Below are positions 1 through 64,000 of a stretch of 64,000 nucleotides of DNA, piece by piece (position 1 is the first letter of the stretch; each line of letters opens with the position of its first letter). The translations under genes were made by a program, and so were the position numbers. The DNA is from Caecitellus pseudoparvulus (taxonomy: Eukaryota > Protista > Bigyra: Bicosoecida), in NCBI GenBank assembly GCA_965644315.1, contig CBFFRQ010000057.1:248001-312000 (forward strand), in the 5' to 3' direction. The notes beneath the pieces are model-generated. The model did no database searches. It worked only from the letters and a program-made list of their open reading frames with translations, and had not been told where the DNA came from.

Positions 1-1083
1 TGATGACTTCCCGCAGAGACGGCATGCTGCCGAGGGTGGAGAGGCTGCGAAGTGGAGCACACGCTGAAGCTTCCAGGCGCAGCAGCTTGGGCAGCCCCCC
101 CTCTGCCAGGCCCTCGAAGGACACCAGAGGGTTTCCGTTCAGAATCAAGTGCAGCAAGCCTGGGGCAGCTGTGCGCTCCAGTAAGGCTGCACCGACATCC
201 CCTGCCTCCTCCCGGGCAGTGACGGCAGCTTCCTCTGCTGCCTCAGTCAGCAAGCGCTGCAGGATGGACTCCTCTGTGATGGCTGGCTCTTCATCTTCAT
301 CCTCCTCTCCCGCTTCACGGGACTTGGAGCGCCGGCTGCGCTTGCTGGCCGCGGCTTTGGCAGCCGCCTTGGCCGCTGCCCGGGCCTCCTTGCGGGCGGC
401 ACGGCGCAGGCGCTCGAGCTGGTGCAGGGAGGGTGGCGGCGGCGGCGGCTCGCGAGGCTCCAGGGATACCAAGCGGTTGTGGGCTGCGTTGAGCACTTGC
501 AGGTGGGGGCACCCGCTGAAGTCAGCGAGCGTGACGAGGGAGTTGTGCGCGACATTGGCTGCCAGCAAGCTGGGCATGCTCGTGGCGATGGGGCGGGGGT
601 CTGTCACGTGGTTGTGCGACGCATCCAGGTACCGGATGTGCTTCATTCCTGCCAAAGCATTGCCGAAAGCGGTCGCCTGGCGGCCGGCAATGTTCAGCTT
701 GCTGTACGCAAAGCCCGTCCCGTCGATGGTCCGTTGCCTGAGCGCAAGGGTCGGCGAGCAGTGAGGTCAAACGGTGTGGCATGTGGCAAGCTGGACGTGA
801 GTCCTGCTGTACAAAGCTAAGCGGTCGCACAGCACGCGGCCATGGCCCCCAGCACTGGGCCAGACACGGCAAGCAGCTGTCCGAGCATTGCTGAAAACGC
901 CACCGCGTCGCTGCGACCAGCAGTCTGCACGCACAGTTGTGACAGGCCATCTGCGATGTCTTCCGGCTGCAGGACGAGGGATTCAACGGCAGTAACCGAT
1001 GTGACCAGCTTGGGCTTGTCTGAGTCGGTCTTGGACTCGCCCTCCTTCCCTTCCAAGGCGGGGGCGCCGGAGGCAGCAGCCAT
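1..1083 (-). CDS. LRRC23/LRGUK-like leucine-rich-repeat axonemal protein (3' end outside window)
   Basis: ATG at 1083. A GT-AG intron at 738-934 joins DGLSQL|QRTIDGTGFAYSKLNI...HIRYLDASHNHVTD, which resembles the LRRC23 N-terminus. LRRs follow (LQVLNAAHNRL, LLHLILNGNPL). The frame is open to the window edge. Confidence 0.7.
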
Positions 1084-1423
1084 GGTTGACTGTGCCCTGT
1101 GTGGTCTGGCACGCACGCCGTGCCGGTGCCGTTCAGAGAGAGCAGGCCAGGCTGTGCTGCAGCTGTAAATGGACTTCGTCTGAAGTTCCCGCAATTTCGT
1201 TTGTGCTCCCTGCAGAGAGCTGTGCTCGGAACAGTTCACATGCGCCGCGCCTGCCTGCCACGCGCCATAACTCCTCCTCAGCAAGCCAAGCAGAGCTGTC
1301 GAAGGGGCATATTCGTGAACCACCCCTCTCTGTACACCTACCTGGCAGCCACCACTGCCTGGCGTCCTTGGATGGGCGCATGACCTCACTGGTGCCGCTT
1401 GTTCCCCTCCGATTCCACGCAGC
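1084..1423. promoter_or_regulatory. Putative bidirectional promoter (LRRC23-like / BCAT)
   Basis: 340-bp spacer between divergent start codons; inferred from gene orientation only. Confidence 0.5.
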
Positions 1424-3031
1424 ATGCTGAGCCGCAGTGTGGCTGCAGCGGCTGCCGTGGCGCGGGTGCAGGCTCGCGCCATGTCCACGGGGTGGGCTCC
1501 CCTGGACGCCTCCAAGATGGTGACGAAGCTCACGGACAAGCCAAAGGTGAGCGATCTCCCGGCAGGCAGGCGCTGTGGCTGTTCCCACCCCGCACCCCGC
1601 CGAGTGATTCCCCACCCAGACCAAGGTGGCCAAGGAAGAACTGAAGTTTGGGACAACCTTCACAGATCACATGGTGGAGGTGGACTGGGACAACAAGAAC
1701 GGGTGGCATGCACCTGAAATCACCCCTTACCACAAGATCCCCATCGACCCTGCTGCCAGTGTCCTGCACTACAGCCTTGAGGTGCGTGTTGCTTGGTGCA
1801 GTGCACTTCCACCACGCTGACGCACCGTGGCTTGTTCTGCGCCTGGCTTCGCGCCTTTGCCCGCTCCCTGGCCCGCCTGTTGCTGGACATGATGTACCAT
1901 GAGCCAAGCTAGCTTGGGCTGCCTTGGTTGGCTGCCACTGCGCGGCGTCCCCCCTCGGCGCGCCACCCCAGCCACGACTCCTGCCCCTCGCAGTGCTTCG
2001 AGGGCATGAAGGCCTATGTGGACAAGGAAGGGAACGTCCGCCTCTTCCGCCCCGACATGAACATGAACCGCATGCACACGTCGATGCTCAGGCTGGCCCT
2101 CCCCGTGCGTGCCTGCCCCGTGCCGCTCAGAGGCTTGGCCGGCAAACCACACCCTGCCCTTGCAACCCTGCAGGATTTCGACAAGAACGAGTGGCTGGAG
2201 TGCATCAAGCAGCTCATTCGGGTGGACAAGGAGTGGATTCCTCGTGGAGAAGGCTACTCCCTGTACATTCGCCCCACAGGCATCTCCACTCACGTACGTC
2301 GCCGCCCAGCTCCGGCTCCAGCTCCGCTCACCCCTCCTTCACCTCACTGCCTACTTCCCACACAGCCATTCCTGGGGGTGGGCGCGTCCAGCCAGGCAAA
2401 GATGTTCACCATCTTGAGCCCCGTGGGGCCGTACTACCCTGAGGGCTTCGCGCCCGTCACTCTGTACGGCGAGAAGCGGTACGTGCGGGCGTGGCCGGGT
2501 GGCACCGGCGACACCAAGGTTGGTGCCAACTATGGTCCCACCATTCAGCCCCAGCTCCAGGCAGCGGATCGGGGGTACTCCCAAGTGCTGTGGCTGTTCG
2601 GGGACCAGGATGGCGGGCAGGTGACGGAGGTGGGCACCATGAACCTCTTCATCTTGTGGGTGAATGAGGAGGGGGAGAAGGAGCTCGTGACGGCTGCTCT
2701 GGACGGCACCATTCTGCCAGGCGTCACTCGTGACTCCATCCTGGAGCTGGCTCGTTCCTGGGGAGAGTTCAAGGTGACGGAGCGCTCCGTGACCATGGGG
2801 GAAGTCACACGTGCCATCGAGAGCGGCCGCCTCATTGAGGCATTTGGCTCTGGCACTGCCGCGGTGGTCGCGCCTATCAAGCGTGTGCACTTCCAAGGCA
2901 AGGACTACCCCGTGCCCATCGAGGAGGAGCTGCAGTCCGGCGTCACCACCAAGCGTGTGTGGGATGAGCTGAAGGACATTCAGTATGGCAACGTGGAGCA
3001 CCCGTGGTCAGTCGTTATTGACAGGCTGTGA
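1424..3031 (+). CDS. BCAT: Branched-chain amino acid aminotransferase, probably mitochondrial
   Basis: Introns at 1547-1619, 1782-1993, 2105-2173 and 2294-2365. Motifs FGTTFTDHM, LHYSLE|CFEGMKAY, LYIRP, TKVGANY (PLP Lys), EVGTMNLF, ILPGVTRDS and EAFGSGTAAVV. The Arg/Ala-rich N-terminus resembles a mitochondrial presequence. Confidence 0.97.
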
Positions 3032-3126
3032 GCACGCACTTCCATCAACTCCGCATTCCTCAATTACCCCAATCAACTGCCTTCCGTGAGCGGGGGTGGA
3101 AAATGCAGCTTCCCGTCTGAGGCGCC

Positions 3127-4674
3127 ATGGCTGCACTTCGTGATGATCTGACCGGCTATTTGCTGGGGGAAAAGCGGGCGGTGTCGGCTGTCTGGCTCGC
3201 GAACGTCGCCGGCGTGCCAGCACTGGAGAGCCAGGCGTACGATGAGCTTGCGCCGCGCCGTTGGGTGACCGTGGAGCACTTGCCCTGTCTCCTGCACAGA
3301 GCATTGGAGGCGTTTGCAAAAGAGCATGCCAAAGAGAAGCTTGGCGTGACGTATTTGGTCGCGGGCATGACCCATGCTGGCGTCTACACGGTTCAAATCG
3401 TGCCGGCAGCGGAAGTTGAAAGTGAGCCAACGCTGGGCAACGTCCTCCCCGCCCTCCCCGATGCATGGTGCTTGAGCTTTCACAGAGACAAAGGCCGACT
3501 TAGCACATGTGTCTTCATGCCACGTGTACGCACTGACCCCCACCGCTGATGGGCCTGGTGTGGACGCGGTGTGGAATGAGAGCATCACACAGCTGCGAGG
3601 CTTTGCAGCAGACCCCACTGCCCCAGACAGTGAGCGGTACTGGACGAACAAGTGCGCCCCTTTGCAGCAAGCAAGTGTGCCATAATGCCATCCCCCATGT
3701 TTGTGCTTGCGGCGCTTCCTCCGCGCAGATCAGGCGGCGTGACACTGGAAGGCGTGACCTTGGCCGAGCCTGCAGCTGCGCTGCCCTTGGCGCCAGCCCA
3801 CGCACCTGCGCGGGCCGTACCGCCGCCACGCAGAGCAAGCGCAGCAGCAGCCCCCGCACCCCATCGCCCAGTCAAGCCCAAGGCTGTGGCAGCCACCGAT
3901 GCACAGTCGTTCTTTGGCGCCCGGAAGGGGGCAGCTCGCAAGCCGACGACGCAGGCAGCCCCCAAGACGGCTTTCGCTGCAGCCCGCAAGGCGACTGAGG
4001 ACGCGCTGGTCTTCGACGACGAAGAAGAGGAGGGCGCTGGGAAGGCGGGCGTCTCTGCCAACGGCAAGCGGCCCAAGGGCAGGCCGTCAGGTGACGCCTC
4101 GCCTGAGCGTGCGCAGGTGGTCAGGAAGCGCCCGCGCCAGGATGTCGTCGAGGACTCTGATTCGGAGGAGGAGAGCAGTGCACAGACCACAGCTGCACCA
4201 ACCAAGGGCGGCAGTGGCGGCAAGAAGAAGGCAGCTGGGTCAAGCCGTTCGAAGGTGTCGCGAGGGCCCACGCAGGCTTCAGTGGGAGACATCAAGGAGA
4301 GCCAGTTCGAGGATGTGGGGGTGCGGCGAGATGCACAAGGGCACGTCGTGCCCAGCCAAGGCAACGTGGAGATGATGTCCAACTTTGCCCATGCCGCACC
4401 AGACCCTGCCCCCGCAGCGTCCGCTGGCTCTGGCGGGGGTGGCAAGCGCAAGCAGAAGCTCGTGGAGACGACTTACATGGATGACTCAGGGTACATGGTC
4501 ACGAGCAAGAAGTGGGTGGACGTGTCGGGGGATGAGGAGGAGGAGGAGCCACAAGCCGCCCCCAAGGCTGCCCCCAAGGCTGCTGGCAAGACTATCTCAA
4601 AGGCCGCCCCGAAGCGTAAGGGCGGTGGCGGGAAGCAGGCAGCCCTCATGTCATTCTTTGGCAAGAAGAAATGA
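3127..4674 (+). CDS. POLD3: DNA polymerase delta subunit 3 (POLD3/Cdc27/Pol32)
   Basis: N-terminal winged-helix-like part split by introns (3237-3299, about 3422-3485, 3652-3728). Low-complexity linker, then TTYMDDSGYMVT and a C-terminal PIP box KQAALMSFF. Confidence 0.9.
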
Positions 4675-4800
4675 CCGCGGCGCAAAACAATTGACACTCG
4701 CCAACGAAACCTGCAGCGCTTGGAACATACACAACATAGCCACCAGAAAGCACTACAGCTGGGCAACCACCCAGCGTATCTCTGCGAAACAAGCTACATC

Positions 4801-5182
4801 ATGGTGCGGCGAATGCTGAAGCGCTCGCGATGTGCTCCGCGCTTCAGTGCATGCCCTCCCCCCTGTGAATTCCCAGGCTGAAGCATCGGAAAGCACAGCC
4901 GTTGTGTTGAATGTGGGCATCACGTGCCAGGGATGTGTCGGTGCCGTGACACGCCTGCTGCAGAAGGTGGAGGGTGAGTGGCGTGTTGCGGAATTCGGCC
5001 ACTGCATGCGGCACGCTCAGCGCTCTTCAAGCACAGGGGTTGAGAGCGTTGACGCAGACGTCGAGCAGAGGAAAGTCACTGTCAATGGAACTGCATCTGA
5101 GGAGGCCTGCATTGCTGCCCTGTCCACGTGGGCCTCCAAGAGTGGCAAGGTGCTGCAGCCCTGGTCTGCCAAGTCGGTGTGA
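4801..5182 (+). CDS. ATX1: Atx1/ATOX1-type HMA copper chaperone
   Basis: First coding exon is the ATG alone; introns at 4804-4876 and 4974-5036. Reads GITCQGCVGAVTRLLQKVEG|VESVDADVEQRKVTVNG...KSGK. Confidence 0.88.
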
Positions 5183-5279
5183 GCGCACATCAAGCGCATC
5201 TCCACAAGCTGGAATGCGCCCAGAGCAATGCAAGCGCCCAAATTCATTTGCAGTGACAGAGAGCACTGCTCTTGCGCCC

Positions 5280-6206
5280 TTAGATGTGGCGAATGATGCC
5301 ACCCTCGGCCCGTTGAGAGGCACCGTTCACTGCTGCCCCCAGCGACGATGCAAGAAACACCACAACATTTGCGACTTCCTCCACCGTCAGCAGCCGCTGG
5401 TGCAGAGAGGTTGGCTCGTGTTCCTTGAAATAGCTGCGCATGACTTCCTCTGCGGTCAAGAGGAAGCGGGCGAACGTGGGTCAGAGCAGCGGCAGGAGCA
5501 AGTGCACTTGCGTGCAGGGCCGCAACGCACCAACAGGCTTGTCTTCGCCATCTGCCAGCTCCTGAAAGTACTTCTGCACACCTGCTGTGGCTGTGGGGCC
5601 CGCCAGGACGCTGTTCACTGTCACACCAGTGCCCTTCGTCGTCTCGGCCAAGCCTCGCACAAGTCCGATGACTGCCGACTTGGATGTAGAGTAAGGCACC
5701 ATATTGGGCAAGGGCTTTATGCCTGCCTCACTGGCAATGACCACCACTCGTCCAGTGTTGCGGGAGCGCATGGTGGGCAAGTAGTGCCGCGTGCAGCGCA
5801 CGACAGACATGACGTTGGCTGTCCACACCTCCTCCCACTCTTCATCAGAGAAATCTTCGAATGCCTTGCTCTGGTACTGCCCGAAGTTGCAAATCAAGAC
5901 ATCCAGCTCTCCACCAGCGTCTACCGCAGCGAAGACCTCCTTGCAGCCGCTGGCCTTGGTCATGTCTCCAGCAGCTGGCAGAGCCGTGCCGGTGCAGCCG
6001 TCCCCTGCCTGCAGCTCCGCGCACACGGCCTCACAGCGAGCCTGGCTACGGCCATTTACGTATACGGTGCTGCCGCACTGCAGAAACAGCTGTGCGATGC
6101 CCCGCCCGATGCCAGATGTGCTGCCCGTCACCAGCACACGCTTGCCTGCAAGTCCAAGCTGCAATCCCGCAGTGCTTGGCGAGCTGGCCGAAGTGGATGC
6201 TGCCAT
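5280..6206 (-). CDS. Classical SDR oxidoreductase, YvrD-like
   Basis: TGSTSGIG Rossmann motif, ASEAG, YSTSK (YxxxK). One intron (5450-5530) gives the C-terminus [24 protein letters not shown]...[15 protein letters not shown]. Confidence 0.92.
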
Positions 6207-6719
6207 GGTGCCTGAGAGGGGTACACAGGTGCATGATTCAAGGGGCGTTCGCAGGGGGGGGGGTTGGGGTGTGTGCTGTTGTAGACGCTCCTGCGTCGCA
6301 GAGATTCGGTGCTTCCCCCACCACCAACGCTTGAACCGCTCGCAAGTCCCGGCACATAGCAGCACTGAAACTCACGAAGGCAATGCACAAAAGAGAAATC
6401 GAAGTACGCTTGAAGCAGCTTGATTCAGGGTGGAGTTTCTGTGAGTTGGTGTTTTGTCTGGATCTGTGCATTGCCACGCTGGACGAGACGGTGTCGGTCC
6501 AGTACCTACCTGCAACGCGCGCTCTGCGCTAAACTCCAGCACACCCAAGAAGTCTGAGTGGCAGCAGGGCACTCTGTGCGAGCATCACAGCGGCTTCACG
6601 TGCAACACTCTGTCTCAGCCGTGTGTCTCCGCTGTGGTGGTTGCTCTGCAGGCGCAACATCGCACTGCCACGCCAGCTGGCAGCCCTCGACTGCAAGTAG
6701 GCAGATCAGGTAGGCTGGC
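6207..6719. promoter_or_regulatory. Putative bidirectional promoter (SDR / LRR gene)
   Basis: Spacer between divergent starts with no supported coding sequence. Confidence 0.45.
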
Positions 6720-7961
6720 ATGTTCATCCAGAAGGACACCCGCAAGGTGCGGGAGATTCTGTCAGACCCAGATGATCCTCGGAAGGAGCTGAAGCTTGCC
6801 CGTCGTGAGGCAGAGTTCGGCGGCACCACGAAGCTGCTGTGCGAGCCAGGCACCGAGGCGGCCCTCACCGACTTGGAGTACCTCTCGTTGTACGGCAACA
6901 AGTTGACCAAGTTGTCTCGATTCGAAGTAGTGTGCGCCTCGCCGTTGAAGCAGCTGAACTTGGGTAGAAATCTCTTGACAGCCTTGCCGTCATGTGTGCG
7001 TGGAGCGGTTTGAATGCTGCGTGGCCTGGCGCCGTCACTTCGCCCTGCACGCTGCATTGCGATGGTCAGATCGGCACACTGTCATCTACACTGGAACATC
7101 TATGGGTTGACGACAACATGCTGTCTGAGTTTCCCCACGTGCGTAGAGCAGCCGCTCGCCACAGCTGGCGCTGACTGTCCACGAAACGCCGGCGAAACAC
7201 CCGCAGTGCGTAGCCGAGCTGACTCTGCTAAGGACACTGCGGCTGAGCAACAACAGCATCCAGACAGTGCCAGATGCAATATGCTCTCTTGCGCACATGG
7301 AAGTGTTAGCGCTGGATGGGAACAAGCTGTCCGAGCTGCCTGCTGAGCTCGGCGCCATGTCCAAGCTGCAGCGCTTGGTTCTCCGGTGCGTTATCGACTG
7401 CAGTCCGGCTGTGTGCATTGCAAGGCTCCGCTGCCACCACCAACGCGTGGCTTGGACCCCACCCTGCGATCCTCCGCTCACAGGGGGAATCAGCTGGTGG
7501 CCCTGCCCGCCTCAATCGGGCGCCTGTCCCACCTCGAGTTCTTGGCAGTCAATTCCAACCGCCTCACGTCGCTTCCAGAGTCATTTGCGGGGCTGACGGC
7601 GCTCAAGACCCTCATTGCGAATGCCAACAAGCTCAGCGAAGTGCCTGCATGGCTACCAGCACTACCAGCTCTGTCCAGCCTCCAGCTGGCAAACAACTCC
7701 ATTCGAACTCTACAGCCGGAGGCAGTGGCAGCTTGGCGAGATTCCTTGCCTGCCGTCTTCTTGCAGGCCTTGGCAGAGGAAAGTGGCGAAGCAAGCACGG
7801 CTGAGCCCAGCGTCGCAGCTGGTGCTGGCGCCGGGGGCGGGTCTGCCGCAACGGTGAGCCTGGAAGGCAACCCGTTGTTGGAGCCCTTCGACAAAGTGAA
7901 GCTTGCCAGCTACGCTGAGCCCATCATCCGCACCATCCAAGCAAAGAAAGCAAGGCGGTAG
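6720..7961 (+). CDS. Leucine-rich repeat protein
   Basis: Three introns (about 6996-7069, 7139-7206, 7386-7483) join about 10 LxxLxLxxNxL repeats (LEYLSLYGNKL, LEHLWVDDNML, MEVLALDGNKL, LEFLAVNSNRL). Ends with an LEGNPL cap. Confidence 0.88.
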
Positions 7962-8230
7962 GCGGCGATGCTGCAAGCCCCCATGCGACGGCTCAGGTGT
8001 GCTCCTTCTGCGCTTCGTTGCGTGCACTACCCACTTCCTACACAGCTACTGCGTTCCGCCCAGTCACCGACCTTGGGCAGCGGCGCCAATTCACATTCCC
8101 CGTACATCCCCGGTGTGCCTGGTTGCAACGTGGGTGCCCTGGTTGCCCGCCGGCAGCGCCCCAGCATGGGCCGCAGCAGTTTGCGTTGCCTGCAGCGTGC
8201 ACGCGAACCACACCAGCAGGAAACGCCAGC

Positions 8231-11200
8231 ATGGCTTCTGAGCCCATGTGGTGCCGCCTGAACCTCAAGGTGAGCAGGGGCAGTACACTGGGCACGGCAT
8301 GCACACAGGCGACACGTCCGAGCTCGACTCCCCACCGTGCAGGTTCATGCACACGCGCAGCAAGGAGAGACGCTGGTGGTGTGCGGATCGGCGCCCTCCA
8401 TGGGCTCCTTTGCCCCTTCGCAAGCCGTTGTCCTGCACACGAGCCCTGAGACTTACCCGCTGTGGAGTCCAGCTCAGGCTCTCACAGTGCCATTTGGAAT
8501 CCAGCTCAGATACAAGTATGCAGGTACGTGGCTCGCCTTGCGTGTGCTGCAGGCCCTGCACTTGGGGTGCGGCAGGTGCACTGCACCAGACCCGGCAACG
8601 CCACGACACCGCGCGCCTCCTCACACCGCTGCTCTGCGCCTGCCTCAGTTTTCTCCGGAGGAACCATCCGACAGTGGGAACCTTTGACTGGGGATCGTAC
8701 TGTCTTCACTGATAAGAGCTCTCTGGACCTGGTAGACACGTGGGGTGTTGCGCCTGCCAAGGCGCCTGGCTCGCAGAGGCAGCGGCATGGCCAATCCCCC
8801 AGTGGAAGTGGCGCCCACTCCAAGCCCGTCCGACTGGCAGGACTTGGATCCTCCATGGGTGCAGCTCCTGGGCCAAACAAGCCGCGGTTCATGATGGGCG
8901 AGGCCCCCGCTGTCATCTCCGCCGGCCTGCCTGTCTCGTCCCCCATGATGCATGCCATGGCCCGCCCCTCGTCTTTGCCCCTGGATATCGGCCAGGAGGG
9001 TGGGCAGGCAGGCGACGGCATGGGTGTCTCCAATGGCAAGCTGTCCCCACCTCAGGCCGACGCCGGAGACGTGGTGGGGGTGGGGCACCTGCGGCAGCCA
9101 CGCCCCATAGACGGAGTGGACCTCATGGGTCCCCTCCCAGTAGATACGGCCACCCCTGTAGACACACAGCCGAGGGCGCTCAGCGGCCCGGCGGCTCTGC
9201 AGTCCCCTGAGATGGGCGGTGCGGTGGCGGCAGCGTCTTCGGGGTCCTCCTCCCTTCCAGGGTGGGTGCCCCCGCCACCTTCAGCCAGCTCAGGCACTGC
9301 CAGTGTGCGAGACATGCTCACAAACCGGCGCATGGTGGTGGTGTCCTTCCACCTGCCCGTCATTCTGCGGCGGGGCGAGGATGGCACGTGGGTCGCCACG
9401 TGGGATGTGGACAACTTCCTCGCCCGCTCCAAACACAGCGTGGCGTCCGAGCTGCCTGTGCAGTGGGTGGGCTGCGTCACCCGGCGGTGTGTGGATGCTG
9501 TCACAGCCAGTGAGGGCACACGAGCCCACCGTAGCTCCGATGTTTCCCGCATCTCGGCAGATGATATCCCGCCGGTGGACGCCAGTCCTCTGCCGAGCAC
9601 CGGCAGTGCTGGGGATGCATTGGACGCCGCTGGCGCCTCCGCAGCGACGCTGGCTGCTCTGGCAGCGCAGCAGGAGGAACGCCAGAGCACTGTGATACAC
9701 ACAGAAGCCATGTCCGGCGATGCAGTCATGGGCGGCGTCGGGGCGGGTGCCACAGCCCCGCGGTACGTGTTTGCAGCGCCCCACGCTGCAGGTGCGTCCG
9801 CATCCGCGCCAGGAGACGTGCTAATCCCGGCAGAAGGCTTGGGCAGCTCCCCACCTTTTCCTCTGGATGGCGCATCGCCACCACTGCACCCTATCCGGGA
9901 GCCGAGCTCTGACACGCCCCCAGCACCGCCAGTGTCGGATGAGGACTTCCTGGACCTCACCTCCGCCGACCAGGAGAGCATCCGGGCCGCCTTGCGCCCC
10001 ATGAACGTGACGCCCATTTTCCTGGGCCATGATAACGTCGTCCTGGCACCGCCCAGCCCGAAGAAGGGCACCAGGCCAGGCGATGTAGACCACCGAGTTT
10101 GGGGCTCGGAGGCTGAGACCATGTCCCCCACTACAGCCAGCGACGCGCCAGGGGATTGGTATGCAGGGCAGGGTGACGACCCCGGCTACCGCCAGCTGGT
10201 GCCACGGCATGCTCTTGAGGGGGAAGCGGCGGCTGAGCGCGTGGAGGTGTCTTCCGGCTTGGACAAGGCAACTGTGCGGGCGTTTGGCATGTACTGCTCC
10301 ACAGTCCTGCGTTCCGCCATGAACAATGTCCTGGACCTGGGCCCCAACATCGCGACGTCAGCTGGCTCAGCTGACGAGGGCCAGGGAGACGCCTCCATCA
10401 CCAGCCGCATGTACAAGTTGCGCAACATGGGCTGGCGCGCGTACGTGAAGGTGAACGAGTACGTCGCCCGCGTCGCAGCAGCCGCCCTGGGGAAGGGGGA
10501 CATTGTATGGACACATGACTACCACATGTGCATGGTGCCACACTTCTTGGCGCAGCTGGTGTCGCCACCCCCGCCCCAGGTCTTTTACATGCACGCCTCC
10601 TGGCCCACAAGCGAGGTGTTCCGGTCCCTCGCCGAGCGGGAACACCTCCTGAATGGTATGCTGCAGGCTGATGTCATCGGCTTCCACACCTTCAACCACG
10701 CCCGGCACTTCCTGCAGTGCTGCAAGCGCATCCTGGGCCTGAACTACGCCAGCCGTGGAGGCAGCCTGGGCTTGGACTGCAGGGGGCGCGACGTCATGGT
10801 GGACATCTCTCACATGGGCGTGGACGTGCCGGTGCTGGATGGGTGGATGGCGTCCGAGGAGGCTGCCGCTTTTGCCAGGCACCTGCGCAGCAAGTACCCC
10901 AGTCGTCTCATCCTCGGCGGCTTCGACGTCGCCCAGCGCCTGTCAGGCGTCGCCCTCAAGCTGCTCGCTTACGAACGCCTGCTGGAGGAAAACCCACGGT
11001 ACCGCACTAAGCTGGTCTTGGTACAGCGGTGTGAGCTGCGGGATGCGCCGGCCGTTGACGCAGCGCGCACCAGCCGGGAGATCCGCACCCTCGTGAAACG
11101 CATCAAGGCGCGGTGGGGGCCTGTCGTGGACTATGCCGAGGCGGTGGCCTTCCCACCCACCCTGCGCATCGGCCTTTTCCACTGCGCCGATGTGCTGGTG

Positions 11201-13375
11201 CACACGCCCGTGCGGGAGGGCCTCAACCTGATCCCACTGCAGTATGTGTACGTGCGCACGCGGTGGGAGCTACAGCGCTCCTACACCTCCCAAGCTGCGG
11301 CAGGTGGGCAGGAGCTAGGGGAAGGGTCAACCTCCAACCAGGCGGGAGTGCAGGGGCTTCCTGCGGATGCAGTACGGGCCGGATCCCAGGATGATGGCAG
11401 CGGTAGCCGCAGCGGGCAAGGCACCGCCGCTGCAAGTTCGGCCCACCTGGCGTCACACTACGCCACGCTGGGTCGGGGTGGGGATGGCGGCTTGGCTGCG
11501 TCAGCGCGGGCAGCTGCTGCAAGCGGAGGGGGGCAGATCGGGGGAGGGAGCTCCAACACCCCTGCCAACAAGGGCCTACTGAACATGATGGGGGCTTTGT
11601 TTGCAAGCTTTGGGCGCGGCCGGCGCCCCCCTGCCGTGCCGCAGTCCACCATCCCTGAGGAGGGAGAAGGCGGCGACCAGGGCACAGAAGGTGGCGGGGG
11701 CGGTGTGGCATTCCACCCTGCTCGTGGCTTGGGCGGCATTCACCTGTCAGGGGGATATGCCGCCACCCCACACAGGGGACTCGGGGAGCCCCCCCCACCA
11801 GAAGTGGAGAAGGGCCTCCGGGAGGATGCTGCGTCCATCGGCGGCGGCTCCGTTGCCTCCACATCCCCGGCACTGTCCGGGTTGGGCGGTGGGGACATGC
11901 GCCGTGTGGGCAGTCTGTCAGAGCTGCACGTGCCGACGGGCTCTGCGCCCCTAGTGGCGCCCCTTCCGCCACCCCCTCGTGGCGGCTGCGTGGTGCTGTC
12001 AGAAGCCTCCACCGCCAGCCACATCCTCAACTCCCACATCGTGGTGAACCCCTTCTCCCTGGGGGACCTCGCCTCGTCCATCGACAAGGCACTTTGGATG
12101 CCGGACAGGGAGCGTGCCCTGCGCCAAATGCGCGACTACCTGTATGCCACGCGCAACCCCTCGTACAAGTGGGCACGGCAAATCCTGGTGGATGTCCTGC
12201 ACTCCCGCATGTCTCACGGTGCAGGGCAGTTTGTGGAGATGGAGGCGAGTGAAATGACCACCTTCAGCCGCCGCACGACGCTGGGCGGCAGCCGGGAAGC
12301 CGACGACGCCGCCCCCGCAGCCGCGCTGCAGCAGGACGTGCACACGGTGTCTGGCTCCCCTGCCTTCACACCGGCAGCAGGCGCGCCTGAGCGAGTGCCC
12401 TCCATCACCACGCCTGGCGCCGAGCTGCTGGTGCTGGACAAGCGCGTGCTGCTGACGTCCTTCCGGGATTCTGCCCGCCGAGTCATTTTCCTGGACTGGG
12501 GTGGCACTCTCATCGAGCGGGAGGGCGCTGGGACCTACGTCAAGCACGAGTTCATCGGGCGCACTCGCCGGCGCCGCCTGCCAGCGGGGGTGGTGCAGGC
12601 TCTGACGCGCCTGGCCGCCGACCCGGGCACAGCCCTGTGGGTTGTCACGGGGCTGTCCCCCGATGTCATGGAGAGCTCCCACCTGATGGACATTCCCTCC
12701 CTCAACATCGCCGCGGAGAACGGCGCCATGGTGTCGTTCGCCCACGTGGGGCAGGCAGGCCAGCGTGTCTGGCAGCGGCATGACGGCGACGACAGTGGCT
12801 CCCCCAAGCTCTCAGCCTCAGGCGGCGAGTGGAGCAGCATCAAGGCCGTGGCCCTGGCTCTCATGCGGGAATACCAGTGGCGCGTCAATGGCGCCGTCAT
12901 CCGCACCTCCCCAACCACTGCGGTGTTTGACTTCCGCAACGCCGACCCCGAGTGGGCCCAGGCCCAGGCACGGCACTTGGTGGGGGAGCTCGCCCGGCGG
13001 CTCATCTCCCCCTTGGTGCGAGTGCACATGCGCAAAGGGCGGGTGGAGGTGGTGCTGCGTGGCGCCACGCGGCGGCAGCTGGTACAGCTGGGCTTGCAGC
13101 GGCATGCCGGCGCAGACTTCGTCATGGCCATCGGTGACGACGCGTCGGACGAGGAGATGTTCCAGGAGCTCATGCAGCAGTACGCCGGCGGAGCGGGCGC
13201 TCCTGGCAGTGCCCTGCGCTCCGTCTTCACCATCACTGTTGGCCGCAAGCGCACTGGCGCGAGGCACTTCCTGCCCGATGTGGCACACGTGCAGCTGCTG
13301 CTGGGCGGCATGGCAGAGCTGACACAGTCCATGTCAGCCAGCAACAGCGGCTCATCCTCGCTGGACGCAGAGTGA
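8231..13375 (+). CDS. TPS: CBM20 + trehalose-6-phosphate synthase (GT20) + TPP (HAD) fusion with degenerate catalytic motifs
   Basis: Introns at 8270-8342 and 8524-8648 create an N-terminal CBM20 (GETLVVCGSAPSMGSF...YPLW...RYKYAV...WE). GT20 motifs WTHDYH, ADVIGFHTFNHARHF and REGLNL. HAD region FLDWGGTL, AAENGA and IGDDASDEEMF. Confidence 0.92.
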
Positions 13376-13501
13376 AGCTTGCTGGATAGGCAGGGACATT
13401 TCAATGCACTTAGGCTTGTGCGATGGGTGCCGCACCATGATCGAGCCGTCAGACACCCAGCCCGCGAGCTACTGGACGCGTGATTCCGTGGCAGCCTCGC
13501 G

Positions 13502-16024
13502 ATGGCTGCTCTGCTGCGGCGTTGGGCGCGAGCGATTTCCGCATGCCCGCTTGCCCCGCCTCGCTGCACCGGTGGAAGCCGGCCGATGCCAAGCTGCTTG
13601 CAGAATCCCTGCTTCCCAAGCCACGTGCTTGCACACCTGTCCACCGCGAATTGCGAGGCTCCCCTGTCTCTGACTCAGCTGTCAAGTGCTGTGGCCGCCT
13701 GGCGCAAACAGCGCTGCCCAGCGCTAGACACCGCAACCGCCGCCGCCTGGCTGGACGCCTGCACAGCAAGGCACCACACTCCAGGCGCAATCGTGCAAGA
13801 ACTTGGTGCAGATGGTGCCTTGGAGCTTGTCGAGGGGCTGCATTGCAGTCCGGTATTGCGTCGGGGCCGTGGTCGGGCGGGGCTTCACCGCGTCACAGCA
13901 TTGTTGCAAGCCAGCCTTCACGCTGACAGTGCCGACGCCTTGCACCAAGTGCGGGCACTGCGCCTAGCAGCCACACTAGGGCGAGAACCTGGCGCTAGTG
14001 TTGCTTCGCGGCAGGCGGTGGAGGCGCTGCTGGCCAGTGTTCCGTCGCTGCCGCCGGGTGCCTGTATGGACCTGTTCGCAGCGCTGGCGCACTCGCGAAA
14101 GCTGCATTCACGGTCAATCGGCGCGATCTTCGATCGGTTAGCTGTGGCCCTGCGTGCCTCTGATCAGGGCACGGGGCCTGCTACCGCTGCTCAGGCAGCG
14201 GATTTCCTCAAGGCTGCAGCCATGTTTGGCACGCCAGTGCCAGCGTCGTTGGTGCAGGCAGTGGGGGCGCACTTCTTGCTCCACTTGCCTGAGGACAACT
14301 GCCACCGCCGCTTGGAGCTGCTGGGCCCTACACTCAAGGCATGTGCCGAGCTGGGTGCCCTGCCGCCCGGCATGGTGCCATCCGCCATGGCAGCTGTGGC
14401 TCAAGTGGTCCGTTGTGGGGCCGCAGCTGACGAGTCACAGCCCCTTGCAGCCCTTGCAGACGCAGCTGTGGGGCTTGCCTTGGCTTTTGTGCCGTCACCT
14501 TACCCTGCTCACCCAGCCCCAGCCGCCGAGCAAAGCGTTGGCGAAGGTACGGCGCCAAATCAAGGGGTTCCGGAACACCCCCCCCCAACATGGTCTGTGC
14601 GGCAGTTTCCTGCACTCTCTTTGGACGAGGTGGGAGGCAGTGCGGCTTCTCCTGTGCCTGTGGATGCTGCGTCCAGGGAGACCCCCGCTCCACACATTCA
14701 CCCGCTGGTGTCTGGGCTGCCCGCAACTGCATGCAGTGCAGACCAGGGGGTTCTCAGCTTGCTTGAAGCTACCTGGGTGTACGCAGCCAAGTGTCAGAAC
14801 CTGGGCAGCGCAGACGCCCGCCGTTTGCTGTTCAGCGCAGCCATCGCGGCACCAGGCACCATAGCCCTGCTCGCAGGAGGAGGCAAGGCGACGAGGCTGG
14901 ACGCGGAGCTTCCCTCCCACCCGCCTTTCCTCCAGAGAGCTGCTCATGGTGCCGCACATAGCATGGGAGTCGAAGCCTCCCTGCGCAAGCTTCAAGGCTT
15001 GGGCGCCTTGCGGGCTGGAGACACGGTGGAAGCTTGGCGAGGGGCCGTGTTCGGCCGCCCGCCCGCAGAGTCCCCGCACAGCAGGTGCCAAGCCCAGTGC
15101 GCTTTCCAGCTAGCCACCCTCCTGCGCAAACTGCACAAGTACCAGGTCCAGCGCGACTTCGGCCAGCCGCCTTTGAACATGCGGGCTCCTGTACGCTGCA
15201 GCTGGGCATTGCCTGACGTCCCCGCCGTCGCGGACATTGCTCTGCCTGTGCCCCGTGTGGTGATCATGGTGGATGGGCCACAAGCATTCACCTGTACGCC
15301 ATATGCATGGATGCTGACCATGGCGTGGACAGCTGCAGCCGTGCGCGAGCGCCTGCTGCCCACCTCCGCCCTGGAAGCACACATCCAGGGCGCGGGGTCT
15401 GGGGAGGATGCGCCCCCCTCAGCAATCTCGCCCAAAGCTGGTGCCGTGTCACGGGCCCTGCACCAGGAGTGGGCAAGGCGAGCCCCCCTCTCTCTGCAGT
15501 ACACCTCGTGGCAGGCAGTGTTCCAAGGTGGCAGCGACTCCCTGTGCCCAGCACCGGGGAGCATGGGGCGCGGGGGGGTGCGCCCTGAACAGCACTGGGC
15601 CCCTCCACATCCACCTCTGCCCCTGGTGGATCACATGACTGCAGCAGACCGGGGTGTGCGCTTGATTTACGATGCCACTCGCATGCACCAACAACAAGTG
15701 CCCGTGGCAGACCTCTTGTCATCAGTGGGCATGCCATTCAATGTGGACTTCTTCATGCGGGGCCCCTTGGCTGGGCTGCTGTTGAAGCGGCGGGGAGACA
15801 ACGCACCGCCACCTGCTGCGTTCGCGTCCCAGCACCTACCCCTGCTGCTGTCTCCTACTGCCATCGCACAACACCGGCTGATGGAAGCCGCGGGCTGGAG
15901 GGTGCTCCGTGTCCCTCTTTGGGTGGTGGCCTCACACTTGGCCATCGGGCCACGAGCTGCCGCCGCGTTTGTGCAGGACACGGTGCTGCCAACTGTGCAG
16001 GCACTCGTGCAGGAAACGGCCTGA
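13502..16024 (+). CDS. RAP-domain (FASTK-like) helical-repeat protein, probably organellar RNA processing
   Basis: Single-exon 840-aa ORF with an Ala/Leu-rich helical region. C-terminal VADIALPVPRVVIMVDGPQAF...TAIAQHRLMEAAGWRVLRVPLW matches the RAP consensus. Confidence 0.75.
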   Translation: MAALLRRWARAISACPLAPPRCTGGSRPMPSCLQNPCFPSHVLAHLSTANCEAPLSLTQLSSAVAAWRKQRCPALDTATAAAWLDACTARHHTPGAIVQELGADGALELVEGLHCSPVLRRGRGRAGLHRVTALLQASLHADSADALHQVRALRLAATLGREPGASVASRQAVEALLASVPSLPPGACMDLFAALAHSRKLHSRSIGAIFDRLAVALRASDQGTGPATAAQAADFLKAAAMFGTPVPASLVQAVGAHFLLHLPEDNCHRRLELLGPTLKACAELGALPPGMVPSAMAAVAQVVRCGAAADESQPLAALADAAVGLALAFVPSPYPAHPAPAAEQSVGEGTAPNQGVPEHPPPTWSVRQFPALSLDEVGGSAASPVPVDAASRETPAPHIHPLVSGLPATACSADQGVLSLLEATWVYAAKCQNLGSADARRLLFSAAIAAPGTIALLAGGGKATRLDAELPSHPPFLQRAAHGAAHSMGVEASLRKLQGLGALRAGDTVEAWRGAVFGRPPAESPHSRCQAQCAFQLATLLRKLHKYQVQRDFGQPPLNMRAPVRCSWALPDVPAVADIALPVPRVVIMVDGPQAFTCTPYAWMLTMAWTAAAVRERLLPTSALEAHIQGAGSGEDAPPSAISPKAGAVSRALHQEWARRAPLSLQYTSWQAVFQGGSDSLCPAPGSMGRGGVRPEQHWAPPHPPLPLVDHMTAADRGVRLIYDATRMHQQQVPVADLLSSVGMPFNVDFFMRGPLAGLLLKRRGDNAPPPAAFASQHLPLLLSPTAIAQHRLMEAAGWRVLRVPLWVVASHLAIGPRAAAAFVQDTVLPTVQALVQETA

Positions 16025-16056
16025 GAGGGGCGCACGTGCTGCGCACACGCAATGCA

Positions 16057-17688
16057 TTACACGCCCTCTTTGCCTTCTCCCTGGGCGCTCGCTCGCCGAG
16101 CGCGCACTGCCGCGAGTCCGGAGCCGCCCACGATTGAAGACCGCGTACCGTAGTCGTCCCCTGCCTTGGACTCAGCCACGCCACCGTCATCCCCTTGATC
16201 CTCTCCATCATCCCCATCATCCATGTGCCCTCCAGCGAGCGCTGCCATGGCACGGTCGGCCATGCCATCGCCTGCGCCGGCTGCAGCAGCTGCTGAGACG
16301 GGAGCAGTGCTGTCTGCTGCCCCAGCCATTGCTGCTGCGTGGTGTGGGGTCAGCGACGAAGGAGGCAGGGGTGTGTGGGAACCCTCCGGCACCCCCCCCT
16401 CGTGCAGGATGCTTGGGATAGGCCGCGCTCCCATCTCGATGGTGTACAGGTAGATGGACTCAAATGCACCTGCCACTGCAATAAGGTTCCCCTCCGTGGC
16501 CACGGCGAAGACTGATCCAGGCAGACCCAGGATGGCGCCAACGAGCGGATGCCCAGAGCCCTCAGCTCCGTCAAACACCTTCACACAGTTGCTACCAGAA
16601 CCCCCCGCGACGATGAACGCGCCCTCAGCATCGGAGCTAAAGGCCGCACCGTACACAAGACCATTGGGAGCACGGCTCTGGTACTTGCCGAGCGTGGAGT
16701 GTGCGTCTGACGCAGTGGCGCTGCCATTGAAGTCGCAGGTGGCCAGGCGCTTGCGGGCGCCCAGGTCCCACACCTCCAGGGGGTCTTCTGGGCGCCAAGA
16801 GCCCGCCAGGACGCGGCTGCCCCGCACGTCCAGCGCGTCGCCAGCGATGTGGGGGCCGAACATCTTGCCTTCCGCCTTGCCGCTGCGAGTGTCCCAGATG
16901 CGGACCGTGTTGTCCCAGCCCCCCGTCAAGAGGGTGTGGGCGTCCCCAGGCACCCAGCACGACGCAAAGATGCGGTTGGAGTGCCCAGCTGATGCGGCCA
17001 GCACAGTGCTGCCCATGGTCGCGAGGGGCTCCTTGGTGCTCTCGTCGTACACCCGCACCATGCGATCACGGCCAGCTGTGGCGAAGTGGCTACCGTCAGG
17101 TGAGTACGCTACGGTCAGCACGCTGTTCTCAGGCTCGGTGAAGTGGTGCAGGCGTTTTTGGCCAGGGTAGTGCCAGTGTGTTACGTTGCCTTCACCGTCT
17201 GTGTGTGTGAGGGGGGGGAGGCATGCTTGTTGGAGTGCCTCGCCTGATGCATGGCCTCGGTGCGACAGCAGCAGGTCCATTCACACTCACCTCCCGTGAG
17301 CAGGACATTCTTTGTCGGCAGCTCAGCGGCTGTGGGGCGAAATCGAAGCCCCGTACATGACATGGCATCGGGGGAAGCTGTCCCAAGGCGGTAGGTTGCG
17401 GCCCCCGTCTTGGTGTTGAAGAACTGCAAACGCCAGGAAGCACGCCGCCCGTTCATCAAGCCAGCATCAGACAGGCGCACCACGCCAGGGAAGGCTCACC
17501 TTCACGGTTCCATCGTCGCACCCAGCAGCGAGAAGAGCGCCACCTTCAGTAAAGCGCAACGACATGACATTGCAGCCGATGTCTCTGAGGCAAGCGGGGG
17601 CAGCTGTGTGGCGAGGTCTGGCATCGCGCCGCAAGGGAGGCGTTTTGCGGGCTTACTCGATGTGGAATTCCTTCGAAATCAGTGCCAT
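16057..17688 (-). CDS. WD40-repeat protein
   Basis: Spliced N-terminus MALISKEFHIE|DIGCNVMSLRF...LLAAGCDDGTVK|FFN..., then repeats VAYSPDGSHFATAGRDRMVRVYD, GHSNRIF...LLTGGWDNTVRIWD and FGPHIAGDALD. Acidic tail. Confidence 0.88.
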
Positions 17689-17969
17689 GATGAGAGGCAG
17701 GGGGTGGGGTGCCAGACGACAGACCACAATTGAACTTGGACCTCACAACAGCGCGTCTTGCTCGCGGAACTTCTGCTCGCCTCTCGATGTGTGCGGGCTT
17801 GCCTGTGCCAGTGCCGACAGGGGAAACGGGCGTGAAACGCAACGGCGGTAGTGGAAGCCTTGGGTCCGGAAAAATGCTTCGGGCCTTGACATGCAATGTA
17901 GCTGCGCGTGATGGACAAGAAGTATCTTTATTTTGAGTGCAGCACGGTGCAGGGGAGCCGCTGCCCCTT

Positions 17970-18914
17970 CTAGCGGCTACCGCCTGCCGCAACGGAGCTG
18001 CGTATACTGGACAGCAATGCCTTCGAGTACCAGACGTGAAAGCCCACAATACTCATAAGCATGCGCTCCTCCAGACTCAAGTTTTCCCCGGGATCCTGAC
18101 TGGCCTTGGCAAGGGCGCTCTGTCGCACCAGCGCAGAGCCAAACAGCACCTGAACGTGCTGAGCTGCCGCGTCAGACAGCGGGTCTGAGGCTGCCCGCCA
18201 CTCCTCTGGCACCACACGCTGCCCATTTGCATGCTGCAGGCCAACCCAAGTACGTGTGGCACCTTTCGAGATCTCCTCCCTGGCTGCCAGTAGCACCTGC
18301 TCCGGACGTGACTGCAAAACTTCGAAGCCTCGCCAGCGATCACCGCGATCAAATGCCATGGACTTGAGCGCCTCCGCAGAACTGCGAGCGCCAAGCATCG
18401 ACAGCAACACAGCCTCTACCTTGAAGAGCTGGGTGCCGAACAACATGCCGGCCAAGGCAGGGCCGGGGCTAGCGCTGAACGTGGCGCCAGGCGGGCAAGC
18501 GGCAACAACATCCCCCAGGCGAGCTGAGAAGCCGAAGCAGTCAGTATAGTAGCTTGCCCCCTCCATCAGCACACCATTCCCCAGCATGGCCCACTGGGGA
18601 AGAGGCACATTGCCCACTTCTCCGGGTGCCCCCTCCCACACTGCAGCTGTTGGCGTGGTGGTGGTCGCGGCCGACCCAAGCTTATCTTCGTCTCGCTGCT
18701 TTTCGTGCGCGCTGCACATGCCGCGAGTGATCCCAGCCACGGAAAATGCTTGAACACAGGCGCTCAATGCCATGCTGCGTCGAAATGCCACGGTTGACTT
18801 CTGCTGCACCCCTGAGTGGCGCAGCCAGGTGCTTGCAATACATCTGCTTGCGGAAAAAGCACATTCCGCAGGTTTCCGAGCGCCGCGGCGCAAGCCACCT
18901 GCAACTGCCAGCAT
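17970..18914 (-). CDS. Hypothetical protein resembling an uncharacterised bacterial family, with presequence-like N-terminus
   Basis: Intronless 314-aa ORF filling the space between two genes. Motifs YYTDCF, LFKVE, TRTW, VLFGSALV and GFHVWYSKALL recall small proteobacterial DUF2867-like proteins (from memory). Confidence 0.65.
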   Translation of the reverse strand: MLAVAGGLRRGARKPAECAFSASRCIASTWLRHSGVQQKSTVAFRRSMALSACVQAFSVAGITRGMCSAHEKQRDEDKLGSAATTTTPTAAVWEGAPGEVGNVPLPQWAMLGNGVLMEGASYYTDCFGFSARLGDVVAACPPGATFSASPGPALAGMLFGTQLFKVEAVLLSMLGARSSAEALKSMAFDRGDRWRGFEVLQSRPEQVLLAAREEISKGATRTWVGLQHANGQRVVPEEWRAASDPLSDAAAQHVQVLFGSALVRQSALAKASQDPGENLSLEERMLMSIVGFHVWYSKALLSSIRSSVAAGGSR

Positions 18915-19089
18915 GACGCTTCAGCGCAATTTCCTGAAAAGTAAAAAACTGTATGGTCATGTATGCCCTGGTTTTCGCACCTTTGCAGAGTTGCGTGTGA
19001 GTGATTTGGCAGCGCAGCACAAGTGCTGCAAACCGCAGCCACGTGCGCAACTCCCAATGGGCGTGCCACTCTGAAGCATGCTTCGAAGC

Positions 19090-21636
19090 CTAGCGCAAGG
19101 GCAGTCCCACTGCCTGATGAGCAAAGGCAAGCTCCTGGGCAGCCGCAGTCGCATCAGCATGCCACCCCCCTTCGCCATGGTGTCCGCCATCTCGGGCGAT
19201 GTTGAGCTGGATGATTTGCTGGGAGGGGGGCGCCGTGGTCAAGTCCACCGGCACATCGCACGCCTCACCCAGTCCCTGTGCCAGACGATACTTTGCGGCC
19301 TCCCACGAACTCACGAAAGGGATGCTCGACACTGTGCCGGAATCGTTCGGCATCCATACACGAGCCGGCGCTGGGCGGTGAAAAGCGGTGGGTGAGTGTG
19401 CCTGCCCGCCGCGCAGAGCGGTGACGAAGGACAGCTGGTGCCATGCCGGGGTTCGGGGATCATGCAGAGCCCCTGTCACATGGAAATGCGTGGGGGAAGG
19501 GCTCGCTGGTTGGTCTGCCTGCAGCCGCCGCAGCACTGTTGTGAGTGGACAGTACTCATGGATCAAGGCGCGTGTACCAGGAGGGGCATCTGCCAAGGGG
19601 TCTCCCCACTCCGTGTACTCAGGCACAGTGAGGGGTAGGGAGGGGTCTGACATGGCCCCCAGCACATCCAGGAAGGGGGCGGAGAGAATGACGCCTGCTA
19701 CGGGGTGTGGCTGGTGCGGTGGTGGGCTCTGCAGTGCCAGCCATGCCGCGGGTAGCCCGCCGGCGCTGTGCCCTTTAAGTACTGTCAGATGGGGGGCAGA
19801 GAGCTTATCTCTATGCATGGACTGCACAGCATCTCGCAAGTCCTCCATCGTGTTCAGCTTCTGCAGCTGGCGTCCTGAGTGGTACCAAGCTCGGCCGCGC
19901 TCCCCCCCTCCACGTGCGTGCACAAACGCCACAATCCAGCCGCGCAGCAACCAAGGCATCAAAGCAGGGTCCAAGTGGCTGTCCAAACATGTGCCATACG
20001 CCCCATACACTTGCACCAACATGGGGGCGTGGCTCGCTGAGCCGGCCGCATCCAGCACGCCAGTGCGCCCCACAAGTGTCACAGGTACAGCCACACCAGG
20101 GTCATGGGAGCTTGGCGCATGCAGTTGGCGGGATGTAAGGGCAAAGGCTTCAGATTCGCTTTGCACAAAGCCATCTGAGGTCCAGGTGGAGGGCACTGGA
20201 AGTGGCCGGGTGTGCAGCGTCTGCACATCCGGACTGCTCCCGCCCTCCTCAGGAAGGGACACCTGCACGGACCGCTCTGGCAGGTGGGGAGCAGAGACAT
20301 GCACGAGGCTAGCATGTGCCGAGTAGTCTAGGTTTCCTCCCGGCGTCAAGGCGCCTGTCGTCCCCAGGTCCACCTTGCTCAAACTCACGCCAAGCTCTCC
20401 GCCCACGTGAGGCCGAGTCCAAGGTCCACAACGCAGCTCAGGCGAAGCGGAGCTCAGTCGGCGCCCATACACGAACATGCCGAATTCACTCACATCCACG
20501 TCTTCAACTTCAAAATCCTCATCTGGGCCCAACACTGTGAACCAGTTGGCCCAATCTAGCAGTCGACGAGCCTCGACATCCTCTGGTTCAGCTCGTGGAC
20601 CCGGCGCCTCGATGCCAAGGACATGGTATGTACCAGAACCCCCCACATTGCAAATGGCAAGGAGGTGCCCGTGGGCGTGCTCGATGAAATATTGCACTCC
20701 TGCTTGGCGAGGTGGAAGTGGCAGCAGCGGCCGGCTCGGCCCTGCTGTGAGCCATACTTGGGACTCCAGGCGGCTGTTGGAGTTCAGCGTCACAAAGGAG
20801 CCGTCCTTCGTCCTGGTGACATCCAAGAATAAGCCAGCGTCTGGCTCCCGCAGCACGGGCTCCGGCGCAGGTTGCTGGTGTTGCGCATGCCACTCAAGAA
20901 CTGTGCAGGCACGCCCCAGTTCGTCCAACCTCGTGTACAGAAAGGGGGGAATACCACAGCTCCTGCTATCACCAATGCTGTCAACCTCGTGAGGCAACCA
21001 CGCCATGTTACTGACGCGAGGTAGGACCAGGAGAGACTGACTCTCCCCTGCTCTGCGAATGTGCAGATCGAAGGACTCGTCACCCGTGACGTCCACTGTG
21101 AAACCGATGAAGCCATGGCACGGCGACACCTTGAAATTACCAATGTGAGCATAGTTTGTATCTTGCGCAAGTTTCCCCTCGTCCAGCAGCAGGGTCAGGT
21201 GGGCCCCTGTCAGCTTGTCCGGCACCACAGCTTGTTGGCCTGCCGGGCACGCGCTGGCTTGGGCACGCAAGTACAACGACCCTGCGCCATCACTTGAGCG
21301 GGAGGAAGTGTATAGGTACGGTCCATGCCTTTCAGCCAGCTCAGTCACGCCGTCTTCCTCAGCACACTGTTGCAGCTCGCTCAACAGCCTTTTCTCTAGG
21401 CTTGTGCCAGCTCTTCGTGCGAAGAGGCCCCTTTCCCTTTGCAGCGCTTTCTGAGTCCAGTGGCTCCTCAGATTCCTCTGTCTCTTTACGAATGGAGGCT
21501 CATAGCAATTGTCTCGTGGGCTAGGAAGCTCTGGGGCACGCGTGGTGCTGAACGGGCGCAGAATGAGCGGCGCGTCACAAGCAAGCAATTTCCGCAGCGC
21601 ACTCCGCGCATTTCCTGTCGAGAAGGCGCGCAGCAT
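19090..21636 (-). CDS. ptrB: Oligopeptidase B / prolyl oligopeptidase family S9A, probably mitochondrial
   Basis: 848 aa. Motifs VYGAYG, HARGGGERGRAWY, GHSAGG (Ser), LPLTVPEYTEWGDP, HDPRT (Asp) and GGHHG (His). N-terminus MLRAFSTGNAR. Confidence 0.93.
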   Translation of the reverse strand: MLRAFSTGNARSALRKLLACDAPLILRPFSTTRAPELPSPRDNCYEPPFVKRQRNLRSHWTQKALQRERGLFARRAGTSLEKRLLSELQQCAEEDGVTELAERHGPYLYTSSRSSDGAGSLYLRAQASACPAGQQAVVPDKLTGAHLTLLLDEGKLAQDTNYAHIGNFKVSPCHGFIGFTVDVTGDESFDLHIRRAGESQSLLVLPRVSNMAWLPHEVDSIGDSRSCGIPPFLYTRLDELGRACTVLEWHAQHQQPAPEPVLREPDAGLFLDVTRTKDGSFVTLNSNSRLESQVWLTAGPSRPLLPLPPRQAGVQYFIEHAHGHLLAICNVGGSGTYHVLGIEAPGPRAEPEDVEARRLLDWANWFTVLGPDEDFEVEDVDVSEFGMFVYGRRLSSASPELRCGPWTRPHVGGELGVSLSKVDLGTTGALTPGGNLDYSAHASLVHVSAPHLPERSVQVSLPEEGGSSPDVQTLHTRPLPVPSTWTSDGFVQSESEAFALTSRQLHAPSSHDPGVAVPVTLVGRTGVLDAAGSASHAPMLVQVYGAYGTCLDSHLDPALMPWLLRGWIVAFVHARGGGERGRAWYHSGRQLQKLNTMEDLRDAVQSMHRDKLSAPHLTVLKGHSAGGLPAAWLALQSPPPHQPHPVAGVILSAPFLDVLGAMSDPSLPLTVPEYTEWGDPLADAPPGTRALIHEYCPLTTVLRRLQADQPASPSPTHFHVTGALHDPRTPAWHQLSFVTALRGGQAHSPTAFHRPAPARVWMPNDSGTVSSIPFVSSWEAAKYRLAQGLGEACDVPVDLTTAPPSQQIIQLNIARDGGHHGEGGWHADATAAAQELAFAHQAVGLPLR

Positions 21637-21849
21637 CGTGACAGATTATGTGGGAGTGGATTTCCATCAAGTTCTCCTCCTGCAGTTCCTTGTTTCCTCA
21701 GGATTGGATTACGGGGGCCGGTGCGGTGTATGACCGCGAGTGGCTCCTGCGGCGCAGCAGCGCGGCAGTGAATGCATGTGGACAGTTGTCGGGCGAGACC
21801 CACCGCTATGGAAGACGACAGGGGCGACCGGCGTGCGCCAGGCACACAC

Positions 21850-23585
21850 TTACATAGCCAGAGCACTCTGGACGGAGCAGTCCTCGCGGGTGTACCCAGC
21901 GAAGCACTGACACAGACCAGTGGCGTAGTCACACAGACCACGGTTGGAGCAAGGCGAGTTCTCCTGGTTGCCGTTCGCGTTGGTGCCGGCTGCAGCACCA
22001 GAAGAGGCGGTGTAAATGGTGCTTGCAACCTGGTAGCCGCCACCAGAGAAAGTCATGCCCAGCAGAGGGCTTGGGTCGGTGAGGCTCTTAGTGCTTGGAT
22101 CAGCGTCAGCGAAGGTGAGGCCGATGGCCTCAGCTCGATCGACATCATCCTTGGAGTCGCCAATGGACACCATGACAGGTTGGAAGCCAGACACATCACC
22201 CTGAGGGCCGTTGGTGAAGTCAATCTTGAACATGATGGCGGCATCGTCGGTGGCGTGCAGGGCCAGGGGGGTCGTGCACTCCTCGTGTGCAGGCAGTGCA
22301 GTGGGGGTGGTGCCGCCCACGTTCACTCCCATGCCCTCGCAGGTGACAGTCACGCCGTTCAGGACGCCATTGGGGAAGGACTCGATGGCATCCTGCAGGA
22401 GCTCAGCGTAGTCGTCGCCGGTCAGGCCCACCTTCAGGGTGAACGTCTCAGAGCGGAGGGTGCTCAGCAAGCCGCTGTACTCCTCGGAGTCCGACCACTC
22501 CAGGTAGAAGTCGGTGTCCTTGCCAGCAGTGGCCAGTGTGGTGGTGTCAGGGACACCAATGTATGCATGCTGCACCTCAGAGGTGCACTCCTCCCCACCG
22601 CAGTGCTTGGGGTCGTTGGTGAGGGGGTCGTTGCCTCGCGGGCAGTCGCGCATGGCGCAGTCGGGGCCGAAGTAGCCAGCATCGCACACGCAGGCCTGGT
22701 TCTTGTCGGCATCCCAAAGGTTATAGTCAAATGCCTCAGAGACACCAGAGGTCATGTAAGTGCCGTACTGGTAGTCCTCAATGCGGAAGTTGCGCCCGAC
22801 AGCGGAGCCATCGTGCGTTTTCTCAACGTTGGGGCCCGCGGCAATCTCGCGCAGGGTGTAGCACTGGCCGTGCCCGGAGCAGTCGTTGGGGCAGGTGGTG
22901 CGCTGGCAAGCAGAGCCAGTGTACCCATCGAAGCAGGCGCACTCGCCAAGCGCGCGGTCACAGAAGCCCTTGTTTGAGCACTCCGCATAGAAGTGGGCCT
23001 CCTGTGCCTCGGTGCCTTGCCACAGCTCCTTCAGGTTGGCGTTGCTGGCTTGTGTCAGCACAGAAGTGGCTGCCTTCAGCTCACCGTCGTGGTTCAGGTC
23101 ACCCAGGGGTGTGTCGACGAAGGACAGGCCATAGGGGCACACTCGCTGTGGTGAACGGCAGGCGTGTAGTTTTCTCACGCTTCCGCCAGGCCTGTGCTGC
23201 CGAGTGTACACACCTGAGAGCAGTCTCCACCCATCCAGTTGTCAAAGCACTCGCAAGCGTCTTTCGTCCCGCAAGTCTGCAAGTTCGTGAGGTGCAGGGG
23301 GTCCCGTGAGGCAGCAGTTGAGGCTCTCGGCGTAGGGCGCGTTTCAGCGGAAAAGGAAACGCAGGAGGCACCAGGGCCGCGCAAACAGCAGCATCACTTA
23401 CGCCATGGCCGGAGCACCCGTTGGGGCATTCTGCCATGACCACTGCAGCAGCAGCGGCGGCCAGGATGACCGCAAAAGTCTGCGAACGGCGGGGGGCGTG
23501 CTTCGGTTTGCTGGTGCAGTGCAGTATCTTGACTCGGGCGTGCACCGGGCAAATGTAGGCGCCTGCTGCGAGCTCTCACCTTCAT
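21850..23585 (-). CDS. Tubular mastigoneme (flagellar hair) protein, Ocm1/Sig1 family
   Basis: Exons read MK|TFAVILAAAAAAVVMAECPNGCSGHG|TCGTKDACECFDNWMGGDCSQ|RVCPYGLSFVDTPLGDLNHDG. Signal peptide, EGF-like repeats (EAHFYAECSNKGFCDR, CPNDCSGHG, WDADKNQACVCD, CPRGNDPLT) and C-terminal CSNRGLCDYATGLCQCFAGYT...QSALAM. Confidence 0.92.
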
Positions 23586-23978
23586 GATGCAGACGTGTTG
23601 AAAGGCAAGCAACAACACTGAGGCGATCGCTGGGAAGTGAAACTGGGTGCTGATGATTTTGCTCGAGCGCCACGATTGGCACGCAGTCACTGCACAGCGG
23701 AGCGGGCGCGCCTGAACACAACGAGGCACAAGCAGCAGCCGTACTTCATCCATCGAGCAGAAGAGCAAGGCTGCAGCTGGCCCTTGGTTTGACTTACGTT
23801 GGGACGAGCTCAAACTGTGCGACTCCAGCGTGCCAACTAAGGTAGGACAGCGGCGATACATACGCACACGGCTCACACAACCAATCCCAACCAAAACCAC
23901 TTGCTTACGTGGGCGTGTGAACTGCTCACTGCTCTTCAAGGCGCCTCGACCGCTGTGTGGCTGACGCAAACCAGCACC
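23586..23978. promoter_or_regulatory. Putative bidirectional promoter (mastigoneme / PSMA7)
   Basis: 393-bp spacer between divergent starts. Confidence 0.45.
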
Positions 23979-25034
23979 ATGTCCAGGTGAGGCACAGGGC
24001 ACGTTGGCGGCAGCTTCCCCCAATGCTGCGCCCTTCACGCCGCCCGCAACGCTGCCCATATCCTCAGATACGACCGTTCCATCACGGTTTTCTCGCCAGA
24101 TGGGCGGCTGCAGCAGGTGGAGTATGCCATGCAGGCAGTAGAGAAAGTGCGTTGCGAGGCGAAACGCCAGCACCGATGCCTCGCCACGCCGATGGCTCTT
24201 TGTGTTCGCAGGGAGGAGCCGTTGTCGGTGTGAAGGGTGATGACGCCGTCGTTTTGGCAGTGGAGCGGCGTGATGTTCCCGAATTGCAGGTGCGTGCGCG
24301 CTCAGCATGGTACTGACGGGGTCTGCTACCTCCCTGGCGTGGCTCTGGCTGTGGTGCACACTCTGCCCCACGCATCTCCCTTGCAGGACCCACGCACCCT
24401 GCGAAAGGTGGTCACCCTGGACAAGCACATCGCCTTGGCCTTTGCTGGCTTGAATGCTGATGCCCGTGTGTTGGTCGACATGGTAAGATTCTCGTGGTCG
24501 CGCAGGTTACTTGACGCACACGTGCGCCTTCGCAACCCTCCGCAGGCCCGCGTGGAGGCACAGAGCCACCGCTTGACGCTGGAAGACGCGCCCACAGTGG
24601 AGTACATGGCGCGGCACATTGCTAAGCTGCAGCAGCAGTACACACAGCGGGGTGGCCGTCGGCCCTTTGGCCTGTCTACCCTGCTTGCTGGCTTTGACGC
24701 TGACGGCAGCCCCCGCCTGTGGTCCACCGACCCCTCTGGCATTCACACGGGCTGGTCAGCGAACGCCATTGGGCGTAGCTACAAGAGCCTGCGTGAGTAC
24801 TTGGAGGCGCACTACAAGGCAGGCTTGAAGCAGCAAGAGGCAGTGAAGCTGGCGCTGTCTACGCTCCTGGAGGTGGTCACTGCCTCCGCAGCCGGCGTGG
24901 AGGTGCTGGTCGCCACTGCAGAGGGGCACTCCAAGCTGGAGGGGGCAGATTTGGAGGCCCTCATCAAGGAGATTGAGGCAGAGAAGGCGGAGGCAGAGGA
25001 AGGCGCTGCTGGCGCCGCTGCCTCCAGCACCTGA
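23979..25034 (+). CDS. PSMA7: 20S proteasome subunit alpha-4 (PSMA7/Pre6)
   Basis: Four introns join MSR|YDRSITVFSPDG...VEYA...K|GGAVVGVKG...LQ|DPRTLRK...FAGLNADARVL..|ARVEAQSHRLT...YTQRGGRRPFG. Confidence 0.96.
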
Positions 25035-25190
25035 AGCGCCCGGCCCTTGGAATGTACTTGCAATTGCCGCAGCAGTCAAAACCGTCCACCCGTGCACTGT
25101 GAGAGCGTACATCGCATGCACACGCGTGAGAGAACAGCACACGCCTCAGAGTGTTGTCACGGTCCCCGCTTCTTTCCAGCCCGGTCAGGC

Positions 25191-26352
25191 ATGGCTGCCG
25201 CCACTGTGCGTGTCTGCGCCCTTCACAACCTCAGCGCCAGACTTGAAATTCCGCACTTCTTCCCTGCACAGGTGAACCTGTCCAAGCTGTCTGTGCGTGG
25301 TGCAGGGCGCGCGTTGGTGGGGCGACTGCCCATACACTATGTCATATCCTCCCTCTCTCTGCAGGAGGCATCGCTGCAGGCTTACGTCGAGGTGCATGGT
25401 CTGGACGTTCGCCGTGATGCCAGTGTCGCTGAGCTCACCAGCGCTGTTGCACAGTGAGTTCTGCGCCTTGTGTGGCCTGCTTTGCACTCGCAGGCACACA
25501 AGCCTGCTCCTCCACTTGCTTTCTCACACAGGCACTTTGAGTACGTGCTCACTGTCGATGAAGACCATGTTCTCGCTCGGTTCGTCAACGTGGTGCGTGC
25601 CTCGGCGTTGACGGGTGAAACGCTGGGACAGCCAACCTTGCAGCATGGCCAACCTTCCCCCGCAGGCCAAGCGCGGACCAGATGACCGTAGCAGAGCGGC
25701 TGCCACACGTGTTTCCACTGACCCTGCTGGGCGCAAGCGTCGGCGGGGTGGACTCCCTGAGCCGTCTGACGCAGATGTCGGCTCGTACAGCGCAGACATG
25801 TACGCCCGAAGCATCGAAGCGGAGGAGGCCCAACATGCGGCCAAGGCACGAGCCATGGGGCAGGCACCTGCCCAAAGCAGCTACATGTACGACATGCAGG
25901 CCAACCAGCACATGCTGGCACAGCAGCGGGCCCACTGGCAGCAGACGGGCCAAGCAGCCTTCGCACACCCACATGCCGCAATGCTTGGTTCAGCCAGCAC
26001 AGGCCAGCACAGCACCCCCCAAGCACACCCCCAAGCCTCGCCTGTCACATCAGAGACAGAGCGAGACCAGGACAACACCCCCTACTGCTTGTGCCAGCGC
26101 CCCTCGTACGGCAACATGATCGGGTGCGACTGCGGCGACTGCCCCTTCGCCTGGTTCCACGCGCCCTGTGTGAACGTGCCAGAGGGCCAGGATGTGTCTG
26201 GCAAGTGGTACTGCCCAGAGTGCCGTGCAGAGCCCGCAGATCACACGCGGTGTGCCTCCGCCAAGGTGCGCAAGCAGCGCAAGCAGGACAGGCTGGCTGG
26301 TAGACGCCAGCCCGGCGGCGAGGAGTTTGCAGCCTTCATTCAGCAGTTCTAA
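25191..26352 (+). CDS. SAP30 Sin3-binding domain fused to an ING-type PHD finger
   Basis: Exons at 25191-25205, 25272-25292, 25365-25453, 25532-25592 and 25666-26352, all GT-AG and phase-consistent. Reads VNLSKLSEASLQAYVEVHGLDVRRDASVAELTSAVAQHFEYVLTVDEDHVLARF, then YCLCQRPSYGNMIGCD...WFHAPCV...KWYCPEC. Confidence 0.82.
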
Positions 26353-26486
26353 GGGGGCAGCAGCTTTCACTCAGCAAAATCCACATTCGTATCTTTTAAT
26401 GTGGCTAGAAGCCCACCTGAACCGCCTTCGTGCTGTGCAGCTCTGGGGCCCTGCGTCGTCTTTGCAGGGCCACCTGGCGTGGACGA

Positions 26487-26497
26487 GCGATTTCCGC
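26487..26497. promoter_or_regulatory. Start-proximal motif GCRATTTCCGC (one of five exact copies)
   Basis: Other copies at 13532-13542, 21585-21595, 31921-31931 and, reverse-complemented, 50108-50118. Each lies within about 100 nt of a predicted ATG. Confidence 0.45.
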
Positions 26498-26572
26498 AGC
26501 ACCTTCGACGTCGACGGAGCGACGTGTGCCTGCGGGACGATGCCTGCTCACTGGCAGTCCCGATCCCATACC

Positions 26573-29500
26573 ATGGGGCAAGGGAGTGTACCGAGGTGTG
26601 CCTCAGTGGCCTGGCTGTGCCTCCTGCTGTCTGCCCTCGCAGCCAGCTCGCACCCTGAAGTGCAGCTGCCTGCGCACGTGGCGTGGCACCGCCGGGAGGC
26701 GGCGCGCGGGGCAGTGCGCAAAGCGTATGGCGCGTACATGAACCACGCCTATCCTGCTGATGAGCTGAAACCGCTGTCGTGCTCCCCTCGCAATTGGAAC
26801 CGCAAGTCGCGGGGCACTCTGGACGATGTCTTGGGCGGGTACCACCTCACAGCGGTGGACAGCTTGAGCACCTTGGCTGCCGTGGGAGACTATGCTGAGT
26901 TTCACGCGGCAGCCCAACGTGTGGCAGCGAATGTCACCTTTGACAGGGCTGTCGTGGTGAGCGTCTTTGAGGCCAACATCCGTGTCCTTGGCGGGTTGCT
27001 GAGTGCTCACTTGCTCAGCGCTCATCCAGTCTTCGGCGCCTTGTTGTACCCTGGCTACGCCGGGCAGCTGCTACACAAGGCGAAAGACCTGGGAGAGCGC
27101 CTACTTCCCGCCTTCGACACGCCCACAGGTATTCCGTACCACCTGGTGCACCTGCAGCAGGGCATCACCCCTGCCATTCGCAAAGACAGCCAGACCTGCA
27201 CTGCTGCAGGCGGCACGTTCCTCCTCGAATTTACGCTGCTGTCAGCTGCCACGGGGGACCCTCGATTCCTTGAAGCGGCATCACGTGCTGATGACAGCCT
27301 CTGGCGGCGCCGAGATCCCACGACGGGGCTGGTGGGTGGCAATGTGGATGTGAACACGGGGGCGTGGCTAACGGGCCACACGGGGGTAGGGGCAGGGGTG
27401 GACTCGTACTACGAGAACCTGCTCAAGGCACACGTGCTAACGGGGGAGCCCTCCTGGCTGGCCCGCTGGCGCGCCGTGGAGGCGTCTGTGGCGGCGCACA
27501 TGCGGCACGCTCTGGACGTCCCTGGCGCTGGCGCCAGCTCCCGCCCCGCGCACTGGCTTCCGGACGACTTCGACGACGCACACGTGCACGTGGAGGTGTC
27601 CAGAGTCAAGGGCCGGTCTTCGCCGCACATTCCCACTGTGTCTGCCCTGCAGGCCTTCTGGCCGGGCCTGGCTGTCCTGGACGGCGACGTGGCTCAAGCG
27701 CGCGCTGGCTTCCGAGCGCTCTTCGCCGTCTGGCGCAAGTACAAGGCACTGCCGGAGGTGTGGGACATCAGCAGCCGACGGCCACTCGGCTTTGCAAAGC
27801 ACGCCCCGCTGCGCCCCGAGCTCATGGAGAGTGCTTACCACTTGTTCTGTGCGACTGGAGAGGGGGCATTTTTGGAGGCGGCTTGGGACATGCTGACTTC
27901 CCTGCTGGACACCAACGCTGTCGCCTGTGGCTTTGCCAGCACCGCCGACGTGACGACGGGGCGTCTTGACGACCGCATGGACTCCTTCTTCATTGCAGAG
28001 ACTCTGAAATATGCCTTCATGGTATTCGACGAAGCGCTGACGTCAGGGAGAGGCCTGGCTGCGGCCGCGCCGGCCACTTCCCACAGCGAGCTGGGCAGGG
28101 CCATTGCCGCAGCACTCACGGAGCACGCTCATGGGCACGACGCTCTGCCGTCCACATCCGCCGCGAAAGCCGCGCTCACGACGTGGCGGGGCATGTATGG
28201 TGGCTCGTACCCTGTACTTGCCGCTGCGGCCTCCTCATTGCTCACAACACATGCCACGCTGAGAGGTTTCCATGCTACAGAGCTGGGAGCCGAGCAGCTC
28301 GCCCAGTCCCTGGATCCGCATGGCACCGGGCAAGTGGCTGCTGCAGTTCTCCAGCCGGCGCACCAGGCCCTGCGAGACGCTTGTGGGCAGGAAGGCGAGC
28401 GGACGCAGACCCCCCCGCCCCGCTCGTCAAGTGAACCAGCAGCAGCATGGCGTGGGCTGGCTTGCCAGCTATTGCTACCCCCGCAAGTGCTTGCTGGACT
28501 AGCTGTGCAGCACGCACTTGCCCTGACAGTGCGCGGCCCACTCTCCAGTGCCGGCGAGCACACGCACTCACTTGCACAGACGGGGGGACAAGCCGTGCCC
28601 ACCACCCTGGTGAATGGCACCACTGCATTGGAAGAGCCAGCTTTGCTCAAGGCTGGCGTGGGTCCATCTGGGCTATTACTCCCTGCCTCTGCAGCCCTGC
28701 CACTACCGCCTGAAACGACGCTGTTCACAACGGAGGCGCACATGATCCCTCTAGCTCCTTCCCCGCTGTACCCGTACCAGCTCCCCAGCCAGGATCCCCG
28801 GGCGACCTGGGCACCCTCCACGTCACATCCAGCCCCCTTTTCTCCAGCCAGCGATGGAGGGCTTGCAGGGCGTGATGGCGGTCTCGCAGAGGTGAAGGCT
28901 GACGGCGACGTAGCGCCAGTGACCGGTGGATTGATGGCGCACGTCATGCAGCTCCTCTCCCTGAAGAAGCCACGCCAGCATGTACAGACCAGCCTGCATG
29001 TCCAAGGTAATGTGACTAGCACGTTGCTGCAAGGGCACTTCAACGGTGCGCCGTCCCGGGCTGTGTGTCGTGTCTTGGACACCGTCACAGCGAACGCCCC
29101 ACAAGCTGCCCCACCGCCTGAAGGCATCACAGTCGGCTCGCAGCTAGAACATGCCGCCTTACAACATCACGGCCACACTGACCGCGCAGTACTCGTGCAT
29201 GGCGCCCTTACTTCGAAAGCTTTTGCGGCAGGACTGCAGGCGTCACTATCAGCCGCCAGGTCGGCGCCCTCCCCTGCGACAGCCCCACCAACAACAGAAG
29301 AAGGAGCCAATCCGAACCCCCCACCTGGCGCAAAGGAGCCGGTCAGCGACTTGATGATGCACCTGTCGCTGTCATGCCCAACTGGTGGGCCGCTGCGCGC
29401 CGTGCCATACGACATGCCGGAAGACTGTGGCTGGCGCGTGAACACGTGGCGCACAGATCAGCTAGGGTCCCCTGCCCGCCTGCTTTCCGCCATGCAGGCG

Positions 29501-30823
29501 CAACATGTGGTCAGCCATGGTGTTTCTCAGGTCCGCATGCTGTGCTCCCCTGGTGGCGACATGCAGTGCCAGCTGTCTGCTGACTTAGTTGGCGGCTCGT
29601 CGCTTGCAGTGACCGCCGCCTGGTCTGAAGGCAGTGCGACCAGGTGGGTGACATCCCTGGCTGCCGGGGCTGAGTTTGGCCCAGAGCTCACACCCCTCGG
29701 ACTCAGGGGCGCTGCCATTGGCTTGGTATCCCCACTGAACGCTTGCACTTCGCACGCGCCTGATCCATCGGCTGGGCTCGGCACGACGCCTCTTCGCATT
29801 GCTGTGCCATTGGAGGTGGCCCATGCAGGTAGGCACAGCTCCCGCATCCACACGGGGAAGTGGACACGGCCTGTCATCGCAGTAGTTGCGCGTGGTGGCT
29901 GCAGCTTTGCCACCAAGGCACGGGCGGTCCAGGCGGCGGGTGCAGCAGCTATGCTCGTGCTTTCACAGCATGACGACAACCAGCCCCTGAGCCTGATGTC
30001 CATTGGGCCGGAGGATGTGCGCCCTCGCGTGGCAGCCTCTGACACCGCACGGGGCGATTTGCATTCCGCTCAGTATGACCATGGTCGGATGAGCGCTGGC
30101 GTCGTCATTCCGTCTTTCTTGCTCTCCCCGTCACAACCTGGGCAGGTCGAGTTGCTCGCTGCCATACTTGGGTACGGCCGGGCTGCCTCACGTCCTAGCC
30201 AGACATTGGAAGGTGATTCAGTATCTCCCCCGACGGAGACGTACTTGTGGGAAGCGGTGTTCACTGCTGGGATGCCATACCTCAAGCCAGAGCGAGAGGT
30301 AGGGGGTGGGTGGGTGCGGGGGAAGCAGGCGCAGCCCAGCGTGACGCGCAGCAAGGCGTCCCAGAAGTCTGTGGTGCATTCCTGGGACGCGCTGTGGGCG
30401 GCGGGCGCAGCTGGGCACAAAGAACACCACAGGTTCACACTGTGGCCGTGGGCAACCCACAGTGCAGCCGGCTGCACTCACTGCCCTGCTCCTCAAACAG
30501 ATGGGGCGTCACCAGTGAGCCCTGCTCTGTTCGTGCGCAACCCCGCGTGGGCCTTGTGGACTGCGCACGGCCGCAGCAGTGTTGGAGAAGACTTGAGTGG
30601 GGACAAGACCTTGCCAGTGCTGGCAGGCCCTGGAGACATCCCAACCGCCAGCTTGAGGCAGGGTGCTGCTGGCACACTTCAGGAAGGCGGCTCTGGGGCT
30701 GTCTTTGCCGAGTCTGCCGCTGCCGCTGTGGAATCTGCGCTGCAGGTACTCTCAGATGGCAAGGCAGCTATTCGAGCCCAGCCCCTCAACGTACTGCCGC
30801 TCCCTCCCCCCTTGCCAGAGTAG
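26573..30823 (+). CDS. EDEM: EDEM3-like GH47 alpha-1,2-mannosidase with PA domain
   Basis: Signal peptide; motifs HAYPADELKPLSC, VFEANIRVLGGLLSAH, GAGVDSYYE, PLRPELMESAY, MDSFFIAETLKY and LFTTEAH. PA domain VARGGCSFATKARAVQAAGA. The start could instead be the ATG at 26540. Confidence 0.9.
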   Translation: MGQGSVPRCASVAWLCLLLSALAASSHPEVQLPAHVAWHRREAARGAVRKAYGAYMNHAYPADELKPLSCSPRNWNRKSRGTLDDVLGGYHLTAVDSLSTLAAVGDYAEFHAAAQRVAANVTFDRAVVVSVFEANIRVLGGLLSAHLLSAHPVFGALLYPGYAGQLLHKAKDLGERLLPAFDTPTGIPYHLVHLQQGITPAIRKDSQTCTAAGGTFLLEFTLLSAATGDPRFLEAASRADDSLWRRRDPTTGLVGGNVDVNTGAWLTGHTGVGAGVDSYYENLLKAHVLTGEPSWLARWRAVEASVAAHMRHALDVPGAGASSRPAHWLPDDFDDAHVHVEVSRVKGRSSPHIPTVSALQAFWPGLAVLDGDVAQARAGFRALFAVWRKYKALPEVWDISSRRPLGFAKHAPLRPELMESAYHLFCATGEGAFLEAAWDMLTSLLDTNAVACGFASTADVTTGRLDDRMDSFFIAETLKYAFMVFDEALTSGRGLAAAAPATSHSELGRAIAAALTEHAHGHDALPSTSAAKAALTTWRGMYGGSYPVLAAAASSLLTTHATLRGFHATELGAEQLAQSLDPHGTGQVAAAVLQPAHQALRDACGQEGERTQTPPPRSSSEPAAAWRGLACQLLLPPQVLAGLAVQHALALTVRGPLSSAGEHTHSLAQTGGQAVPTTLVNGTTALEEPALLKAGVGPSGLLLPASAALPLPPETTLFTTEAHMIPLAPSPLYPYQLPSQDPRATWAPSTSHPAPFSPASDGGLAGRDGGLAEVKADGDVAPVTGGLMAHVMQLLSLKKPRQHVQTSLHVQGNVTSTLLQGHFNGAPSRAVCRVLDTVTANAPQAAPPPEGITVGSQLEHAALQHHGHTDRAVLVHGALTSKAFAAGLQASLSAARSAPSPATAPPTTEEGANPNPPPGAKEPVSDLMMHLSLSCPTGGPLRAVPYDMPEDCGWRVNTWRTDQLGSPARLLSAMQAQHVVSHGVSQVRMLCSPGGDMQCQLSADLVGGSSLAVTAAWSEGSATRWVTSLAAGAEFGPELTPLGLRGAAIGLVSPLNACTSHAPDPSAGLGTTPLRIAVPLEVAHAGRHSSRIHTGKWTRPVIAVVARGGCSFATKARAVQAAGAAAMLVLSQHDDNQPLSLMSIGPEDVRPRVAASDTARGDLHSAQYDHGRMSAGVVIPSFLLSPSQPGQVELLAAILGYGRAASRPSQTLEGDSVSPPTETYLWEAVFTAGMPYLKPEREVGGGWVRGKQAQPSVTRSKASQKSVVHSWDALWAAGAAGHKEHHRFTLWPWATHSAAGCTHCPAPQTDGASPVSPALFVRNPAWALWTAHGRSSVGEDLSGDKTLPVLAGPGDIPTASLRQGAAGTLQEGGSGAVFAESAAAAVESALQVLSDGKAAIRAQPLNVLPLPPPLPE

Positions 30824-31914
30824 CGAGCTGCTCAAGCGCGCGCTTTGCAGCCTGGCGTGCTGGCGTGTACGCCCACACAGCCGCTACTGAGGCCATCACT
30901 GCGCCGCCTGCAAGCAGCCACCACACTTCTGGAGGTAGTTGGGACTTATGCACGCTCTCTGCGTCGCCGTCTGCCACGGCAGTCTTGGCTGAGTGGCAGA
31001 CACAGTGGCCGGGTCGGTAAAGACCCATCTCATGTGCGGCGATGCCAGCGCAACGAGGCAGACCCCGCACCAGCATGTCGGTCCACGTGGACGCGAAAAA
31101 ATTCAGAGAAATGCTGGCTGAATCCGACACGGCCTCGTGCCACCAGTCTGCGGGGAATAGCAGGGCATCGCCTGGCCCCATCTCCACGTCCAAAACAAGC
31201 GGCACCTTGGCCAGCAGGGGGTGCCGTGCTGGGTCTGGGAACAGCAGGCTCGCGTCGGCACACACAGTGCCAGAATCGTACTTGTCGTTCACGTACAGCC
31301 AGGGGGCAGCCGACGGGTGTGCCAGGCGCACGCGTTTGCGTCCCTTCAGCACCACCAGTACGTTGTCTTCGTCATCCTGGTGCAGGCCAGTGTGGCTTCC
31401 AGGGGCGCCCAGCCAGGCATAGGGCGTCACGAAGACGTGGCTATCGGGGAAAGGGAGCTCCCCAATGTCTTCCTGTAGAAAGGGAAACATGTCCAGCAGC
31501 TCGCACTGCTTCACATAGCCGGGATGGCCGCTGCCGCTTGCAAGGCTCTTGCAGTACTGAGCCAGAGAAATGCTTCGCTTCCGAGTTGCGCTGGAGGACT
31601 CTTCCAGAGACATGGAGAGGGGCACCTGAACATCAGCACCGGGAAGACTTGCAAGGTGCTCGAAGCTCCATGAGGCTGCTCGCCACCCCCGAGCTAGTCC
31701 TGCGAAGGGAAGAACGGCTAGCGAGTGATGCGCAGGCAGCGTGATGCACAGAATTTCTGAACAAACCTCGAACAAGCAGTGGCTCCCCTCCGCTGCTGAA
31801 GACAGAGGGGGTCATCGCATTACACTGGCTGTCGCTGAAGTCTATGACACGCACGTCCCGCAGCGTGAAGGGCTGTGGAGGGCTTCCATGCCCCTGGACA
31901 CCGTTGCAGTGCAT
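30786..31914 (-). CDS. JmjC (cupin_8) 2-oxoglutarate/Fe(II) oxygenase with C-terminal hydrophobic helix
   Basis: Intron 31700-31766 joins EPLLVRG|LARGWRAASWS. Metal triad from TGLHQD and PADWWHEA, plus KGRKRVRL. Start codon uncertain. Confidence 0.85.
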
Positions 31915-32677
31915 GCACAAGCAATTTCCGCAACTGCCCCTGACTTGCTGGACGGCTGGCTCAAGGCGGCTGGCCCGAGCAAGGAAAAAGCTGGCAGAAC
32001 TGGTAAGGCGAGGTTCGTGTGGAGAGGCGTTCTTGGCGGGGTACACTTTGTGACCAGCAACGTGCTGCGAGGCTGCCACGGCGCAGCTGCCACCCCCTTT
32101 GGCGAGCAGGCACTCCTACTCGCCGCTGACACAATGCAAACAACACCAACAAGGGGCCCAGCATTCCTCCATGTGTAGATCTGCCTATCCATGGTCTGCC
32201 ACCTTTCCTGGCCTTGGGTGCTGTGCGGAATTGGGCGCCACACCCTGCTCTGAGCTTAACCTCTCCTGCGCTTCGGGTGCACGCCCAAGTGTGGGGGTGC
32301 TGTGTCTGGAGGGACTGAGACACTTGTTTTTTCTCTGAGCCTCTTTCCTCAGTTTAAAGAATCCACCTCCTGTGAGTATCAGCGCACGCCTTCCTGCCGT
32401 CGGCACGCGACCTGCTTCAACTGTCCTGGCCTTGAGAGCTCCTCAAGTTGCAACACCCCCCTGTCTTCACCACAGCTTTTAGTGCTGTGTTTTGTGCAGG
32501 GGCTAGCCGCACTGCTCGCGTTCGCCAGTCGCTGCGCCGTGGGAGTTGCTTCCAAGAGCGGCAGCGTTTCGTCCACTGGCCAGCGCAGGCACCCTGGTTG
32601 CCACCCTCGACAGCTCGCGTCCTTTGCACACAAAGGCTGCACGTAGCTGCAGGGGGTTTCCTTCAGTGGTTTTTAGC
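31915..32677. promoter_or_regulatory. Putative bidirectional promoter (JmjC / cadherin)
   Basis: Spacer between divergent genes; contains GCAATTTCCGC at 31921-31931. Confidence 0.4.
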
Positions 32678-35600
32678 ATGGGGCGCTTGTTTAGACGCTG
32701 CATGTTGCTCGCACTTGCTGCGCTGGCGGCATGCTCACCTTTGGCGCAAGCGTGGGAGGCTGGCGTGTGTCCTCCTGGCACAAGCCAGGCTGAGGCTGTC
32801 TCTGAAAACGATGGAGCAGCCACCATTGACTTAACCTTGAACTGGGCAGATATCTCTCGCAACGCCTTCTTCAGACTTGGGAACCTAAGTGACCACAGTT
32901 TCAGGATCAATCCTGCCACAAACACAAGCACGGTCTTGCTTGCAGCCCTGGACTTCGAAACCACTGCTACATACCAAATCCCCTTGCAAGGCTGCGCATT
33001 CACGAATGGCACAGACTGCGTGGCTGTGTGTATGGAGGTTTCAGTGACAGATGTTAACGAGCGGCCGCACTCCATCACGCCGGCCACGACAGTGCATCAG
33101 ATCGCCGAGAACAGCAACGACGACACCGTCGTCATCACGCTGGGTGCGACGGACCCTGATGGGGGGTCTGCTCCGGCCAGCTGGAGGAACTTCGTGTACA
33201 CGCTGGGTGGTGCGGGCTCGGCCCCGTTCAAGATCGTGGGCAACCAGGTGCAGGTGAACACGTCGAGCCTGTTGGACTTCGAGAGTCAGGTGGACTGGGC
33301 CATCACGGTGACGGTGGCGAACAGTTTCTCAACACCGACACCCCACACGGTGCGGTCGTACACGGTGCGGTTGACGGATGTGAACGAGCGGCCGCACTCT
33401 ATCACGCCGGCCACGACAGTGCATCAGATTCCTGAGAACAGCCCCACCAACACAGTCGCCATCACGCTGGGTGCGACGGACCCTGATGGGGGGTCTGCTC
33501 CGGCCAACTGGAGGAACTTCGTGTACACGCTGGGTGGTGCAGGCTCTGGCCCATTTGTGATCGTGGGCAATGAGGTGCGGGTGAACACGCCGGCCTCGTT
33601 GGACTTCGAGAGTCAGCAGGACTGGGCCATCACGGTGACGGTGGCGAACAGCTTCTCGACGCCAACACCCCACACGGTGCGGTCGTACACGGTGCGGTTG
33701 ACGGATGTGAACGAGCGGCCGCACTCTATCACGCCGGCCACGACAGTGCATCAGATTCCTGAGAACAGCAACGACGACACCGTCGTCATCACGCTGGGTG
33801 CGACGGACCCTGATGGGGGGTCTGCTCCGGCCAGCTGGAGGAACTTCGTGTACACGCTGGGTGGTGCGGGCTCGGCCCCGTTCAAGATCGTGGACGATGA
33901 GGTGCAGGTGAACACGTCGAGCCTGTTGGACTTCGAGAGTCAGGTGGACTGGGCCATCACGGTGACGGTGGCGAACAGCTTCTCGACGCCGACACCCCAC
34001 ACGGTGCGGTCGTACACGGTGCGGTTGACGGATGTGAACGAGCGGCCGCACTCTATCACGCCGGCCACGACAGTGCATCAGATCGCCGAGAACAGCAACG
34101 ACGACTCCGTCGTCATTACGCTGGGTGCGACGGACCCTGATGGGGGGTCTGCTCCTGCCAGCTGGAGGAACTTCGTGTACACGCTGGGTGGTGCGGGCTC
34201 GGCCCCGTTCAAGATCGTGGACGATGAGGTGCGGGTGAACACGTCGAGCCTGTTGGACTTCGAGAGTCAGGTGGACTGGGCCATCACGGTGACGGTGGCG
34301 AACAGCTTCTCGACGCCGACACCCCACACGGTGCGGTCGTACACGGTGCGGTTGACGGATGTGAACGAGCGGCCGGTGTTCAGCCCTTCTCCTTCGGCAT
34401 CTTTGGATGTGGATGAGCACCCTGACGTTGGCTTTTCGCTCGGCTCTTTCCCCGCTGTGGACCCTGATGCAACTGGCAGCAGTATCTCGTACTCGCTCTC
34501 AGTCGTCCCCGCACCACTTGCTGGCCGTCTTGTCATCAACTCAACAGGCCATGTGCTCGTAAGTGGTGCGTTGGACTACGAACAATTGACGGCAAGCCAG
34601 CTCGCTGTGTTGACCTTTGACGTCACAGTCACGGCGACAGAGACCTCGGGAGGGTTGTCATCTTCCCACGAGTTCAGCCTTGAAGTTGTTGACGTGAATG
34701 AGGCAGTACTGACCACGAGTCCCTTGACCATTGCTGTGGCTGAGGGGTCTACTGGCTCCCTCGGGCCGGTGCTGTCAACTGGTGACGTTGACCACCAAGG
34801 CCCGAATCGGCCTTTTGCGGACCACGAGTACTCGTACTGGACTGCATCTCCAGAGGACATTTTCGATGTGTCTTCAGGTGGTCAGATCAGCTTGCGGGCT
34901 CCTTTTACGTTGGATTTTGAGCGATTTTCTCAGTACTTTTTGGAGCTACGCGTTGCTGACTTGAACGGTGCTCCTGGCGGCTTCAGCTCAAACTTCACAG
35001 TGCAAGTGAATGTGTCTGACGTGGACGAGCCGCCCCATCAATATGGAGTTGCCTCTGGGCAGCCGGTCATTCCTGAAGATGCCACCATCGGTGCTTTTGT
35101 GTTCCAAGCTGTGGCGGTGGACCCGGAAGGGTTTTCGCCACTTTCCTATTCGATGGTTGGGGGTACCTGTGGCGGTGACCTTACGGTGAACTCGACCGGG
35201 AACGTCACCGTTGCGTCGGCGCTCTCATTCAGCGCCAGCTCTCTGAATTGCACTCTGGTTATCAGAGCGGATGATGCTTCCCTTTTCTCTACACACACAT
35301 ACCAAGTTTCCGTCACAGACGTTGATCAGGCCCCCACGCTACAGCCGGCATCGTATGAAGTTGACGAAAACACTGCTAATGGGACGATCATGCTGCAGAG
35401 CTCGCCCGGGAGTGGAGATGTCTCCCCACAGTATGATGACCCCGACCTGGCTATGCATGGACAAGCCGGCGACACGGCGCTGTACACGCTCACCCAGCCA
35501 CGTCAAGACGTAGACCCGATGGGTGGCTTCTTGTTCAGAGCTGACCCTTTAACTGGTGGTCTCCGTACGAACACAGGCCTCCTGAATTATGAGCAGTTCT

Positions 35601-38600
35601 GGCCGACAGCAGGCTCCGTAAACGTGACCATGCGTGTGTCGGACCGCGCGGGCCTGACGGGAACCACCACAGTCACCATTTACATCAGGGATCAGCAGGA
35701 CGCACCCACTTTCAACCAGAGCACGTACTTATACTTGGTGCAAGAAAACCCCATGCCTGGAACAGTCCTTGGCCAGAACACGACTGCCGAGCCTGTGGAC
35801 GCATCTGATGAAGATGCTGGGCAAACTGGTCTTCTGGAGTTTTCCATCGCTGCAGTGGAGCCTGCCGCTGGCACTTCCTTTTTCGCCATGCACCCTCAGA
35901 CAGGAGAGATCAACGTCACGCTGGCTGGTTCAACTGGCATTGATCTAGAGTCGTATGCCTCATTCAACATCTCAGTTCGTGTCCGGGACCCCGACGGACT
36001 GGAAGACTCAGCCACGGTGCGAGCCTTTGTTGGCGACCTCCCCGAACCCCCTACTTACCCACCATACGCCTTCGTGGTTGACGAGAACTCACCAGTAGGC
36101 ACACCTGTCGGCGTAGCTGCAGCCTCGGACGAGGATGCAGGGACGGTTTTGACGTATGCCATCGTCGACGGGAATGCTGAGGACTTGTTCCGCGTGGATT
36201 CCGCCACTGGCGCCATTTCAGTGAAGAACGACAATGTGACGTCCCCAGCCTTGTTCCTCAACTTTGAGCGCAGGCAAGCGTACAACTTGACCTTGCGAGT
36301 CACGGATAACACCGCGCTTGCAGTGGACACGTACGTTTCCATTTCCGTCATTGACCGCAATGACTACCCTGTCTACACATCAGCTTTCGATTTTTCTGTC
36401 TTGGAACACTCGCCGCTGTCTCAAGACCTGTTTTCTCTGGTTGGCTCTGACGAGGATGACGAAGACGTGCTCTCCTTCGCAATCAGCTCTGGCAACGACG
36501 TGGCTGGCTTGGGGGACGCGTTTCAGGTGGTTGTGGCATCCAACCGAAGCGTCACCGTCCAGCCTGCTCGTGATTTGAACTATGAGGATGGGCAACCGAG
36601 GTGGTATTTCCTGGAAATTCGCATCACGGACGATGATGGCGGGGGCAAGGGCCCTGGTCCTTTTCAGTCCACGGTGTGGGTGAACGTGACGATAGTCAAT
36701 ATTCAAGATCGACCTGTACTGCCTGCAGCCACACTGAGCCTGGCTGAGAACGCACCCCCAGGCAGCTTCGTGGGCCAAGTCCTGGGAACTGATGAAGACA
36801 TTCCCGAGCAGGGCCAGACTCTCTCATACTCGTTCACGAGCCTCTCTGATCCTGCCGGCCTGCAGCGCCTTGCAATCGACCCAGTCACCGCAGTGATTTC
36901 AGTTCTCCCCAGCGTGGATGCGCGCGACGAGAGCCGTTCCGGGCTTAACTTTGAGCTGAACAGCACAATTCGCATGCACGTAGTAGTTTGGGATGATGAC
37001 CCAATCATGCCGCTGAATGCCTCTGCCGTGATCACGGTGGAGCTGACCGACGTTAACGAGCGGCCTATGGTCCTTGTGGTGGACCAGTTCATGGCCGAGC
37101 GCAGCCCCCCTGGGACGCTCGCGGCAGACAACGAGACTGCTGTGTACTCGTTGATGGACCCTTCCGTCGCGCTGGGTGCCAGTCCAGTGACGTTGCAGCA
37201 GATGCTCGCTTTGGGGCGCAACTTGTCGCTGGTAGATCCGGACACCCAGGATCCAGGGCAAAGCTTGAAGGTGTCCGCAGCTCTGCTGTTTTCTGAAGGC
37301 ACGCTGCTGGGGGGCGGGCTGGCAGCCTTGCCGAACACGTCCTTTGCCAACGACGTCAGCTATGAGACTGTGCTGTATGGGAGTCAGGCTTATAGCTCGG
37401 AGCCCTTCTCCCGCCTGGCGGGATTGTGGGGCTCCCCTTCGTGCTTTAGTGGCTTGGGCACCGCCTGTGGAAACAACACCGCTGCGAGGGGACTCCTGAC
37501 CTCCAGCTTGGAGCCTCAGGTCGTGTTTAATCTGTCGGGCACAAATGAGGACGGGTTTGGCATCTCCCTGTTCCGTGGTGAGCTCGACTTTGAGGCGCGG
37601 AACCTGTACCAGTTCGCCGTGTTCGTCGAGGATGAAGGCGGGGCCTTGGGGTCTGGCGTGCAGAACACGACCTTCATCTACAACTTGCACGTGGTGAACA
37701 TCAACGAACCAGCCACACTGCAGGTGCATGGCACCCCCAGTGCCAGCGAAAACAGCCAAGTGGGGGTGTGTCTGAACGACTTCTCCTTGCTTCCAGTCGA
37801 CCCCGATGACCAGCTGCTGATTGGAGAGATTCGTTCCGCGGATCTCGGTGCAGAGCTCTTCTTTACCTTGAAGGAAGCCAACTCCACTCTGCGCGCGGAT
37901 GGTTCGCGAGACTCCATCGAGCTGTGTGTCTCCAGACTGGGGCTGCCCACAGGCCAGCAGACGGTGGAGGTGCGCATGTTTGACCCCAGTGATGGCTCAA
38001 AAAGCAGCGTTTGGCGCCTCATCGTGATCACGGTCAACGATGTCAACGATCGGCCTGAGCTTCGACCCCCATACGTCGCTGCCATAGATGAACAGTCTCC
38101 AGTGGGCACACCAGTCCTGCATGTCATTGCAGATGACAATGATGTGTACCAGAACCTCAACTTTGTGGTTGAAGGGGACTTGGTGGAGTACTTTTCATTC
38201 GAACCGGTCGTGACGCCCCTCAGGTCGTTGAACTGCACGAACGCCATGCAACTTAGCCAGCCCTACAACTGCACGCCACCGGAGGTGGTGGCCTACTACA
38301 CTGCTGTCAACGGGGGGCCATTCCTCAACCGCTCTGCTAACTTAGTGGTGGCCTTGGATGCCTTGGACTACGAAGCCATGCAGGCAGCGCCCTTTTTCGG
38401 GCAGTACTCCGTCGCGTTCCGCGTAACAGACGTGCCCTTCATCACCAGGGACGGCATTTATTTCGAAGACGAAGAGGAGCCCGAGCTCAGTCGACAAGGG
38501 CTCATCACAGTGTCTCTGCAGGATATCTTCGATCCCCCCTCCATATCCTCGGTGACTGCCTTCACCCCCTTCGGCTTGACCACCGCAGGAGGGGAATCCG

Positions 38601-41600
38601 TCACCATCACGGGAAACAACTTTGGCCCTGCCCGGCTGGCCCACCCAGCACTTGCCGCCAGTACCCACAACGGGCCAGTGGTCGCTGCCCAGTACACCTC
38701 TGAGGCTCTGCAGACGTCATTCAATACGTCGCGCTGCGAGGTGGTCGTGGCCTACACCAGCATTCAGTGCTTTTCACAGCCAGGCTTTGGCGCAGGCTAC
38801 GCCTGGCGTGTGTTTCTGGGAGGTGGCACGCCCTACCGTGCAGGGGTTATTGTACAAGTGTCAGAGTACTCACTGAACACCACCCGCTACGCTGCCCCCA
38901 ATGTGGTGCGTTTCCTGGGCCCTGGCCATGACCAAGCGGACAGCTCAGGTGGGCAGCTTGTCATCGTGGAGGGCTCCCAGTTCGGAACCGTTGCAGCAAA
39001 CCGGGTGGACCGCGTCACGTATGGCCCACTCGGCGTGGAGTATGAGGCCAAGAACTGCCGCGTTGTCGTGGACCACAGCGTCATCCACTGCACGTCCGCT
39101 GCTGGAGTGGGCGCAGGCTTGCGCTGGGTCGTGAACATTGCCGGTCTCACTTCCCAGACTCCCACGACAAATTACGCCCCGCCCACCATTTCCTCGGTTC
39201 AAATGCCCAATGGCAGCCTTCCCAGCACCGAGGGTGGGGCTGTCGTGCGCATTATCGGCGAAAATTTCGGGGCTGTGGACGAGTTCCCTCCAGCTGTTGA
39301 TTCGGTCAGGTACGGTTACCCTGACCACCGCACTGTTGTTGTGACGGGAACAGGGAATGGTACCCGCCGGCTCCTTGGCACTGAAGAGTGGGAGGGGGGC
39401 GAGCCAGGCTGGGATCGAGAGCTTTTTTCATCCATTTCAACCAGTACAGCTGCAACCAGCTCGACCCTGTCCGCCACGGATTCGCGACAAGTGCCTCTCC
39501 TGGCATCCCCTTATGCCGTGCAACCATCGACGGTGCTTAGGTCTGATGCGTTTACGGCCACGGACTGTCTCGTGGTGGTGAACCACACTGTTATCGAGTG
39601 CACCCTCGCGGCTGGCGCTGGCGCCGACTTGCATGTTCAGGTCAGCATCCGCGGACAGCCCTCGGCTGTCTCCAACGTCACCGTGCGTTACGCGCCCCCG
39701 CGCATTGACAGCATCTTCTTGCCGACGGAAGATGGCGATGAGCTCCTGCGTGGCTCCACCCGCGGGGGTTCACGCTTGACGCTGCAGGGCGAAAACTTCG
39801 GGCGCCCCCAAGACAACCCTCGGGTGTTCTTTGGTGTCAAGCATTTCGACCCCGTTACTGGGCTGCTTCATAGTCAGCCTGTTCGCCGGCAGCTCCCCTC
39901 TAGTTCTGTGAGCCCTTCCCTGCACTCGGAACTGAGGTTCGACTTCCCGGGAGGACACGGTGACTCCGTCGATGTTTGGCTGAAGGTCAAGGGGCAAGTT
40001 TCGCAGCCGATTACCACCTTTGGCTTTGAACCCCCAAAAATCAACAGCCTGGAGCGACTTGGTGGTGCTCTGGCCGATCTGCCCATTCGGCTGAAGCTGA
40101 TCGGGCAACATTTCGGCGCCTGCTGTTTCCAACTCCGCCAGCGCTTGGAGGCCGGTGCTGCACCTGCTGCCATTGCCGCGCTGCAGGATACGTGTGCTTG
40201 CTTGCCTGGTGAAGTGGAGAGCATCCAACTGGAGCACTGGCCAGCTGAAGGCGGCGCTGTCCAAATCGTGCCCTGCAACATTACCTCGTATGCCGAGACG
40301 GAGGTTGAGTGCAACACCACCGTGATCAGCGGGAACTTGACGATCACCGTAGGTGGCCAAGTCAGCGACCCTTATGTTTACAGATTCAGCGACTTGCTCA
40401 CTGTGCCAATCATAGAGCAAGTCTCAGTGTACAGTGATGGAGCATACAGGGACGTGGAGACGACGGCTGCCCCAAGGCCAACGTCAGGGCTGGATGTGCA
40501 AGGAGCGCGTGTTCCCGTTCAAATCAAGGGCCGCAACTTCGGGCTGTCGCCAGGCATCGTGCATTTCATGTACTATCACCCAGCTGATCCGGCTGGCTCG
40601 GAGCCCCCTCACTTTGTTGTAGCTCAACCGTACCTCGCCTCGGGCAACTGGTGGACTGACACGATTGTCCGGGTGCTGCTCCCTGAAGGTCAGGGGCGGC
40701 CAGTGATAAAGGTGTTCTTCCCAGACGCCCAAAACACGTTTGCGCTGTACGACAAGTTTCAGTACACGGCACCCAACATCACGTCTGTGGCGTACGCAAG
40801 TGGGCCCTCCAACGGGTACCTGTGGTTGACTCACAGATACGCTTCGAGGCACCCCATCACTGGGGTTGCCGTTGATGCGCCTCTTCTTACGATTCGAGGC
40901 ACGAATCTCGGCAAGCCACTGGAGCTGTCCCCTTCTGACGCCCTGCTGCCTGGCGGCGAGTCTGCAGGCGTGCAGTACCAGGGAGGGCAGTTGCTTGACA
41001 TGGCACCATCGCCGACCGGCGAAGCTGCCAGCGTGTCCAACGTCAGGCTGGAGTCTGTGATCACAGTGGGAGGTAAACAATGCCTCGTGAAACTGTGGAC
41101 TCATTCCATCATCCAGTGTGCAGCGCCTCCAGGCGTCGGGGTAGACTTGCCTATCACTCTGTGGATGCACAGGCGCTTCACAGAGTCAGCATCTGACTTC
41201 ACACAGCGCATGTTCACCGTGAACGTGCCTGGTGCGTACTCCTACGATCCGCCTTCTGACTTGAAGCTGTCCTGCAGCTCGAACCCTGCCACTGTGGACA
41301 CCTGCTCGACACATGGGCCTACCCAGGGAGGCATGCCCCTCTTTGTGCACGGCAGGTCGTTTGGCCCGCCGGGGAACCCTTCAACACTCATCAGCATCGA
41401 TGGCACTGCGCCCCAAGTTGTGCAGCGCCTTTCACACAACCTTATTCGATTCGAGACGCCACCGGGCGAGGGGCGCGACTTGGCCATGATGGTGTCGGTG
41501 GAAGGGCAGTCTGCTGCGGCGGACATCTTTCACTATGACCCTCCTGTCATTGAGTGCATTTCCAACGAAACACACTGTGTTCCTCCAGCCAGCACCACGT

Positions 41601-44600
41601 TGCTGAATGCGATGGACACCCTGATCACCATCAACGGCCGCAACTTTGGCTTGGACGGAACAAAGGCAGGCGCTCAGCAGGATGACATCTTTGTGAACGG
41701 ACTCCGGTGCGCACCGAGCGGGCAAGAGAGTGTCTTTGTCCGACCAACACAACTTCAGTGTCGGGTACGAGACCTGACCGTTGGCAACAAGTCCCTTACC
41801 ATTCAAGTCGCAGGGCAGCAGGTGTCATACTCTCAGCAGGAACAGGTCATCCGAGCCGTGTGCCCGACTGGATTCTTTGGCTCCATCCCCCAAGTGGATC
41901 AGTGCACAGCATGTCCCCAGTGCCGAAGTGAGGCTTGTGAAGGGCTGCAGGAGCGGGCCAGCATCTGCTCAGGCGGGCTGGACCCACCTGTGGCTGCTCC
42001 AGGTTACTGGCGCTTGGACCTGCAGGATTCCAGCCTTGACCTGGCCTTGTTCGACATCAACGTCACGGCTGATGGCAGCTCTGCGTCAAGGTGGCAGTTT
42101 ACGCGGTGCGAGCCGGCTGAAGCTTGCTTGGAAGGCAACACATGTGCCTACGGCTACACCCAAGCAGCTTGCTCTGTCTGCCTCCCGCAAAAGTACCAGC
42201 GCAACCTCATCAGCGGCGTGTGTGAGCCGTGCCCAGACAACGCCGGCCTGTACACGTTGGGGATCATCCTCCTGGCAGTGGTTCTCGGCGCCATTCTGTA
42301 CAAGCTGTACAAGAAAGGCCCATCTGTCGCAGCGCTCGGCATTGCAGTGGATTACCTGCAGATTCTGTCCGTGTTTGGCAGCTTGAACTTGCAGTGGCCC
42401 GCGTCTGTGCAGTTTGTCTTCCAAATGGCGTCAGCCTCTGCTGCTTCAGTTGAGACGGCCTCTCCAGAGTGCTCCGTTGAGCTGGGATATATTCGCAAAT
42501 GGTTCTTGTTTATGGGGTTGCCAGCCGGCACCATTGCCATCTTCCTTGTCCTGCACTGCCTGATCGTCTTCGCGAAGAGCACGTTCCTGAAGAAGAAGGG
42601 CAGCGACCGCCACAACCTGTACCAGCATGTGCCTGGCATGATCGGTTTTGTGTTCATGATGCTGTCCTTCATGTACATTTCCCTCACCGCGAAGGCCTTC
42701 GAAGCATTGGAGTGCAAGGAGGTTGGCGGCGTGCTGGTGCTGGCCGTGGACAGCGAGGTGCTGTGCAAGTCCGCTTCTTATGCAAACCTGCGCTCGTGGG
42801 CCTTTGCCGCCGTGTTTGCGTACGGACTTGGCATTCCAGCTCTCTTTGCCCTCATCATCTTTCGAACTGCCGCGCGGATGAAGGCTGACCAGGCGCTGCG
42901 CATTCAGAACTTGTCAGGGAGCAGGGAGACTAACCCATTTTATGACTTTCAGAAGCGATACAAGCGACTATACTTCAAGTTCAAGCCCACGTACTACTAC
43001 TGGATCCTCGTCATTTTGGCTCGCAAGTTCATGATTGTCGTCATTGCTGCTCAGATGAAAGCACGCCCGATGATGGCTGCAACCACCACGGTGGTTGTTC
43101 TCTTTGCCGCGTGCATCGCCCAGCTGACCAACATGCCATATCGACAGCACGAGACGCAGAGCAAAGAAGAAGCGGTCAAGACTGGCGCCTTGGGCTCTGA
43201 CATTCCTCCCGCACTCCTGGCGCTGATCCGCCAAAAGCAGCTGTCAGCAGCGACGGAACGTGCAGCAGCAGGGCGTCACCCTGCAGGCGCAGCTCCTGGT
43301 TCCAAAGCCTCCAAGCTCCTTGGCGCTGGCACTGGTGACCTGGCTGCCATAAAGCTCCCGGCTGCCGGTGGCGCTTTGCCGCGAGCAGGCAAGCGGTCCT
43401 CCAAAGGAGTGGCAGTGCACGGGCGGGGAGTGGACCTGAAGCACCTCGCGTCCGATGGCTCTGTTCTGTGGGCGAACGACCCACGCCTCATGCAGCAGGC
43501 CGTCGGAGGCAGGGCTGGTGCTGGCTCAGGCACTGATCTGAGCGGGGGCACGCCGCCTTCCCGACCCACTGCTGGCTCTGTTTGGTTCCGCGCTTCTGTT
43601 GTGGGGGGCATGCGGAAGCCCATGCGGGCCAGCGTGGCTCCCGGTGCCTTCGGTCGTCGAGTGCCTCGGAAGGGCTCCAAGGCTGGTGTGTCACAAACCC
43701 CTACAGGGAAGGCCACTTCACCTGCCGCAGCAGCATCATGCTGTGGGGCGTGCACCCGGTGTGGCGCGGTTCGGAAGCCGCAGGAGGAGGCGGCGACCTT
43801 GGGGCGGGGCGGCTCTCTGCGCGATATCAGACGGCGGTCAGCACACGTACCCAAACATGCCACGACCACCGACCCAAAGCGTGGCTGCTGCATGCGGGGT
43901 CTGTGTGCGATGTGGAGCTGGGTCATGTCATTTGGCACTGCCAGCAATGCCAAGGATGGCTTGCAGCTTCGGGAGGAGTCTCGCAAGGGGGGCAAGGTGA
44001 AAGTCAAGGTCAAGTACCTCTTCAACTACAACCTCCTGGAGGCAACATTCCTCGTCTGTGCTGTGTTCGTGCTGCTGAGTGGCGTAATGTTCCGAACAGC
44101 AGACTCCAGTGGCGAGCTGGACAACCCAGCTGAGCGGGTGGCCATGGAAGTCGGAGTCATGGTCATAATCGTGGGCTCGACTGTCATCTGCCTGACGACT
44201 GTGCTTGCTGAGCTAGCACTTGGTATGCAGTACACGTTATGGGCGGGCCAGCTGCGCCGCAAGCGGGAGAAGGAGTACAAGCGGCAGAAGCGCCTGGAGA
44301 AGAGCCTGCTGGGCAAAGCCAAAGTGCCTGCATGTGCCGTTTGGTGCACGACGTGGTGTGGATGCTGTCCCACGCGGATGAAGCAACATCCTTTGTGCAG
44401 GCCTTGTTTCCGGCTGCCATTCGACCCCCGCGTTACAGCAGCTGCAGTGCAGGAGAACCCCCTGTCTGTGGCCCACGGCAAGCAGGCAGCTGGAGCCGCT
44501 GGAGACGTTGCTCGCAGGCGCCGCAACAGCATCAAGATCATGCTGGGCATGAAAGACAGCCAAGCGCTACCCAGCACGTCTGTTGAAGTGGAGCGCACAC

Positions 44601-47600
44601 GGGCCTCTCGAGGCAGCATCACCTCCCGGAGTGCGCTCAAGTTTGCCGCCAAGAAAACGGGAAACAGTATGCGAGACCTCATGTCAGCAGCCAGCACTGC
44701 CCTGCGCAAGGCAAGTTTCGGGTCAGTGAGCAGCCGCAGGTCGGATGCTACCCACACCGGGCGCTTCAGCGGAGAGGACGGTGATTCTGACCGTAGCAAT
44801 GTGTCCTCTGATGAGGAAGACGAAGTGGAGCGACAGATTCGCGAGGCAGAGGAGGCCAGGGCCGGGAAGACGAGCAAGTTCGGCTCAAGGTACGAAGCCG
44901 GGTCCGACACGGCCGCCTCCTCCCGCAGCGTCGCCTCTGAGGCATCATCTGCTAGCAGCCAGCGCAGTCACAGCGGCAGTGCGTACTCAGGCCCCCGCGA
45001 TGGGGCAGGAGTCGTGAGGCAAGTTGTGCCTGCGACACCAGAAGAGTTCCAGCACATGAAGTCTGCCAAGGTGCTGAGTGTAACCGAGGCGCAGATTCGG
45101 CGCCAAGCCATCATGCAGCGCCTGCGCGCAGTGTCAGGGAAGGTCGCGACGAACCGCATGCGCGATGCTTTGTCGCCGGTGGTGGGCAAGCGAGCACACC
45201 ATCCCGAGCTGCACATGCTCACCGGCCGGTCTACGGCCGGTGCAGAGGCCGCAGCCCTGGGCTCCGCTGGTCAAGATACAGCTGCGCTGAGCTCTCAAGG
45301 AGGCGGAGACAGCAAGGCGGGGCCGGGGCAGGCGGCGCACGCCAGTACAGGTGGGCCGACGCGGCGCAACGCCCGGCGCATCACTACTGACGTGACCTAC
45401 TCGGCAGAGGCAGCAGCGGAGCTAGGTCTCGTGCGCGGGCTGCAGACGACGGACCCCATCCGTCTTGCACAGATCGTGCGCCTGCAGGAGGCGCAGTCTG
45501 ACCCCCTCATCCACAAGTTGGCAGTTGGGCACTCAGCAGCTCGCAACACAGATGTGACGCCCGGCGCTGCCGCCGCCCTGCAAACTGCTAGCAAGTACCA
45601 GAATGTGTCACGGTACATTGTGTCCATCCATTTGGATAAAGTGTGGCAGCTGCGCGGAGTTTCTGAAGGCACACCATTGCGGGTCGTCCTGAAGCTGGAT
45701 AGCCAGGCGGAGAAGGTGGCCTTCACGTACCGGCCCAATGTGGACATGCGCATCCGGGAGATGCGCCTGCCTGTGTTCAACCCCGACACGGACTCTGTCA
45801 TCGGCACGCTTTACGCGGCTCAGAACTTCGTACCTGGCGCAGTCGCACACAAGGTGGCGGAGGATGTCGTGGGGCACTTCACATTCAATGTTAGCGAGCT
45901 GCCCAACCCTCTCGACAACCCTGAGCGCATTCAGATGCAATTCGGGCTGATGGCCTTCGACGGCGCCATTGCGGGGTACATCTCCTTCCTCATGAAGGCG
46001 CAGCATCGTGGTGCCGTGGTGGACGACTGGACAGATATGCGCATGGGTGCACGACACTATGGCATGGTGCCGGAGCCATCAGAGGAGGCGCGCGCTGCCG
46101 CTCGCCGGGCGGGCCTGCGGGCCTCCCGGGCAGGTGGCAAGTCGGGAGCTGCCATCGCGGCCAGCGATGCAGCCGCCCACGCACACTTGGGGCGCTATGT
46201 GGTGCAAGATGACGGCGATGTTGCCTTTGCAGTGGGGCTGGATGAAGATGGTGCGGACAAGCGTCTAAGCTGGCTGCCCGGCTCAAGTGGCGATGGCGCC
46301 GGAGGAAAGGACGATTTGGATGGGCCAGTGCTGCGTACAAAGGGTCGCAGCAGCTCTGTGCAGCGGCTGGCGAGCAACCCCATGCTTGCTGCCCGAGCAT
46401 CCACTGCTTCTGTGGCACCGCCCAGTGCGATTGTGCCGCCAGCGCGATCTGCCGTGGACAGCTCAACAGCCACCATGCTCGCAGCTGCAAGTGCCGGGTC
46501 CATGGGCAACACAACCAAGGGTCGCGCGGCCAATACCGTCATCGCGACGTCCCACCGCAGCCTGCTGGCTGCGCGCCAACGCCACAGCATGCTAGAAGGT
46601 GAGAAAGGCGGGGGGGGCAGCCGGCGTGCCTCGCGGCGTCGCCCCAGTCTCGCAAAGGAGGCCAACCAAGCCAGCCTCAGAGGCATGCTCGGACTGTATG
46701 CCAAGGCAGAAGTCGAGGAGTTTGGCACGGAGGATGGCGGGACTGACCTGCAGCCCTTTGAAGAGCGTGGGCGGGCCGGATCAGCGTTCTCCGTGTCGAG
46801 CAATCCCTTACAGGGAGGGCGAAAGTCGCAGTCTAGCGCCCCTGCAAACCCTGCACCCAATAGGGCATCAGACACTTTGCCGCAACCCGCCACGGTCCTG
46901 GAGGCTGCCTCACGTAGTGCGCCACAAGGGAAGCAGGCTCCGCGGCATCCCGAGTTGGCCCCCAGCCTTCCAGCGGACATGCCCAGCAGCGGTGGGCTGA
47001 ATCCCCTTGCCATGCTGAATGTTTTTGCGCCAAGCCGCCGGGACAGCGCCTCGGCACGCAGGCAGTTCGGCCTTGGCCAACGTGCCAGCGCCAAGGCAGC
47101 TGGCACCAGCGCCCACGACGGACGCAGTAGGACACGCCGGACACAGGGGACTGCAAAGGGAAGTGCAGTTGCTGCAGGTGGCCCAGGGTACACAAGTGGC
47201 GCGGCCCTACACCGCATGCGAGGGGAAACGGCCGAGCAGGCCGAGCAGGCTGTTGGGATGGATGTTGCGCTCGCCTCTGCGTTAGCCAGTGGCGTGGATG
47301 AGTCGGGCGGGCTGTTTGGCTCCAGCCAGGTGGATGTGTCAAGTGCCACAAAGCCTCCGCGGGTGCGAGGAGGAAGCGTGCACTGCAACCCACTGCAAGG
47401 GAAGCGCCCGGGAGGGGCTCAAGGTGCTCGGTCTACCACACGAGCTGGCCGCGGGCTTGCCGCCAAACGGGATGCCGCTTCTACCCGCTCCCCAGAAGAA
47501 GGAGGAGCACCCTCAGACGCCGTTGATGAAGCGAGCGTGGGGGTGGAGCTCGATCGCCTCGGGCGCAGCAGTCTAAATCCCCTGCGAGCGGCGGCATTGG

Positions 47601-47692
47601 GAGGCGGAGTCTCCTCTGCATCCCCACGCAGCACGAGCAGGTCCACCTTGAGGCGCGCTCGACGCAGTGCCACTCCATCCAGTACAACTTAG
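32678..47692 (+). CDS. Giant cadherin receptor: signal peptide, ~16 cadherin repeats, ~8 IPT/TIG domains, Cys-rich region, 9 TM helices, cytoplasmic C2-like domain (~5000 aa)
   Basis: Single uninterrupted ORF starting MGRLFRRCMLLALAALAACSPLAQA. Repeated xEN...ATDPD...LDFE...DVNE Ca2+-binding motifs; GGxxVxIxGxNFG IPT starts; CPTGFFG/CEPAEAC Cys-rich segment; nine hydrophobic helices at about 42245-44220. Confidence 0.92.
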   Translation: MGRLFRRCMLLALAALAACSPLAQAWEAGVCPPGTSQAEAVSENDGAATIDLTLNWADISRNAFFRLGNLSDHSFRINPATNTSTVLLAALDFETTATYQIPLQGCAFTNGTDCVAVCMEVSVTDVNERPHSITPATTVHQIAENSNDDTVVITLGATDPDGGSAPASWRNFVYTLGGAGSAPFKIVGNQVQVNTSSLLDFESQVDWAITVTVANSFSTPTPHTVRSYTVRLTDVNERPHSITPATTVHQIPENSPTNTVAITLGATDPDGGSAPANWRNFVYTLGGAGSGPFVIVGNEVRVNTPASLDFESQQDWAITVTVANSFSTPTPHTVRSYTVRLTDVNERPHSITPATTVHQIPENSNDDTVVITLGATDPDGGSAPASWRNFVYTLGGAGSAPFKIVDDEVQVNTSSLLDFESQVDWAITVTVANSFSTPTPHTVRSYTVRLTDVNERPHSITPATTVHQIAENSNDDSVVITLGATDPDGGSAPASWRNFVYTLGGAGSAPFKIVDDEVRVNTSSLLDFESQVDWAITVTVANSFSTPTPHTVRSYTVRLTDVNERPVFSPSPSASLDVDEHPDVGFSLGSFPAVDPDATGSSISYSLSVVPAPLAGRLVINSTGHVLVSGALDYEQLTASQLAVLTFDVTVTATETSGGLSSSHEFSLEVVDVNEAVLTTSPLTIAVAEGSTGSLGPVLSTGDVDHQGPNRPFADHEYSYWTASPEDIFDVSSGGQISLRAPFTLDFERFSQYFLELRVADLNGAPGGFSSNFTVQVNVSDVDEPPHQYGVASGQPVIPEDATIGAFVFQAVAVDPEGFSPLSYSMVGGTCGGDLTVNSTGNVTVASALSFSASSLNCTLVIRADDASLFSTHTYQVSVTDVDQAPTLQPASYEVDENTANGTIMLQSSPGSGDVSPQYDDPDLAMHGQAGDTALYTLTQPRQDVDPMGGFLFRADPLTGGLRTNTGLLNYEQFWPTAGSVNVTMRVSDRAGLTGTTTVTIYIRDQQDAPTFNQSTYLYLVQENPMPGTVLGQNTTAEPVDASDEDAGQTGLLEFSIAAVEPAAGTSFFAMHPQTGEINVTLAGSTGIDLESYASFNISVRVRDPDGLEDSATVRAFVGDLPEPPTYPPYAFVVDENSPVGTPVGVAAASDEDAGTVLTYAIVDGNAEDLFRVDSATGAISVKNDNVTSPALFLNFERRQAYNLTLRVTDNTALAVDTYVSISVIDRNDYPVYTSAFDFSVLEHSPLSQDLFSLVGSDEDDEDVLSFAISSGNDVAGLGDAFQVVVASNRSVTVQPARDLNYEDGQPRWYFLEIRITDDDGGGKGPGPFQSTVWVNVTIVNIQDRPVLPAATLSLAENAPPGSFVGQVLGTDEDIPEQGQTLSYSFTSLSDPAGLQRLAIDPVTAVISVLPSVDARDESRSGLNFELNSTIRMHVVVWDDDPIMPLNASAVITVELTDVNERPMVLVVDQFMAERSPPGTLAADNETAVYSLMDPSVALGASPVTLQQMLALGRNLSLVDPDTQDPGQSLKVSAALLFSEGTLLGGGLAALPNTSFANDVSYETVLYGSQAYSSEPFSRLAGLWGSPSCFSGLGTACGNNTAARGLLTSSLEPQVVFNLSGTNEDGFGISLFRGELDFEARNLYQFAVFVEDEGGALGSGVQNTTFIYNLHVVNINEPATLQVHGTPSASENSQVGVCLNDFSLLPVDPDDQLLIGEIRSADLGAELFFTLKEANSTLRADGSRDSIELCVSRLGLPTGQQTVEVRMFDPSDGSKSSVWRLIVITVNDVNDRPELRPPYVAAIDEQSPVGTPVLHVIADDNDVYQNLNFVVEGDLVEYFSFEPVVTPLRSLNCTNAMQLSQPYNCTPPEVVAYYTAVNGGPFLNRSANLVVALDALDYEAMQAAPFFGQYSVAFRVTDVPFITRDGIYFEDEEEPELSRQGLITVSLQDIFDPPSISSVTAFTPFGLTTAGGESVTITGNNFGPARLAHPALAASTHNGPVVAAQYTSEALQTSFNTSRCEVVVAYTSIQCFSQPGFGAGYAWRVFLGGGTPYRAGVIVQVSEYSLNTTRYAAPNVVRFLGPGHDQADSSGGQLVIVEGSQFGTVAANRVDRVTYGPLGVEYEAKNCRVVVDHSVIHCTSAAGVGAGLRWVVNIAGLTSQTPTTNYAPPTISSVQMPNGSLPSTEGGAVVRIIGENFGAVDEFPPAVDSVRYGYPDHRTVVVTGTGNGTRRLLGTEEWEGGEPGWDRELFSSISTSTAATSSTLSATDSRQVPLLASPYAVQPSTVLRSDAFTATDCLVVVNHTVIECTLAAGAGADLHVQVSIRGQPSAVSNVTVRYAPPRIDSIFLPTEDGDELLRGSTRGGSRLTLQGENFGRPQDNPRVFFGVKHFDPVTGLLHSQPVRRQLPSSSVSPSLHSELRFDFPGGHGDSVDVWLKVKGQVSQPITTFGFEPPKINSLERLGGALADLPIRLKLIGQHFGACCFQLRQRLEAGAAPAAIAALQDTCACLPGEVESIQLEHWPAEGGAVQIVPCNITSYAETEVECNTTVISGNLTITVGGQVSDPYVYRFSDLLTVPIIEQVSVYSDGAYRDVETTAAPRPTSGLDVQGARVPVQIKGRNFGLSPGIVHFMYYHPADPAGSEPPHFVVAQPYLASGNWWTDTIVRVLLPEGQGRPVIKVFFPDAQNTFALYDKFQYTAPNITSVAYASGPSNGYLWLTHRYASRHPITGVAVDAPLLTIRGTNLGKPLELSPSDALLPGGESAGVQYQGGQLLDMAPSPTGEAASVSNVRLESVITVGGKQCLVKLWTHSIIQCAAPPGVGVDLPITLWMHRRFTESASDFTQRMFTVNVPGAYSYDPPSDLKLSCSSNPATVDTCSTHGPTQGGMPLFVHGRSFGPPGNPSTLISIDGTAPQVVQRLSHNLIRFETPPGEGRDLAMMVSVEGQSAAADIFHYDPPVIECISNETHCVPPASTTLLNAMDTLITINGRNFGLDGTKAGAQQDDIFVNGLRCAPSGQESVFVRPTQLQCRVRDLTVGNKSLTIQVAGQQVSYSQQEQVIRAVCPTGFFGSIPQVDQCTACPQCRSEACEGLQERASICSGGLDPPVAAPGYWRLDLQDSSLDLALFDINVTADGSSASRWQFTRCEPAEACLEGNTCAYGYTQAACSVCLPQKYQRNLISGVCEPCPDNAGLYTLGIILLAVVLGAILYKLYKKGPSVAALGIAVDYLQILSVFGSLNLQWPASVQFVFQMASASAASVETASPECSVELGYIRKWFLFMGLPAGTIAIFLVLHCLIVFAKSTFLKKKGSDRHNLYQHVPGMIGFVFMMLSFMYISLTAKAFEALECKEVGGVLVLAVDSEVLCKSASYANLRSWAFAAVFAYGLGIPALFALIIFRTAARMKADQALRIQNLSGSRETNPFYDFQKRYKRLYFKFKPTYYYWILVILARKFMIVVIAAQMKARPMMAATTTVVVLFAACIAQLTNMPYRQHETQSKEEAVKTGALGSDIPPALLALIRQKQLSAATERAAAGRHPAGAAPGSKASKLLGAGTGDLAAIKLPAAGGALPRAGKRSSKGVAVHGRGVDLKHLASDGSVLWANDPRLMQQAVGGRAGAGSGTDLSGGTPPSRPTAGSVWFRASVVGGMRKPMRASVAPGAFGRRVPRKGSKAGVSQTPTGKATSPAAAASCCGACTRCGAVRKPQEEAATLGRGGSLRDIRRRSAHVPKHATTTDPKRGCCMRGLCAMWSWVMSFGTASNAKDGLQLREESRKGGKVKVKVKYLFNYNLLEATFLVCAVFVLLSGVMFRTADSSGELDNPAERVAMEVGVMVIIVGSTVICLTTVLAELALGMQYTLWAGQLRRKREKEYKRQKRLEKSLLGKAKVPACAVWCTTWCGCCPTRMKQHPLCRPCFRLPFDPRVTAAAVQENPLSVAHGKQAAGAAGDVARRRRNSIKIMLGMKDSQALPSTSVEVERTRASRGSITSRSALKFAAKKTGNSMRDLMSAASTALRKASFGSVSSRRSDATHTGRFSGEDGDSDRSNVSSDEEDEVERQIREAEEARAGKTSKFGSRYEAGSDTAASSRSVASEASSASSQRSHSGSAYSGPRDGAGVVRQVVPATPEEFQHMKSAKVLSVTEAQIRRQAIMQRLRAVSGKVATNRMRDALSPVVGKRAHHPELHMLTGRSTAGAEAAALGSAGQDTAALSSQGGGDSKAGPGQAAHASTGGPTRRNARRITTDVTYSAEAAAELGLVRGLQTTDPIRLAQIVRLQEAQSDPLIHKLAVGHSAARNTDVTPGAAAALQTASKYQNVSRYIVSIHLDKVWQLRGVSEGTPLRVVLKLDSQAEKVAFTYRPNVDMRIREMRLPVFNPDTDSVIGTLYAAQNFVPGAVAHKVAEDVVGHFTFNVSELPNPLDNPERIQMQFGLMAFDGAIAGYISFLMKAQHRGAVVDDWTDMRMGARHYGMVPEPSEEARAAARRAGLRASRAGGKSGAAIAASDAAAHAHLGRYVVQDDGDVAFAVGLDEDGADKRLSWLPGSSGDGAGGKDDLDGPVLRTKGRSSSVQRLASNPMLAARASTASVAPPSAIVPPARSAVDSSTATMLAAASAGSMGNTTKGRAANTVIATSHRSLLAARQRHSMLEGEKGGGGSRRASRRRPSLAKEANQASLRGMLGLYAKAEVEEFGTEDGGTDLQPFEERGRAGSAFSVSSNPLQGGRKSQSSAPANPAPNRASDTLPQPATVLEAASRSAPQGKQAPRHPELAPSLPADMPSSGGLNPLAMLNVFAPSRRDSASARRQFGLGQRASAKAAGTSAHDGRSRTRRTQGTAKGSAVAAGGPGYTSGAALHRMRGETAEQAEQAVGMDVALASALASGVDESGGLFGSSQVDVSSATKPPRVRGGSVHCNPLQGKRPGGAQGARSTTRAGRGLAAKRDAASTRSPEEGGAPSDAVDEASVGVELDRLGRSSLNPLRAAALGGGVSSASPRSTSRSTLRRARRSATPSSTT
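33047..34374 (+). repeat. Coding tandem repeat: 4 x 327 bp (109-aa cadherin domain)
   Basis: Units start at 33047, 33374, 33701 and 34028, with a partial fifth at 34355 (acrgatgtkaacgagcggccg). Near-identical in DNA; unit 2 is the most diverged. Confidence 0.97.
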
Positions 47693-47800
47693 CTGTCGAA
47701 CAGGGACTCTGACTTGCGCAACAACACTTGCACACGATACTTTTCTTACTCCAAGGGCCTGTTGTCCTGGAGGTAGCTTTGCAATGCATTTGTTTTCACG

Positions 47801-50204
47801 CTACACAGGCACCTCATCCACCTTCAAGTCAGGAACCGCGTCCCCGGACAGATTCTTGCCAGAGGGAACTGGGCCTCCAATGGCGACGGACTGGCGCATG
47901 ATGTGGACACACAACATGCCACCAACAAATGCCGTCCAACCAGGGGTTTGTTCGAGGTGCTGGGAAACAGCTGTTGGTAACGTCTTGGCCTGCTGAGCTG
48001 CTGCCACAGCTGCTGCTGCGGCCATCGCATGCCCAACAAAGCCAACCGTGTGGGAGGGGCTTCCCGCATACATGTTGCCTAGGTCGCTGGGCAAGCACTG
48101 CGCCTTGGCCATGCGAACAAGCCAGGATGGCAGCCCCCCCTGCACAAGAACAGCGTCTTTCCCCTCGTCCGAGCCTTGCATGACAACAGCCTCCAGTGCT
48201 GAGAAGACTGTGCGATGCAAAAGGGAGGCCCAAGGAAACGCCTCGACACACTGCAACAGAACAGTGCAGGACACCCCCATGCTCTCCCCGGTGCCCTGCC
48301 ACTGGCACAGCAGGAGCCCCGCGACAATTTCAGCGACTGCCGCAGCGCACTGCCCCAAGCGGGGAAGGTGGTGTGCCTCACCAACCACCCTGCGGCCGCT
48401 GATCAACGACACCGGAGCTGCCACTGCCGACTGCCCAGCCGGCGCAGGTGGCAGCGTGGAAGCAGCATGTTCGGCCTCCGTTGCAGCGGCTGTCAGAAAC
48501 TCGGTCATGAGCGGCAGCAGGTCCAGCAACATGTCCACAAGGGGTGGGGGCGGTAAAGCTGCCACCTGGGAGGGCGCACCTGACCCGAGCACCCCACCTA
48601 CAGTCCTGGCCGCCAGGCGGACCAAGCCCGACAAGGCTTGCAAGATAGCTGTGCCATGCCTCCATGGAGCGGCAACGGAGGCGGCATCCAGGCCAACGAG
48701 CCCCAGGGCCGTAGTGACGGTGCCTGGGGACAGCTGAGGGGCTTTCAGAGCAGACACGCGACCTGCACACACCTCTGAGAGCGTGGCCTGCGGCGCCTCC
48801 GCTCCTTGCGACGAGTGGCCTAGAATGCAGCGTACCAGCGCACGTGCCAGGGCCTGCACAGGCCCGTCCGACCACTGCAAATGTCGGAGTAAGTGCCCAG
48901 CAACAGTGGGGATGCACCCGCCACTGGCGACCTCCACCCCAGGCGCGTAGAACCCGGCATCCAGGACAGACGCCGCGTGCGCTCTCACGCCAACGGGCAC
49001 GAGGCCAGCGAAGGGCAGCGCTGTCTCCTTCTCCGTCGTGCTGCCCAGCGGCGTTGGCCCGGCGGAGCCCGCGTCACCTCCGAAATGGCGGTGGGGCACA
49101 ACCACTGCTTGCTGCAGCAGCTCGTCCACCAGCACTGCCGCAGTGTCTGCTGAACGGCGGGCAGCTTCTTGCACCGCCTGCTCTACTGCTGCCTGCGGCA
49201 ATCTGCTGGCCGTCGCTTTGGCAATGCAAGCCATGGACGTAAATCCCAGCTCGGCACAATGTGCCTGCACCGCTCCCAGGTGGGCGACTGCCGAGGAGCC
49301 GGGCCCGGCACCTCCTAAGCAAGTAGTCACAAAGTGCACCAGGGGGAGTGTGCCTGCCTTGCGCACGTCAGCTTCTGTCAGCCCCAGCCCTGCCACGGGG
49401 AGCGATGCTGCCGGCCAGGGCAGGGAGGTCAAGAGCTGCAGCAGACGGGTCACAGCTTGAACATCAGCGTGCAACAGGATGCGCCGCACGAGAGGAATGG
49501 GTGCTGTCGTCACAGCTGCAATCGTTTGCAGCGTGTGGCTCTTGCAGAGGGCCTCGAGCACCTGAGCTGCGTAGGAAACGCGGTACTCCTGAGCTGGAGC
49601 CCCGGGTGGCAGCACGCAGAATAACCGGTGAACGTGCCGCATGGGGGGGACCTTCCCTGTCTCCAAAGCCTCTTGTGCTTCTTCGGGTGATGTGTATCCG
49701 TGTCCCGGCCCCGGAGGCAAAGTTGCGCTGCCCTGCAGCAAGGTCCGTGTCACAGCAGGGTTCCCGCATTTGAACAGCTCACACGCGATGTACGGAAAGC
49801 GGTAGCTCAACTGCTCGCTCTCCTGCATATCCCAAGGCTGGTCCACGATGAGCTGCACCAGTGCTGCTACCTGTTCATCTTGAGCCAAGCTGGGCGGCGG
49901 GCACGTGCGTGGTGGGGGGCCATTGCCCAGCGATCAGCTGGAGCACATCGCACGCACAAGTCAACCAGCGCTTGGTTGTATCCACGAAGGTCTTGGACGA
50001 CATCCTCTTGTGTTAAAATATCATGAAGCGTGAACCCCTCCTGCTCCATGGCCGTCTCAACCCCTCTGCACAAGAGCATTGGCCCAGTGTGGCTGCACAA
50101 GTGCCATGCGGAAATCGCAGGCCTGCCTCGCACGATTTGGTGAAGAGGCTGTCCGCGCCCATCTCGAAGGCCCCGCCCCCTGCCCCAAAGTCGAAAAAGT
50201 CCAT
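47801..50204 (-). CDS. PPP6R: SAPS-domain PP6/Sit4 phosphatase regulatory subunit
   Basis: Two 5' introns (50066-50133 and about 49890-49957) give FTLHDILTQEDVVQDLRGYNQALVDFLAQ...LVQLIV...YRFPYIACELF. Later motifs RLG, FPWASLLH and GFVGH. Confidence 0.85.
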
Positions 50205-50648
50205 TTCACACGCTTGCACGCATCAATCGCTCCCTTGGGCCCAACTCTTCACAGCTCGCAAGGGCTTACTGGGCCAGGCAATTCCTCCCGTTGCCAAGCC
50301 ACCTCGACGCCAGCATGCAGGAGCGATGGCGAGTAGCCAGTGGAGTTCGGTGGGCGTGAGTGGGGGTGAGATGTACGGTGGAGGGTTTTGTTCGTTGACT
50401 CGCGCTGCTGCCCTTCCCATCTATTCAGAAGACAGCGATAGCAACGCCTTGCCCACTTGCTTGGCGTGTGTCTGCACATCGACCCTGACTGCGCCGCCCA
50501 GGCCCTGTAAAGACTATCGCAGTGGCAGAAGGGTGCATTTCCAAACACCGTGCACTTTCCACCTACCTGCAACTCCGCCGAAACCCATCTCTTTGGCTTG
50601 CCCCCGCACGCTCCGTTGAGCCAGAGGTAGAGGCGCCTGAACACCACC
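50205..50648. promoter_or_regulatory. Putative bidirectional promoter (SAPS / NHP2)
   Basis: 444-bp spacer between divergent starts. Confidence 0.45.
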
Positions 50649-51320
50649 ATGGCTGCAGCAGAGACGCCCAGCAAGGGCTCCAAGGCCAGCTTCGTCTGCG
50701 CCATTGCCACTCCCATGGCAGACAAGAAACAGACCAAGCGCATTTACAAGGCAGTCGGCAAGGGTGAGCCACTGCAGCGTGCGGCAGAGTTGGGAGTGGA
50801 ACTGCACTGCACCATTCCCATTCCCACATCGCAGCTGTTCCCGCCAAGGCCCTGCGCCGGGGAGTGAAGGAAGTGCAGAAGGCCCTGCGAAAGGGTGAAA
50901 CTGGGTGTGTGCTCCCGCTGACTGCCGTTCGCCAGGGAAAGAGGCTCGACAAGGCCCGCAGACAAGAGCCGAGACAAGCACTCATTTTCCGCACGCATCG
51001 CTGCTTTGCCGCGCAGCCTTGTCGTCATCGCGGCCGACATCAGCCCTCTGGATGTGATTTCTCACCTTCCAGTTTACTGTGAGGAGCAGGGCGTGCCGTA
51101 CATGTTCGTCAAGTCCAAGGTGCGTGTGTGCTCATCAAGCCGCCCGGCTCGGCACTCGCTCATCCTTCACCCCGCTTGACAACAGGCTGAGCTGGGAGAG
51201 AGTGCGAACACCAAGCGCCCCACCTCGTGTGTGCTCATCAACACCCAGAAGCCGTGGGAGGGCCGCTCCAAGGCAGACGAAGTTATTGAGGACGCCAAGA
51301 AGCTCATCCCTGGTCTCTGA
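50649..51320 (+). CDS. NHP2: H/ACA snoRNP subunit NHP2 (L7Ae family)
   Basis: Three introns join AIATPMADKKQTKRIYK..|..LRRGVKEVQKALRKGETG|LVVIAADISPLDVISHLPVYCEE...SK|AELGESANTKRPTSCVLI. TGA at 51318-51320. Confidence 0.95.
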
Positions 51321-51480
51321 TGTGCTATGCCGGCGTCCACGCCAAGCGCAGTCGGAACCTGCTCGCTCCGAGGCAGCTGTAGGGGCAGAGGAAAACGGCA
51401 CAGGAGACCCTCCTACCTGTAAACAGCGCGTTGCCCCCCTCCGTGACGGTGCTGGTGAATGCATTCTTCGCCATGGACGG

Positions 51481-51946
51481 TCAGCGAAGTGCTGTCGCAA
51501 AAGCAACCGCAGCACCAGCCGCTGAGTCATGAGAAACTGACACGAGAACTTGCGTTATACCCGCCTCTTGCACCATCTCGGCTGTCTCGTTGAACAGCTG
51601 CACGGATAGGGGTCCTGCATGGCTGGACACGAGGATATCTGGGAACTGCAGCCTGCCAGCGCCACAGGCCTTGAAAATTGCCTCTTTAGCCGCCCACCTG
51701 CACAGTACACACCGCAAAAAATGGAGGGAGATGTCTGTGTCGATAGTGCTCAACCTCTTCACGCCGCACGTACCGCCCTGCAAGGAACTCCGCAGCTCGG
51801 CCTTGGCAGGTCAGGCGTTTCGCCTGAAACGCAAGCTGCTCCTCAGGGTGGAAAGCTCGTCGAAGGAACCGGTCACCGAATCTGTTGACACAGTCATGAA
51901 TGCGTTTCACGCTTACAATGTCCACACCGATGCCATGGATGTGCAT
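51481..51946 (-). CDS. acpS: AcpS-type 4'-phosphopantetheinyl transferase (holo-ACP synthase)
   Basis: GIGVDIV, FLAGR|WAAKEAIFKA (intron 51698-51773) and VSVSHD. Confidence 0.93.
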
Positions 51947-52304
51947 GGCAAGACGTGCGCCGTCATCAGCCAACTTGCCGGCAGTGGCCCTTGACTTGCC
52001 TCTCGCTGAGATGCTCGCTGAAGTTTGCCTCACTGGATGCCGTGCATCTGCGGCAAAACCCCCATAAAATTATGCCAGAGTGGTGAGGGGGCTACTCTTT
52101 TTTGTGTGAGAGCTAAATTGCGAGCATAAGTCCTGTGTGTGCATCCAAAAAAACGAATAGTTTTGCAGTGGTCACTGGGGTTGCCACGACCACGGGTGTG
52201 CGAGCCTTTGCTGTAAGACAACGCACCAACGTGGTCGTTGATGCTTGTAGGTGGGTTTGCCCACTGGGCACGAGCACACGTGCTGTCAAGGACTGTGCAT
52301 TTAC

Positions 52305-55300
52305 TCAAGATTGAAGCTTGTGCACGCACTTCTTTCGGAGTGGACCTATGGTACGCTTGGCATACGGGTCCTTCAGAACATCTGCATGCCACTGCAGCAG
52401 GGAGAGAAAATGCGCATACCCCAGGTCTGCAAGGCTAGAGTTGGCAGGGAAGGTGAACTTCCTCAGATCGATGACAAGCCCATTTCGCTCTGCGCAGGTC
52501 TTGGCGGTCATGTAGGCGGTTTCAGCCTGCACATGCAGGGATTCTGTCTCGCAGTCAGGGGAGAAGTACCCAAGGAGCTTGCGCACGCCAAGGCTCTTGT
52601 CGTCCAGGAACCCCGCTGAGAGACCGAATTCGAAGGCCACAAACGTGTCCCGCACGTCCGCGTATGCCGCCTTGGCAAAGGCGGCTTGGGCAAGGGTTAG
52701 GTAAGCCACCTTGTCTTCGCCGAACAGAGACAGGAACCCGGTGCGAACGCGCTTCGTCACTGCCTTGCGGTCGTGACTGCCCTTGGGCGGCCGCGTAATG
52801 CGCGTGTCCAGATCCACATCCGGCAACAGCAGGTGGCACAGTTCAATGCAAAAGCCTTGCCATGCCAGCAGCAGCATGAACTGCACGATGCCAGGGAACG
52901 CTGCCTTGCCATCCAAGCTCAAGAGGCGCGCCCCCACGGCAATGATGAAGGCCCGGGTGCGCACCTGCACAGGGCCTGGCTTCACACTGCCATCAGGCGC
53001 CACCCACTTACCGGCCTGGATGAGGCTGTCTTCGGGAATGCAGCTGATGATGGTGGCGCGGTTCATGCGGTGGAAGTGGAACATGATGCCCGCCAGGCTG
53101 CTTTTCAGCAGGTCCGTCATCCTGTCCCTGGCCTCCCCTACGGTATCCACCTCATCGAAAGAAACAGCCAAATGCACAATACCCCGCGGTGCCCGCCCGG
53201 CGTGCCACTTCTTCACCAGCGCCCTGTACTGTGCGTCTTGCTTCAGGGCTGATGGAATGGCCGCCTTGACCAGGGCAAGAGTGCCCTCCGGCTCGGCCCT
53301 GACCGCAGTTGTGCCACCTGAGGCTGCAGCCGCCGCCGCCGCCTCCTCTTTTGCAGCTTCCAGGGCAAACGACGGGGGCTCTGGAAATGTCGCACAATAA
53401 TCTTGCATCAGTATTGGCAGGTGCACCTCTTGCAGGTCTCTTCGCCGCTCTGCGTTGCCTTCCGACCCATCGTCGATGCTCACAACGTCCTTGCCCCATT
53501 TTGCCTGCATGGTCCTGACACTCGCCTCGCCAAGAAGAGGAAGGAGCTGCTGCTGGGCATCGGGCGTCAAGCAAGACACGCTGCGGTCTGCCACTCGACT
53601 TGGGGTCTCTCGAGCGTGCCAAATCACCAAAGAATCCGCGTCGGGAACAATCTGGCTTGCCCTGCGCAACCCTAGAGCGCAGTTGAACTTGCCTTTGGCA
53701 AGTAGGGGCGCCAGCGGGATGGTTACACTGCCCAAGAAGTCATCATCCTGGGGATCTTCATCCCACATTGACAGCCGCAGGCGTGAGTTGGGCCGCTCCG
53801 CCAGCAGCTCTCCCCTGAAGTCAAAAACGGGGTTCAAGTTGTCCCGGATCGTAGGCGTGCGTAGGCGGCGCAGAAAGTTACCCTCACCAATCCTGGACTC
53901 CAGTCGCGTGTCGTTCTGCACCTCTAACACCGCGTACGGGTCGGAGTAGTTGCCGATGCCGAAGTCTTTATTTTCCAAGTTCTTTGCACGGGCTAGGTGC
54001 ACTGTCACGCGATACGTGCGAAGAGCCAACGCACTTGAGCGCACTGTTTCAGCAGCGTCTTCAGTGAGGAGCTGGGGCTCGCTGAGGCGCTTCAGCAGGC
54101 TATTCATAGTGGAGTCAAAGGAACTGGCACCCATTGGGTTTCCATCCCCAGCTGAGGATCCTTGCAGCGGAGTGATGAGGTGGAGCAACTCGGACATGGT
54201 CTCGCGAGCAAAGAGGATGTTGTTCAAGTGCACGAGCACGCGGACCATGGCCCTCCACTGGGCATCTGTTGCCTTCGGCGCGTCCCCAGATGGCAGCAAG
54301 GGTGTGGTGAAGTACGTCACTAGCGGATCGGACATGCTTGCTGCAGATACCAACTCGGCTACGGCGCTGGCTTGAGCATCAGCAAACCGCCCCAGCGTAC
54401 CGACAACGACTTGGTGTGCAAACAAGTTGCAGTTACGGGCGTGCCGACTGCCAGGCAGTTTCGCAAAGCTGCTCAGGTGCATGTGTAAGTATGACGGCAG
54501 CCACTCAGCATAGACACTGTGCAGCTTCCGCGCCTCCACGTCACTAAGCTCCTGCCCTGCCCCCAGCCGCTCCAGGGATTGCTGCATCCCACTCTTCATG
54601 CCTGCTGACGCGTCTTTTTTCAAGGCAACCTCCAAGACGGAGGCCATGGAAGCTTGTCGAAGCAAAACCCACGCTGGCAGGTGCTGCCCAAAGAGTTCCT
54701 CACAATCGATGAGGGGCATCCCAAGCGGACTGGGCTGCACTGCGACGCGCACTGCTGGAGAGAGCACTGCCTCCAGGGCCCTGTGGGCCATAGTGCGCTG
54801 CTCCCGTGACGGAGCGGTCAAGTGTACAGGGCCAGGTGGTGCGACTGCGCCCAGGCCGGCACCATCCTGCTCAGGCGGCCACAACAAGCTGCTGGACAGC
54901 AGCCCTGGCAACGCCCGGACAGTATCATTGAGCTCCGCCATGGAGAAGTGCAGGCCGTTGCTGCTGTTGAAGAGCGAGTCCGGGTTCACAGACGATGGCG
55001 GCAGGCACAGAATCGAGCGCCGAAGGTCAGCTGAGGCGTGGGCGTAGTACGCAGCGCCACGGACGGCCGGCAGCCAACCTTTGGCCAGCGCAGCGCCTGC
55101 CCAATGCCTACCGCTCGGGGCAACGTATAGCTGCAGGAAAGGATTCACAGCACACTCTTCATGCACCAGCAGGCCCAAAGCAAGTGCCGCAGCAGATGTC
55201 TTGGGTGGTGACCGGGGGTCCATGGCCACTGCCAGGAGCTGCTTGGTATCCAGTCCCCCCAACAGCCAACTCCCAGTGCCTTGGCAGGGGGGCAAGATGG

Positions 55301-58300
55301 CGTTCTTCATGCCACCTACTGCGTCCCACAGGTAAGCCGTCAGCGTGGCGAGGAGCCGCGCTCTTGGAGATCCCTTTTGGGACGTTGCGTCGCCCGGCGG
55401 AGCAGCTCGGAGCTCTGGCTCCACGACCGCTGAGAACGCGTAGCCGAAGGGGTCAAAATCAACCAAGCGCTTGATCTCGCGTTCAGCGTGCTTAACTGGA
55501 GCCCGCATGACAGAGACAGATGCCAGTGATGGACCAAGGATGTCAGTCACGGCGCTGCTGAGCTGGGCCGCACTGTCCATCTCGGGTGCCAGCCACGGCA
55601 CAGGCGGCGCGCTCAAACCTTGCGCTATGGAGGCAGCTTGGGCAGAGCTCGCGGCCTCGTCACGGACGCCTCCAGGTGGGTCACATTGCTGCTCACTGCT
55701 CACAATCTTCTCATGGACGCTGCCTCGTTGCAGCGCTGGGCGTGATCCTCGCCTCACCGTGGTGCTGGCGCCTCTTCGGCGAACGGCAGACAGCTCCGAC
55801 TTTGGGCGCGTGGCAGTGAAGCCAGTCCCCACGTTCAGGGTCGGCCGTGCACCCAACGCGGTGGGCATGTGCAGCGTGACGGGCTTCACGTCATCATCTG
55901 CATCGCTGACCGGGTGGTGCGGTGCCACAGGCACGCTCAGCACAGTTGTCCCAAGCACGGTGCCATGCTGTAGGATGTCAGGCAAGGGCACGCCAACTGC
56001 GACGTCCCCCTGCACGACAGTGTCCAACGCGTGAAAGGCAGCCACTGGCACCGGCGCAGCACTGTCAACTGCTGGTGACAGGTCGCGGGAGCTCAAGGAA
56101 GCCGGGCGTCCTCCTGGTGTACGAGACACAGCTGCCAGGAAACGGGCCGACCCTCGAATCCTGCTCTTCAAGCTGCTCACACGGGACTGCAGGACATGTG
56201 CGGATGGAGACAGCACATCGGAGCCAGCAGCAGTGCTGCCTGCAGTGAAGCCCCCCAGCACATCTTGCCGCGCGCCTGGCATGTCCGGTGCGCTGACACT
56301 GCTCTCCAGTGCCTGGGAGATAACGTGCTGGGGCAGGTGTCGCACCTGAAGCACAAGCCGCATCACGCGCTGAGAGGCAGCTGCCGTCCCCTCTTGAGCC
56401 CTTGCTTCTTGGGCCCTGACAATGCCAGGCGGAATCCGCAGCTGCAGCACCGCTCCTTCAAAAGATATGCGCGCGCCCGCCCTGATGTCCGAGACAGCGG
56501 CAGAGGCGAGCGCCCGGGTGCTTTGTGGCAGTGGAACCTCGCTTGCAGTAAGCCTGGGGGCAGAATCCTCGACTGGCTCTGTGTCTGCCCACCAAGCAAC
56601 CACCACCGGTCGCAGTTCGCTGGCTGCAACCCCCCCCCCCAGCGCGGCAAACGCGCAGCTCTGCAAATCAGCGTCAAAGAGTGCAAGTTCCACTGTGTCG
56701 GGCACGAGCTTGTCGCCGTAGGCGTCTCGCAAGGCACGAATATGAGCGGCGTGGGTGCTCACAGCACGTTTCAGCTGCACCGTCACTGTCGCTGTGCGGT
56801 CCACCACCCCTCCCTGGCGCAGCAATCGACCTAGGGCTACTGGCATGTCAGGGCCTGCCCCTGACCAAGCGTCAGCAGCTACAGCCTGCAGTTTGGAAGA
56901 TAGCCGCCCTCGAAGCAGCAAATCTTCTGCAGCTTCCAACCGAAGTGCTGCGACGCTTTGGACCACATCTGCGTTCTCCTGGCTTCGCAATGCCAGCGCG
57001 GCATCGTCCCCGCCAAGGCGACGGCCAGCCACCTGTCCCGGGGCTGTGCAGGCATTGCTAGGGACTATATCTGCCAAAGGAAAGCCGTCTACAGCAACGA
57101 CGATGTCTCGTGTGTGCACGTCATAGGCAGCAAGCTCGGGGTCAACGAGCTGCACTTGGACAGCCTGCCCGCTGCTGCCGCCACAAGCCAGCCGAAAAGC
57201 GCCAGGCTTCGACAGCACAGAAATGGGGAGCTCAGCAGAGACTGTGACTTGCACCCTCCGGCCGACTCGCCCCCTGCCAAGCGAGGCATCTGGAACTTCC
57301 GGCCCGTCACTGCCGTCGCTGTCGCTCTCCTCACCTGGTGCAGAGCTCGTGATGAGGCGCAGCGATCCAGACAATCCCTGCTGCTCCAGCCAAGCAGATT
57401 CTTCTGCGGGATCTGTGTCCCCCCTGCCCTCCAAGGCAGCGGAGAGTCCAGCAGCCAGCGCTTCGCGTCGTTGATCCATGTAATCCCTTCGTGCGCCTTC
57501 GACCATGGCACGCGTGAGGGTGAGCAGGAAAGGAGGATATGCCAGTGCACTTGCCTTTCTTTGCACATCTGCGAGCATGCTGGGCGTGCTTGCCAAGGTG
57601 CGCCACACCTGCTCCCACTCAGCGCTGTCCTTGCTCTCGGCCTCTGGTCCTAGCATGCCGTGCTGCACAAAGTACGAGGCCTTCAAGAAACCCATGCTGG
57701 GGGCGGGAGCCAGCTGCTGGTACAATCGCCACGCCCCTCTGAACACAAAGAGTAGCAGAGAGAGCGTGCGGTCACAGCTGGCCTCATGCTCTCCAGCATC
57801 CTCAAAGGAAGCGGGCGCCTGGCCCATGATCGCCTCCTGGACGAGGGAGATGTACTGAGCGACGCGCTTGGAGGACATGAGGGGAACAGGCCACAGGCGA
57901 GACCATTGGACAACCGCCTGGTAGCATGTTCGAATGAGTTGCTCGAGCACAGCAAGCAGGCGTCGTGTGTCAGAGACCGCGAAGGAGAACTGCAAGTGGG
58001 AGTTCTCCTCACCGGTGTACCGGATGGAGCCGTCTCCGGATGTATCCTCATCACTGTCAGAGTCAGAGCCCGGAGAAGTAGCCGCTTCTCCAGCCCCAGT
58101 GCTGGTATGTGCACTTCGCCCGGAGGGGTTCACTGTCCTGGCGGCGACACGCGCTGCAAGGGAGTCGACCAACGTTCCCATGCGCAGCAGCATGGCATAG
58201 AGGGCCGCAGTGGCATTGGCGGGGTTGGATGTGTTTCCAAAGTCAACGAAAGGGCAAACAGGTGGCAGGGCACCCACCCCCACCTGTTTCAGAAACGCTT

Positions 58301-61300
58301 GACTTGCGTTGGACAGGCCTGCGTCCACCCCGCTGCCCGGGCGCTGCCCAACAGGCCCAGCCACCGACATAGGGGGTAGCGACCGCACAACCCGCACTGG
58401 GTCACGGTCAGCTGACTCCCAGTCTAGGCCGGCATGAGAGCACACCTGGTACACCATGAGCCGATGCTCAAGCGCTCCATGCAGGTGCTGGCTGTACACG
58501 GACAGCTCTTCGCTTTGTTGCCGGAGCTGAGACAGCATGTACATGGCCCCGAACTCCCGCATGGACAGTCGCCCGAGCACTGACATACCATACAGCAAGT
58601 AAGGGACGCCTCCCACATCGTATTGCTCGAGCACAGCTCTGACTCGCGCAGCGGGTGCGGCAGCCCCGTCCGCCCCCGGAGGCGGGTCCGTTGTGGAGGA
58701 GACTGAATCGACAACATCGTCCGCATTCTGACGCACTCCGCGCTCAGGGCTTGCCAGCCAAGCTGATGTAGAGACTTGCTCTGGATCTGCAGAATCGAAG
58801 TTGGGATCTCCACCCTCCTCTAGAACAGCGATGCGGGCCATGTATGCGGTGTGCAGGTAGTGGCTCTGCTGCATCAACACCCGGGTCAGAAGAGGAAGTA
58901 GCTGCTCTGCTGACTGTGGCGCCAAGTTACCCTGTCCACTGTCTCCTAAGTCTTCTGCAAGCTGCTGAGAAAAAATGCCATCGGGAACATTGCCTGAAAG
59001 CAGGCCTGATGCGCCCTCCAGCGACCGGTGCTTCAGACGCTTGCCGGATTCAGGCCCGGGCTTGCAGCCCGCCGCCCCAGAGCGCCGCGGAGCGGGTTGC
59101 TTGCCAATCCACTGAATGCTGGCACCAGCTTCTTCATCGTCTTCATCAGAGGCATCATCAAGCAGGTACTGGGAGTCGGGGTCGAAGGCATCCGCGCCGG
59201 TTGACAAAGGCAGAACAAGGCCAGATGAGGAGCCAGCGGTTTCCCGCTCACTCGTCAAGAGCGCAGTGCGATCCAGCAAGTGCTTGGCGCGGACAATGCT
59301 TTGCCGCGCCCACACGATGCTGTCTGAAGTACCAGCTGGGCTTGGCGGAGCGATCGCCTCTGATGCCGGTGCTGGTGCTGATGGGGCAGCTCGCTGCCGC
59401 TTGGCGAACGGGCAGCAGCAGCTACCGCCGACTTCCTCTGCAACGGCAACGCTCGGGCGGGCGGGAGATGCAGCCGCTTCGCGCTTCTGCCTTGCAGCCC
59501 GGCGCTTTTCCCGACGGGCAAGAACTGCCTCCATGGCTGGCTGCATCTGCTTTGCGTAGAGAAAGTACTGCCTCATGCGCTCCTCAATGGCCCGTCGCTC
59601 TTCACGCTGCCATGCGTCGTGTGCAGCGTCACTGAAGAAGCCCTGCTTACTTGTCCAATCGTGCCGAGCAACGTGGGAAGGGGGACCGAGGAGCCCGACT
59701 GGCACGCACTTGGCGTCCAGGGCGAGAGTTGCTTTGCTTTTCTCAAGAAGCTGAACTGGGTCACTGCCAACTGCCCTCAACTGGGCGCTGGTCACGTAAA
59801 TAGCATGCCGAAGCTTTCTGACGTACTTTACAATGGTCCAGCCTTTGCCTACTGCAGGAATCGGCAGTGGCACAAGTTCGTTCGATTCACCTTGAGCCAA
59901 GTGCTTCACACGTTGTTCAGGTGAGCGAGCAAGTTCGCTGGCAGCAGCCCCCCCCAGGCGTTCTCCATTTGGCAGCGTATCACTTTCAAGCAATGCTTCG
60001 ATGAGCGGTGCAGCTTCTTGGACGACACGGCGCGCGGTGTGCATAGGGTGCTGCATGGCGAGCTTTGCTGACTCCAGTGGCGACGGTGCGGTATCTTGCC
60101 AGGGCGCGCCGACAATCTCATTCCTGCGATGGTGCACATTCTTTGCTGCCGTGCTGCCGTGGAAGGCATGCAGCAAATTCCATTGCAGCATTGTGGACCG
60201 AAGCTCAGCGATGGACGCTGCAGCTGAGGCTGGCTTGCGCGCCGGCTCGGAACCCTGCCCGGCAGCGGCAGCACCAGAAGTTGCAGGGGCAGACACTGGG
60301 GCAGCTACTGGCTCTGGCTTGGGTTTGAGACCTTCAGTGGTGGCATGCCGAGCATGCAGCCAAGCTGCGTCGTCGCCCAGGTCATCATCATCGTCGTCGT
60401 CACTTTCCGAGCCTTCCAAAGGCACAGCGAGCGGCTCTGCGCTTGGCGGGCCACGGGCAGTGCCTGGAGCCGGCAAGCCTTCTTGCACAATGGACCGGCC
60501 TGTGGAGAGAGCTGTGCCTGTCGCCTGCACGATGGCCGAGGCTCCCTTGCGAGCTCCCTTCCACAGGTGGGAGAAGCCGGTGAGCACGCCCGAGACGCCG
60601 ACGACAACCACGCTGCCGACAGCGCCGACCACCACCTGCCCCCCCATTTCCACGACATCTTGTACAGATGACAGCCCCCCAATGATGGCGCTTGTCACGT
60701 CATCGCCGTGGCGGCCATCCCCTCCCACCAGACCTCGCAAATCTTTCAGTCCCACAAGCGGCCCGTCTGCCTCCAGGCTCAGCAGGGGCAACTCGGCCGC
60801 AAGCCCAGCCATCATGAACACCCGCGTCACTGCAGCATGGTCGATGTGAACATATCGGAAGGGGCGTGGTGCAGAGGGAGAGCTCCTTGATCGCCGAGCC
60901 AAGCTCCGCTCGTAGGGCAGCGCCTTGGGCCTCTGGGCTGTGTCCGACCCTGCAAGCAAGACGCTCAGCGGAATGACACCTCCAGATTGTTCACTAGCAT
61001 CGGGGGAAATGGCGGCTTCACGGGGCGGCCCCGCGCCATCCGCTCCGCTTAGCATCAGCGGCTGAGGGGGTGCCAGCTCGCCCGCTGAGGCATGTCCGCC
61101 TCCCGCGGTGCTCCCTGTCTGCGACACAGTCCTGTCATGCTTCGCCAGGCGTCCAAGTTGCATGCCTCGAGTATCCACACGACCTTCATCAATCGTGGCA
61201 CGCAAGTCCCGCCTTTCGCGGCGGAGGGAAGCTTGCTGCTCCGCTCTAGCTTCTGCTGCCTCGTCTGCGACACTCAGGCTGCCGACTGAGGCGCCCATGA

Positions 61301-61758
61301 GAGGGCTAGGCGGAACGGAGGACACAGCTCGGCCGTGGTCAGCAGAGGTGGGGTGAGACACGGCAGGCGGGCGCACGCCTTTATCTGCACCTGCCCGGGT
61401 GTCTGCGGGTGGCTTGCCTCGCACCTTCGATGCGAACCGGCTTGCGGTATGCTTGGCTCTCGTGAAGGCGCTCATTTTCGGGGCTTTTCCCTGCGATGGA
61501 GATCGAGAAGGAGGGGTCATCCGCCGCCCCGGGTGCTCAAAGGCCCACAGCTGCTTACATCTTTCAGTGCTTGTGAAGCAAAGTCCTCGATTGCTTTCTG
61601 CTGTGCCTCGAAGAAGGCGGGGTCGACGTACTGGCCTTGGCTGCCGGTGCCAGTTGATTCAGTCTGCAAAGGAAAAGGAGTGAAAACCTGATCCCATACA
61701 GCAGATAATCAAGATGCCTTTGTATAGGTCTCACGCCAGCTCCTGTGTGTGCTGCCAT
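52305..61758 (-). CDS. Giant Munc13/MUN-domain-like protein with Ca2+-type C2 domain (~3100 aa)
   Basis: Two upstream exons (61735-61758 and 61559-61663) splice in frame into a 9.2-kb exon (52305-61490). MHD1-like VLVHLNNILFARE; C2 domain VTVHLARAKNLENKD...SDPY...NLNPVF...WDEDPQDDDFLG; MHD2-like helical C-terminus. The C2 call is secure; the MUN call is by motif resemblance. Confidence 0.72.
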
Positions 61759-62225
61759 GCTTTGCGGAAGTTGAAGGAGCGGCTGGGGGTGGCACTTGCG
61801 GGGAGCACCTGGTCAGTGGTCAACGCCAAGCTGTGGGTGCAGCTCCAACTTCAGAAACTCAACTCAGAAAATGTTTGGGACACTCTAAATGCACCGACCT
61901 GTGCGAAGTGCTCGGCATCATTTGACGGAGGTGCTGCTGGGACTGCGGTTTTTGCTCACCACGCCGACAATGCCGTAGCCCTGGAGCGGAAGGTCAGGGG
62001 GGGGGGGCCGGCGCAAATGTCTCTACAACGACGCCGTGCGAGCCGGCATCCGTTTACACAAATCCACCCTTCGGGGTGCTGTGTGACAGCGATCACTGCA
62101 TTGTTGCTTCCTGGTGAGGAAGCAGAGACCAGCCGTCTGGTCTACACAACAGAGAAACAGCGAAAGAGACTTGCTTTGTGGAAGAGAAACGCCGCCCACG
62201 CCTCCACCGCGAGCTTTACCTCTCA

Positions 62226-64000
62226 CTACAAAGCATCTGAAGCCACAACATAATCTGAGCAGGGTCCATCCTGCCCTCCCTCTCGCACTGCGGGTGCGAG
62301 TCCCACCCCCTCCAGGTCATCTGAGCACGTGTCTGTCACGTCGATAGCGTTGCCATAGTAGCCTTCCTTGCCGGGCTTGTCCCCCGCAGCGATGCTGAAG
62401 AGCCGAGCATCCACGTACCCCCACATGGCGAAGGCTTGGCACTTGGCCTCGTACTGCAGCAGAGCTTCGCACACAACCCCAGCGCCGTCATCGTCCAGCA
62501 CAATTTCCTTCTTCGAGAAGTACGCAGCAGGCTTGGTGATGGTGCAGCCCCCGTTAGCTCTGTCCAGACTCTGCACGCGGCCACGTCGGGCCTTGGGCAG
62601 GCACGCACATGAGCCTGACCGCAGCAGGCCAGTGTGCAGCGGCACACGCAGCAAGCGGTCCGAAGTCTCTGGCCCCCACAGACCATCCTCTGCGATGCCT
62701 TCAGTCACACCGCCACTTACTCGGTGAGAGTTGACCAGGCGCGGCAAGTCTGCGTTCCACCGGCGCTGGTATGCCAGCACTGTCAGGCGCCGCACATCCT
62801 TCCAGCCCTTGGTGGCGGTCTGGCCACCGCAAGTGGGACCTCCTTTGTACCTGAGCACGCTCAGCCCGGCGTCAATGTACTCATGCGTGAGCGGGTGCTG
62901 GGCAAGGTACTCGCTTTCTTCAGTGCTCCAGCCGCCAGGGGGAGGCTGAATCTGACCAGGTTCCACCAAAGTGCCTTCCAACACCCACCCGCTTCGCTGC
63001 AAAGCCCGGGCGTACCCCGCATCCAGCGTGGTGTTCAGGACCAGCATCGTCGTCCCAAAGGCCATAGACACTCTTCCAACAGAGTGGATACGTTCTTCCT
63101 TGGGTGTCTTTTTGCTGTCATCGACGGTGCCGCAGCTTTCATGGGCTGACAGCACGCTGTGCTCCAGCAGCGGCCGCCACATGTGCGTCACATTCATCAA
63201 GATCGGGTTCCAGTCTGCGTACATCTCGTCGGCGATGCTGACGGCGATGTTGCGGTCGGCCGCGGACATGTTCGCGACAGTGACATTCAGCTCAAATGCG
63301 CGCTCCTCCAGCGCTGCATCCTGCATGGCGTCCTTCACCAGTTGGCGGTAAGCAGACGTGGCATGCATGAGCGCCTGTGCGGCAGGTCGCTGCAGGAACG
63401 GTGCTTCGGCCGCGCGGCCGTGCAGGCCAACGCCAGAGGGTGGGTTGACTCGCGCCAGAGCTCCCTGGTCCAGACACAGCAAGTCGTCTGTGATGTGCGC
63501 GTTAAAGCGGGAAAGGGCAGGAACGTCACACGCGACATGTCGCAGGTCAGAGTCCTTGGGAGGCAAGCGCCAAGGCTCCGGCAAGCTGGCCCACTTGCCA
63601 CTGTACAGGTGTCTCACGGTCGGCTCCACAACCATGCTGATGGGGGGCTCCACAGGAACAGGTGCGGCATCTCCCAGAGGCTCCCACACGCCAGTAGTCG
63701 CATTGTACGCCTCCAGCTCGCCGTCAGGGCCAGGCAGCGCACCACTGGAAATGCTGCTCACATCAACGTCCTGCTTCTTGCAAGGGTTAGACGTCGGTCC
63801 ACATGCCTCTAGAGCAGTGTAGGTGAGGGGCGACCCATTCTCTTGCATGGTTCGTACACACTCCGCGTGTTCATGGGACTGATGAATGACTTGTTGCCCG
63901 GGACACGGCTGCGGCAGCTTCTTGACAAAGTTCTCGAGGAACCACATCGCAGCGCGAACCACTGCGGTATTGCAAGCCTGCTGTGTCTTCTGGTCCTCAA
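62226..64000 (-). CDS. Protein with bacterial M15-like (D-Ala-D-Ala peptidase fold) region and peptidoglycan-binding module; 5' end outside window
   Basis: Frame open to the window edge. PFLQRPAAQAL...NVTHMWRPLLEH...HSVG, then VLAYQRRWN...IAEDGLWGPETSDRL, the DG-x-x-G-x-x-T signature of PG_binding_1. Cys-rich flanks. Confidence 0.68.
   Translation of the reverse strand, partial: EDQKTQQACNTAVVRAAMWFLENFVKKLPQPCPGQQVIHQSHEHAECVRTMQENGSPLTYTALEACGPTSNPCKKQDVDVSSISSGALPGPDGELEAYNATTGVWEPLGDAAPVPVEPPISMVVEPTVRHLYSGKWASLPEPWRLPPKDSDLRHVACDVPALSRFNAHITDDLLCLDQGALARVNPPSGVGLHGRAAEAPFLQRPAAQALMHATSAYRQLVKDAMQDAALEERAFELNVTVANMSAADRNIAVSIADEMYADWNPILMNVTHMWRPLLEHSVLSAHESCGTVDDSKKTPKEERIHSVGRVSMAFGTTMLVLNTTLDAGYARALQRSGWVLEGTLVEPGQIQPPPGGWSTEESEYLAQHPLTHEYIDAGLSVLRYKGGPTCGGQTATKGWKDVRRLTVLAYQRRWNADLPRLVNSHRVSGGVTEGIAEDGLWGPETSDRLLRVPLHTGLLRSGSCACLPKARRGRVQSLDRANGGCTITKPAAYFSKKEIVLDDDGAGVVCEALLQYEAKCQAFAMWGYVDARLFSIAAGDKPGKEGYYGNAIDVTDTCSDDLEGVGLAPAVREGGQDGPCSDYVVASDAL

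Follow-up and report, generated by a model that had tools for sequence, protein, structure and literature searches.

The nine-pass cadherins of stramenopiles, which Fletcher, van West and Gachon reportedly named 'nonagonal cadherins' in 2016 (Gene 593:64-75) and of which P. parasitica PPTG_11709 is a published example, are the described proteins with which the gene analysed here is most directly compared. An oomycete-specific 'tri-modular' cadherin subfamily has also been mentioned (PMC7409359), and we found no experimental characterisation of nine-pass cadherins in the literature searched. Two further systems share a nine-helix layout. Specifically, fungal Pkd2 comprises a signal peptide, an ectodomain, nine transmembrane (TM) helices, and a disordered cytoplasmic tail, and the reconstituted fission-yeast protein passes Ca2+ on membrane stretch (PMC9727806). 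In the CRMPs of apicomplexans and ciliates, nine TM helices go with a Cys-rich module, and regulated exocytosis depends on these proteins. CRMPA/CRMPB heterodimers act at the rhoptry secretion site, and the literature treats the CRMPs as a complex for signalling or exocytosis and not as a channel.

Here, we examined a gene at positions 32678-47692 of a 64,000-nucleotide window from the bicosoecid Caecitellus pseudoparvulus. Like the nonagonal cadherins, its product comes from a non-animal host and joins a nine-pass membrane region to cadherin (EC) repeats that bear Ca2+-linker motifs. Compared with nonagonal cadherins by description, the protein differs in its nine IPT/TIG units in series, a recent four-copy EC array, a TM7–TM8 loop of ~300 aa, and a cytoplasmic C2-fold domain that occurs in a single clade, made up of four paralogues and of metagenomic orthologues. 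The original prediction had taken the architecture to be undescribed, a claim that does not hold, as a nine-pass cadherin family was named in 2016 and the gene has many paralogues in its own genome. It had also placed nine-pass cadherins in oomycetes and choanoflagellates. The literature consulted assigns the family to stramenopiles and not to choanoflagellates.

Reading frame and locus

The open reading frame extends from 32546 to 47692 on the + strand, as do all features described below, and its first ATG at 32678 begins a protein of 5,004 aa with zero internal stops. At ~60% G+C, ~0.03 stops per codon are calculated by chance, so a 5,004-codon open frame is not a chance event. The signal peptide, together with its start codon (aa 1-26; 32678..32755), is marked by this first ATG and by a hydrophobic peak at aa 8-26 in the hydropathy profile, in keeping with the signal peptide that had been predicted. 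Because one colinear alignment connects aa 469-5001 to the metagenomic orthologue P0001 (46% identity), the reading of 32678-47692 as a single-exon gene is supported at the sequence level, and the 15-kb single frame originally claimed is borne out. The neighbours of the cadherin gene encode a GH47+PA protein, a JmjC/cupin protein, an unknown 695-aa protein, and a 3,071-aa C2 protein, and the downstream gene is kept in synteny at the orthologue locus.

An assembly or annotation error, or a decaying copy of a family gene, would offer a different account of this locus, and it is true that several family members exist as identical or near-identical pairs across different contigs. Set against this are the 5,004 codons without a stop, the colinear orthologue in another organism, a conservation that is graded by domain, and the conserved neighbouring gene, and we regard such an artefact as highly improbable. 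The 5,004-residue nine-pass cadherin surface protein with its IPT stalk is real.

Cadherin repeats, IPT/TIG units, and Cys-rich module

The N-terminal part of the ectodomain (aa 27-1954; 32756..38539) consists of cadherin repeats. In a Pfam scan of the whole protein, 10 stretches matched Cadherin PF00028, with an overall E-value of 2.4e-97. Cutting at DxN[DE]xP-type linkers delimited 16 EC segments, 13 of which match PF00028 individually (E<=1e-3), and most repeats carry aligned Ca2+-linker motifs of the xEx, DxD, LDFE, and DxNDxP types. The ~16 Ca2+-linked cadherin repeats of the original prediction were thus recovered, and the repeats match the cadherin family instead of the He_PIG/Dystroglycan type that had been named as a possible refutation. 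Repeat counting with an iterative HMM seeded with one EC repeat was dropped, as it converged at 6 repeats only. Within the EC region, EC2-EC5 (33045..34375) form a near-identical tandem array, resolved by Tandem Repeats Finder as 327 nt x 4.1 copies with 93% matches. At the orthologue locus L041, an EC1-like match runs straight into the downstream repeats, which suggests that a single unit stands there in place of EC2-EC5 and that the four-copy array is absent.

The cadherin repeats are followed by nine IPT/TIG-like units (aa 1953-3060; 38534..41857), in which a G..FG motif recurs nine times. The whole-protein scan placed TIG (PF01833) here at 1.5e-42, and seven of the nine segments match PF01833, six of them above the gathering score, which agrees with the predicted run of IPT/TIG domains. 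The Cys-rich juxtamembrane module that had also been proposed lies at aa 3059-3188 (41852..42241). Its matches to DUF7630 (9.6e-4) and Ephrin_rec_like (0.017) are weak and fall under the Pfam cut-off; DUF7630 is matched in 37 of 67 aligned relatives, and the Cys columns of the module are invariant in the membrane-core family alignment. A literature search for DUF7630 found no mention of it. In terms of predicted modification, N-glycosylation sequons are denser in the ectodomain (1.49 per 100 aa) than in the tail (0.34).

With respect to animal cadherins, Flamingo/CELSR and the classical cadherins share PF00028-type repeats with canonical Ca2+ motifs, but have seven helices and one helix, respectively, where this protein has nine. 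Pfam listed no class-B 7TM, GAIN/GPS, or cytoplasmic cadherin family, whether the complete protein was searched (E<=0.01) or its Cys-rich, membrane, and tail parts separately (E<=1); the only matches were to Cadherin and TIG, together with weak ones to TRP, DUF7630, and Ephrin_rec_like.

The nine-helix membrane core

Hydropathy analysis identified nine hydrophobic segments (aa 3189-3207, 3217-3235, 3281-3299, 3318-3336, 3376-3394, 3442-3460, 3465-3483, 3786-3804, and 3825-3843), and an AlphaFold model of the membrane core contains nine long helices, so that both approaches give the number originally claimed. TM1-TM7 (aa 3189-3483; 42242..43126) were modelled with block-mean pLDDT values mostly of 80-98 and are 75% identical to P0001. 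These helices are separated from TM8-TM9 by a disordered cytoplasmic loop of ~300 aa (43127..44032) that contains 7 Cys, is modelled at pLDDT <50, and retains 44% identity to P0001; in relatives, this loop usually spans 55-80 aa. TM8-TM9 (aa 3786-3843; 44033..44206) correspond to the helices at model residues 645-672 and 678-735 and are 76% identical to P0001. The cytoplasmic loops hold 3, 5, 9, 6, and 7 K+R residues versus 2, 2, 4, 2, and 2 in the outside loops, and conserved Cys residues are found in the latter. The N-terminus is outside and the C-terminus cytoplasmic, with a positive-inside pattern consistent with nine TM helices.

The comparison of the TM bundle with GPCR, TRP, and TMEM folds that had been recommended yielded no significant match among solved structures. 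Foldseek with the TM-core model returned zero solved structures at E<=1e-3, VIA-align did not rise above background (best Z 7.8, over ~110 residues of generic helical bundles), and a PDB sequence search with the membrane-core profile gave nothing meaningful. GPCR, true TRP/polycystin, pentameric-channel, and transporter identities were rejected on the insignificance of the Foldseek and VIA-align fold matches. Because no solved structure resembles the nine-helix core, no mechanism can be borrowed from structure.

Relatives of the membrane core

Word-based protein searches were nearly blind to the membrane core (three matches with the TM region and three with the core profile), and an exhaustive search was required. 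This search retrieved 2,813 representative relatives from public data. Within this genome the core has at least 63 matches, and Atlas shape matches to the core extend over 400-420 residues. Of 159 sequences fetched, most of them relatives by the TM core, 63 have EC-like repeats. Elsewhere, the nine-helix core sits behind LRR, lectin-type, or other ectodomains, or alongside TIR or START domains, and the ectodomains on it appear to be freely swapped. The membrane core is common to a very large pan-eukaryotic family, to which fungal Pkd2/Flc-type proteins and, judged by architecture, the apicomplexan CRMPs belong.

The link to Pkd2/Flc comes from PF06011 ('TRP'), which scores 20.9 bits (1.8e-4) with the whole protein, less than the gathering cut-off of 28.5, and 11.8 bits with the core alone. 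Of 67 relatives, 13 match this profile at E<=1e-3, the best at 9.1e-8, and short relatives score 18-21 bits. The matches fall on profile positions 165-346 both here and in relatives, and on this sequence evidence the core is related to the fungal Pkd2/Flc family at a sub-threshold level. The two also share a signal peptide, an extracellular domain, nine TM helices, an outside N-terminus, and a disordered cytoplasmic tail. They differ in that the protein described here is without the ML-like TRP_N domain and carries an ectodomain of >3,000 aa made of cadherin, IPT, and Cys-rich parts. The CRMPs resemble it by layout, with a Cys-rich module directly before nine TM helices, an outside N-terminus, an inside C-terminus, and a large modular adhesion-type ectodomain. 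Their Cys-rich modules are of the ephrin-receptor-like or EGF-like type, and the module here may be of this type, given its matches under the cut-off. That ectodomain bears Kringle, MAR, or lectin domains in the CRMPs and cadherins here, and, in contrast to CRMPA/CRMPB, no partner gene adjoins the locus.

These relationships raise the possibility that the nine-helix core is a Ca2+-permeable pore like Pkd2, which stalk tension would open and to which the C2 tail would respond locally. The position-consistent PF06011 matches, the identical Pkd2 layout, the passage of Ca2+ by reconstituted Pkd2 under stretch, and a stalk that is long and probably stiff would all fit such a channel. Nonetheless, the homology remains under the Pfam threshold, the model resembles no solved channel, the same core occurs behind LRR, lectin-type, or other ectodomains and with TIR/START, and the CRMPs are described as a non-channel complex. 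We consider a channel unlikely, albeit the most credible of the alternatives.

Cytoplasmic tail and C2 module

The cytoplasmic tail measures 1,160 aa, consistent with the >1100 aa predicted. A Cys cluster shortly after TM9 (44327..44407), conserved in P0001 and part of a total of 8 Cys in the tail, is a candidate palmitoylation site. Further along, a conserved island (aa 4101-4180; 44978..45217) shows 62% identity to P0001 versus 31-41% in the flanking tail and is probably a basic helix. The distal tail, which is rich in Ala/Ser/Gly/Arg and includes the stop codon (46088..47692), is alignable to P0001 at 31% identity.

Between the island and the distal tail, aa 4290-4470 (45545..46087) were modelled by AlphaFold as a beta-sandwich of eight strands (strands at ~aa 4313-4443) with a mean pLDDT of 75.5 and most core blocks at 82-94. 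Searched against the PDB with Foldseek, this model gave 131 matches at E<=1e-3, the closest of which are C2 domains (best 7as6, 1.5e-7, TM 0.77), and C2 was present in 24 of 30 matches of an Atlas feature search. No Pfam family, PF00168 included, matched the module at E<=1, and a PDB sequence search with the C2 profile gave no match. The model-based comparisons support a C2 domain fold for this region, and the intracellular C2-like module of the original prediction is thereby upheld at the level of structure, without a Pfam match. The C2 alignment contains several invariant Arg residues, and its sole invariant loop Asp is D83. Because this is the single invariant loop Asp, Ca2+ dependence of the predicted C2 domain is doubtful. 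The apparent want of a recognisable conserved aspartate cluster would likewise count against the channel reading. The C2 tail is confined to one clade, namely four paralogues in this genome and metagenomic orthologues, and this clade-specific cytoplasmic element may be the only part of the protein not described before.

Proposed function

What the analysis shows is how the protein is built from domains, the signals of its topology, the C2 fold, its relatives, and its conservation. Taken together, these are best explained, with a probability of roughly 0.7, by a nonagonal-type cadherin, that is, a member of an already named family, acting as a contact or tension receptor that couples to the inner leaflet through its C2 tail. 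What follows on ligand, signalling step, and cellular role is what we infer from these parts. The ectodomain would be a Ca2+-stiffened rod built from 16 cadherin repeats and 9 IPT/TIG units, with an estimated length of ~100 nm, joined to the nine-helix core through the Cys-rich module. Contact with, or a pull on, the fast-evolving distal cadherins would be passed via the Cys-rich module to the core. On the cytoplasmic side, the 300-residue loop and the 1,160-residue tail with its Cys cluster, island, and C2 domain would provide the output, and the C2-bearing tail would couple the signal to the membrane's inner leaflet, leading to local attachment, exocytosis, or uptake.

The protein might instead be a passive adhesin or cell-coat stalk that sticks to surfaces or cells, with the core as an anchor or trafficking unit that takes no part in signalling. 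In the stramenopile Cafeteria burkhardae, starved and not feeding cells show raised expression of cadherin and IPT genes, and the increase of these genes in stationary phase alongside other adhesion domains, together with the many paralogues with differing ectodomains, would suit a passive stalk. However, identity to P0001 is 75% in the TM core, 62% in the tail island, 59% in the C2 domain, 54% in the IPT units, 41% in the EC repeats, and 31% in the distal tail; a core and C2 domain better conserved than the cadherins are unexpected for a mere anchor, for which one helix would suffice. A purely passive role accordingly strikes us as improbable, more so than a channel. As to the adhesion or prey-sensing receptor first proposed, adhesion or contact sensing is the most reasonable reading, whereas the Cafeteria burkhardae pattern, if it carries over, would argue against simple prey capture.

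A more elaborate possibility, which we hold to be unlikely and offer as speculation, is that a single polypeptide unites a tether, a force-gated Pkd2-like Ca2+ channel, and a C2 membrane-remodelling effector. If true, it would give protists an equivalent of the tip-link-plus-channel system of animal hair cells and would suggest a mechanism for all receptors with a Cys-rich module and nine TM helices, CRMPs included.

Implications

The locus itself adds one more member to a large paralogous family in this genome. The nine-helix core, in turn, is a very widespread eukaryotic receptor chassis without a solved structural relative. Functional work on its relatives came to light for two cases only: the yeast protein that lets Ca2+ pass upon stretch, and the CRMP complex, which sets off rhoptry discharge in Toxoplasma. 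In this setting, the clade with the C2 tail offers a concrete cytoplasmic output, and with it a compact model of the way in which contact at the surface is converted by this chassis into a response of the cell.

Gene and neighbourhood

The nine-pass cadherin is encoded by a forward-strand open frame at window positions 32546..47692, whose first ATG (32678) begins a run of 5,004 residues with no stop. Because approximately 0.03 stops per random codon are calculated at ~60% G+C, a stop-free frame of 5,004 codons cannot be due to chance. A metagenomic contig (L041, sample ERZ27316688) encodes an orthologue of 4,437 residues, P0001, which matches the protein in one colinear alignment (aa 469-5001) at 46% identity. 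Identity to P0001 varies with the domain, from 75% in TM1-7, 76% in TM8-9, 62% in a conserved tail island (aa 4101-4180), 60% in the Cys-rich module, 59% in the C2 module, 54% in the IPT/TIG region, 44% in the TM7-8 loop, 41% in the cadherin (EC) repeats and 31% in the distal tail. The low-complexity tail can be aligned to P0001 over ~990 columns, and is therefore coding sequence as opposed to a run-on frame. As judged from these comparisons, this is a genuine gene on which selection acts.

The upstream neighbours are a GH47 mannosidase that also carries a PA domain (26192-30823, forward strand; 1,543 aa; GH47 2.9e-92), unusually long for a protein of the EDEM/ER-mannosidase type, and a JmjC/cupin protein (30786-31775, reverse strand). 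Directly downstream, a 695-aa protein with no Pfam match (47801-49888, reverse strand) has a counterpart beside P0001 (L041:16429-18423, reverse strand; 36% identity over ~690 aa); on this evidence the gene is syntenic, with place and orientation both conserved. A 3,071-aa protein, also downstream (52305-61520, reverse strand), has a canonical C2 domain (PF00168, 1.8e-13) as its sole Pfam match. None of these neighbours is a cadherin arranged head-to-head with the focal gene.

Ectodomain

A signal-peptide-like hydrophobic peak (aa 8-26, Kyte-Doolittle scan) precedes a long ectodomain, and here the original prediction of cadherin repeats with Ca2+ linker motifs, as opposed to repeats of the He_PIG/dystroglycan type, is well supported. 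When the protein was scanned against Pfam in three overlapping pieces, Cadherin (PF00028) matched at 2.4e-97 over 10 stretches, and the bacterial-type Cadherin_4 appeared only as a much weaker, overlapping match. Division of the first 1,954 residues at recurring DxN[DE]xP-type linkers yielded 16 EC segments, 13 of which matched PF00028 singly at E<=1e-3. The Glu of the xEx motif and the Asp of the DxD motif are invariant in the EC alignment, and LDFE-type and DxNDxP-type motifs occur in most repeats. By these matches and motifs, the repeats are of the eukaryotic kind.

EC2-EC5 form a tandem array (33045-34375, forward strand; 327 nt x 4.1 copies, 93% matches), which seems to reflect a recent change of stalk length. 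On L041, an EC1-like match 5′ of the called start of P0001 is followed directly by later repeats, with apparently a single EC2-5 unit, and this arrangement suggests that the four-copy array is an expansion specific to the focal genome.

The predicted run of IPT/TIG domains was likewise recovered (PF01833, 1.5e-42), as nine units at aa 1953-3060 in which a G..FG motif recurs; seven of these units match PF01833, six of them above the gathering score. The Cys-rich module that follows, also part of the original prediction, was located at aa 3059-3188 with weak matches to DUF7630 (9.6e-4) and Ephrin_rec_like (0.017).

Nine-helix core

Beyond the signal-peptide peak, exactly nine hydrophobic segments were found by Kyte-Doolittle analysis, seven within aa 3189-3483 and two at 3786-3843. 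An AlphaFold model of aa 3140-3875, built on an alignment of 67 cores, contains the same number of long, membrane-length helices (340 residues with pLDDT >=90), in agreement with the nine helices originally proposed; the TM7-TM8 segment is disordered in this model. With respect to topology, K+R counts in the loop flanks are 3, 5, 9, 6 and 7 on the predicted cytoplasmic side versus 2, 2, 4, 2 and 2 outside, N-glycosylation sequons number 0.34 per 100 aa in the predicted cytoplasmic tail versus 1.49 in the ectodomain, and the invariant or near-invariant family cysteines sit in outside loops. These patterns fit an N-out, C-in arrangement, which places the entire tail and the TM7-TM8 loop, ~300 residues versus usually 55-80 in relatives, in the cytoplasm. 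Cysteines are clustered on this side, with seven in the TM7-8 loop (43127-44032) and a run directly after TM9 (44327-44407) that is kept in P0001; these clusters could be palmitoylation or metal-binding sites. Among known proteins, the CRMPs of Toxoplasma and Plasmodium have nine TM helices preceded by Cys-rich modules of the ephrin-receptor-like or EGF-like type. N-out, C-in topology has been demonstrated experimentally for TgCRMPa, and CRMPA and CRMPB, which form a heterodimer via their TM regions, are needed for rhoptry discharge.

Comparison of the core model with solved structures by Foldseek, a check proposed for GPCR, TRP and TMEM folds, returned nothing at E<=1e-3, and VIA-align gave a best Z of 7.8 over ~110 residues, a background-level match to generic helix bundles. 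The core was thus rejected as a GPCR, a true TRP/polycystin channel or a known transporter fold. In Pfam searches of the 67 cores (E<=1e-3), DUF7630 matched 37 and PF06011 ('TRP') matched 13, the best at 9.1e-8. The focal protein itself scores 20.9 bits against PF06011, below the cut-off of 28.5, and short relatives score 18-21 bits over the same profile span (165-346), which we take as a consistent, albeit sub-threshold, relationship. An ESM Atlas shape search aligned 400-420 residues (rmsd 3.1-3.8, TM ~0.5) with clusters bearing Ephrin_rec_like, DUF7630 or PF06011, in which the core is partnered by LRR, Chlam_PMP, TIR or START domains and whose hosts include green algae, haptophytes, ciliates, cnidarians and sponges.

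Members of the PF06011 family include fission-yeast Pkd2. In Pkd2, a signal peptide and an extracellular domain precede nine predicted TM helices, and the tail is disordered. In reconstituted membranes, Pkd2 passes Ca2+ under stretch (PMC9727806). Of the alternatives to a receptor role, the most interesting is that the focal protein truly acts as a tether-gated Ca2+ channel, which we regard as rather unlikely.

C2-like module of the tail

No Pfam match was found for aa 4290-4470 even at E<=1, nor any PDB sequence match. Support for the proposed C2-like module comes instead at the level of the fold. An AlphaFold model from an alignment of eight sequences has eight strands (mean pLDDT 75.5, most core blocks 82-94), and among its 131 Foldseek matches in the PDB at E<=1e-3, C2 domains are closest, led by plant E-Syt1 C2A (1.5e-7, TM 0.77 by target) and followed by otoferlin, Munc13, intersectin and Trichomonas C2 proteins. 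As a separate line, C2 clusters made up 24 of 30 matches in a language-model feature search. A canonical cluster of Ca2+-binding Asp residues is not evident in the alignment, since only one loop Asp is invariant; several Arg are invariant as well.

Family within the genome and beyond

The TM1-7 core has 63 matches across the 30.6-Mb genome, approximately two dozen of them full-length within open frames of 3,700-8,657 aa, and the C2 module occurs in only four copies, the focal gene and those on contigs C69, C32 and C37. In a maximum-likelihood core tree of 28 of the 30 fetched loci (HSPs <230 aa left out) and 15 external proteins, these four group in one clade with P0001 and P0004 from metagenomes (support 97/88). 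Two pairs are resolved within it, the focal gene with P0001 and the C37 copy with P0004, so the C2 paralogues predate the split of these organisms. Among 1.84 billion representatives searched exhaustively with phmmer, 2,813 are core relatives at E<=1e-3, of which 201 reach E<=1e-30; EC-like repeats are present in 63 of 159 fetched sequences, chiefly giant ones.

Several family members form identical or near-identical pairs across contigs or positions (L005 on C20 and L006 on C68 of the same genome; L010/L012; L016/L018; L025/L026), a pattern that indicates either recent segmental duplication or redundancy in the assembly. Across the 180-aa C2 module, the environmental metagenome protein P0002 (L042, ENA ERZ23499096, scaffold ZHEN20-1_SAMN07748060_METAG-scaffold_92) is identical to the C69 paralogue, and P0003 differs from the C37 paralogue by one residue; public metagenomes thus seem to contain this organism or one very close to it. 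A short core relative of 771 aa, P0117, has a cytoplasmic WW domain after the core (9.9e-10), which, with the TIR and START partners from the Atlas search, suggests as free an exchange of cytoplasmic outputs as of ectodomains.

Proposed function

The combination of EC repeats and nine passes is that of the nonagonal cadherins, a name that presumably denotes nine passes, and on this basis the focal protein is most likely a member. The full architecture had not been recognised as described, yet its kind is already named. This locus is set apart by three features, namely the clade-specific cytoplasmic C2 domain, the long TM7-TM8 loop and the recent expansion of the EC array. The nonagonal cadherins of stramenopiles, named in 2016 (Fletcher et al., Gene 593:64), are cited in PMC8164589 and PMC11603286, and the first oomycete cadherins came from the Pythium ultimum genome paper. 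In the stramenopile bacterivore Cafeteria burkhardae, cadherin and IPT genes are up in starved stationary cells.

A passive adhesin is a less likely role, because the core and C2 are the most conserved parts of the protein. Mechanistically, the protein is best read as a contact or tension receptor: the fast-evolving distal cadherins would bind a surface, the Cys-rich module and nine-helix core would relay this event across the membrane, and the C2-bearing tail, probably lipid-anchored, would act on the inner leaflet.
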